The notes under the pieces are model-generated. The model was given only the letters and a program-made list of their open reading frames with translations, was not told where the DNA came from and did no database searches. The position numbers and the translations under genes are program-made. DNA of 59,135 nucleotides, counting the filler, from Dugesia japonica (Eukaryota): NCBI GenBank assembly GCA_001938525.1. It is 5 parts of 5 records of this genome, joined end to end, with 100 filler letters (N's around TTAATTAATTAA, not from the genome) between each part and the next. Parts side by side here need not be neighbours in the genome. Positions count along the whole stretch, not along the records: positions 38,241 to 48,722 come from MQRL01608036.1; 4 more parts are not named here. One strand, given 5' to 3'. This document shows positions 1 through 59,135 of this stretch, piece by piece. How positions within the stretch are numbered: the first letter of the stretch is position 1; the number at the start of each line of letters is the position of its first letter.

Positions 1-821
1 AAATGCATTTGTGATGGTAGAAATATATGCAATAAAAAAAATGTCACTTACAAAATAACATGCACCTTATGTAATGATACATATATATGAGAATCATTCA
101 GAACCATCCGTACAAGAGTTAAAGAACATCTCAAACACTTTCAAAACAAACATAATGTTTTACCAGATAATCATCATATTACATGGAAAACATTAGGAAC
201 AGGCTACATTTCTACACTTCACAGAAAGAAACATGGACAAATATTAATTAAAGAAGATAAACCTCAGATTAATGTAGTGTTCAACAATTACTATATTTGA
301 AAAAAAATATTTTTGATTAAAAAAAAAGTTTATATCAATATCGATAAATAATATTTTTAAAATAAATATATTTTTTATATAAAAAATTTAAAAAACGAAA
401 TAATATTAATTACATATAATATTAATAATATTAATGAAATATATTAATTAGTTGTCCTAGTAGAATTTTAAAGTAATTTTTATTTCAAAAAAAATTAATT
501 TTATAATTTTGTGTAAAATAAGTTCATTTTTTTGAATGAATTTTAAAAAAGAAATTTATAAAAAATAATATTTAAAACATAAATTATGTGTAAAAAACGC
601 AAAACAAAATAAAATTTTTAAAAATTTTCAAAAAAAATACAAAAATTTAAAATTAAAAAATTCTAAGTATAATATATCTATAATGTCTAAAAGACTTTTC
701 TGTATTAATCAAATAAAATTTTTTTGAAATTTTTTGAGTTGATTTAAAAATAAAAAGTAAAAGTTAAAAAAAATAAACCAATAAAATTTCGATAAAATTT
801 AAAGAATTTAGTAACAAAGAT
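1..821 (+). mobile_element. Penelope-like retroelement 3' fragment (degenerate GIY-YIG endonuclease plus AT-rich 3' region)
   Basis: Translates as TYKITCTLCNDTYI*ESFRTIRTRVKEH...LIKEDKPQIN (GIY-YIG CxxC..YIGE..R..EH pattern); 229-821 is closely similar to 30452-31042. Confidence 0.8.
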
Positions 822-2698
822 NNNNNNNNNNNNNNNNNNNNNNNNNNNNNNNNNNNNNNNNNNNNNNNNNNNNNNNNNNNNNNNNNNNNNNNNNNNNNNN
901 NNNNNNNNNNNNNNNNNNNNNNNNNNNNNNNNNNNNNNNNNNNNNNNNNNNNNNNNNNNNNNNNNNNNNNNNNNNNNNNNNNNNNNNNNNNNNNNNNNNN
1001 NNNNNNNNNNNNNNNNNNNNNNNNNNNNNNNNNNNNNNNNNNNNNNNNNNNNNNNNNNTATGTTTTTAATTAAATTATTCTATATTTCAATTAATTTTCT
1101 ATATATTTTATGGAAATTGCTATATACCTATAAGACAGTGTGTATTTATTGAATTTTATGATTATATTAATCAATGTTTTGTAAAGCTTTTTTTTTAAAC
1201 ATGAATATCTATTGCATTTCCTTTGTTTAACTTGCATCACTATTACATATTCTTTGTTGAACTTGTAATACAAATTTAAATTATTCATAATGCACAATTC
1301 TCATTAAGTTCTATGTAATTTTTTAAAAGTTAAAAAGTTAAAAGTTTAAAATTTAAATATAATGCAGAGAAATTCTTTAAGAACAATTCGAGATAAAATT
1401 CTTAAATAACTCATTACGGGAAAATTCTATTCTCCATCATGTAAAAATTCAAAAACTCNNNNNNNNNNNNNNNNNNNNNNNNNNNNNNNNNNNNNNNNNN
1501 NNNNNNNNNNNNNNNNNNNNNNNNNNNNNNNNNNNNNNNNNNNNNNNNNTGTTTTGTCTTTTATTATAATTATTGTATGTTTTTTAAATTTTAAACTTAA
1601 TATTACATAGATTATCAAGTTATTCGGTATTGATAAAAGTGAAATTTTATTAATGACGAAATAATTTACTTTTTAAATAATTATTGAACGAAATTTTTTT
1701 TTTCATAATTAGAAAATTATTAATTAAATAAAATCGTCATTTTAACCGCACGTTTCTAAATTCTAAACATTAAAGAAAATGAGAAAAACATCTTATTTCC
1801 CAATTTATAACACGTAGGCTATATATTCAAAAGAGCGCATTAGAAGAAAAAAATTAACAGTGCTCCAAAAAATCTAAAACATAAGAAGCGTAATATCTAC
1901 TTAATGCTCGTTATCTAAACATTTTTTATTACATAACACATATAAGATATACGTTTTCAATAGTAAATGTGGTAATTCATTAATAAATAAATATTAATTA
2001 TTACAAACGAAGCTAACTTTTTAGTGCGCTTTAAATTTTTAAAGCAAAATTTTTCCAGAATAATTAAGAACCAACTGACGAAAGTAAGTCTTTAACCATA
2101 AAATCTATCTTGAGAAAGTTTCTGTTTCATTCTTTTGCTTCAAATTTATGCTCAACGCTTATTAAACAATATTTTACCAGTTTCCTTTAACTGGTTTATG
2201 TGCCTTAAAATTCATATCCCAAATAACATTATATTTTATAAAATATTCTTTTCTTAATAAATATTATAGTTTTTTTTATTCAACAAACTATGAATAAATT
2301 TATTGTTCCTAGAACATGATTTTTTCACAATTGTTTTTATACAATACAAATCGGTTAAATTTATTTATAGTAGAATCAAAAGCAGGATGACGCCTACTTT
2401 TAAAATTGTCAGGAAGAAATTCATTACTAATTGAGAAGTGTATGCATGCAAAGTGAGAAAAATCACACCTAACACCAATAATTTGTTGAAACAAGCGCAT
2501 TTTTGACCAATTAATATTTATGAAAATAAATGGTAATAAATCAATCTTAAGTCATTATATTTTAACAATATTGAAAATTAATGAGATATATTAATGATCA
2601 CTATTTACAATTTAAATTGTTCAAAATTGTTTGAGCATCAAATTATAAGGAATGTTGTCTTTAACTTTTGAAGTATATCACAGATTTCAAAATATATT

Positions 2699-5600
2699 TT
2701 ATTCATCAATATTTGATGGACTATTTGGATGACTTATCAATGTATTTATATTCGATAAATCTGCTTTGATACGTTTCTTCTTAACAGTGACTGAATTGTC
2801 TTGCGGACTTTTTATTTCATCTTTATTTATATTTTCAGAATCTTGTAATTTATTAATTAAAAATTCTGATGATTTTGTTAGAGAAGCCATTGCAGCAGCA
2901 AATGCCAAAGCTGAAAAATTGGATTGATTTGATCTTGGTGATGGTGGATGTATATAAGGATTATGATTTTTGAATCTGGATTTTAAAATATTGCTTTGAA
3001 ACATAGATGAGAAAAATGGATTAATAGAGTTAGGAGTTGACATGAAAAAGGATGAAATATTTGAAGGAAATTTTGAATTTAAAGATAAAGTTTTAAAAGA
3101 CGAATTAGAATCGTGAAAATCATTAATGTCTTTTTGAATTTGAGGAATAGAAGAAAATGAAAACATTGATGGAATTAATTTATTATTTGTATTAATTAAA
3201 TGATTTGAACGACTAGTATTTAAACCTGGTGAAATAAGCCATGGCTGATGAATAAAACTGTTTGCTGAACTTGGTAGTACAGTTACGTTAGGTGGAGGAA
3301 AGTTGTCTTTGATAGAAACTGAATTGATATTATTATGTAAAGTATCTGTAGAATCCGGGTGTTCAAATATCTCAGCATTTTTGTTTGGTGAAAGACTTCT
3401 GTGAATAGATTTTTCTATTTCTAAATGAGTATCCATTCTTTGTTTCCCAAATGTAGTTGACTGAGATGATGAATCAGGAGTTAAATTAAAATTATCATCT
3501 AGACTTTTTAATTTCTTTGATGTTTTGTTATGATTAATGTCCAATGAAGATGTGTCAATATTTGCTAAATAAAAAAATCGTTTAAAAATATTTGTTTACT
3601 TTTATTGAAAAAAAACCATTTTGTTGCTACCAAAATTAATGACGTCATAAATTAAAAGCAAAACAATTAGCGAGAAACAAATAATTGATTTTCTTTTGAA
3701 AGAACCAAGACAAGTTCAATAATGAACAAATTATCACTCTAAAGACGTGCAAATGAAAGTCAATTTATGTTTCCTGCTTTTCGGTGATATTTCCTTTTTG
3801 CTAATCTCTGAGTAAAGGTGTTTCTAGCAATTGTAACTGATCAAGTTGTGAGCTATCAACAGGAAATTCGGCTGAAAATGCCCATTAGGTTAGCGTAGCC
3901 GAGTCTATATGGAATCTATAAGATTATCTCTAAGAAGCTATATGCAACAAAGTGAAAGTGATAATGTATTAACCGGTTAAAAGCCAATGACATAAATAAG
4001 GAAGCGCTAATGAAAAAAGTAATTTTACAGTCTCATTTGAATGTTAGACATTGTTTTATATTTTTTTAAAAAATATTATACCTGTATCGTTAAATCAATA
4101 TTTACAATGTAACAATTTCAATGTTAATTTGATAAATTCGAACAGGAATTATTTATGCATTGACAAAAAAATTAACCATGCATGTCTATTATCTTTTTTT
4201 TTATTTCTGTTAATTTATTATTTTCTTTAAATAAAAATATTGCACTTTTTTATCTAAGAATTATTAAAATAATTGAAAGTTATAAAAAATATTTGATAAT
4301 TATTTAATTTAATTATTTCATCTGTATTACATAAAAATTAATTTTTTACTTACAATGTTTTCTCTTCAATTTTGGATTCGATAACGTGACTTTAAAGTCA
4401 TTGTAATTTTTATTTTTGTCATGGGATTGATTTAAATCATTTTTATTTATACAATCTTCTATGTCAATATTATCATCACTACACTCACTGATTTCTTCAA
4501 TATTATCTTTTATGCATTTATTGTCAATATCAGATGAGGTTGAAATTGCAGAACTGTTTAATTTCCTTTAGAAAANNNNNNNNNACATACATAGAAACAA
4601 AACTAATTAATACTTTTTTTCTCGTTTTCCTCCACCAGTATCACGGAATCCTTTTGCAAAAGGATTATGATCAATTTTAAGTTGAGTGATCTAAAAAAAA
4701 TAACTAAATTAAATAAATAATAGAAAATCAATTAAATTAAGTAAATAACAATTTTGGTAATTAAACAATATTTGACATATTTAAGTAATTTTTGTTTAAA
4801 TAAGGTAGTATTACATGTATTTGGCCTAAATAAATATTAAATTTGATTCAATATTTTAATCAATAACTAATTTTCGTAATTAATGGAAATTCGATAAATT
4901 TTATAATTTAAAAATTACCTTTTCATTTTGATAGGCCGTTACTCCAATAAACTGAGTTTCCTTGAATACATATGATCGAAAAGTACTATATGGTAATCTC
5001 ATTATATCATTTGCACGTACCAAATGAAATCGTGGTTGATACTTATGCATTGAATTTAATATTGTCTAAAATGGAAATACGTTTTAAATAGTGTAAATAA
5101 TTATAAAGAAATTTAAGTTATTTAAATATTAATTAAATAATTCAGAATCCAAAAAATTATGAGTTGATTAATATATTTATTAATGCGGAGTAAATAAGTG
5201 GACTTCTAAATGAGTTTATTAAATTCCGAACTTTTAAATAATTTTATCTAATAGAAGCATTTTTAGAAGTTAATAGCAAGTCCACACAATTCCAAACTTT
5301 AAAGAAAATTAATTGATTTAAGCGTGAAAATTAATAGATATCAAATTTTTAATAAAAATCAATATTTGATTGAAATAAAATATTTATTTTCAATGATTTT
5401 GTAAATATAAAGTGAATATAGATAGTGGTTACATTTAAGCTTGGTTATACAGGATGTTATGACAAAGTCTTTAGACAATTTCAAAAATTTAATCAAATTA
5501 CATGAAACAGAAAACTGTTGAAGCGTTTAAATAATATCAAGTGATTAATTAAGTTTTTATTCAATTCAAGAGAAAATATAACTGTGTTATCGATTGGTTA

Positions 5601-8600
5601 AACGGAAGATATCCAAACGATTTATTTAATATTATCTTTTATGCATTTATTGTCAATATCAGATGAGATTGAAATTGTAGAATTCTTTAATTTCCTTTAC
5701 AAAAAATTAACATACATAGGAACTAGACTAATTAATACTGTCCCCAGTCTATGTTCTTCCTAGCATGACTTCATCAATGATGTCTAAAGTGGTAGTTATC
5801 CGTTGTTTCACGTCATTTATATTCTCAACCTTGGTTCAATACACATCATTTTTTACGTAACCCCACAAAAATATGGGAACATAGAGGCCACAAAATTGTG
5901 CCATCTCTTCCTAATCAGAGATCAGGAAAAGTTGTATTTAAAAAGTTACGAACATTTCCCAAATTAGATGGTGCGCCATCTTACTGAAAGATATTAGGTT
6001 GTAGATCTTCCAACTGTGCATTCATATTTATTTAATTTCTATTAACTTTTTAAAAATGTCTAAAGACTTTATGAACACCCTGTATATATTTTCTATTATT
6101 CAAAGTGTATGCTTGTAAAATTTCCAAAAACTTCAATTATGTCCTGTATTTTTAGAATCCATTAAAATTAGAAAATGGTTTGTAAGAATATTTGCTATCA
6201 GTTATCTCCTGATTTTTTTCCATAACCAAAGAAATTAGAGAAATGACTTAAATATGTTAAACTCCATTGAAAGTAATATTTACACTTTAAAAATGTTGAA
6301 TAACGTATTGATTTACTTATTTGTGCTTTAATTTAAATTTCAAAAATATTTTAATATTTGTGAACTCGTTATCAGTATTCGTACACAATATTATATTTAA
6401 AGATAAGAAAAATAATATTAACTTTGCTACTGTTATATATCAAATTCTTAACACTAAATATGGCAATAATGTTTTCATTTCTTAACTGATGACATTTTAC
6501 TGTACACAAATAAATGCCTATGAAAATACAAATTTAATAAGATTTGTATAACATTTTTAAAATTCAATTCAGCACTTTTATTCAAATTGATTTTTTAACT
6601 TNNNNNNNNNNNNNNNNNNNNNNNNNNNNNNNNNNNNAAAAAGTTAAGGAAAAACAAATCATCGCAAACAATTTTTATTTCTAGTATACAAATTAAGTTG
6701 TAAATTTGAATTGGTCTTTAATAACAAAACATAATTTTAAGAGTTTTGGGAGGAAATTTTACAACTATTTCATGGATGTTTCATAAGCTAATTTAATTTG
6801 CTATCCATCTGATCTCATATTGATATTATGTTTAACGACTTGATGTTATTATCTTTATTATTAATCCTTTATTGATTTCGTGACAAGAAATATATAGCAC
6901 TGAAAAAATAATTCCCACTAAGTATCACAACATGACATAGGGAATATAATTGATATCCCATGGTACATGAATAACCAATAGAGAACAGTTAGAGTCTGAT
7001 TATAGACAAACAAGAAGTCACATTGTACCTCTAGAGAAATTTTGATGGATAATCACAGGTAATCAGTAATATATAAAAGTGCATTGACTTTCCACTAACT
7101 CAACTGTTCCTAGACAGAGAAGTGAGCTACTCTCATTATTCATATCTTGATGGGGAGTTTTCCACACGCTTTCTGTCAGTTTTGCCAGCTAAATCTAAAC
7201 TTACTGATAAATTGATGAGAAAGAAAAAGAGTAGATTTTGCACGCCAATAATAACAAATTGAAAGATTTAAAATTCATCGATAATATTAATATCCGTTTT
7301 AACAATAAACTGATAGTATCTTACCATACCAAATTTTAATTCATATATCAAAATTAAAATTGATTTTAGAAATATTCAAAATATAGAAATAATTTTTTAT
7401 CAAAAATATTAATTTAACATAAGTATATCATCTTTTATTTATTTTGTTATTTCAATAGTTTTATACTTGCATATTTTGTTTTATAAATGTATGTATATTT
7501 ATAAATGTATGTTCACTTACAAAGCCATGTTTATCTGATATATTATTTGTCAGTTTCAGTTTATGAAATGATATAATTTTTTGCATCCACTGTTCACCTG
7601 TAGTAGGCGAATCAGGGTGAATATACATTCTTTTAGGCATTTCAGGATCAGCTTTACCAGCTACCATCCACTGATTATTGTGAAATTTATACCTGCAATC
7701 ATCTACAGCAACAACATCCATGAGCATTATGTATTTTGCACGTTTATCCAAACCACTAACTTGAACTTTGTAAGGAGGAAACATTCGTCTAAATTAAAGG
7801 AAATTTTTAAATAAACGTTTTACATCTAGTAATATGAGCATGATTTTATTTACTTTGAAATATGAACAGAATATACAAATGAGTATCAATACTAAAAAAC
7901 CATACTACACAGTAAAATATGGCGTCAAAGGAACAATGTCGTTGAAATAATTTGGCAAACAATTGTGAGCGGTGATCATTTAGATAGTTATCTGATACTG
8001 CGAGGCAAAAAGCGATAAAATTGCTCAAAACCATTTGACTAGCTCTGAGTTTATAGTTTACGCAAGACTAGTCAATCTAGTGATCTTGGCGTCATTTCTG
8101 CTAGCACCTGTTTCGATACTGGCTGGTCTTAGTGACTCAAATTTTATCTATTTTGGCATCGTATTTGTATTGTACTGTTGTATTTAGAAATAACGAATTA
8201 TAGTTACCAATATGAGTTCTGTTTTGTATTCTAATCACTTATTGGTTTATTTATGCATGACGCCTTTAGACTATGTATTTTATTCACAAACACTATATTT
8301 GACAGTAAACTTTATGGCGACTTTTATTATGTCTTATTATGGCAGATGTATTTGTATCATACTTTTCTAGTAATTGGCGCCGTTATTTATTAATACAGCC
8401 TGATTTTATTATAATCTTGTACCCATACTATTTATTATTAAATGAATAAAAATTTTCAATAAAATATATATTTATGATTTAACAGTTTCTGAAAAAAGTA
8501 TTGATTTTTAATTTATTAATACTTTAATATTAAAAAACGTTACATAAGTAATAAACATGTTTGCCTCAATTTTGTGGTGTGAAATAAAATTCAGATAAAC

Positions 8601-10378
8601 ATTCATCACGATTTGACAGTATTTACCAATGGATATCAATGTTTAAATCTCAAATAATTACATAATGTCATTATTAAATCAGTACCACAAATGTAAATGT
8701 CATACCAATTTAGACGTGTGGCTATTCACGGTAAATTTTTATGTATTTGGATATTAACCAGTTTACATCATACCCTGTAAATTCTTATCTTGATATAATC
8801 TTTTTTATTTAAAGAATTAACAATTGAGCTAATTATCAAACTGTTGAATTTTCGGAGACGTTATAGTGTTGAGCCCATTTCAACCGTACTAGCTTAAAAT
8901 ATTTTTGGATAACAACAAAATAAAATCATGTTTATTGAGTAGTTTTAAAGAAAACATACTCTAAAATTTAAAGAAATAATTATATTTTAAATATTAACTC
9001 ACCTGAAACATGTGTCAAAAATTGTTTTAAAATTTCTTTCAGTAATAATAATTGCTTGGTATAAAATTAACATCTGTGGTGTTTTAGTGAATTTTAAATT
9101 GCTGAATAATGATTAATTTTCCCAGCGTTTCAAAACTGAAAATAAGATCACGCTAACAGCACCAAACTTGTGACAATATATCGCATTTTCTGTGAAGACT
9201 GATAATGAAAATAGACCGTTAGCGTTGGTCATTACTCTTTAAAGCTAGGTAAGAAGACAATTTAGAGAGAGAAATTACTCTCCTGTGACCTGATTATTCT
9301 TAGTCGATATCTATATCATTTGTTCATTGCTAGGGCTATTCAATGTGTCAGTGTTCTCGGATAAGATTTATGGGATGATCACTGCTGAAGCTGCTCAAGA
9401 TGTGAAACACTTGAAATTTCTCAAGCACCAGCATTACATACAGACACACTTGCTATATCGAGATGAACACCGATATTATGATTACTTAATCAGATAATAT
9501 GCAACTATTTATCTGAACAGTCTTTCACAGAATTCTTAACTGAAATGGGTCAAGCTTCTCTGTTAAGGGACGGGGAGGAGATTGGTGACAGAGAATCGAC
9601 ACATTATCGGCAAATAATGAATTATTTATTAGCAGGGGAAACTGGTCAATCGGTATAAGTGCTTGAAGAATAAATTATCGTTTGTTTAACCCGGGAAAAA
9701 TTACAACAGTTTTATAGTTTATCGCACGTAATTAACGGCACATTATTTGTACACAAATCAATAAAATTCTCAATAAAAACTTAAAAATTTATTTCTTTTC
9801 CAAAAAAATTAAATTTTTCAATGCAATATGAATAAAGTATTTTTCAATTAAAAAATAATCTAGAACCAAATTCAAATTTCGACAAATTTAGATTAAGAAA
9901 ATTTCAATCATGTATAATTTGGAAATTTTAATTGACAATTTTATTAAAGGTATAAATGAAAATATAATTTTAATTATTAGAATTATAATTTATAGAAATT
10001 AAAATAATTATTTTGAAAAAACACTAAATACCTGCCACTTTTTGTAATAACCATTTCTGTTCCATAAGTATGAAATTGTTCCCATAAGTCCCGATCAATA
10101 AGTTCAACTTTAGGATCATCCTTTACATCTTGGTCATTTATTTGATCCGGTATATTTCTGGAATTTGGATTGAAAATATCTGGAGGTAAGAATGGATAAT
10201 TTGCTAAATTAGTGGAATGTGTCATTCCTTGTTTTCCCATTAATAAACTACTATAATTTATAGGAAAACTTGATAAAGTAGGTAGAAAGGAAGGTGTTGC
10301 TGAATTAATAAATGGATGATCATTAATATTTCTATTTGAATGATAAGAGTGGATTCCCAAAAAAGGATTAAAAGCCAT
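2699..10378 (-). CDS. tbx2/3: T-box transcription factor Tbx2/3 (omb-like), 6 exons, 638 aa
   Basis: Exons 10378-10032, 7788-7521, 5065-4919, 4690-4614, 4565-4354, 3564-2699, all GT-AG with matching phases (1917 nt). N-terminal MAFNPFL; T-box motifs [78 protein letters not shown]. Confidence 0.95.
5450..6082 (-). mobile_element. Internally deleted Tc1/mariner-superfamily (maT-like) transposon in tbx2/3 intron 2
   Basis: Imperfect TIRs CAGGATGTTATGACAAAGTCTTTAGACA / TGTCTAAAGACTTTATGAACACCCTG flanked by TA; transposase relics DGAP and LWGYVKNDV on - strand. Confidence 0.8.
7920..8381. promoter_or_regulatory. Candidate intronic enhancer with five GGCGNC (Smad1/5/Mad-type) motifs
   Basis: TGGCGTC 7920 and 8087, GACGCC 8259, TGGCGAC 8315, TGGCGCC 8375, in a locally GC-richer non-repeat island; function inferred. 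Confidence 0.4.
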
Positions 10379-11100
10379 TCATAAATATAAGAAAACTAAA
10401 TTGGTGTTGATAAAATTCAAATTAAATATACATGCTTGACGTCTAAATAGAGTTTCTTTAGATGAGCTAGGAAATAATTTTAGTACAAAGATGTACGCGC
10501 TGGTGTTAACAGTTACTTTTGATTGGATGCTGAGAATACGAAAACAACCAATTAAATCAACGGCAAGATGCTTATTTGCTGCGCTATAGTGAGATGATGT
10601 GTAAGTTGCAGACAGATGATCTATACTAGGGAGAGTGTTATGAAGCTGGGCACTGACACCATATGCAGCAGCTCTCACTCATCAGAGGACTGGCGTGGAT
10701 TAATGGCATTCCACCAAGCAGTTTTAAGAAAACTGGCGCCACGTTTGTAGTATTATAAATGGACCAGATAATGTTACCGATGTATATTCAATAAATTTTA
10801 ATCATTTTTGGCGTCCATAGTTTACACCTAAATATGCTCTAATGTGGAAAGTGTATGCATGTGACACCAGTTCTATTACATTATATTGAAATACATTTAC
10901 ACTTTTAAGAAGCTTACAGCTTGCAGACAAGTGATTGGAGCTGGAGTTAAAAAGAAAGTTTGCAGCTGATGCTCGCAAGCGCCACCTCGTGTCGTCTATT
11001 CGTGTTTGTCGAAGTTCATTAATTACCCATCTTTTATCAATTGCCTTTTCTTCAATTGTCGTTTTTCATGAAAGAAAAGCGGTTTGCGTTTTAAAGATAT
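10379..11100 (-). promoter_or_regulatory. Probable tbx2/3 5' UTR / proximal promoter region
   Basis: GC-richer unique sequence directly upstream of the ATG; TGGCGCC 10734, TGGCGTC 10809; T-box-like half sites TTACACCT 10822 and TGACACCA 10862. Confidence 0.4.
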
Positions 11101-11605
11101 TTGTGTTCAAATTGAAGTAATAATTATACGTTTGTGAACAGATTAATTAGAGACAATTATTTTACGTACACTAAAACATTTCACCTAAAAATATCAGAAA
11201 TTGCAGTTTTAATTCTTTTGCTTAATAAGTTTTCAAAATTTTTAAAATTATATTTAAATTAATTTCCTTTTAGTATTGTATATAAAAGGTAATTATGGAA
11301 ATAATTATTGTGAGATTATTTAAATTTTCAAGATTAAAAGGAAAGACGATGTTACAAACAAAACGAAAATATTTCAAAAAAACACTAAATTTTATAATTC
11401 ATTAGGCGAATTGATTTCAAGTTAACTCTACTGAGTTAATTTTATGTTTAAAATTTAAACTAAATTCATTCTAAAATAAGTATCTAGTCTTAATGTAAAA
11501 ACTTGTTTTAACACGGTAATTTTAAGCAAATTAAGATAAAAGGGTTTACAATTTTTTTTATTAGCAAAACTAAATAAATAAAAATGATATTTTATTAAAA
11601 TTATT

Positions 11606-11776
11606 AATTCATTAAAATAAAAGCTTCGATCAAAATTTGTTTTTTTGGTTTTTGAGGATGAATTATTTTCAAAAACCAAAAAAATAAATTTTGATCGAAG
11701 CTTTTATTTTAATGAATTCTGAAAAACGATCAATCGTTATGTCCAACGATTATTCTCGCAATAATTGCAATTGTAA
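11606..11776 (+). mobile_element. Fold-back Penelope-type 3' tail insertion (about 50-bp arm hairpin)
   Basis: Arms 11606-11655 and 11669-11718 are near-perfect inverted repeats; followed by CGATCAAT..GTCCAAC.ATTATTCTCGCAATAATTGCAATT shared with 28030-28080 and 31172-31220. Confidence 0.65.
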
Positions 11777-13239
11777 AAAAAATATTAAGATTAAGAATCC
11801 ATTTTCTTGTTTCTGTGAAAGAAAAGAATCATCAATTTAACATTTTGAAATTAATCATAAACGTTTAAAATTAAATCCGATATAAAAATAACGAATTATG
11901 CGAAAAAATATATTTATTAGAAATTAGACTTTCTCCCAAATTTTGATAAAAATAGGAGTTTCAATTAAGAGGAATTCTACATTAGGAATTTTAAGTTAAA
12001 AATATATAAGTGTGCAAAATAATATTTAAATTTTTAATGAGCAGAAAATATTTGTTTGTTCAAAGTCAAACACAAAAGATGTTTATATAATCATTTTAAA
12101 GAAATTAAATTGAAGTCAAAATTTATGAATGTTGACAATATTAAGTCAGACGAGAATCATTTATTTAAATTGGAAACTTCTGAAGTTGCTGATGGATAAT
12201 TTTCTTTTTAAGAAATTTTTATGACGTATAAAGAAATTTGATGTAAACGAAAACGAAAATTTTTCAAAAAATAAAAAATTAGAATTACTAATTACAATTT
12301 CTTTTATAAATTCACTCTTATAAATCAAAGTATTATACAAATAATTTTAAAAATTTATGAGTGTCTAAGTATAATTGGATTGATATTTGGCTTATGGCCC
12401 TGCAATAAATAAAACTGACGGCTCCTGGAGACGTCTGATTCTGGTAAAAAAAGTTTTCTAAAGGCAAATCTTCCTTTCGATTCGATACATTGTGAGCGAT
12501 AGAAGCACTAAGAGTATTTATGGTTAACTTTATACCGTCTTTACAAAAAATAGCATTAAACTTTATTATCTTTTCATATTAAACACATTTTGACATGGAT
12601 AGTCACTTGGGCTGTTACATTTACTTTTTAAATGTTAATTAGACTACTGGCCCACAAAATTAAAATTTGTGAAGAATTCATGTACACTTTATAATGAATT
12701 TTGTTTTTTTGCATTTATAAATTTTTATAGTGGCTTAAGGTTTACTTATTTATGATTTATTATTTATTTATTTACTATTTATGATTTTAAATAATAAATT
12801 TTTGTAATCTAAAGAAAACATCACTAGTTTTCAGGATAAAAATTAATAATTAATGACAGATAGACTAGCATCAAAACTTTATCACTTATTCGTGATTTTA
12901 ATTTATTGATTTTGATCATGTGCAGAGCATGCAAATTACTAGGAAATTGAAATCGGTAAAAAATAAGTCATTTCCTTTAATTTATCGGGTATTTTGAAAA
13001 TATTAAAAAGTTGACATTATGGCATTATAATATGGTAGAAAATAAAGACTTGCAAAAAAATGTATCAATAAAACAGTTCTGTAATACGAAAATCATTTTT
13101 TATTTCATTCAAAACGTTATAATATAACAAAGTTTATATATAATATTATATAAGAAACCCAATACTGAAAAAAAATTTCGATAAAGATAATAAAACATTT
13201 TTTTGCGCAAATTATTTCTATAATTCTTTTTCAGAAGAG

Positions 13240-13930
13240 GAATTGTAGTAAGCCTTTAAAAAACAACATATTTAATCATCTAGACTGAATCTAATTTTGG
13301 TGCAGATTGCTAAGGCTGCAGAGAAAGCTCTCTCCGACTCCACACTAGTTGGCTAAATTGTCATCAAATATTTGAATGCCAGTTCCAAATACTTTCCTCA
13401 AACTTTTTCTACGTCAAAATACGCCTTTTCTCTTCTTACCGCCTCCATTAAATCATAAACAAAGTTAGCGGTCTGACATTCCGGTAGAAATTTCGTTTTT
13501 TGTTTTACAAAATACTGAAGCTTATTTTTCAGTGATACTTCAGCAACCGGCGACTTAGTTGGTCTTAAAACTTTAAGTAAGTTTTGATTCCTATCACATT
13601 AACAATTTCTTCATTTTTATTCCTTAATTGTCTTATTAACGAAACGGGTTTACTTATATTTGCTGTGTTGATTGAAAATAATATACTCGTCACAGTAATT
13701 TTTAAAGACTTGTGCATGTGATTACCTTCTTTAGATCTTTCCTTTTCGCTCGAAGAGGTTCCGAATAGTTCTCGTTTTTTTATAAAATTATTTTATGTTT
13801 TCGTTTCAGGTGAGCATGTAAGCCGCTTGAACTTCCGCTCAGAGTTTTTATTGATTTCCCACATTTGTTGTTATTTCCAATATCTGTATTCTTATCTTTT
13901 GTGTGTTCAAAGTAATGCCACACATATTTA
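13240..13930 (-). mobile_element. Degenerate hAT transposase remnant
   Basis: hAT dimerisation motif PTSVESERAFSAA..CTKIR on - strand; many stops; boundaries approximate. Confidence 0.65.
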
Positions 13931-14269
13931 TCAATGATTTCTACTGAAATTTTCCATCGCTTAATAATTAGATAATATAAATGTTAGCTAAAAAATCATT
14001 AAAATTAACAAAACAAATAGTTTTAATTAATTAATAATTAATTAATAATGTTATATGTGAGGGTTTAGAAACCCCACTCTCAACTGGGACCAAAGAAGAT
14101 TTTTATAGTAAATAAAATAAAATAATAATAATTGTATAATAAAAAAAATGAAATATGGAAATCGTTAAATAGTAACTTTAAGAAAAATAATAATAATATA
14201 TACAATTTTAATATTTAGCAATATTTACAATTTTAATAGTATAAATCAGTCTTTCTTATTTCAAGAAAT

Positions 14270-15232
14270 AGGTAAGTATTATAATCATCGGATCCAAAAT
14301 GGGTTCTTGATTTAGCATTTCTAATAGACATGATCTCTTTAATGAACGAATTAAAACGAAAGCTTCAAATGAAAGGAATTTTGATTAATGAAGCATATTC
14401 AAATATAAAAGCTTTTCCAAGTAAACTAAAACTACTTAAAAAATATTTTAAAAATGAATCCCATAATTTGCTTTTGTGTTCAATAATGTTAGAACAAGAA
14501 CCTAATCTTTCCTTGTCAAATAGCAAATTTCATGATTATACCGAAATCGTGAAAAATGAATTTTCGACTCAGTTTTCTGACTTTCACAGCCGTTCCAAAG
14601 AAATTGAACCTTTTCAAAATCCATTGAAGTTAAAATTGAAGACGTTTCCAATTAACCTGNNNNNNNNNNNNNNNNNNNNNNNNNNNNNNNNNTTTTTTAA
14701 AATCAACTTTAGACACTGCTTTTGTCACGTAGCGGAAAAGATTTTATTCTAGCGTACCAAATTCTGATTTTAAACGTTTAAAAAAAATTTCGACTGGATT
14801 AATAATAATTTTTGCAAGTACATATATCTGCGAACAGAAATTTTCAAAGTTAAATTATATAAAATACAAAGTTCGTATTAGAATGACTGATGTAAACTTG
14901 CATGTAATATTGAGAACAGGGGTTACCAATTAAAAGCCGAACTACAACGAATTGCTAAAAAATTTGAAACGATTCCAAATTTCACATTAATTATTTTGTT
15001 TTAATAATATTATTATTATTTTTGTTTCGTTTGATTTTGTAAAATGGATTTTTCTGATTTTTAGTTTTTCCTAAAAGAAAATTTTGAAAAAATAAATTTT
15101 TTTGAAAAACTATTTTAATAAAAGTAAAATTATTTCTGGAAGGTGAAAATGTAAAAAATGTTAAACTCCAATGGCACAAGCTCTTATCCAGGACATGTAT
15201 TCTTGCCCCTTCACCCGAAAAGGTTGCTATAC
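14270..15232 (+). mobile_element. Degenerate hAT (SPIN/GTF2IRD2-like) transposase C-terminus
   Basis: DPKWVLDLAFLIDM..NELKRKLQ and FASTYICEQKFSKLNYIK..R.RMTD.NL; decayed terminus near 15205-15232. Confidence 0.75.
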
Positions 15233-15489
15233 ATAATAATAATTACTAAATATAGTAATTTTAAATAAATAAACAAAATAAATACCAAATATAGTAATAT
15301 ACATGCAAAATCATCTTTACTTGTTAAATTGATCCTTTTGTCTTAAGGTGTATTATGTAATAAACTATTATTTCATTCTGTCTTTATATTTTATTTTAGT
15401 ATTAGATAACCATGAAAGTTCGTTTAGTTTTTAAATAAAAATAATTAAGTCAAATAAGAATGCTTAGAACATAAACTAAATAAAAGTTT

Positions 15490-16420
15490 ATTCATTAAAA
15501 TAATCTCCTTCACATTTTACCATACTTATCCAACAAGATGACAGTTTATAAATCCCTTTTTTAAATAAAATTTCAAATCTTTTGAAGCGAAAAACCAGCA
15601 GACATCTAATTCAATTTCTTGTTGATTTTTGAAGATCTTTTGATTGATATGATTGTCTAGGGCCGAAAAAGATAGAATTGAGGTGGAGAAATATCTATTA
15701 AATATGGTGGATGTGGCAGAATTTCACATTTTAATTCACAAATCTTTTCTTTAATGAGTTTTTCTATGCGAGGCTTTGCGCTATCATGGAGCAACATAAC
15801 TTTCTTTCTATTGATAAGACCTGGTCGATTTTGAAGCAGCCTATCTTTTAAACGTTCTAGTTGCATTATATACAAGTCAACAGTTGCTGTCTGATCCTAT
15901 TCTAGAAGTTTGTTATGAACGATACCATCTATGTTCCAGCATACACAAACTATGATCTTCAAAGAATGAATTGGTGTGGATCTTTTGCTGGCAGCGATTT
16001 ATGAGTTTTTTTATTACTTAAGTAAATGCATTTTTCATCAGAGGTTAATAAGCAATCCAAATGGTGATATTTTTTAACGTGACAGATAGAAAGAACATAG
16101 CATAAAACTTAGCATCTTGTTTTCCTTTGTTAATAAATATGGTACTCACTTGCTTAGCTTCCAAAGTTTTCCCAATGCATGCAAATGAGTACAACATGTT
16201 TAATCACTTATATCAAGCATTCCAGTTAACTCTTCGCATGTTAAACTTGAATTCATTTAAATAATTTCCATTAAATCGTCATCATTGATCTTTGATGGTC
16301 TCCAGGACGTAGAGCATCTTCAAGTAACTCATTGTCCTTCATGAATTTTGCAAACGACTTTTGGTCAGCTCTTTCTGGCCTTGGACCAGAGCTTGAACTC
16401 GTATAGTAAACATGCTCTAA
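15490..16420 (-). mobile_element. Degenerate mariner transposase
   Basis: LLHDSAKPR...ILPHPPYLIDISP.QFYLFR (decayed HDNARPH and HPPYSPDLAPSDY motifs); boundaries approximate. Confidence 0.8.
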
Positions 16421-16614
16421 TTATATAGAAATCAACGAAAATTTTGAATTTTAAAAGAGTGATCAATTTTTTATGGAAATTATGGAAACAAATTTCATTT
16501 AATCGAATTATAAATTTTCAATATATTACCATAATAACATTTAAATATCTTTATACAATTACTTATGCTTCGTTATTTTATGTATATATAAAACCGAACT
16601 TTATTGCTATTTAT

Positions 16615-17210
16615 TAAATTAAATACACGTTATAAAATAAACAAAAACCAAACCTTATATTACATTATATTATACGGACAATAGAAAAAAAGAAATTATT
16701 TTCTATTGAAATTGAAAAAATGGAATCAAAAACATTTTATTAAAATAAAGAAAAAGCTTCGATCAAATTGTAATTATAAAAAACATTTTAATTGAAAAAA
16801 TATTTTAAATATACAAGGAATTAAGAACATATTAAATGAAAAAATATAAGATGAAACATTTAAATTTCAAAATAAATTGAAATATATAAATTAAAGAATG
16901 CGAATAGAAAATTCTAATTTGAGCCTTCAATTTCAGAAGGCTGACTTTATCTGTTAAGCTTTGGAGGCCATCTATTTCTTCTGCTAATAGTAGCAAAAAT
17001 TTATTCTGTAATTAAAATGTTTCATCTTATATTTTTCCATTTAATATATTCTTAATTCCTTGTATATTTAAAATATTATTTCAATTAAAATAGTTTTGAT
17101 TCTACTTTTTCAATTTCAATAGAAAATAATTCTATTTTTTAAATAATCCGTATATTATATATCACAAAGAGATTTGATTTTAATTTTATATTATGTAATT
17201 TCAAAATTAA
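16615..17210. mobile_element. Foldback/MITE-like element with long inverted arms
   Basis: About 16665-16863 is the inverted copy of about 17012-17160 (e.g. AATATACAAGGAATTAAGAA / TTCTTAATTCCTTGTATATT); left arm carries a 39-bp insertion. Confidence 0.65.
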
Positions 17211-17280
17211 TTACCGTAAAATTGGTAATGGAATTTAACCATAATTACCGGTTTACCGGAAACCGGTAATGCATGCTATA

Positions 17281-17512
17281 GTAAAGATACATACATAAGT
17301 GAAAAATGCAGAACACGAATAAAAGAACATTTCAAGCAGAAAGAAAACAAAGTCTTCATACACTTTCAACATAAACATAAAATTTCACTGGACAACATTT
17401 TATAACATGGGAAACATTAGGAAGAGGCTACATTTATACACTTCACGGGAAGAAATGTGAAGAAATATTAATCAAAGAAGATAAACTTAAAATCAATGTA
17501 ATTTGTGGTAAT
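17281..17512 (+). mobile_element. Penelope-like GIY-YIG fragment, same family as 1-300
   Basis: Similar to 75-290: RIKEH, ITWETLGRGY, LIKEDK. Confidence 0.7.
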
Positions 17513-17648
17513 TAAAATAAATAACCCAATTACCGGTAGTGGTTTTTTTTTAATAAAAATAAATAATCCAATAAACATTCATTAAAATTGAATAAATTGT
17601 GAAATTAGTTAGATTTTAACTTGAATAAATCAAAAAGTTAAATTTTCC

Positions 17649-17748
17649 NNNNNNNNNNNNNNNNNNNNNNNNNNNNNNNNNNNNNNNNNNNNTTAATTAA
17701 TTAANNNNNNNNNNNNNNNNNNNNNNNNNNNNNNNNNNNNNNNNNNNN
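17649..17748. other. Artificial contig spacer (44N-TTAATTAATTAA-44N)
   Basis: Exactly 100 bp, six-frame stop linker; identical at four places. Confidence 0.9.
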
Positions 17749-17939
17749 GTAATTTTTACATTTTTCCATTTAAGTTTTCTGTATTGATTTTTTGTAAAAG
17801 AAAATTTAACAAATCTTAAAAACTTTCAGCTTTTATCCTATCATGTATTATCTAATTAATAAAAGGCACTAAATAAGGTTTTATTTTTAACATGAGAATC
17901 AAAATAATCAATAACCATAAATCTATCTTTTTTCATTTA

Positions 17940-18233
17940 TAGGGAACCCAAAAATCCGCGTTTTTAAGAACGGATTTGCATTTTGTGCAAATTATGTTTT
18001 CTACTATAAAATATAATTCTTATATAATTTANNNNNNNNNNNNNNNNNNNNNNNNNNNNNNNNNNNNNNNNNNNNNNNNNNNNNNNNNNNNNNNNNNNNN
18101 NNNNNNNNNNNNNNNNNNNNNNNNNNNNNNNNNNNNNNNNNNNNNNNNNNNNNTAACGTATATTGATCATTAAATGTTGTCTTATTTATTGAATAAATCC
18201 GTTCCTTAAAGAACGCTGTACTTTGGTCCCCAT
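17940..18233. mobile_element. MITE with about 38-bp imperfect terminal inverted repeats
   Basis: TAGGGAACCCAAAAATCCGCGTTTTTAAGAACGGATTT versus AAATCCGTTCCTTAAAGAACGCTGTACTTTGGTCCCCATA. Confidence 0.6.
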
Positions 18234-18343
18234 ATATAGTTTATTTATTATATAATTTATTTATTATATTTACTTATTTATAATACTTACTAACAATATC
18301 TTGTAATGGCATTACGTTTTTATTTGAATTTTATTTTGTGTAG

Positions 18344-18964
18344 ATTATGGAAGAATATAATGAAGCTGTATCTCCCTTGCGATTGGTTTTATTCGATGAT
18401 GCTTTGGAGCATTTAACAAGAATTCACAGAACTATTCGAATGGATGGAGGTCATGCTTTACTCGTTGGAGTTGGAGGATCAGGAAAACAATCTTTAACAA
18501 AATTAGCGGCTTACACAGCGGGTTGTGATATTTTTGAAATAGCACTCAGCAGAGGATATTCGGAAAAAGATTTAAGAGAAAATTTGAAAACATTGTACAA
18601 CAAACTTGGTATAGAAAATAAATCCACAGTATTTATGTTTGGTGATCAACATGTAGTAGAAGAAGGTTTTTTTATCCTCAATATTTTTTATAATCTCAGT
18701 TATTGCTTATTTAACAGGTTTTCTGGAATTGATAAACAATATGTTATCATCAGGAATTGTTCCAGCTCTATTTGCAGATGACGAAAGAGAGTCTTTAATT
18801 AGCCAAGTAAGAAATGAAGCTAGTGCTGCAGGAATGGGACCTTCTAAAGAATCAATTTGGCAATATTTTGTTAACAAATGCGCTAGCAATTTACACATCA
18901 TATTATGCATGAGTCCGGTAAGTCAAATATTGATTTATTATTAGTATTATTATTATTATTATTA

Positions 18965-19016
<52 letters not shown>

Positions 19017-19066
19017 NNNNNNNNNNNNNNNNNNNNNNNNNNNNNNNNNNNNNNNNNNNNNNNNNN

Positions 19067-19129
<63 letters not shown>

Positions 19130-22100
19130 TTATTTCAATTTTATTTTTATTAGGTTGGTGAAACATTAAGAACAAGATGCAGAAACTTTCCCGGAGTTGT
19201 CAATAATACCACAATTGATTGGTTCTTTCCTTGGCCGGAACAAGCTTTGTATGCAGTGGCAAGTGTGTTCATTGGTCCAGAAAATCAATTGATTCCGGAT
19301 GATCACAGAATTGAAATTGTGAAACACTTTGTAATGGTTCATTTGAGCGTTGAAGATTATAGTAAAGAATTTATGCAAAAATTCAGAAGAGGAAATTATG
19401 TTACACCTAAAAATTATCTGGATTTCATTAATACCTATTTAAAGTAAGCTAAAATGGAGAGATGTTTTATTTATTTATTTCATTAGTCTATTAGTTTCGT
19501 AATTAATTTCTATAATTTTTAAAATTTATTAAATCGTTGAACCAAAATATAAAGTTGAAATCATACTAGAAAATAAATTTATTTATTGAATTTATATTTA
19601 TCTGGAAATACAAACCATTGAATTAGGTTGATCTATAGAATTTTTATTACTTTGATATCTAAAGTAATTTATTTAACCTTATTATTTGTGACATATCTTA
19701 CATCTTTACTAATATTATTTTACCTTGTAACCTTTTCACAAACTATTGATAACCCTATCTTCCCATATCTTCTTATATTCACATGGTACATAAGTTAGGG
19801 TAAGCTTGGATTATGTCTGTCAAAAGATTACAAATGAACACAATATTAATCATTACCCAAATAATTACAATGAGGAGTTTGGAAAATAATAATACAGATA
19901 ATTGGAGTTTAATTCATCAATTAAAATTGTTACGAGAATATTTGTTGCACTTAACCATGGATCGCAAAATCCTGGAAGAAGTCTATCGTCGAAAATTCGG
20001 ATTGCTAGCATGAACAAAAAATTATCATTTTTATCTGAGCTTATTAATTTTTTCGAAGCTTTAATTCATGACACCAGCAAGATAAATTTGGAAAGTTTTC
20101 TATGAATGTTAATTAAAAGACTTTATTTTATTTGGATTAAGTGATATTTTTAATTGAATATAGATAAAAAAAATTTCATTATTAAATAGTAGATTGGTCA
20201 CATTTGAAATAAATAGCATCATAGAATTACTTCAGAAAATAATTGACAGATAACTTGAAATGCGGGTCTATCCAAGTGGTTTGAAATTCATTACTGACAA
20301 AACTCTTGAAGCATTTTGAGTTTGATTATTATATAATTATTTAGATAAATTTATATTAAATATTTTTGCATATCTTTCTTTTAATTTTGTATTTTTTTAA
20401 AATTCTTACAAATGTTGATTACGACTTTAATATTAATTTTGAAGTTTTCTCATTTGCTCTTTACCAATCGCGTTTAAAAATCTGTGCACCAATTGCATTT
20501 CTTCTTGGCTAAGCGCTAATTTCTATAACAATAGAAACTTAAATTATTTCTTAATTAAAAATAAAAGAACGCCATTTAATAAAATATTTATTGACAATTA
20601 GTTTCGACGGAATAACCAGGCAACTAAAAATCATTAAAAAGTTTAAATGATGATGTAACTTCAATTCTGTAATATCAAAAAATAATCAATAAAATAATTT
20701 TAAGAACGATGCTGAATCCATCAACTGATCATTAATTTTAGGATTTAATGCCTTCATCAACAAAGCTTCCCAGATCACTCTCTCCCAATAATTATTAAAC
20801 CCACTGCACAAGATCTTAAAATGAGAAAACGTTATTGAATAATTCAATTTGAATAAATACATTTTCTTTGATGCTCAACAATATTACCATTTCAACTATG
20901 CTCTTGGACTCTGGTGCAGAAATTACGGGAAGTCTCTCCAATGTATGTGGCGTTACACCCATTACATTTAAATTGACAGACCACATCAGAACACAAGCCT
21001 AAAGGGATTATAGATTTATTATTGTACATATTTATAACATTGTGAGATTTAGATACAATTTTTATATGTTAAATATTCTTAAGAGCATTTTCAATTGAAA
21101 GTTTAAATCTTTTAAATTCTTCAGAATAAGATATTGATAAAACAATTTTAAGATTTGTTTCTGCAACGTCAGCATGAGACAAATTACTGTTTAGTTTATT
21201 AAAAATTTCATAAACTAATTTGTCTGTAGGCAATTTAGAATACCCATTTTATTAAATAATTCGATTAATTTATTTAGACTCTTATCTACTTTGATAAAAG
21301 TAGAAGAGATTGTAACGATTATTCCGTCGAAATTAATTATCAATAAATATTGTATTAAATGGCGTTTTTTTATTTTTTATGAAAAAGTTGCATTTGCTTT
21401 TTGATTATTTATTAATTTATTCATTTAATTGAATATTTATTTATTTATTTGTGAATATTTACATTGCAGATTGCTACAAGACAAAGACAAATTTACTGAA
21501 AGTCAATGTGATAGATTACAAGGAGGTTTACAAAAACTAGCAGAAGCTTCTGTTCAATTGGCAGAATTAAATGATAAACTAGCTATTCAAAAAGTAGCTG
21601 TAACAGAAAAGACAATTGCTTGCGAAAATCTTTTAAAAGAAATAACTTCTCGTACTCAAATTGCAACTGAGAAAAAAGAACTTGCCCAAGAAAAAAGTCA
21701 GAGTGTAGCAGTACAATCGAAGGAAATTGAAAAAGAAAAGGTTTTTAGTGAATTTATTTCTTAGTTAAACCAATTTTTATTAGGGCGAGGCTGAGGCAGC
21801 TTTGGTAGAAGCTCTTCCAGTGCTCGAACAAGCAAGGTTGGCATTAGATGATTTGGAGAAAAATGATGTTGTTGAAATTCGATCTTTTGCTAAACCACCA
21901 AAACCTGTTCAGGTTGTCTCGGAATGTATTGCAGTATTCAAAAATTATAAGGAAATCAATTGGAAAGTTGCCAAAGGTATGATGGCTGATCCTAGTTTTT
22001 TGCAGTCTCTTCAAACCATGGATGTTGATAATATTACTCTTAAACAATCAAACGTTGTCAGAGGTAATTTTTTTCAATTTACTTTGAACAAGATTAACAT

Positions 22101-23990
22101 AACTTATTATTAATTTTGAAATTATTTACAATATTTCAGAAATTAAACATTAAAATTTTACGAGGAAAATTTAATACAAAAAATATTTTTACCAAATTTT
22201 TTATACATCCATTATTGAGATTTTGTATTTTTAAATGTTGAATGTATATTTCTAAATATCTTAAAAATTTCATATAAAATTAAAATGAAATACATTTGAT
22301 TTAACAAACTGACCCCAAATTTTATTTAATTTTGACATAATCTTTACAATGTCAATTGTAAATTAATTTAGATAAATTTTTGAAAATAATAAATAAAAAA
22401 TGTTGCAATTTAACCAGGAAGACAATTATAATTTTTTCCGGGAAATGTTCTATATCCCTGTGATGTTTCATATGCAATTCGAGGAATATATTTATATTAT
22501 ATTTATGCATAAATATTTTTATATATTATAAATAGTTATTGTACTGTTTATATTTATATTTTTATTAATAACATTTATATACTAAATAGAAATTAAAAAT
22601 TAAATACAAATTTGTACAAATTTTATCTTAAGTATTGATTTATCATACTTTCTTTATTTTCTTATTCTTCTCATTCCTCTTCTTCCTCTTCTTATTCTTC
22701 TCATTCCTCTTCTTCCTCTTCTTCTTCATATTCTTCTTTTTCCCTTTCTTCTTCTTCCTTTTCTTTTTTTTATTCCTACTCTTTTTCTTGCTCTTTTTTT
22801 GTGCTTTTCTTTGCTGTATTATTATTTGTTAAATGAACATGTAATGAGTTAAACATAACAAATGTAGGCATTATGCATTAACCTATTTATTTATACTTTA
22901 AGAATTAGTGATGTGAACACAAGTATAAACAAAATCAAATAAAAATGAGCAAAATCCAATAAATAAATATCAATGAATAACTAAATTCAAATTCATCTTA
23001 ATAAAATAATAAAATCGAATATTTTCACATTTTAGATTCTCTTGATAAATTGAAAATTTCTCTTGACGAAATGAAATCCGTCAGTAAAGCAGGATACGGT
23101 TTATTAAAATTTGTTACTGCCGTATTGGGATATACAGATGTGGCTAGAGAAATAAAACCAAAAAGAGAAAAAGTAGCAAGATTAGAGAAAACATTCGGAC
23201 AAGTAAAGAATTTAATTAATATTCTATAATCATAATAAAAGTTATTTATTAATTATTATCATCACAAAATGAAGAATCAGTCGAAATGCCTGAAAAATTT
23301 TTTTTTTAATGCTGATCATTTATTTTTAAAATTTAGTTTTTCTATTACGTTTTTCAATTATTTATTATTTATTATGGTTTCTAATAAATAAAGGTAGCAA
23401 TAATGAACTAAATAAATTGAAATTCGCAATTGAAAATTCTTTATAAAAAAATTGAACATTAATTAGTTCTTCCAGTTTATTATTCCTCACTGATTCCTTG
23501 AAATTACTCTTTTTTATCACAATTATTTTATTTATACTTTTGATTTTCTTTGTGTGTTAAGGTTTTACTATCTTTATATTTTACGAACAATTTGTTTTGT
23601 AATTATGAAGTCTTACCAGTCATTAACGAGTGTTGATGTGGTTTTACAAAATACCATCAACAATATTTCTTTGTAGTGTTTTTCTATTTATATTTTAACA
23701 CTTTTATTGCTTCCGACGACAAAAATGATTCCAAAATTAATTTTTTTCTTCTTTATTTAGTTATGTTCTTTTTTCTTCCTTATGAAATTATATTTTTTTT
23801 AAAATAAACATTAAATGATAAAAATTAGAATATTAATCAATGTTATTGTTAGACCCAATCTTCGAATCATAATTTTATTCAAGAAAAATAAGACGTTCTT
23901 TTTAATTTGCATTATTTAAACAAATTATAATTGTTAAAAACTTCAATCTAAAATAGAGTATTATTATTTATTATTTTATTATTATTATTA

Positions 23991-24040
<50 letters not shown>

Positions 24041-24090
24041 NNNNNNNNNNNNNNNNNNNNNNNNNNNNNNNNNNNNNNNNNNNNNNNNNN

Positions 24091-24156
<66 letters not shown>

Positions 24157-26780
24157 TTAGAATAAACGTGAATTAGAAAAAGTTAATAATGAAATTGATA
24201 AACTTCAATCGGAACTCAGAGACCTCAACAAGCGATATGAATTGGCAACTGACGAACGACAACGATTACAGGAAGAAACTGATATTATGCAGAGACGTTT
24301 AAATGCAGCTGATAAATTAATTAATGGTCTCAGTTCAGAAAATAAAAGATGGTTAATTGATCTTCAATTGCTTAAAGATCAAAAAGTTAGACTTCTTGGA
24401 GATTGTTTGGTTTGTTCTGCTTTCTTGAGTTATGTTGGTGCATTTTCATGGGAATTCCGTAAAGAAATGGTTTATAATCATTGGAGAAATGATGTTGTTC
24501 AAAGAAACATTCCAATGAGTGATCCATTCAGATTAGAAGACATATTAACCAATGATGTAGAAATATCGAAATGGAATTCGGAGGGATTACCTCCTGATGA
24601 ACTTAGTATTCAAAATGGTATTTTAACAACTCGTGCTTCAAGATTCCCACTTTGTATTGATCCTCAGCAGCAAGCATTAAATTGGATTATTCAAAAAGAA
24701 GAACCAAATAATTTGAAAACAGCAACATTTAACGATTCCGACTTTTTAAAGCAATTGGAATTAGCTATTAAATATGGAATTCCTTTTCTATTCAAAGATG
24801 TCGATGAATATATTGATCCAGTTATTGATAATGTGTTAGAAAAGAATATCAAAGGTGATCAAGGCAGAGAATTTGTTATTTTAGGCGATAAAGAAGTTGA
24901 TTTTGATCCGAATTTTAGATTATATTTAAATACAAAGTTATCCAATCCAAAATATGGTCCAAACATATTTGGCAAATCTATGGTGATCAATTATACTGTT
25001 ACTTTAAAAGGTCTCGAAGATCAATTATTGAGTGTTATTGTTAAATTTGAAAGGAAAGAACTGGAAGAACAAAGAGAACGGCTTATTCTAGAAACAAGTG
25101 ACAATAAACGTTTGTTAAAAGATTTAGAAGATTCATTGTTAAGAGAATTGGCTACTAGTACAGGAAATATGCTTGATAACACTGAGCTAATCAATACATT
25201 AGAGGAAACAAAATCCAAGGCATCCGAAGTATCAGAAAAATTAAAATTAGGTGCACGGACATCAGAGGAAATTGATAAGCACAGAGATGGATATCGTGAA
25301 GCTGCAAAAAGGGGAGCAATCTTGTTTTTTGTTCTTGCTGAAATGTCATCTATTAATTCAATGTATCAATATTCTCTTTCTGCATATTTAGATGTGTTTA
25401 AATTTTCTCTCAAGAAAAGTTTACCGGATGGTAATCTACAAAAACGACTACATAATATGATGAGTACTTTAACTAGAAATGTATACAGCTATGGGTGTAC
25501 TGGAATTTTTGAAAAACATAAACTACTTTTCACTTTTCAAATCACTTTGAAATTAGAAATGGATAAAGGAAATTTAACTCAAGAAGAATTGGACTTTTTC
25601 ATAAAAGGTAACACATCAATTGAAATTGCAAAGCGAAAGAAACCATTTCTTTGGATCACTGATATCAGTTGGCAAGACGTGACAAGACTTGTTGAAGTTA
25701 TTCCTTCTAAATTTTCTTCATTATTGGATGATATAGAAAGAGATGAATATTCATGGAAGCAGTGGGTAAATGATGAAACTCCAGAAACAACAGCTCTTCC
25801 GAAAGATTATTCTAACAAACTTGGTAGTTTTCAGAAATTATGTTTACTCCGATGTTTTAGAATTGATAGAATTTATCGAGCGATAACTTTATATGTCATT
25901 GAACAAATGGGAGAAGAATATGTTACACCACCTATTCTTAATTTTGAAAGAATTCATGATCAAAGTACACCATTCTCACCAATCGTTTTCATACTAAGTC
26001 CTGGATCAGATCCAGCCAGTGATGTTGTCAAATTAGCTGAACGAAGTGGTTTTGGTACCAGTAAATTGAAATTTATATCAATGGGACAAGGTCAAGAAGC
26101 CAATGCTAAATTACTCTTAGACACTGCTATTGCTCGAGGCCATTGGCTGATTTTGCAAAATTGTCATTTATTAGTTAAATGGCTAAGAGAACTTGAAAAG
26201 GATCTTGAAAAACTCAGTAAACCACATCCCGATTTCCGTTTGTGGTTAACAACAGAACCAACAGAAGCATTTCCAATTGGAATATTACAAAGATCTCTTA
26301 AAGTTGTTACAGAACCACCAAATGGATTGAAATTAAACTTACGATCAACGTACGAGAAAATCGCATTATCTTCAATGAATAACTTTAATCATCCAGCTTT
26401 CCCATCTCTTGTTTTCACATTAGCGTTTTTCCATGCTGTAGTTCAAGAGCGCAGAAAATACGGAAAAATTGGCTGGAATATACCTTACGATTTCAATGAA
26501 TCAGATTTTAGAGTTTGCATTCAGATTTTAGAAACTTATTTACAAAAGGCTGCAGATCAAGGAGATACTAAAATACCATGGGGAAGTTTGAAATATTTAA
26601 TAGGTGAAGTAATGTATGGAGGTCGAGCAATAGATGATTTTGATAGACGTATCCTAAGAACATATATGGATGAATATTTTGGTGACTTTTTGTTTGATAC
26701 CTTTCAACCATTCCACTTCTATGCAAATAAAGTTGTGAGTTATCACATCCCTCAATGTGATTCTGGAGATGACCAATTAA
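18344..26780 (+). CDS. DNAH10: Axonemal dynein heavy chain 10, internal part (AAA4, stalk, AAA5, AAA6); partial gene
   Basis: Exons 18344-18665, 18718-18917, 19154-19443, 21470-21740, 21784-22063, 23036-23202, 24161-26780, GT-AG with matching phases. [14 protein letters not shown]-loop [43 protein letters not shown] are characteristic of DNAH10; 5' and 3' exons not seen. Confidence 0.92.
18936..19127. repeat. (ATT)n microsatellite filling most of a dynein intron
   Basis: Direct reading; partly N. Confidence 0.9.
20548..21383 (-). mobile_element. Penelope-like element 3' part with inverted pLTR copy, in a dynein intron
   Basis: [25 protein letters not shown] on - strand; 20548-20615 and 21319-21383 are inverted copies. 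Confidence 0.8.
22650..22800. repeat. (CTT)-rich low-complexity tract
   Basis: TTCTTC/TTCCTC reiterations. Confidence 0.8.
23958..24156. repeat. (ATT)n microsatellite abutting the dynein splice acceptor at 24160
   Basis: Direct reading; partly N. Confidence 0.9.
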
Positions 26781-27348
26781 GTTAGTTTATCAGTTTAATT
26801 TTTTTAATTTTAATGTTTAATTCCTTATTTCAATTGTGTTACAAATAACTTGAAAAATCAAACTAAAGTGTTGACTAATCAAGTATAATAGGAATAGCCC
26901 AAGTGGTCCATAACGACCCCTGGGTTGATAAAGTAAAAATTTAAAAGTTTTTTTTTAAAGATCCTCTAATAAGCCAAACCCATCAAAATCTTGAATTTAA
27001 ATAACAAAATATTGATATAGATCAAGCGAAATCTATATAATTTTTATTTCATTTTCATGGATTCTAAAAAAAACTTAAACACAGGCCGATATGGATTCAA
27101 AATGACATTAATAATGGAATGTAAATACAACAAACAATCAGGTTATTCTTTGATTATTCTAGTTTCTTGTAAAGTCATAAAATTATTAATCTATACAATA
27201 TTCAGTGATTCCGTTNNNNNNNNNNNNNNNNNNNNNNNNNNNNNNNNNNNNNNNNNNNNNNNNNNNNNNNNNNNNNNNNNNNNNNNNNNNNNNNNNNNNN
27301 NNNNNNNNNNNNNNNNNNNNNNNNNNNNNNNNNNNNNNNNNNNNNNNN

Positions 27349-27620
27349 GGCGTAACTAGAGTTTTCGGAGTCAGAGGCAAAGTATATAATTTTTTCCTCT
27401 TCACTCTCTTCCTTAATATGTTTTCATTCCAACTATTACAATATTTTTTTACATAATAATATTTGAATAAAAAATTAAAAAATCTAAAAGAAAATATTAA
27501 TAATTCCTTAAAAAAGAAAACTTTTTTGAAATAAAATTTATCAAATAATAAATTTGGCGCCCTAAAACTCGTGGTGTCTGGGGCAATTGCCCTACTTACC
27601 TTCCTCTAGTTGCGCTACTA
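27349..27620. mobile_element. Non-autonomous DNA transposon (GGCGTAACTAG...CTAGTTGCGCTAC ends)
   Basis: Imperfect terminal inverted repeats; left end lost in an N gap. Confidence 0.5.
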
Positions 27621-27867
27621 ATATACTTTAATATTTAATTAGTTCTTAATACTAAATCTAAATACTAAACATTTTACAATTCAAATTAAACATTTTACAA
27701 ATTCAAATAAAACATTTCAAAATAAATGCAAGAATTTTAAAATCATTCTAAAATTTTAGATTTAAAAATAATTCTTCCAACCTTTAAGGAAATTTGTTTG
27801 CTGCACAAAAGTTGCTAATTGCTTATCATTTTTCTTTTGCAGTACTTTTTCTAAGTACCTCTTTTTC

Positions 27868-28083
27868 ATTTAATATAAAAGCTTAGATCAAAATCCTGAC
27901 GAAGACAAGGTTGAAATATCGATTTGTTATCCAATATCAATAATTAAAACCTAAATTTTGATCNNNNNNNNNNNNNNNNNNNNNNNNNNNNNNNNNNNNN
28001 NNNNNNNNNNNNNTTAAATGAATTCTATAAAACGATCAATGGTTAAGTCCAACAATTATTCTCGCAATAATTGCAATTGTAAA
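27868..28083 (+). mobile_element. Short Penelope pLTR insertion with inverted 5' tail
   Basis: 11-bp TSD ACCTCTTTTTC (27857-27867, 28084-28094); tail shared with 11686-11776 and 31122-31220. Confidence 0.75.
27891..27925 (+). ncRNA. Minimal type I hammerhead ribozyme (Penelope-associated), possibly weakened
   Basis: AAATC-CTGACGA-A-GAC AAG GTT-GAAA-TA-TC-GATTT: stem I AAATC/GATTT, conserved core, short stem II closed by G-U, minimal stem III. Confidence 0.55.
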
Positions 28084-28657
28084 ACCTCTTTTTCCCACAA
28101 CGATTTTTTCCTCTAGATAGCCATCACCTGCATTATATTTCTTTATGATTCCTCGGTTGGTACTAAAATTTATACTAGCAATTAAAGCTGACTCTTTCAC
28201 CGTCTTGCTGTCTTTTTAACATTTAAGCTATCGGTAGTTAACATATCATAACCTTTTCGCTTTCTATGAATAACTGGCAGCTGTAGAACGATTCCTGAAA
28301 AATCAAGTAATACTAAAAGCTCATTATCAGAATCTGATTCTGCATTTGAAATCCATAAGTTGATCTCTACCTAGAAAAAAAATATTTTAAGATGACTAGA
28401 AAAAAGTATTGTTAATCCTCACCCAAATTATGAGTTGCTTTTTGAATTCCTGAAATAAGGCTAGATTTCATTGTTTTTAAATGTAAAAATAAGCTATTAA
28501 ATATACATAATTTTTGTAGAGAAAAAATGATATTAATCCTCCCGTTCCTGAATGGGGCTATAATCTACCCCGTAATTCTTATTATGTCAAAATTTTGTGA
28601 AATACAAACTATATCTATGTGATATTATTTCAATTCAATAATAATGATAGTAATAAT

Positions 28658-28757
28658 NNNNNNNNNNNNNNNNNNNNNNNNNNNNNNNNNNNNNNNNNNN
28701 NTTAATTAATTAANNNNNNNNNNNNNNNNNNNNNNNNNNNNNNNNNNNNNNNNNNNN
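28658..28757. other. Artificial contig spacer
   Basis: 44N-TTAATTAATTAA-44N. Confidence 0.9.
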
Positions 28758-30451
28758 ATTCACTTGGAACTATTATCTTTTTTCTCAATTTTGCTATTAA
28801 GTCATTCCATTTATCAGGTTTGGCATCCATATTTTTATAAAATTTTAATGCATATTCTTTTAGATAAAGTGGCAATCTTTAATTAATTTTGCTTCTGTCC
28901 ATCCACAAGCTGTGGCACAAACCTGCATATGTTCAAAGTATTCGTAGAAATCCTCAGGTTTCCCTGCATAAAATTGTATTGGTAATATATTCAATGTACC
29001 TCGGTGTCCAAATCCACCTCCTACTTGATCATTAATTGGTAAAATTTTAAATGGCATATTTTCATTAGTATTATTTGCTGTAGCCATTATTTGAATTCCT
29101 CTTTTTCGCAATTTATATACTATATTCTCTTCAATGATTATTCCTTCAGTTTCTTTCAACTGGAATACTAATAATTATTCTCTTCGGTATCGTTTCAACC
29201 GGAATACTAATCAAACAACTTCTTCGGTATCGTTTCAACAGGAATACTAATCAAACAACTTCTTCGGTATCGTTTCAACCGAATACTAATCAAACAAATT
29301 CTTCGGTATCGTTTCAACCGGAATACTAATCAAACAAATTCTTCGGTATCGTTTCAACCGGTAAACTTTGAATCACTTTTGACTTTATTACTTTAGGGGA
29401 ACTGATTTTATATTATCAGAACTTTGATAAGAGATTGCGGCAAGAATTCAATCCAAACCTAACACCAAACTTAAAATAATCAAATTAATCAACTTTGATA
29501 AGAGATCGTAGTATGATTTTCTCCAATATCTGATATCAAACTGATCAATACACGGTATATTTTAATAAAGGTCTGAACACCCGCTTGATTTTAAACTAAT
29601 TTTAATAATTTTTATTATTTTGATTCCCGGTTCGCGGCACCAAATTTGTTGGGTATTTAACTCAACAAAATACTAATTCACTTTTGTTAACATTTGTTAC
29701 TGCTTTTCTTTAGCTGTTTAATGTTATGTGTGTAAGTACAATATTATATAAGAGATATATTACCAAAATATAAATATGTGATATACTGTATTCGATCCTA
29801 TATAAATAAAATAAATAAACACCTTGTAAATATTTATTTTTGGGATTATATAACCTTACACGAAAACTTTATAAGTTATTAAAAGGAGAAAAGCCACCCA
29901 AAGAGAGAGGTTTTCTCAATTTAAGCCGTCTGATTTTTTCATCAGTATTTATACTGATTTTCAAGGCATACGCATACACACAATTACATACATATACATA
30001 AAATAAATATTCGTAAAATCAATTATCATATAATTATCATATAATGTTGATAGTCAATCAATTATTATATAATTAAATTATTACAAAATCAATCTATACC
30101 GGATATCGTTTCAATTATTTACATAACTAATCATTACAATAAATTATATCAAGTCAGATAAATGTCAGAAATTTTTACAATAAATTGTATCAAGCCAAAT
30201 AAATTAACATAATTGTCAGAAAATCAGATAAATTAAAATAATACAATAAATGTTATTGATCAAGTCAAATAAATTAAAATAATAAAATAAATGTCATTGC
30301 TTTCTTTCTCTCTCTTTTCTTTTGAACAAATTTATTGTCTAATTACCTTCTTGCGAATCTTTGTTGAATTGCTTTGATTGGGGCTGATCATACTGATTAT
30401 TATCTGTTATGTTCTGTTGTGTATGCATGCTATGTTATGTAATTCTCAACA
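28758..30451 (-). mobile_element. Ty3/Gypsy-type LTR retrotransposon 5' end (LTR, PBS, leader, start of gag)
   Basis: LTR 29647-30451 bounded TGTTG...CAACA; PBS TGGTGCCGCGAACCGGGA at 29642-29625; gag-like YAGKPEDFYEYFEHMQVCATACGW, then frameshifted LPLYLKEYALKFY; inserted into a Penelope copy. Confidence 0.8.
29154..29361. repeat. Tandem repeat, about five copies of a 40-bp unit, in the retrotransposon leader
   Basis: Unit TCTTCGGTATCGTTTCAACCGGAATACTAATCAAACAA(C/A)T at 29181, 29221, 29261, 29300, 29340 (last partial). Confidence 0.9.
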
Positions 30452-31221
30452 GAAACATGAACAAATTTTAATTAAAGAAGATAAACCTCAGATTTATGTA
30501 GATGTTCAACAATTACAATATTTGAGGAAAAAAAGTTTATATCAATATCTATAAATAATATGTTTAAAAGAGATGTATTTTTTATATAAAAAATATAAAA
30601 AACGAAATAATATTAATTAAATATAATATTAATAATTTTAATTAAATATAATATTAATAATATTAATTAAATGTATTAATTAGTTGTCCTAATACGAATT
30701 TAAATGAAACTTTTAAAAATATTTAGTTCAAATTTATAATTTTGTGTAATTTTTGAATGAATTTTAAAAAAGAAATTTATAAAACATAACATTTATTTAA
30801 AATAACATAAATTATATATAAAAAACACAAAATAAAAATTTTTACAAATTTTCAAAAAAAATACAAAAATTAAAAAATTCTAGGTATAATATATCTAAAA
30901 TATCTTAAAGACTTTTCTGTATTAATTAAAAGAAATTTTTTGAGTTGATTTAAAAATAAAAATTAAAATCATTAAAATAAAAAGTATAAAAAAAATAAAC
31001 TAATAAAATTTCGATAAAAGTTAAAGAATTGAGTAACAAAGATCTATTGTATTGAATATCTCAAGAAGCCAACATGTACCTGAAGAAGGTTATTGTCAAA
31101 AATTTGAACCTTTTTACAAATAAATTTTATTTTGATCGAAGCTTTTTCTTATTTTAATGAAATCTCAAATNCGATCAATGTTTAAGTCCAACAATTATTC
31201 TCACAATAATTGTAATTATAA
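30452..31221 (+). mobile_element. Penelope-like 3' end and pLTR with decayed hammerhead
   Basis: Homologous to 229-821; CTGAAGAAG..GTCAAAAATTTGAAC at 31080-31109; family tail at 31122-31221. Confidence 0.75.
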
Positions 31222-32599
31222 AATAATTGATTATCCTTAAGGGGTCGAAATGTAGGATGATATCGTAAAAGTAATGATAAAAGTATACAGGTTCTTAAAC
31301 TTGGAAAATTTTCGGGATGATAAATAAATAAAAGGAATTGAAACAATTGAAGCAAAACAGAGACACTTTTCGTACCATAAATTACAAGGCAGACCAAGTG
31401 TTACAATAAAGTTGAATGTCTTTCAAAAACAGGGGCTAGAATTAACGATATGAGAGAATACATTCAATTAATAGAAATTAAGATAAATTATTTTTATTAA
31501 TGATTGGTTTCTATTTTAAATTGTTTTATTAAATAAATATAGTTTTAAATTTAAAATACAAATATGTGTGAAATTAATTGTGATTTGAAAATCAATTATC
31601 TTTAGAAGATGTATCTAACAGTTTGCTTATTTCCGTTTTAAGTTGGACTTTAAATTTTGCTTGTTTATATTTTATTCGAATCCAAATTGATTCCTCGAGT
31701 TTTGATTGTAAAGATAAATAATTATATAATGTAATTAAACTTTTTCAAAAATTAATTGAAATAAAATAATTCATTTATTTTTCAATCCTTGATTTTTTTT
31801 TGTAAAAGGATATATATATTCGTGGGAACAGAAAATGTAACCATCTAATAAAAATAAACATATTTCCTCAGTATGATGATTTATTGCTATTTTAAACTAA
31901 TATTTTCTGCGATAATTACCCATAAAATCATCAGGTTTTGCATAAATTTTAGATGAAAGTCGAGAATATAATTATCATTGTCATTACATTAAAAATTAAA
32001 ATCTAATCTAATTATTTAAATTATTATTTGAAATTTAAACACACTATTATTTTTTTAAAAATTAACTAGATCGTTAAATAAAAAAAATAAAATAAAATAA
32101 TAAATAATAATAAAAATAAAAAAAATTAAATTTAAATTTTTAAAATTTTTTTTTAAAAGTAAATAATAAATATTGATTTAAATAAAAAATATTTTTCAAT
32201 TTTGAAAGTTTCCGTTAAGAATTGTAAATAACAAAAAATTATATTCAAATCTACATTTTCTTTTGAGAATAAACTTTCACACCAAAATTACACATTTTAT
32301 AAAAAAAGGTTTAAATTTATAAATTTTTTTTAAAAAAAAAATTAAATTAATCTTTACTGCTTTGTTTGACAATAATTTGATGAAATTTTATCTTGCAAAA
32401 AACCTCATTATGTTAACATAATTAAATTTTATGTCAAGTAGTTAATGAGAAAAATAATTATATACGCTATTTATAAAGAAAACTTTTACATTTGTCAAAA
32501 AAAAAAACAAACAAACATAATTGAATTCTGTCAAATATTCAAATGTTAAATTGAACCAAAAAAAATTAGTGCATTCAAATTTGCAATTACAATTGCTGA

Positions 32600-32945
32600 T
32601 TTAAGAATTAATTTCAATTAAAAATAGAATAACCAAAAGAAAACACCATAGAAAGCTATTAAGTTGAATCCGAGTAAAACCATTCAAGAACTTGTAGAAA
32701 ATTTTGGTTGAACTCACGGAAACATCAAAACTTACTTGTATGCAATTGGAGAAGTAATTCTGGGTAGAAAATGGGTCCCGCGTGAACTCATCAATGCTGA
32801 AATTCTTCTTTGTAAAGGGAAGAACAGCTGATTTCTTGATTTCATTGTTGTATTGATGAAAAATGGATAGGTTACAATAATACTATAAAAAACGACGGTG
32901 GTTAAACGTCAGTAAACAACCAAAATCAACTCCAATGCCATATAT
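32600..32945 (+). mobile_element. Mariner transposase fragment
   Basis: LNPSKTIQELVE...GRKWVPREL and DEKWI motifs. Confidence 0.7.
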
Positions 32946-34729
32946 TAAAGGATTGCGAATGATGTAATAGTAAGGGTTTGGTCTAATTTGAAGTGCTGAA
33001 TGCGGGTCGTACACAAAACATTTAGGTGGTATGAATCAAAATAAAATATCTCAATGATAACGGTCGTCCGCACATTTGCAAAGATAATGAAACAAAATAT
33101 CAGCACTCTTTGGCCGATAAAAAATTGAAAAACAACGATAAAGTCGAAAAATATGTCAAATTTCTTCGATTCGAATAAAAACCAGGATAAAAAATTTAAT
33201 AATACAAAAAATTGTTTAATTCCAAATGAAACTCGTACAACTTTACGAAGAATGACATAATTCATTGAGATTAAAAAAAAACTAATAAATAACTGTAAAC
33301 AAACAAATAAATTTATTGGGAAAAAATAATAATTTACTGACTCCGTTCAGATTTGTATGAACTTAATTTTTTTCTTATTTATCCTGTCAATGAATTGTTA
33401 AATGGTTTTGTTCGTGATAAAAATTCCACTTTTGATAATTTTCGTATTTATTGTCAGAAAGATTTTTTTTAGTTCATTCGGCAGTTGCCAGGAATTTCCA
33501 ATTTAAAATGCACATATTTTCTAANTTTCAATTTGATTATTTTCCTCTATTCAATAATTTATATTGACTGTAATTTCTATTATATATTTGTTTAATATAA
33601 AAATAAAAATACATATAAAAGTATATATACATACATTCTTGTGCACTTTTCGTAAAAATATTTTTTTAAAAAAATAACATTACAATAATAAAATAACAAA
33701 CCAACGCAGAATAAAAATAAGATTGGTAGAATTCGCTTAACATTTTTTTATTTATATTCTTTTTTTGCTATTATTCAACAAAATTCATACAGTATTAATA
33801 CATTATTAGAGTGCCACCGATCAGTAAGGAATTTGGTGTAATGCAGCCCGAGAGATCATTCGAGTTTGACACCCCTGATGTAATATGTATAATGCATGTA
33901 ATATAATACATGATATAATATAATAATAAATATTTGAAGTAAACAAAGTTATTCTTGTCAACCACCACAAAATCTCGGAATTCCTCGAATAGAATATAGA
34001 AAAAAGTAAAAAACTAAATAAAGATTTTTTTTATCCTGTACTAATCAAATCAAATCTAATTAGTGAAAGTATTTCTGGTAAAATTTGCTATATAATTTCT
34101 GGAATTGTATCGAAAGATTTCGGAATAAAATAAAAAAAGAAATAGAACAAACCTTTAAACTCAATTGAAAAAAATATATTCAACAAGTTTTCTATCACCT
34201 TCAACTCGAAAATAGTAATCAAACCATTCCAGAGACATAATTAAAAATTAATTTGTGTACTAAAGCATAGAACTTCCTAAATCAAGATCGCGATTTCAGA
34301 TTCCAACTATACACTGTTGTAATTATTATTTGGTTTGTGTTAATAAATTTTCGTTTAAAAATCTATTGTTAGAAAATTTCATAGCTAATTTTATTTATTC
34401 ACAACTGGCTTTTTCATTATTCTGTATCACTAACGAAATATTCACATAGCAAACACCCCAAGTGTCCCCACTACGGAAATTTTATTTGGAGACTGCATGA
34501 AATAATCAACATAAAATAATGCAAATTATTAACAAAAACTTTGAAACTCCATTTCAAGATATACATTTTTTTACTACATGTTTTGACAGAATAATTGTCA
34601 TATTCAGGTCCAATATTTAATCCTTTTTTAAAATCCTTTTTTAAAAAACAATATTAAATCCAATTTTTAAAATTTCTTATGTAATATATTATGTAATCAA
34701 GTATGCAATATCTTCAATAAATCAAATTA

Positions 34730-35248
34730 ATTGAAAACATTCAATAAAGATTTAGAAAGAACAGTTTGAACATTAAATTTTGGATCAATTGATCTAATCA
34801 TCAATGCTTCCTAATACTATTTAAAGTTTTATTCACAAAATCTTAAAATTATTGATACTAATAACTGATTTATAATTAATATTATGTTCAACAATATTAC
34901 TTCCACTACCATCTCGAAGATGCTTCTGAATTCTTGTACAGAGATGACAGGAAGTCTCTCCAATATATGTTTCATTACACCCATTACATTCATATTTATC
35001 AACAGCATAAGAAAATATTTGAATTAGTGTTTTAGACTTATTACTAAACATATTTATGATTTTATAAGATTGTGAAACAATTTTAAAATTCAAAGAGTAA
35101 TTTCTATACTTAAACAATCCACTCCTATATTGTTTTAATCTTTCCAAATATGGAATAGTTAATATGTAACTAAACGTATCTATCTAATTTGGGTCTTTGA
35201 TAATACTTTCACAAATTAAATTATAATTACCTTCATTATTTGGCATAT
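34730..35248 (-). mobile_element. Penelope-like GIY-YIG fragment
   Basis: YECNGCNETYIGETSCHLCTRIQKH. Confidence 0.8.
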
Positions 35249-35299
35249 TTAACATAAAATCATCACTAAAAGTGGACTAATCAATGTGAAGCCGTATAA

Positions 35300-36880
35300 A
35301 CAGCCGACCAATTTAGAAGATAAAATAGAAAATATGATCGGAAACTGAAGCGAAAAAAATAATATCCGAAGATGTAACTCTATTGGAAATAACCTCCTAG
35401 TATGTGTTTGGAAAAAAGATAAAGAAAATATTAGATTACGTCTGGATTTAAGAAGACAAATGAAATCACAGAAAAACAAGCATTTTTCATGGAAAATGTA
35501 GAAGAAATGTTATTGATACTTTGAGATATTTTCTTTTAGAATATTAAAATTTTAGATATTTTATTTAGCTCGATAGATCCGGAAATACATATTATCAGTT
35601 AGAATTAGATGAAAAGTCTCAGGAAAAAACGACATTTTCTAAAAAACTGGGACATTTATTTTCAATCGAATGCCATGGGGAATAGCTGCGGCACCAGAAG
35701 AGGTCCAAAATATGATGATATAAGTTATTAAAAAATTCGAGGAGCAATCGAGTATCTGGAAAATTTTTTGACTTTCTCTAAATCAAAAGAAGAACATTAT
35801 GAAGTGCATAGATACGTTTTGAACAGGAATTTGGCAGCAGGGTTGATAATAAGCTTGACGCCGGCATAGGGTTTTTCTGATTTTCTAAGAGAACTTATTT
35901 TAAACATAGATGAAAGATTTAACACTATTGGAGCAGTGTTATGACATAATAATGATGGGAAAGAAAGAGTTATTGTATACAAACCTCATGCAATGTCTAT
36001 GGACAAAAAGAGGTACTGTAAAACTAGGAAGAAAATGTAGGCAGCCTTTGCATTTTTGCCTGCATTTAAAGCACTACTTGTGAGAGAGACGTTTTATATT
36101 GAGAACAGATCATAAGGCAATCCCCTTTATAGTAAACACAAAGAAGCAATTACTAGTCAATTTTAAACTGGGATCAATTTCTTAGGGTAGTCTTGACATC
36201 AATCTAAAATATAGAAAGGGTACATTAAGCCAAAACGCGGACACATTGAGCCAACTTTGGTGCAATAAATGTTCACAGTGTAAATTAAAACACCAAAAGA
36301 AAAGGATTAAGAAATCGAACACGAGATTACTTCAGGTTCAATACGGCGTTCTAGGAGTTAAAAAAGAGAAAGAAATTACGAGTGAGGTATTAAGAGAATA
36401 AGCAAAAGGAAAGTTATTGGCAGATGAGAGGAACGCAAATATTGAGCTTATTCATACATTTTTATGTCACGCAGGTGCTGAAAAGACTGAGAATTATAAA
36501 CTAGCAAGATATTCTAAGAATGGTTTGAGGGAAAGGATGAGAGAACTGGTTTGGGTGTAAAGTGTGTGAAAAAGTGAAGATGAATACAGTATGAATAATG
36601 AAAGCTATGGTTTTCTCGGAAGAATGTGAACCATTTAAAATGGTTTTTGTGGACATATGTAGACCGTTAAAAGGAACTCACTATGGGGAGAAAACTATTC
36701 TAGGTATAATCGTTGTACCAAATATATAACCCTTTTTTATCGTTGACGAAACGGGACCAAGTGACATTCGGATAAATTTATGGAAGGAATGGCTTCTGAC
36801 ATTTGGGTATCATAGAGAGTTTCAATTAGATTGTGGCAGGGTATTTGAGTCGAGAAAGATGAAAAATCGGTATGTAAAAA
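35300..36880 (+). mobile_element. Heavily decayed Ty3/Gypsy pol relic (RT, RNase H, integrase)
   Basis: FNRMPWGIAAAP, LRTDHKAI, KYRKGTLSQNADTLS, PFKMVFVDIC in shifting frames. Confidence 0.75.
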
Positions 36881-38064
36881 TTGTAATCGAATAAAAAATT
36901 TTTAAAAATCACTAATATAAGAAAATTTTATGAAAACACAGCTAAAAAATAACACATCTAAAAAACTTTTCAATTTAATTAAAAAAAAATATTTTTTGTA
37001 AATTTTTATTATTAGAAATTTGTGACTTTTTAGATTAAAAATGTTTCAATTATTAAAACATTGGATTTGATTTTGTATTTACTATTTTGGTTATTTCGGA
37101 AATTTCAGATATATGTTAACACAAAGATTTGATGTTTCTGATGTATCCGTGAGATGATATAATTAAATATAAACAATTTAAAAATATGAGTAAAAAATTT
37201 AAAGAAGAAAAATTGAAATTAATCAAAAGAATTTTATTCATTTTTAGGTTGTTTAAATATTCAAATTAAAAGCAGGGCAGAATTTGAATACTAATTTTTT
37301 AAATAAAGTATTATCAAGTTTTCATTTAATTATACCGTTTTCATTATTTATTATCGTTTGGATTCCTAAGGATTTAATCATTACAAGTAATCATTTTTGA
37401 GTTTTCAGCATTATGTCGATCAATAATGAGAATTTATCTGTCACTAACAATCANNNNNNNNNNNNNNNNNNNNNNNNNNNNNNNNNNNNNNNNNNNNNNN
37501 NNNNNNNNNNNNNNNNNNNNNNNNNNNNNNNNNNNNNNNNNNNNNNNNNNNNNNNNNNNNNNNNNNNNNNNNNNNNNNNNNNNNNNNNNNNNNNNNNNNN
37601 NNNNNNNNNNATTTAAAGTGAAGAAGAATTTTCGAATGAATATTTTCTAACGTTATGTAAATACATTTTAATATTGTTAATTCCGACAGAGTTTAATAAA
37701 GTTTTCACCTTTATTTTAACTAAATTGTACCAATATTTAGTCACAAATATGTACAAATTTATTTATCAATGATATCATTTTATAAATCTGATATATTTTA
37801 GTTTCTAAATTAAAAAACTTTATTATTTAATTTTGAAATGAATACTAAAAACATGACTACAAATAGTTTATTTTTATTGCTAAATCTGATAGCGGAAGTT
37901 TATCAGGTCTAAATGGAAGACAACTAAATTCATTGCTTGTGAAATTTTATATAGAAATTATTGCTTAATAAATTTTGAAACGTTTGTAATATTATTCTAC
38001 ATACATCTTCATGTCACGCAAACAATAAATAAATTAAATATTTTTATCCTAACCTATCATTTTA

Positions 38065-38078
38065 TTATTGAATTATTA

Positions 38079-38140
<62 letters not shown>
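38065..38140. repeat. (ATT)n microsatellite at contig end
   Basis: Direct reading. Confidence 0.85.
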
Positions 38141-38240
38141 NNNNNNNNNNNNNNNNNNNNNNNNNNNNNNNNNNNNNNNNNNNNTTAATTAATTAANNNN
38201 NNNNNNNNNNNNNNNNNNNNNNNNNNNNNNNNNNNNNNNN
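38141..38240. other. Artificial contig spacer
   Basis: 44N-TTAATTAATTAA-44N. Confidence 0.9.
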
Positions 38241-38460
38241 GTTTCTGTATTTTATCTTCTAATTGTTTTATATATTTTAAATTAACTGCATCATGTAAAT
38301 CTATAGGATCTTCTATAATTTTTAAACATGATATCATATCACCTGTTTCATTTACATATTTATTTTCATTTTGACCATCTGACATTTTAATTTTAACATT
38401 AACAGTTTTTAATATTAAACTAGAATCTCCAGCATTAACACTAGTAACAAAATTATTCAT
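38241..38460 (-). CDS. Putative fibre-like protein N-terminus (truncated)
   Basis: KYVNETGDM...IEDPIDLHDAVNLKYI resembles the GD.M..DP....DAVNxxY repeats of viral fibres; overlaps the protease stop. Confidence 0.5.
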
Positions 38461-38920
38461 CCTTCTCCTTTATGGTTTTGCGTACGCTCTTTTTTAAATC
38501 TAAATTATCATATAAAGATTTCATTTCAGAAATAATATGTCCGAAGTCAGTATGTTGTAGTGAATATAAAAAGTAAATACATAAAATTCCACATATTTCA
38601 GTTCCAAAATGTTGAACTTGAATTTCATTATAAACTTTTACTTGTTTTTCTATTTTTTTTAAAGGTTTAAAACCAAAAGAGTCAAAATATTGATGATTAC
38701 TATAACATACCCAATGTGTTCCATTTTGATTTGAATTTTGATAATTAAAAATAATGTTTCCATTTAATTCTTTGGGTATTTGTCCGGAGGTCAGCGTAGC
38801 GATTTCATTTTTCATATAAATCTCTAAATGTAATTCTAAAAAGTCAGCAATTGAATATAAATCAAAATTTGTAGTTGTATTGATTCCAAATGTTTTTAAA
38901 AAATCTAATAAGTTATACAT
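38453..38920 (-). CDS. Adenain-like (C5) capsid maturation cysteine protease
   Basis: GTHWVC...YFDSFG...QVQHFGTEICGILCIYFL (His, Asp, Gln, Cys intact). Confidence 0.9.
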   Translation of the reverse strand: MYNLLDFLKTFGINTTTNFDLYSIADFLELHLEIYMKNEIATLTSGQIPKELNGNIIFNYQNSNQNGTHWVCYSNHQYFDSFGFKPLKKIEKQVKVYNEIQVQHFGTEICGILCIYFLYSLQHTDFGHIISEMKSLYDNLDLKKSVRKTIKEKDE

Positions 38921-39077
38921 TTTTATGTTATTTATTAAATATAAAATATTAAATTCTAAAGTATAAAATGTTAAATATTAAATTCTAAGGCACGCGTGCC
39001 TTTTTAAATAATAAAATATCACTGGTTAAATATAAAAAATGCGCCACGCGTGGCGCTAAATGTTAAAATATTACTGG

Positions 39078-39743
39078 TTAAAGTCTATATTTACGTAAAT
39101 GAACTAAAATTGAAACTTTTTCATTATTAAAATCTATAGAGTTAAAATTTTCATCCATAATTCTAATTTTAAAACTGTCAATATAATCTGTATTAATTTT
39201 AGAATAAATTGGTGGAGATGGTTTTTCAATTATTTTATATCCAAATGGAACTGTATTAATTGGAAATGAATATAAAAGATTAATATTTTTAGTTTCACCA
39301 TTTGATAGTACATAATTACCTTTAACAATATTACAAGTTATATTTATCGTATTAATATTTGTAATGTTAACTTTTTCATCTGATTAATGATCTCCAGGTT
39401 GATAAGTTCCTGGTTTAAAACCTAAGATTGTATGAAAGAATGATTTATTATCAAATGTTAGAATATTTTTTAATTTAATGTTACATTTTGAAGTTGCTGT
39501 ATCTAGTATAATTTAAATTCCATATTTTTCTAAACGAATTGACATTTCTTTTACTTCATATGCACCAGGTTCTAATGTCTTAGATTTATTAAATTTATTA
39601 TTTTTATCAGTAACATTAAAAATAATATTGTAACATGAGAAAAAAAATAATCCAAGTTCATATTCTGAATCTAATTTTATAGGATAATTTAAATTTATTT
39701 TTAATTCATCTTCTTTTCCAACCAATAAGAATTGATGAGACAT
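39078..39743 (-). pseudogene. Minor capsid protein (penton) with two in-frame stops
   Basis: PIKLDSEYELGL..NIIFNV..PGAYEV..LGF..INITCNIVKGNY..LYSFP..VPFGYKIIEKP..IYLKI..IRIMDEN..IDFN..VHLR; TAA at 39513 and 39384; single 222-codon frame. Confidence 0.85.
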
Positions 39744-39763
39744 GCTTTGTGCGTAGCGATTTC

Positions 39764-40722
39764 TTAATAAAAATATTTAGATTTATATTTTTTATAAATC
39801 ATGTTAAATATTAAACCTTGAGATTTTAATTTTTTACATACAGACTTAATTTCTTTAGATAAATTATTATGTCCAGATTTTGCTGCTGAAATTAATAATG
39901 TTAAATTTTCAAATAAAGCTAATGGATTTATGGATTTTCCTTCCTTTATGGTCTTTCCTTCCTTTATGAGTTTTTTTTGTTGCCCTTGTGGCTGTTGCTT
40001 CCTTTATGGGTTTTGTTACCCCTATGGTTGTTGGTTCTAAACTTTTTTGTCTACCTCTTGGTTTTTGGCTTTTTATATTTCTTAAATAATTACAATATAA
40101 ATCAACTTCAGTTGCTTTTACCAATTCTAAATATATACCAATATATTTTTTTGTTTGTTCATCTGACTTTATATTTTGTTTATTTCCTGAAATTATATCT
40201 ACTAAAACATCATTAAATATATGAGTTTTTTCACCATCATAAATATAATTAAAATTTTCCCTTTTATAAAAATATAAATCATTATCATTTCTAGGAAATT
40301 TTATTGTTAAAATTTTTTTATCAGGTTCTTCTTTCATATTAATAGTTGTGTAAAACATTTTTGGTGTTGTTAATTCTGTTAATGTATCTTTATTAATTAT
40401 AAAATATTCAATTTTTAAATCAAGTGGTTGTAAATCATTTTCTTAAATATTTCAAATTTTTTATCTATAGGTTTTTCTTCCTTCATTATTGATTCTTCCT
40501 TTATGGATCTTTCTTTTATTATTGGTTCTTTTATTAGTTCTGGTAAATGTGTAATTGTTGGTTCTAATGTAAGTTTTTGTAATGCATGGTTGGTTGTTGT
40601 AAAATTGATAAGTTAGTTTGTAAATTATTATAATCAAGAACTTTACTACAAAAAAAGTTGTTATATTTTTCTTGAGCTTTAACTTGCGCTTTTAAATCTT
40701 CAATTCTTTCAGTGACTTCCAT
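39764..40722 (-). pseudogene. Frameshifted conserved Polinton hypothetical protein
   Basis: Joins MEVTERIEDLKAQ..., ORF 39909-40358 and C-terminal NPLALFENLTLLISAAKSGHNNLSKEIKSVCKKLKSQGLI, which resembles the DPNEL.RL.LL.AS..AGN...EI..I..EL...GII motif I recall from Polinton proteins. Confidence 0.55.
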
Positions 40723-40763
40723 TTGTCTTTTATAGATCTTTCTTATAATAATAATTTCGTCCT

Positions 40764-41396
40764 TTATGAGTTTTCATCTTCAGTTTCTTCTTCATCAGTT
40801 TCAGTTTCATATTCATCTTCTTCAGCTTCAGTTTCAGTTTCATCATCTTCTATTTCTCCACCTTTATGAGTACTGTATGGATTTAAATATAAACCTTTTC
40901 CTTTGTGAATTATTTTAAGTCCTTTTTTAAACTTTTTTGTTAAACCTTTAAATTTAGGATCAATATTTTTAAAATATTTATGAATAGCAGAACCTTGATA
41001 TGGATTTAAGTATAAACCTAGGCCCTTGTTAGATTTTTTTAAAATTCCTGATCCTTGTGCTGTAGTTGTTTGTGCTGTTTTTATTTGTGCATCAATTTGT
41101 GCTTGTAATTGTTTTTTCTGTAATTCAACTAATTCTGACTCTTTTTGTTTTTTAATAGCATCTCTAGAACTAGCAACTGTACTTGCAATTCCAGCTGCAA
41201 CTCCAGATGTAGTTGCTAATGCGCCAATTATTGCTGGAATTGCAGCTAGGAATGCAAATCCACCTTTATGATATTTTTTTAATTCATCTTTAACTTTTTT
41301 AGAAATATAATAATTTTTACCATTGATTTTTACAGATTTACATTTTTTAGAATTAACTATTTTTTCTAACTCTTCTTCTGTTATGTCACTTGTCAT
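40764..41396 (-). CDS. Adenovirus pX-like virion core/membrane-active precursor
   Basis: Basic segment then KGG/FAFLAAIPAIIGALATTSGVAAGIAS (compare adenovirus pX RGG/ILPLLIPLIAAAIGAVPGIAS); two GxGLYLNPY motifs; acidic tail. Confidence 0.65.
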   Translation of the reverse strand: MTSDITEEELEKIVNSKKCKSVKINGKNYYISKKVKDELKKYHKGGFAFLAAIPAIIGALATTSGVAAGIASTVASSRDAIKKQKESELVELQKKQLQAQIDAQIKTAQTTTAQGSGILKKSNKGLGLYLNPYQGSAIHKYFKNIDPKFKGLTKKFKKGLKIIHKGKGLYLNPYSTHKGGEIEDDETETEAEEDEYETETDEEETEDENS

Positions 41397-41405
41397 TTTT
41401 CTATA

Positions 41406-44400
41406 TTAACAAAATAGATTTTTATTTATTTTATCTAATCTAAAATGCCAATCTTCACATGTAAAACATTCAAATTGATTTCCATGTGGCCATGTTCTAG
41501 TTGCATTATCTTCAATAATTCTTTTGTCACTATAACCTGTTAAAGCTATCTTTTTTTGTTCAACTATTTTAATTTCATGAAAATCAGATTTTAATGAATA
41601 ATTTGTTCCATAAATTATTTTCTTTGGATTTTTTAATACACTGTCAAATTCTTGCATTCCAATTTTATTGAAAAATTGAACACCTTTATGTTTTTTATCA
41701 AATTTAATACTTTTATGGATCGCTTCGCTTGCTGTGCTTGCTATACTATTTTTATCTTGGTACTCATAAGCATAAGAATTTGGTTTTATAAATGCACATT
41801 TAAGAATTTCAGAATTAGGCATTTCATCTTTCATTTGAAATAAATCATTTCCAGTTATTTCTACAAATACGGAATCCGTGTCTGAATAATGAATTTTATA
41901 ATTATCTTGTCCAACTGCTGGTTCTAATTGGTTATAAACAAAATTTTACATTACTTCTTTCGCATATTCAAGAATACTAAATCCCAAATATGAAAATTTA
42001 TCATATTTTAATTTTGTTTTTGTTAAATGAACTGCTCCAATGTAAGATGAAATTCAAGAATCTAATTTGAAACTTTTACAACTTAAATATGTTGGTTTAG
42101 ATAAAAGATTTTGATAATCTTTATCAGTTCATCCAATATGTATTTTACATCTATTTCTAATATTTTCAAGTGTTTTTCCAAAAAATGAATTATTCATATC
42201 TTTAAAGAAAGATAATCCAAATTCATCATTGTTTCTTTTTGCTATATTTCTTTGTTCAATATTAAAAAGTTTATAATCTTTTAACCATGTAGTTGTTGGC
42301 ATTTTATATTTACAATGTATCTTTTTTAGTATCATTCCTAAAGAAAGATATAAATCTAATGTTGAACCTAGAATTATATAATTTTTCTTATCGAATTGAT
42401 TCATTGTTAATTTAATATTTTTATCTGTTGGTTTTATATTAAATAATTTTTGATAATTACTTAACATGTCATTTGTAATAGCTATTTTGTCAGGTGCTAA
42501 TGGAAAATATTTTGTTCTATCTTGAATTTCTCTTGGATAATCAAGATCAACTTCATATAAATAATTCGTTTCTGGAGTTGAGATTTCATAACACAGTTCG
42601 TCACATTCAATAAATTCACCTGTTGTTAATGGTTTTGTCATGGAACTTGCATATAAAGAATTTGCATCAAGATATTTTATATGAGTAGGTCTTATTAAAT
42701 TATTAAGATGATCATCTAAAAGTTGAAGATCACCAGTTAAAATTACATTTATTAAATATTCTTTTTGTGCTTGATTTAACCTTCTACTTGAATCTCGAAA
42801 TTTATCATATGAAAGTACTTGACGTTCACCTTCTTCTCCAGAATATCCACCTTTAACTCCACGTTCGAATTTTAAAAATGTATCATAAGTTTCAGGTTTT
42901 GCATATTTCAATTTAACTTTTGTATATCTCATTCCAGCTACCCATTTTAAACCTGATGCTGTAAAACAATAACTTGGATCTATTTTATAAAACTCTAAAC
43001 ATATCTTTCTAAAATTTTCTACGTAATCTGCTAGAATTAAAACATCTAATTTCATATAGTGTAACATGTATTTCCAAAGATTTTTAAATTTTTTGAAGTC
43101 ATTTAAAAATTCTTGATATTCATTGTCAGATATTCCTTTTTGTTTTAGTCTGCTAAAGAAATCATTTTGTGTTGGAATGTTATTTGATTTTAATAATTTA
43201 ATAACTTCTGTGATATTATTTGCTTTAACATAATCATATGGAAAACTTGCTTTTTTAGNNNNNNNNNNNNNNNNNNNNNNNNNNNNNNNNNNNNNNNNNN
43301 NNNNNNNNNNNNNNNNNNNNNNNNNNNNNNNNNNNNNNNNNNNNNNNNNNNNNNNNNNNNNNNNNNNNNNNNNNNNNNNNNNNNNNNNNNNNNNNNNNNN
43401 NNNNNNNNNNNNNNNNNNNNNNNNNNNNNNNNNNNNNNNNNNNNNNNNNNNNNNNNNNNNNNNNNNNATGATTGTCATATCCCATTGCATTATGAAAGTA
43501 ACATGGTATAAATAAATTTTCTTTACTTAATTGTTTACATTTTTTATGTGTATAGCCACGAAATTTATCTGTGAAATAATTATAATCTAAAACTTGATTT
43601 TCTATGATTTCTCCGGAGCAATAATAACATTTTGTATTTTTAGTGAACACTGGATATTTATTTGCATATTCTTTTTGTAAATTGTTAAATGTTTTATTAA
43701 CTTTTTCAAGAAACTTTATAAAATCATTAACTACATTTTCTACTGATAATTGATAATATTTATTTGCTATTAAATTTGGATAATCTGATTTAAAATATAT
43801 TCCTAAACTTATTGGTTCTTGAATATTATTTTCTTTTGTGTAACATTCAAAATCACAATACATTACAAATGGAATTTTATTTTTAAAATAATGATTTTGA
43901 AATTTAAAATTTTCTTGTGGAGGAAATACAACATTTGTTGATTTATGATGAATACATTCTTCTTGATGTTTTAATAAAACTTTTTTATTTGAATAAATAT
44001 TCATACAACCGAGACATAATTGATTACCATATTCAACTTTAAATAAAGCATGTACATTTCTAACTAATATAAAATGACTTTTATAAATTAATAAATTGCA
44101 TTTATTTTCTTCCGGATTTGGTGTTACATCAAAATGTTTAATGCGAATTGGTGTAATTATTTTTCCATTTAATTCAAAAACATTTATTTTAAAATTATTT
44201 AACTTTTCAAATATCTTTATATCCTCAATTTCTGCTGGAAAATTCATTCCTTCAGTTTTTAATTCTTTTAAATATGGAATATAATTAGTTACTCTTCTAG
44301 CATTAGGTAAAACATGTTTATGTGCAAGAACTAAATATAATAAACATTTATCATCAAAATTTTTAATATTAACAATTCCATATTTATTTTCTGTTATAAA

Positions 44401-45165
44401 TTCTGGTAATTCATGATAAGTATAAGCACCAGCTTTTATTTTTGAAGCATATTTTTTTAAATGTATTCTATAATCAACTAGATGGCTTAAATTCAAATTA
44501 GATTCATTTAAATCTTTATTTCGCATAAAACTTTCCACCTGTTCAAACGTTTGATGTAATTTTTTAGATATTGATGCTTTTGTATAAATTCTTTTAATAC
44601 TACTGTAAGAATAAAACGTTGCTGTTTTATCTTCTTTAGTATATTCACAACTAACACCTAATTTAAAATAAAATTTATATCCTAACGTAAAAAACTTTCT
44701 AACAATTTCTTCTATTTCCGGTTTAATTAATTCAGTTGTAGTTAATCTTTGATCTTCAACATCTTTTACCATATATAATCTACTATTTAATAAAACATCA
44801 ATATAATAATAATCTGGATATGTTTCTTCATTAAAAACTTCTATAATATGTTTTGGTTTTGTATTCCAATTTCTATCTATTTTTTTAGTTAATAACAAAT
44901 GTCGTTTATTAGTTAGTCTATGTTCATTTATTAAAACTTCAGTATTAAAATGTTTATCACAAAGTTCACAATATAAATCTAAACTATCACATTTAGTTTT
45001 TTTCATGTGAACATTTAAACCTTGTTGAGTTTTAAATTTTTTATGACAAACTGGACATGTTAGATAATCTTCTGGATTTACATTTAGACATTTTTTAGAT
45101 TGTATATGTGAATTTAAACCACGTTGATTTAAAAACATTTTATTACAAATAGAACATGTAACAAT
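41406..45165 (-). pseudogene. polB: Protein-primed family B DNA polymerase (pPolB) with N-terminal zinc fingers, OTU-like and EndoVII-like domains; disrupted
   Basis: ExoI YCDFEC, ExoII FHNAMGYDNH, ExoIII YMKLDV, motif A YLDANSLY, B KDMNNSFFGK, C YSDTDS, KxY and KHKG; in-frame stops at 42129, 42054, 41946; N gap 43259-43467; the first CSIC finger starts upstream of the ORF-track Met. Confidence 0.9.
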
Positions 45166-45217
45166 TTTTTATATATTTTTATTCTTTTTTATTATAAAAA
45201 TTTTAATCGTGTATATT

Positions 45218-45465
45218 GTTTTCCTCTTAAATTTTTCCTCTTAAATTGAACAGATGAAACATTTGATATTTCACATTTGATATTTGATATTTCCCAGATG
45301 AAACATTTGATATTTGATATTTCCCATTTGATATTTCCCATTTGTTATTTCCCATTTGTTATTTCCCAGACGAAACATTTGATATTTGACAGATGAAACA
45401 TTTGATATTTGACAGATGATATTTGACAAATGAAACATTTGATATTTGACAGATAATATTTCCCC
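45218..45465. repeat. Modular subterminal repeat array of the Polinton
   Basis: Shuffled modules CAGATGAAA, CATTTGATATTT, CCC/GAC; tandem TTTTCCTCTTAAATT x2. Confidence 0.8.
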
Positions 45466-45540
45466 GAACCCTGAGTGAATATGGGTTATTATACATATAC
45501 TTATATATATAAAATAAAAAAACGCAATTTTTTAAAACAT

Positions 45541-46130
45541 TTAATCGTAAGACATGTTTAGGACAAATTTATGTCCATCATCAGTTACTGTGGTAAAATA
45601 AGAAGGAAATTGTTTATATACTGGCCAATAAAACCTGTTATGTGGTGCAGTAGATTTATGGCTTAAATGACTTGAGGTTTTCTTTGAAGTGAAAATTAAT
45701 TTAAATTTATTATCATCAAAATATTTCATAAGGCAGCATTTTAATGATTTAGATCCTTCCGAGAATGGTGGTTTTATAGTTTTTTTCTTGATTATTTTTA
45801 ATGTTATCTTCTTGGTCATTATTTGTTGTTGAGCACAGTTTGTTTAGAAAACTCCTTATATTATTATAAATCGTTTTGTGATTATATCCATAAGCTCGTA
45901 AACTACTATCTAATTTGTTAAGACCATCATCAGCAATCTTAAAGCTTGATGATATACACCGCTCTCTATGAACCAAACATTTTATTAGTCCTTTCTTATA
46001 TCAATCATCGTAAAAAGCTTTAGGAGTGGTATAAAGTCTTGTGTCTGAAGTATTATAATTGCAACCCTGTCTACAAACAAGAACATCTAAGAATGGTAGT
46101 TTACTTTCTTTTTCAACTTCTAACTTAACT
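45541..46130 (-). mobile_element. Penelope-like RT C-terminal relic
   Basis: EVEKESKLPFLDVLV...YKKGLIKCLVHR..ISS. Confidence 0.7.
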
Positions 46131-46779
46131 TAAAAAAGTACTCTTTTTAATTTATAAGTATTATCAAAATTACATTTTTATAAATAATCTCAAGCCTCCA
46201 TTAGCAGAAGCTTCCAGTTTGGAAATCACTTGCGTTGACAATTATTCAATGAATCCAACACAATTGATTTTAAATAATAATCTGAATTTATTTTAAATTA
46301 ATTAATTTTTTTCTTTGTATTTACTTTTCTTATTGTTCTTTTTCTTGTAACTTTTTTAGTTCAATTTCCCATTCATGTCGTATTTCTCGTTTATGTTTAA
46401 TGACCTTTCTTCAAATTTATCTCGAAATTTTCTAAAAGATTAAACTTAAGAGGTATTTTTCTAAATTTCCTTTAAAAGTCTTATCTAGATAATTTGTCAA
46501 ATTTCTCTTTTGGTTTTTCTCAATTTAATTAGTCTTTCATCTGATTTTAAAATCTTTGACAGATTTATTTCCTTTATTTTCTTCTGAAAATTTTTGATAT
46601 TGTTGTCAGCTCTATTATTCCAGATAAATTTATATTTATTTAATAATCTTTCAAAGTTTTAACAACTTCAAGGTAAACTTAAAAATTTTGCTTAGAATTG
46701 AAATCCATCTTATTCTAGAATTCATGCTCCTAATATAAAAATTAAAATATTTTTGGAAAAAAAGAGGCTCAATAATATA

Positions 46780-47460
46780 GAAAGAAAACTTTCAATTCTA
46801 TAATATGAAACATAACCATTTTAAATCTGTTTCTTAATAAAATGATTTTTATTATATTAGTTGTGTATGTGAACTGTGATTTTAAAGAATATTATCACAT
46901 TTTCTTCAAATAAATTATAAAATCTTTTGAAACAATCTAATGAACATGTGGCCTAGCGTTATCATGTTGCAAAGCTTTCTTTGAATGTCTATTCTTCAAT
47001 TCTGGTATTTGTTCGACCAGGGCTAGCTTCAAACGAATTAAATGCAATCGATAACACTTATCAATTATAGATTCCGATGTTTTTAACAGTTCACAATAGA
47101 TGATACCTTTCTGATCACACAGATAAACAGCATAACTTCTAAACCTTGGATTTTTGTTTTAATATATTGGATTCATACTAGCTGCTTTAAATTATAGATT
47201 TTTAAGTGAAACTATTTTTTGTCTTCCGTAAAAATTTAATGTAAAATTCCTTTTCTTTTCTGTTCCTGAAGAAGAACATTGTTTTTCACCATTTAATGTC
47301 TCCTTCCATCAACACACGTTAGACCGATCCCCCAATTCTGGAATCATTGCAATACCTTGAAGGCATTGTGAAATACATTGTTGGGTCACATTTAATGTGA
47401 CAGCAAGCCCAGCTTATAGAGTCCATGGGTATTTCAGCATAATTGCTAATTTTTGGCACA
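46780..47460 (-). mobile_element. Degenerate mariner transposase
   Basis: LNVTQQCISQCL, TEDKK, LQHDNARPHV. Confidence 0.75.
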
Positions 47461-48328
47461 ATTATTAACTGTATCATAACAAAATCTAGAATCATATTTG
47501 TATATATATATATATCATTTAAAAGTTTTTTAGATATGACCTTCTGTGTTAATAAATTTAAATTACTTAGTTGATAATATTTAGTAACTATTATGATTCA
47601 TAATATACAATTTACAAATTTAAAGTTTAATAAAAAACCTAAAAGAATAATTCTGGTAAGGATATGCTGTAAAGACTATTAATTTATTCTATATTAATTT
47701 TATCAAATATTTCTTCTCCTCCTTCAATTTTTAAATTAATAAAATTTCCTCGTAAAGTATTATGGTCGCAATTGCGACACATTGACACGTGTAAAATGAC
47801 CGGAATAAGAGCTCGTATCAGATATAAGCATGTGAATTAAGTAGTTAATTAAAATAATAAAACGTCATTTAAAATCAAGAAATTGTTGTAGACATTTTAA
47901 GAATTTCTTCAAATTTTTACAGATTATTAAATTATAGTAATTGAAAATGTACAATTATACGATTAAAACAAAGTAGTGACAAAAAATTGCGAAGCATTTA
48001 TTTGTGTTAATTGACACGTATTTATTTATTCTCTTTTATATATTAAAAGTTACACGCTTATAATTAATATTGTGTTAATTATTAATTATAATCAGGCAGA
48101 AATTCGACCTAAAAGTGGATTGTGTTGATATTTTCATATAATCACCAATATAAAAAAGACTGAGTGTTGCTAATCTAATTTTCTATTAAAACTACAATAA
48201 GATAAAGTAAAACAAAACCAAAAAAACAAAGAAAAGCCAAACAAAAATATTCAATAGTTTTTGTTAATTTATCTTATTACAAATTGTTTACACTATGATG
48301 GAATTTCTTATTATCGTTACCGTATATT

Positions 48329-48633
48329 CAGAGCCTGCTCAAACAAAGGCGGCGCCCAGTGGAAAGTTTCCTAGCGTGGCCTTGAAAGAAATTTCATAGA
48401 GGAAATAATTATAAAAATGTTTTCATAAATAGAATAAAAATTCGTTGTTTTAGTTTTACTATTTACATATATTAGGAAAACTTTTATTAATTTAATTTAT
48501 TATAAGTCATTTATCTAAATCTTTTTCAAAAACAATTGATAAAAATATTTTATTAATAACATTTTACTTACAAAGCGATCGACGCTAGACCTTGTGTGGT
48601 GGCACCGTTTGTACCGACATCGGGCTTGCAGTG
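48329..48633. mobile_element. hAT-type MITE
   Basis: 8-bp TSD CGTATATT (48321-48328, 48634-48641); decayed TIRs CAGAGCCTGCTC / GGGCTTGCAGTG. Confidence 0.6.
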
Positions 48634-48722
48634 CGTATATTTCATCCAATTTATTCTAAGTTTTTTATTTAATCAAATATCACTTGATACATTAAATATT
48701 TATATTCTCGATTTGTTTGCAT

Positions 48723-48822
48723 NNNNNNNNNNNNNNNNNNNNNNNNNNNNNNNNNNNNNNNNNNNNTTAATTAATTAANNNNNNNNNNNNNNNNNNNNNN
48801 NNNNNNNNNNNNNNNNNNNNNN
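48723..48822. other. Artificial contig spacer
   Basis: 44N-TTAATTAATTAA-44N. Confidence 0.9.
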
Positions 48823-49029
48823 ATATTAACATTCCACACATGTACAAGGTTTTTAAAATTTAAATTTTACAATCTTTAAAAACTCCTCACCAATACGTCG
48901 GATTGTAATTCCGAGATGACAGTTATGTCCGTCATCTCATTAAAATTCCAACGATATCAAGTTTGTCATCATAAGATGTATATTCGCCTTTTAAACTCAA
49001 TATTTTAAATTTTAAAAAGTCTTTGTTCC

Positions 49030-49450
49030 AGTGCGCCACTATCTACCTACTTACATATAATAGTTTATCCTTACTTGTTCCGCTTGATCTGATAATCTTT
49101 TTTATTCTAAATATTGTTGATGGCAGAATCACTTACAATTCCTGCTCATAGAATGATATTATCTTCATAGTCATTGAGTATTGTTTGGAATTAATTTACA
49201 ATATTTGAAACACTTCATTACTCCAATTACAATCAAAATTCTTGGTGAATGATAAAGAAGATATTTTGAAATTCTAACATGATCACCAACTTTATATTTT
49301 GGTTTCTTAATTGCTTTTGGTTTTCGTCGCAATAACCATAATTTCATCGAACTTTCAGATGGTTCATCAATGGATCTTGCTCCATTTAATCCCTTGTAAC
49401 TTGTATGATTATAAGCATCAATTATTTTCGGTTATAAGATCTGATAATAA
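49030..49450 (-). pseudogene. Polinton/Maverick-type integrase C-terminal relic with chromodomain-like tail
   Basis: PKIIDAYNHT...KPKYKVGDHVRISK...NWSNEVFQI...FYEQEL...IFRIKKII; multiple frameshifts. Confidence 0.65.
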
Positions 49451-49479
49451 GATCTGACGATAATATTTTTATTGTAGAG

Positions 49480-50580
49480 GAGGTCTGTCATTTTGTAGGC
49501 TCTAGTAGTAGAAAATGTATTGATCGATAAGTAGTCGATCTCTCCAAGAAGGTTATTAATATGATTGACATTTAATGCCCCATAGATGGTCTCCAACACT
49601 TTGCTGAAGTTGATTCCAGAATCTTGTAAACAATCAACGTGGTAGTGAAGACCTTGATGTGTTCTTTAAAAGAGTGGAAGACTTGGTTGATAAATGTTTA
49701 GCAAATGGAAAGCTGACGAAAAAAAATATAATGTCAAAAATGCTAATAGTTTGCGCAGTTAGCAAAATGGCAAAAGAAGAAATAATCATGCGGAAATTCG
49801 AGAAATAAGAAGATATAAAATAAACTCTATCTCTATTAGAAAAAATAGAAAGAAGATAACTTATTAACGTGGTGAGGATATTTGGTTCATCATCGAGAAA
49901 CATATTTTCCATTGTTTACATTAAGGTTTGAAATTTCACATCTAGTAATTACGTCACTTCCGGTCTAGACTACACTTAACCACTTACTTATATATTCCAT
50001 ATCTTCATTTCTTCTTGGTTTTATTCGTTGGGGCTTTACAATTTTTTAATAACTGCATGTCATATTCATCTGTGCTCTTTCCCCGTCAACTCTGTCTGAT
50101 AATATTATTGTCTCCTTTATCATATCTAACAAATCTATTTTTCTCAGTGCTACTTCTTCTTCAACGCGTCTGTTAGATATACCAGTTACTTTCGTTTTGG
50201 CAATTAATTTTTCTTTTGTAAAGTCCTTGTGATGAAATAGTTTATCCATCACCATTTCTACTGTTTTTATATGACTTCCCACTTATAAATTTTCTCATTT
50301 AAAGTTTATTAATTTTTGTAGTTCTTCAAAAATATCTTCTTTCGCAAAGGCCAATTTCAATCTGACTTGAAATACCTCAGAAATTTTAATTATTTTTTTA
50401 ATTATCTTCAAATACATCATCATCTAAAAAACATTTTATTTGTCTCTCGTGATCTTTATTCTACATTATACTCTTTGTTTCAAAGTAAAATTCGCATCTT
50501 TTCTTTATCTTTATCTCTGTTGTATATCTTAGGTAGTAACCTTTCTGTGAGCAAGTCAGTGTTTACCACTATCATCATGT
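49480..50580. mobile_element. Decayed gag-like retrotransposon fragments (+ about 49500-49860, - about 50046-50580)
   Basis: SEDLDVFFKRVEDLVDKC..KEEIIMRK and HIKTVEMVMDKLF..EEEVALRK, with stops. Confidence 0.35.
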
Positions 50581-51709
50581 GAGGCGTACATAGCTCTTTA
50601 TTAAAATCTAATTTCATAATCTCAATTGAAAATAAAATAAACCTACTCAAATAGAATTCTTTTTCAAAATGATCCTATGATTCATAAACTTAAAAAACAT
50701 TTTTGTAAAATAATGCTAGTGTCTGTACTATATTGGAAGATTATATATTATTTTGAGTAACAATTTATGTTACACTATTTACAATTACACTCGATTAGTG
50801 ACAATAGTCGTAGATCAGATTCTCTAAATTCCATTCCTTCCAAATTCCAAATGTGATAATATTATACACAATATGGATTGTGCAAAGCTGATAAAAGCTA
50901 TAAAGACAAGACTTAGATGTTCCATATACATGAAGAGAACAATTTGGTGTATTTCTTTTGTTAAAATAATTAAAAAATGGAATTTGAATAAAAATTGTGA
51001 GTGTGTTTTGAAATGCGAGTCGAAATTTTTTTGTGATTGGTGATCATTATTTAAAAAAATGATTTAAATTATAGATGAAAAATTTAAATAACAAATATTT
51101 AGTTTTAAATTTTGAATGACAATTAATTAAAAAATTGAACTTTTAAATGATTAAACATTTGGTTTAATAAAAAATTAAAATTTTTGAATGAATGACTTTT
51201 TGGTTTTAAATTTTAAAATGACGATTGAATAATAAAGTAAACTTTTTAAATAACTTAAAATAAATTTGAAATAATTTGAAAAATTATCACCAATTAAAAC
51301 ACGGGATTTTAATTTGTTTGAATATACAAATAGTGTCGGTAATAGTTTTGTTTTTGTGAATAAATTTTCAATAGAATTGAGTTTTGATATTAATGATCCG
51401 ATGAGTACTCAAAACTTATATAACAAAAATGTTTTGAAGTAGCTAGAATGTAGAGAACCTAAAAGACATTAAAACAATATTTCACTAATTATATTTCAAA
51501 ATTCGAAAATTTAATATTTTTTTAGTTTATAATTTTCTGTAATTGACTTGTTTAAAGTTTATTTTATTTTTTGTAATTTAACTTAATTTAATTTTTAAAT
51601 ACACGGTGTACCTGTTACACCAGCAAATACATGTAGATTTTTCTTAATCTTTCAATAGTAAAATTTAAGTTTGAAGGAAAGTTTATTTTTAAGTGAAGAT
51701 GGTCTACAT

Positions 51710-51906
51710 CAGGGGTGTCAAAGTCGCAGGCCGCGTGCGACCCTCAACCAACATTTTTGCGGCCCGACCATATATACTATATATGTTTATTATAATGTAT
51801 TATTTGAAATAAACTTGCATTTCTATGGATATGGATTTTTTGCGGCCCACCTAAAATTAAACCTAATTTATTTGGCCCAATATAGCTTTTGAGTTTGACA
51901 CCTCTG
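51710..51906. mobile_element. hAT MITE, 197 bp
   Basis: TIRs CAGGGGTGTCAAA / TTTGACACCTCTG; perfect 8-bp TSD GTCTACAT; related end GAGTTTGACACCCCTG at 33862-33877. Confidence 0.85.
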
Positions 51907-52293
51907 GTCTACATCATTCGAAAAAGTAGTAGTAAATCATCAAATTTTATAAAGATCAATCAATATCAATATCACTATCAATAAACATTGAAATACCGAA
52001 ATAAAATTTACTGTAAAACGAAGATATTCTAAATTGTTCGAAAATTTGGTAAATGAAATAATAGAGAATCAAATTTCATTAATTGGTATAAAATCGACGA
52101 AAATTAATAGTGACAAAAATAATGAAATAATTTGAAAATAATTTATGCTGAATATTAAAAAGATATTTTATTTTAAAAGTTTTCAAAGTTTCAAATATAA
52201 TTTATTAAATACTGTCAAATTAACAAAATAAAAAGCAGTTTAAATTGGAAATAATGTTTTAATTTATTTTGCAAATTAAATCAAAATATCAAG

Positions 52294-53235
52294 TTAAGCG
52301 CACAATCCATCTTCGCATTTTGTGTCTTTTGGACAACTAGTACAGGAAAATCCAGTTTCATACGGATCAGCTCCTTGTTCATTGCCACTAAATTAATTCA
52401 AAAATTAATGTAAAAATGTACTAATTTAATTTACGCAGGGCCATAATTACAGACCAGTGACGTCATACCACTTTGGTTTTCGCAAATGGTAGCAGCACAT
52501 CCAACCTCTTGTGTTTTAGCCCACACTAACTGTAAATGACAAATAAATTATTTTCTTTAATTTATATTTTAAAATTTAAATCTCATAACATGTTTTTATT
52601 TTTATAGTTTATATTTAAATGAATATCTATTGAAATTAGCATGCCATATGTTAACAGACCATATGTTAACATATCATTATTAACAAGAGATAATTTCAAA
52701 ACGAAAATAATTTACTTGAGTATAATGACCACATTTCTTTTGGCAAGTCATTGCGTTATAATTAAATAGAGTGAATTCTTCAAACCACAAATCCACACCT
52801 CTGATCAAATTAAAAATTTAATATTATTGCTAAAAATTATTAGAATCACTTTGTAATATTAGTTCCTGGGAAAATAGCAATATTTTGTCCGACGTTTTTA
52901 AATGGACCATAAATTCGAGCATTTTTATCGTCATGATCAATTGTACATTTGTTTGCTAAAGTTTGTGCCATTTCCGCAGCCGTAGAACTCCATTTCTAAT
53001 TTATTATATAAAATAATTTAATTTCAAATCAAAATTATAAAAATTCTGAAGTGAATTTTACCATTTTTAACATATTGGCAGCCGGCGGTTGATCTTTGAT
53101 TTTTCCATAAGCTATCGCTCTTCTATAATTATTATGTACTTCAAGAAGTTGATTTTTTTCACTGTCGGTAAGAACAGAAAAACAATTTTGAATACATATT
53201 ACACTGAAAATAGCAACTAGACATAAATAATTCAT
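52294..53235 (-). CDS. Secreted CAP/SCP/TAPS (venom allergen-like, GLIPR1-like) protein, 5 exons, 197 aa
   Basis: Exons 53235-53062, 52995-52850, 52800-52716, 52529-52435, 52387-52294 (594 nt, GT-AG); signal peptide; HNNYR, QPPAANMLKMKW, VGQNIA, CGHYTQLVWA..VGCA, VCNYGPAGN, Cys-rich hinge; TATAAA at 53280-53275. Confidence 0.93.
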
Positions 53236-53472
53236 AATTAATGTTTAATGGATAATAAGATCTAGTTTCATGCATTTATATTACGAATTTTATTTGCATG
53301 ATATGAACAGATCTACAAATTTAATAGACAACAAAATAGATATTTCATCTGTTTCCTGAAATCTGTTATGGAAATATGTCAATTTTCTTTTAAAAATAAA
53401 AAAAAACTGAAAAGTATATAGATTTTATTTTTTAGCTATTTACAATTAAAAATTTTAAATGTCTAAAATTCC

Positions 53473-53498
53473 ATAATAATAATAATAATAATAATAAC

Positions 53499-53545
<47 letters not shown>

Positions 53546-53665
53546 NNNNNNNNNNNNNNNNNNNNNNNNNNNNNNNNNNNNNNNNNNNNNNNNNNNNNNN
53601 NNNNNNNNNNNNNNNNNNNNNNNNNNNNNNNNNNNNNNNNNNNNNNNNNNNNNNNNNNNNNNNNN

Positions 53666-53703
<38 letters not shown>

Positions 53704-53737
53704 TTAATAATAATAATAATAATTATAATAATAATAA
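53473..53737. repeat. (AAT)n microsatellite
   Basis: Direct reading; partly N. Confidence 0.9.
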
Positions 53738-54084
53738 TTGTTAGATGAGTTTTGAGTACTCATCGGATCATCAACATCAAAATTCGGTTCCATATTAAAA
53801 TTTATTTCAAATAAAAACTAAGAACATAATTTGCTTTTTTTCAAGCAAACTTAAAAATTCATATTTAAAAACGAAAAATGCTAAATATTTTAATTTAAAA
53901 TTACTATCCAATTTAAAATACACTAAAAACATTCATTTAATTTTGTATTTTATTCTATTTAAAATATCATTAAATTTTAAAATTTTTTTTATAAATGATT
54001 TTTCTGATAAAAATTTGCATCCAAATTTGATTTTAATAAATTCCGTTTTAAAATACAATAAGTTTAAGTCTTATTTCAAAAAAC

Positions 54085-54265
54085 TATCTTATATCCCTCT
54101 TTTTAAGAAATTTTTTGATCTTCTCTACGTTTCTTTCAGGACTTTTCCCGTTTGTATCTTCCAGAATAAATCGTCTGTCGTGAACTTTCCTCTTGATCTT
54201 ATAGGGTCTTTCATAACGATCTTGTTTCTTGTTTCAACTTTCGCTAAGACTTCATCACTAGGAAA
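54085..54265 (-). mobile_element. Small Gypsy integrase C-terminus plus polypurine tract relic
   Basis: RYERPYKIKRKVHDRRFILED...RNVEKIKKF followed by AAAAAGAGGGA. Confidence 0.45.
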
Positions 54266-54430
54266 TACTAAACTAGGATTCCGGAATTCCGAAAACCGGG
54301 ATCCTGGACCATTTTGAACCAGTTTTTAATACCAGTTTTTGTTGGTTCAATTTCGGTTTTTCGGTTTTCAAATATTTTCAGTCATTTAGGTAGTGATTGA
54401 TACAAAGTCCTTATCAATTTAATTACAATC

Positions 54431-57400
54431 TGTGGAACTATTAGTCTAGCAGTACACTAAACCAAACAAAACGTTTTTGATTATGTTATTGTAATTAAAT
54501 AAGGGAAATTAAGTTTACTAAAATTTATTTAAAATCTACACAAATTAATTATTATTATTAAAATACATGTCACAATCCCCTTTCTTTAAAGATTTTATCA
54601 CATATTTAGGATTTGGCTTTATCTCTCTCGTTGGATATCGCTTTTTGCATTGTTCTGAGTTGTCTATAAGAACAAGCTTTACATCACTGTTGTTATGTGG
54701 CACTAATGATTGATTTCTTTTACCGTTTCTTTTTTATTTCTGAATTCTCCATGGAATCGTTTTACTAGGTGAAGATTTCGACAAATTACTTTCATTCCAT
54801 CATCTAATTCTAAANTNTAATTACTGAGAAACTTGTTTACCATCCACGGTCCTGTAAATCTTTTTATAGTAACCCTCTGTCTTNTGTTTTTACCATTACC
54901 CAATCACCNATCTTTAACGTANTGTTCTTATTTTCTGCTTTATTTTCTTTTNGAATCTGTTTTCTCTTTTCTGTAATTCTCTCCCTTTGTTGTTTAAAAT
55001 TTTTCTGAAAATCCATTTTGTAAATTTCTACATTGGCAGTCAAAATATCTGATTTCAAATCCATATTTTTTTCAAAAAGAATTTTATAAGGTGCGACCTC
55101 CAATTTTTTGTTANNNNNNNNNNNNNNNNNNNNNNNNNNNNNNNNNNNNNNNNNNNNNNNNNNATGATCTCATACTTAGTTCAACAAAAGGAATTGCTTT
55201 AACCCACGATTGGTTATGCGACTTACAAGATGCAAATGATTTGTCTTTGGCTGTTCTAAATACGCGTTCTAGCCCATTACCCTGATGATAATATGGTGCT
55301 GAAAATGATTGCTTTATTTGTAATTTATTACACAATTTCTTCATTATTTCCGATTTAAATTGTGTTCCGTAATCAGAATGAATTATCCTCGGAATACCAA
55401 AGTACGCTATCCATCTTTCAAATATCATTTCAGTAACTGTATTGCAGAAATATTCTTCAATGGTATTAACGGTATATATCTAGTAAAAAAATTGATGATT
55501 CCTAAAATATATGAATATCCCTCGCAATTTGGTAGTGGTCCAGTTATATTGCAACATATCATTTCAAATGGTTCTGTAGCTGTAAAAGAGTTTTTGATAT
55601 TGTAACCCATTTTATTCCCCTGCTTTCTCTAAGCACATTGCATACAATTTGCGACAGACTTCTATGTATCTTTTTCCATGTCCATTCATTCATGATATCT
55701 CTTGATATTAGTCAAAGTTTCATTAGCGTTTGGATGAGCTAATTGACGTGAAAATATTTTAAAATGTCATTGATTTTCTTTTTATTATACTCTTTATATG
55801 TATCTTTTAATTCATTAATTTGTCGATAACCTTCATCATCTGAATTGCTTTTGTTGGACTTTGACACTTTGACATTTTGTCTAGTTTTTGGGTTGATATG
55901 TTTTATTTCACATTGTTCGCACTGGAATTCTCTGGAAAGTGCATCTGCGTTTGCATGTAATCGTCCTTTTCGATGTTGAATTTCAAAATCATACATACTT
56001 AGTTTATCAATCCAGAAGCAGTACTGTGATGTATTTAGTCTTTTCTAATTCAACATCCATGTTAAACTCTTATGATCTGTACAAATAATAAATTTCTTCC
56101 CCAATAAATAATGCTTGTATTTCTTCACAAAGTAATAAACTGCCATGAGTTCTTTCTTGGTTATACAATAAATTTTTTCTGCTTTTGAAAACTCTTTAGA
56201 TCCATAGCATTGTTATCTTGAATTTGACTTAAAACTGCTCCCATAGCAAAGTGACTAGCATCTGTATCCAATACGAAAACATCATTCCTATTTGGAAACG
56301 ATAAAACTGGTGCGCTTGTGAGAGCATATTTCAGACTTTCGAAAGATTCCTTATGAAATTCAGCCGATATTGAATCTATCTTTTTTCCGTTTTTCGTGAT
56401 GTTTGCATCTCTTAATAAATCTTCTAGAGATTTAACGATTTTGGCATATCCCAAATAAATCTTCTGTAATAATTGCAAAACCCTAGAAAACTTCATAATT
56501 CTTCATTTGTCTTAGGAATACTCCAATTCTTTACTACACTAATTTTTTCTGAATCAGTTTCTACTCCTTCGACTGATATTATGTGACTCAAATATTTTAC
56601 TGAAGTTTTCAAAAAAACGCGTTTCTTTGGAGATAACTTAACTCCTGACTACCGAATCTTCTCTAATACTATTTTCAGTCTTTCATTGTGTTCCTCTATG
56701 GTTTTCCCGAAAATCAAAATATCATCGAGATATATTAAGCATTTATCGAAATTTTCTTCTCTGAGAACTAAATGCATTAATCTTTGAAAAGTTACTGGTG
56801 CTCCACCCAGTCCAAAAGACATGCGATTAAATTCATACTGACCTTTTCATGTAGCAAAATCTGTTTTCTCGCTGTCTTTGTCACTTATTTCTAAATTGTA
56901 ATAACCACTAGATATATCAAGTGCACTAAAAAATCTTGATCCCGCAAGTGAATCGAATAACTGTTGGTTATCTGGAATAGGATGTATAGGTCTGTTAGTA
57001 ACTAAGTTTAATTCTCTATGGTCTATACATAGTCTAATGTCTCCAAATTTCTTTTGAACAACCACAATAGGTGAAGACCACGGACTTGAACTCTCGCGAA
57101 TGATTCCGTTGTGTTCAAGCTCTTTGATCATTTCGTCGATGTTACTCTTTAAATGAAGGGGAGCTCTTCGTAATGGTTAAGCGTTAGGTTTAGGATCAAT
57201 AACATCTATTTCGTGTTTTAANNNNNNNNNNNNNNNNNNNNNNNNNNNNNNNNNNNNNNNNNNNNNNNNNNAAGTGGACAATGTCCGATATCATAATTAT
57301 CTTTACTAAATATATCTTTAAATTCTGTAATTATCTTTATTACAGGATTTTTCGCATTTTAATCGATATCAAATGAAGGTTTGTTCATAATCGTATACAT

Positions 57401-59135
57401 TATACATTGGATATGCCCAATCCCGGTATCTTGATATATTCTATTAATATTTGCGATATTATCTTCTCTATCATCTACAATCTCAATACAGCCTAATCTC
57501 TAATTTCGAAACATTTTAATATCTTTATATTTTAAGTTAATTATTCTTACTCGGATTTTACCAGTTACTCTAACATAAGATACACTATTCGCAGCTAAAA
57601 CCCCTATATTCGCTAACTTATCTTTATTTGGACGAAAAATAAACTTTCTTTAAACAAAATATATTGCTATCTACACTAGCTAAGACAGTTACTTCCTCTT
57701 TTCTCAAAATTGTAACTGTATTTTCTAATATAACTCTTACTGTACACATTTGAGCCCCCTTCACACTTCTCTCACTATTATCTGGACCCACGGATACAGT
57801 GCTCTTTAGTTTTCCGCTAACTCTCTTATTTGGGATATGAAAGGTACTTTTATTTCATCTACAGTTATACAGTCTAGTTTTGGTAAAATCGAAATGTTCA
57901 TTTTTTTCATATTTCTTATGCCTATTATGACTTTTGGGAACAATTTATCTACAATAGTCATCCTAATTCTATTAGTTTTATTTCCTATAGTTACATTTTT
58001 AAAGAATATCCGATTACCTCGATCGGTGAGCCATTTGCACATGTAAATGTCTTGTTTGATCGAATCAGCTTGACTTTTTCTTTTTTCTCGGATCATTTGA
58101 AATAGTTTGAAATCCATGATGCTGGACTCTGCTCCAGAATATATAAAAATTTTCTCTTCTTCTTGTCCTACTTTGCCTTTGATTTTTGGTTTGTTTGTTG
58201 TGAGTTCGCTTCTTGTATCTGATATCATTGTTCTTTGTCCTTTGTAAATTGGAAATTTGTGTCTTGAACCTCGAATATATTCATCCAACTTAATAATATC
58301 GTCTGGGTAGTTGATATTTCTTTTTCTTTCCTTTTGTCTTTCTATTTTCTTTTCTTTTAAAACAATTTTGAAAAATTCTTTATTATCTTCAGATTTCTTT
58401 TGATAATCAAAACTGGCTTCATCATATTCAATATTAGAATTGTCATTTGTTTCATCTAGTCTTCGAAAAGCTTCTTTCTGAATATTAGATATTTTTGCTG
58501 CTTGACAAAATCGAGATATATGCCCGGATTTGTTACAGTTTCTGCTTAGCAATGGTTTGTTGCAATTTTGAGCAATATGATCTTTCCCGTTACAATTAAA
58601 ACATTTTAATTCTTGTTTGAACTTTTAAAGTGCCTACTTAGGAGAATCTGTTTCATGGTTTCTTGCCAAATACTTTATACGATTTTCAAGCTCAATAATC
58701 TTTCGTTAAAATATTTCCATTTCTTGACATTTTGCTGTATTAACATCATTTCTAATAATTCATAATTTATCATTATGCCGAGTTTTATCTTCCTTTTTCA
58801 TAAAATTGAAAGCTTCTACCAGTGTGTTTGGTTTCATAATTTTCGTGGCTCTGGCTGCCAAACAATTATTAACCCCTTTCAAAAATATTGATAAGAGAGT
58901 CTTTTCTCTATCAAATTCATCATAATCNNNNNNNNNNNNNNNNNNNNNNNNTCTGATAGCAGTTAGATACTGTCTAAGAGTCATATCTTCCTGCTTCAAG
59001 GATAAAATATTAATTATTGGAGTTACTTTAGTTGACTTGATTTAATATAATTCAAATATTTTTGTCTTCAGCCATTCATAATTCGATTTAAACTCTGGAA
59101 TTAATTGGAGTTCAAAAAATGCTTCTTCTTCTAAA
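54431..59135 (-). mobile_element. Ty3/Gypsy LTR retrotransposon (gag, zinc knuckles, protease, RT, RNase H, integrase), degenerate
   Basis: CFNCNGKDHIAQNC knuckle, protease IYSGAESS, SSPWSSP, ALDISSGYY, YLDD, LDTDAS, HANADALSR, IHSDYGTQF, FTGPW; PPT AAAGAAAGGGGA 54587-54576, then 3' LTR start TGTGAC at 54574 (LTR end uncertain). Confidence 0.92.
57751..57815 (-). promoter_or_regulatory. Predicted -1 ribosomal frameshift site with H-type pseudoknot
   Basis: G GAA AAC TAA at 57815-57806; stem 1 CACTGTATC/GATAATAGTG; loop TGGGTCC can pair with GGGCTCA; -1 frame is open across the stop. Confidence 0.6.

Follow-up and report, generated by a model that had tools for sequence, protein, structure and literature searches.

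The element described here is a broken Polinton (Maverick) copy, one of many related copies in what is likely a planarian genome. It lies in the window, the whole stretch of Dugesia japonica DNA that was analysed (59,135 nucleotides, filler included). Very probably it belongs to a large planarian Polinton/Maverick family with polymerase, core, penton, protease and likely fibre genes, the main capsid, packaging ATPase and integrase likely lying past the contig end. From 38242 to 45168, six intronless minus-strand frames contain 5 stops in 1841 codons (0.27%), against about 184 expected (10% of codons, from 200 shuffles). An earlier note on this DNA had claimed this gene set and order on one strand without introns, and every frame it named is present on the minus strand in that order. 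It had also called the protease and pX-like genes intact and credited polB and penton with few stops; the first two frames are open, with the protease catalytic residues kept, and the others carry three and two stops. Its single 'hypothetical' ORF is really four frames, and its account of ORFs that overlap or abut gives way at a 157-bp spacer separating penton and protease. Profile and structure checks matched pPolB (PF03175), a single jelly-roll penton fold and a C5 protease (adenain) profile, and the Polinton/Maverick identity and gene labels hold. The label 'Polinton-like virus' in its strict sense (protist PLVs) is a poor fit because relatives bear PF21738 capsids and rve+chromo integrases.

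Table. Features of the element and its surroundings, in window coordinates
Feature	Position	Strand	Details
Likely fibre-like gene, N-terminal 73 aa	38241..38460	-	overlaps protease stop; cut by contig end
Adenain-type (C5) maturation protease	38453..38920	-	open, 155 aa; H69/D80/Q103/C110 kept
Penton-protease spacer	38921..39077	+	157 bp; two GC-rich palindromes, CTGG-T after each
Penton (single jelly-roll minor capsid protein)	39078..39743	-	221 codons; sequence relatives and predicted structure
Conserved helical Polinton gene	39764..40773	-	frames 40773-40567, 40612-40418, 40442-39912, 40003-39767
pX-like core protein	40764..41396	-	open, 210 aa; acidic tail; tblastn to relatives
pPolB C-terminal half	41406..43258	-	exo III and polymerase motifs A, B, C
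209-N gap within pPolB	43259..43467	.	relatives have ~80 residues there
pPolB N-terminal half	43468..45168	-	three C2H2 zinc fingers (Pfam zf-C2H2 families); likely TP/vOTU region; exonuclease motifs I-II with degenerate endonuclease-VII-like insert; 25-33% to full-length relatives
Tandem repeat block upstream of polB	45245..45465	.	one contig matches 45218-45411, zero differences, depth 6.8
Separate high-copy repeat	45500..46160	-	depth step and loose ends at 45640; hammerhead-like core 45584-45557
Low-copy host flank	46291..48722	.	contigs at depth 6-17, 0-2% differences
Mariner-type transposase fragment in flank	46940-47158		Transposase_1 E=3.7e-6

Relatives of pPolB numbered at least 100 at E<=1e-3 (among 2592 candidates), the best among the matches listed at 39%. 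The exonuclease and polymerase motifs are kept, exo D/E included, and Cys275 and His365 fall on columns conserved in relatives. The match to PF03175 (E=9e-8) stands above the curated cut-off, is weak and partial, and is absent from most pPolB relatives. Single-sequence PDB searches with polB gave no match, and a pPolB profile found nothing below E 0.01 in PDB. No ATG precedes the first zinc finger, and the earliest in-frame one (45138) falls within that finger. By its motif, with a conserved Cys and His at the expected place, one region of the N-terminal half is a putative vOTU domain; a Pfam search for an OTU domain was without match. The label also leans on passages of PMC11161782.

The three in-frame polB stops (42129-42131, 42054-42056 and 41946-41948) are all upstream of motif C, and two of them are not shared by contigs of other copies. 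Pairwise counts against relatives show the window pPolB altered at 16 of 85 and 5 of 27 conserved positions, beyond the prediction from the five stops of the locus; the divergence is therefore partly lineage-specific, or the decay is older. In a midpoint-rooted tree built without named Alpha/Beta references, the nearest clade comprised metagenomic polintons (support 0.94), with the window sequence on a long branch (1.26). Five duplicate loci were skipped in this tree, and 10 short rows were left out (P0033, P0078, P0087, P0094, P0095, L022, L023, L024, L026 and L027).

The penton, which has stops at 39513-39515 and 39384-39386, was identified by sequence relatives and by fold. Its predicted model (pLDDT 82) returned only viral pentons as top structural matches, among them the mavirus penton (Foldseek E=3e-8; VIA: Z 10.3, rmsd 7.8, 168 aligned), and it also matched BFVD pentons. 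Searching solved structures by sequence with a penton profile gave no relative. The nearest metagenomic relatives are 35-53% identical, and penton homologues adjoin double jelly-roll capsids in metagenomic loci.

For the protease, 830 relatives were found at E<=1e-3. A single-sequence PDB search gave no match; the profile matched adenovirus protease (adenain) in PDB at E=3.6e-9, and the model (pLDDT 89) had 1nln as its top fold match. The adjoining spacer is likely a small Helitron-type insertion, and it is skipped in contigs of other copies. Beyond the protease, the stub at the contig end, probably fibre-like by profile comparison, bears the weakest label of the set: a profile of 8 post-protease ORFs ranked it first among 776 window ORFs (E=3.9e-4), and its Atlas score was only 0.85. 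Phage tail-fibre families matched 6 of the 7 scanned post-protease ORFs derived from the loci, and not the 73-aa stub itself.

The pX-like protein matched three related loci (L062, L047 and L036) by tblastn at E of about 1e-6 to 6e-6; its homologue in L036 matches Adeno_PX (E=5e-4), and its Atlas clusters with Adeno_PX scored 0.89-0.90. It contains several G-G and G-x-G motifs resembling adenain cleavage sites, and we infer that these may serve as sites for the protease. Pfam found no PLA2 domain on this ORF, in a contig that ends within the element; PLA2 is present in four related loci. The helical-gene frames are likely one gene broken into four. Homology was seen for the C-terminal piece, 40003-39767, only, which a profile of 8 locus proteins finds at E=7e-11 among the 776 window ORFs. 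The helical gene precedes penton in L036 and L030 too; GasderminX was considered as a name for it and left aside.

The contig break claimed at 38241 is a true contig end, adjoining the N44-TTAATTAATTAA-N44 linker. Searches of the whole window with 4 capsid and 3 ATPase queries and with 745 locus ORFs found neither a major capsid nor an ATPase. The element's contig holds no rve integrase, and the sole Polinton-type remnant is unlinked, on the next contig of the window. The earlier note spoke of a virion-capable lineage; we likewise infer one, and go no further because major capsid, ATPase and integrase are not seen in the contig. In related metagenomic loci, the genes found here adjoin a double jelly-roll capsid, A32 ATPase or rve integrase. 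Penton and protease homologues occur together in 23 locus rows (5 rows repeat a contig), and in 5 of the 23 (L030, L031, L032, L036 and L037) penton directly precedes protease, as here. The order in L037 is penton > protease > fibre-like > ... > pPolB, and that in L036, the closest gene-order relative, is capsid > pX-like > ATPase > helical gene > penton > protease. Capsid and ATPase thus flank the pX-like gene in L036, and are missing from these positions in the window element. This would suit a reduced, non-autonomous lineage that lost capsid and ATPase, spreads as a transposon only and keeps penton, protease and core genes as relics, and Polintons without these genes are reported in parts of PMC4028283. 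We nevertheless consider such a lineage improbable. Gene order is highly variable among related loci, the contig breaks off within a gene, and other copies have contigs that extend beyond its end (loose ends at 38249). According to the same passages, capsid, protease and ATPase are lost in concert. Furthermore, as read from their frames, the virion genes of the family (penton, protease and pX-like) stayed under constraint until recently, and this is difficult to account for if no particles were made.

Read-derived contigs were compared over element and flank. In all four DNA-type runs, summed contig depth over the element reached about 1,000-97,000 per bin versus 15-150 in flank bins 46291-48390; summed depth should not be read as a copy number, and the source sample may be among the best DNA runs. 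Most contigs were 90-95% alike (14070/31787 in run X1, the neighbouring repeat counted in). Depth is low over 39991-40690 and 44541-45240, perhaps through faster divergence or a filter effect. The element family is integrated and multi-copy in the host genome. Insertion in a host, as proposed earlier, holds, and the copy is not a lone one but belongs to a very large family. A Tbx2/3 exon on another window contig, 74% identical to Schmidtea mediterranea Tbx2/3c, bears out the flatworm-like host that had been claimed, and from this exon the host looks like a triclad.

Alternatively, a free or contaminating virus, whether of a protist, a symbiont or a food organism, might have been mis-joined to host DNA. 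Two observations would fit: the relatives nearest in pPolB, penton and protease are metagenomic sequences, and none of the contigs listed runs from element to flank through the repeat between them. Against this, DNA runs of one organism from three studies contain thousands of diverged variants together with a near single-copy flank, the element has stops, frameshifts and a nested insertion, not one N lies between 43468 and the flank, and its base composition resembles the remainder of the window. We regard contamination as very improbable.

Upstream of polB, the tandem block is likely the element's subterminal repeat. The high-copy repeat beyond it is likely a Penelope-type retroelement fragment that masks the element's end, a label that we assume from known motifs; Pfam found no retroelement match at 45500..46160, and an Rfam hammerhead search at 45200-46400 gave no match. 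Polinton/Maverick ends consist of terminal inverted repeats with a 6-bp target duplication. Neither is seen here, where the one element end in the contig is covered by the second repeat, and the element's contig has no long inverted repeat. An AG-type terminus candidate near 45501 was rejected as indistinguishable from the neighbouring repeat's tail.

Mapping of three raw RNA runs, sampled in part (6-25%), showed the family to be nearly silent: 38, 574 and 62 of 10.5, 13.6 and 11.6 million reads were mapped, and depth over the viral genes was at most 1.45 on either strand. Run X8 covers the element and may be DNA. From the five stops we estimate some 0.012-0.014 neutral changes per site (95% range 0.004-0.032). 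Least probable of all is that the host co-opted the protease and pX-like genes, whose open frames and kept catalytic residues would then reflect selection, since, given 5 stops in 1841 codons, chance alone would leave a frame of 155 or of 210 codons open in over half of cases, RNA depth over them is at most 1.41, and both genes belong to a many-copy family.

We return to the broken member of a likely planarian Polinton family. By analogy with the family as treated in parts of PMC4028283 and PMC11161782, active members would replicate by protein priming from the element ends with pPolB, insert new copies by the rve integrase, and possibly pack their DNA in icosahedral particles, whose maturation would depend on cleavage of the pX-like core protein by the protease. 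Later decay would have brought the polB and penton stops, the helical-gene frameshifts and the small insertion between two genes. To judge from its frames, the window copy is dead, unable to make full polymerase or penton. The near-silence of the family in RNA runs likely comes about through piRNA silencing, as reported for Schmidtea mediterranea Polintons (PMC8532177), where Mavericks are also described as main piRNA targets in planarians. Rather doubtful, if less so than the alternatives above, is that complete members persist: a virion-forming animal Polinton that a laboratory planarian carries in hundreds to thousands of copies, PIWI-silenced, with polymerase and virion genes branching with metagenomic elements and not with named mollusc or arthropod adintoviruses. 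If so, an RNAi-tractable regenerating animal would be a natural reservoir for observing Polinton particles and the transposon-virus switch. Being dead and partial, the window copy points to the family and settles nothing alone. What it adds to planarians is a Polinton family that is divergent, present in very high copy and equipped with a virion module.

Among the closest known systems are metagenomic polintons (L036, L037, L030-L032 and P0001-P0024), which form the nearest pPolB clade and have the penton > protease > fibre-like order in common with the window element, but are only 30-55% identical to it. None of six window ORFs was found by exact-sequence lookup in a protein collection, and single-protein scans of viral contigs found no close relatives. 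The element also comes close to the adintoviruses, probably the Beta class. Beta adintoviruses have a divergent PolB, distant from the pfam03175 type, with an N-terminal OTU domain, and GasderminX and Cupiennin accessory genes; the weak PF03175 match of the window pPolB may fit this. As in the sections of PMC8502044 on adintoviruses, the element has penton, adenain and pX-like genes, and its pX-like ORF has no PLA2, unlike the PLA2X (PLA2 fused to pX) of Alpha adintoviruses; its relatives also have rve integrases bearing a chromodomain, as adintoviruses do there. In contrast to the adintoviruses of those sections, the window contig, which ends inside the element, is without hexon, FtsK-type ATPase and integrase, and its pPolB bears a degenerate endonuclease-VII-like insert besides the three C2H2 fingers at its N-terminus. 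Flatworm names are absent from one supplement of that paper.

Published accounts of planarian Polintons that have capsid, penton, ATPase and protease go back to 2014: Polinton-1_SM and Polinton-2_SM of S. mediterranea are so listed in Table S1 of PMC4028283. Compared by gene content only, they share with our element a planarian host and penton and protease genes; they differ in host species (Tbx2/3 only 74% identical), and the window copy is a broken, incomplete one. Growth of planarian genomes is reportedly driven by Mavericks, and a DNA/Maverick expansion in Dugesia genomes was reported in 2026 (both in portions of bioRxiv 10.64898/2025.12.11.693146). In those portions Mavericks are treated as repeats, with virion genes unmentioned; the feature in common is a very high Maverick load in a dugesiid planarian, as here.

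Contig 38241-48722, which carries the Polinton/Maverick copy, sits between linkers of the N44-TTAATTAATTAA-N44 type that separate the contigs, so the left edge of the element at 38241 is a true contig end, as the earlier note had placed it. Its genes occupy six minus-strand frames from 45168 to 38242, with 5 stops in 1841 codons versus a 10% stop rate in 200 shuffles, bearing out the dense single-strand cluster first read from the sequence. The frames had been described as overlapping or abutting; this holds for polB and the pX-like gene, for the helical gene (the former 'hypothetical'), which directly abuts the penton, and for the protease, whose stop overlaps the start of the next gene, but not for the penton and protease, between which lies a 157-bp spacer. 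Stops are few in polB (three, all before motif C) and the penton (two), as had been noted. The five stops, with frameshifts left out of the count, correspond to ~1-3% neutral change accumulated after constraint ended. This copy is a dead, partial member of a high-copy planarian Polinton family.

The polymerase (pPolB) identification was confirmed: the C-terminal half matches PF03175 above cut-off (E=9e-8), and the gene keeps its exonuclease motifs as well as polymerase motifs A, B and C. Strongly conserved positions were matched at 69/85 and 22/27. Pfam also finds three C2H2 fingers in the N-terminal half, ahead of the first of which the frame contains no ATG, and the gene is split by a 209-N gap. 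Among the best 100 of 2592 candidates, the closest relative has 39% identity; named hosts of those listed are a scorpion, spiders, ticks, snails and a moth, and one comes from a metagenome bin labelled as a bacterium. Most relatives listed have an endonuclease VII domain, and the endonuclease-VII-like insert of the element has lost both conserved motif histidines. A Cys and a His occupy the vOTU site position given in PMC11161782; the Pfam scan found no OTU. In the polB phylogeny proposed earlier (FastTree, 122 rows), the element forms a long branch sister to 21 metagenomic sequences, with support 0.94.

For comparisons, the penton was translated with X at its two stops. It has 52% and 39% identity to two database proteins and 28-50% to ORFs of related metagenomic loci, several of which adjoin PF21738 capsids, A32 ATPases and rve+chromo integrases. 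Structure prediction (pLDDT 82, built on 9 sequences) upheld the penton call: mavirus penton ranked first (E=3e-8), followed by Sputnik and adenovirus pentons. VIA gave Z 10.3, rmsd 7.8 and 168 aligned, and BFVD matches were PLV, MELD, adomavirus and adintovirus proteins. The protease scores only E=0.04 in Pfam; its profile matches adenain (E=3.6e-9) and its top fold match is adenovirus proteinase, in agreement with the original assignment. It has 830 relatives, and in 98 sequences Q103 and C110 are invariant and H69 and D80 near-invariant.

The pX-like ORF, also correctly named, matches locus ORFs at E ~1e-6, including that of the metagenomic locus L036, which itself matches Adeno_PX; Atlas supports this identity weakly, and the ORF has no PLA2 domain. 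The helical gene proved to be four frames rather than one ORF, the last matching a helical C-terminal motif common to 8 locus proteins (E=7e-11). Of the gene labels, fibre-like is the least secure: the 73-aa stub ranks best of 776 window ORFs for the post-protease gene profile (E=4e-4), and most genes behind that profile match phage tail-fibre families, but the stub alone matches none.

Four capsid and three ATPase queries, with 745 locus ORFs, found neither gene in the window. The integrase on the next contig is heavily decayed; it belongs to another, older element and has no link to the Polinton copy described here. A search for terminal inverted repeats found none, the right end being hidden under a second repeat, presumably a Penelope-type fragment. 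This repeat has no match in Rfam or Pfam and contains a hammerhead-like core (45584-45557), which is non-canonical in the present copy; the GIY-YIG-like fragment is likely from another Penelope copy. The palindromes of the penton-protease spacer are the only such ones in the window and, with their CTGG-T, resemble tandem Helitron 3' ends; the spacer is missing from many other copies.

Features of the window and of the related locus L036
Feature	Coordinates	Strand	Remarks
Host Tbx2/3 gene	2699-10378	-	First contig; final exon shares 74% identity with Tbx2/3c of Schmidtea mediterranea, sole match among 2406 candidates
Partial gene	17749-26785	+	874-codon exon; presumably axonemal dynein heavy chain
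Tandem array	29154-29361		5.2 copies, 40-base unit, 92% alike
GIY-YIG-like endonuclease fragment	34833-35183	-	Pfam: no match
Penton-protease spacer	38921-39077		Two GC-rich palindromes, each with CTGG-T 17-21 bases later
Second repeat	~45500-46160	-	Very high depth; most RNA reads of contig 38241-48722
Polinton-type rve integrase, decayed	48950-49700	-	Next contig; chromodomain-side match
Spliced host gene	52290-53240	-	Taken to resemble a CAP/SCP-family protein
Gypsy-like LTR retrotransposon, decayed	53800-58900	-	gag zinc knuckle, protease, RT and rve pieces
L036 virion module	L036:1994-6523		Capsid > pX-like > ATPase > helical gene > penton > protease; compact

The Tbx2/3 exon on the first contig points to a triclad host that is not S. 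mediterranea itself, provided that every contig comes from a single host. Parts of the element occur in 12 of the 24 runs listed (11 of the 12 from one organism; 5 studies). In four DNA-type runs, one of which may be the source sample, summed contig depth, which is not copy number, was 1,000-97,000 per bin in the element versus 15-150 in the flank (46291-48390), where contigs had depth 6-17 and 0-2% difference. Because element depth far exceeds flank depth, this suggests hundreds to thousands of copies. Matched contigs in the DNA runs were mostly 90-95% similar, two polB stops were not common to other copies, and no contig among those listed bridged the element-flank junction. The proposed RNA mapping, which covered part of each of three raw runs, recovered 38, 574 and 62 reads, most of them partial and most falling on the repeat next to the element; viral-gene depth was ≤1.45, on both strands. 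In these three libraries the family shows almost no expression.

Gene identities, lesions, many diverged copies and low RNA constitute the demonstrated layer of the mechanism. By analogy with the Polinton family, active copies would replicate by protein priming, integrase would drive new insertions, and particles may assemble and mature as the protease cuts the pX-like protein. Silencing by piRNA might be expected from a related species, S. mediterranea (PMC8532177).

PMC4028283 lists four Polintons from S. mediterranea, and two of these carry capsid, penton, ATPase and protease genes. A Maverick expansion is reported in the Dugesia preprint (bioRxiv 10.64898/2025.12.11.693146), Orthopolintovirales insertions in flatworms in bioRxiv 10.1101/2025.04.19.649669, and Alpha and Beta adintoviruses are defined in PMC8502044. 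Our literature searches turned up no gene-level account of this planarian family; repeat libraries or supplements could contain one. The closest gene-order relative of the element that we found is L036.
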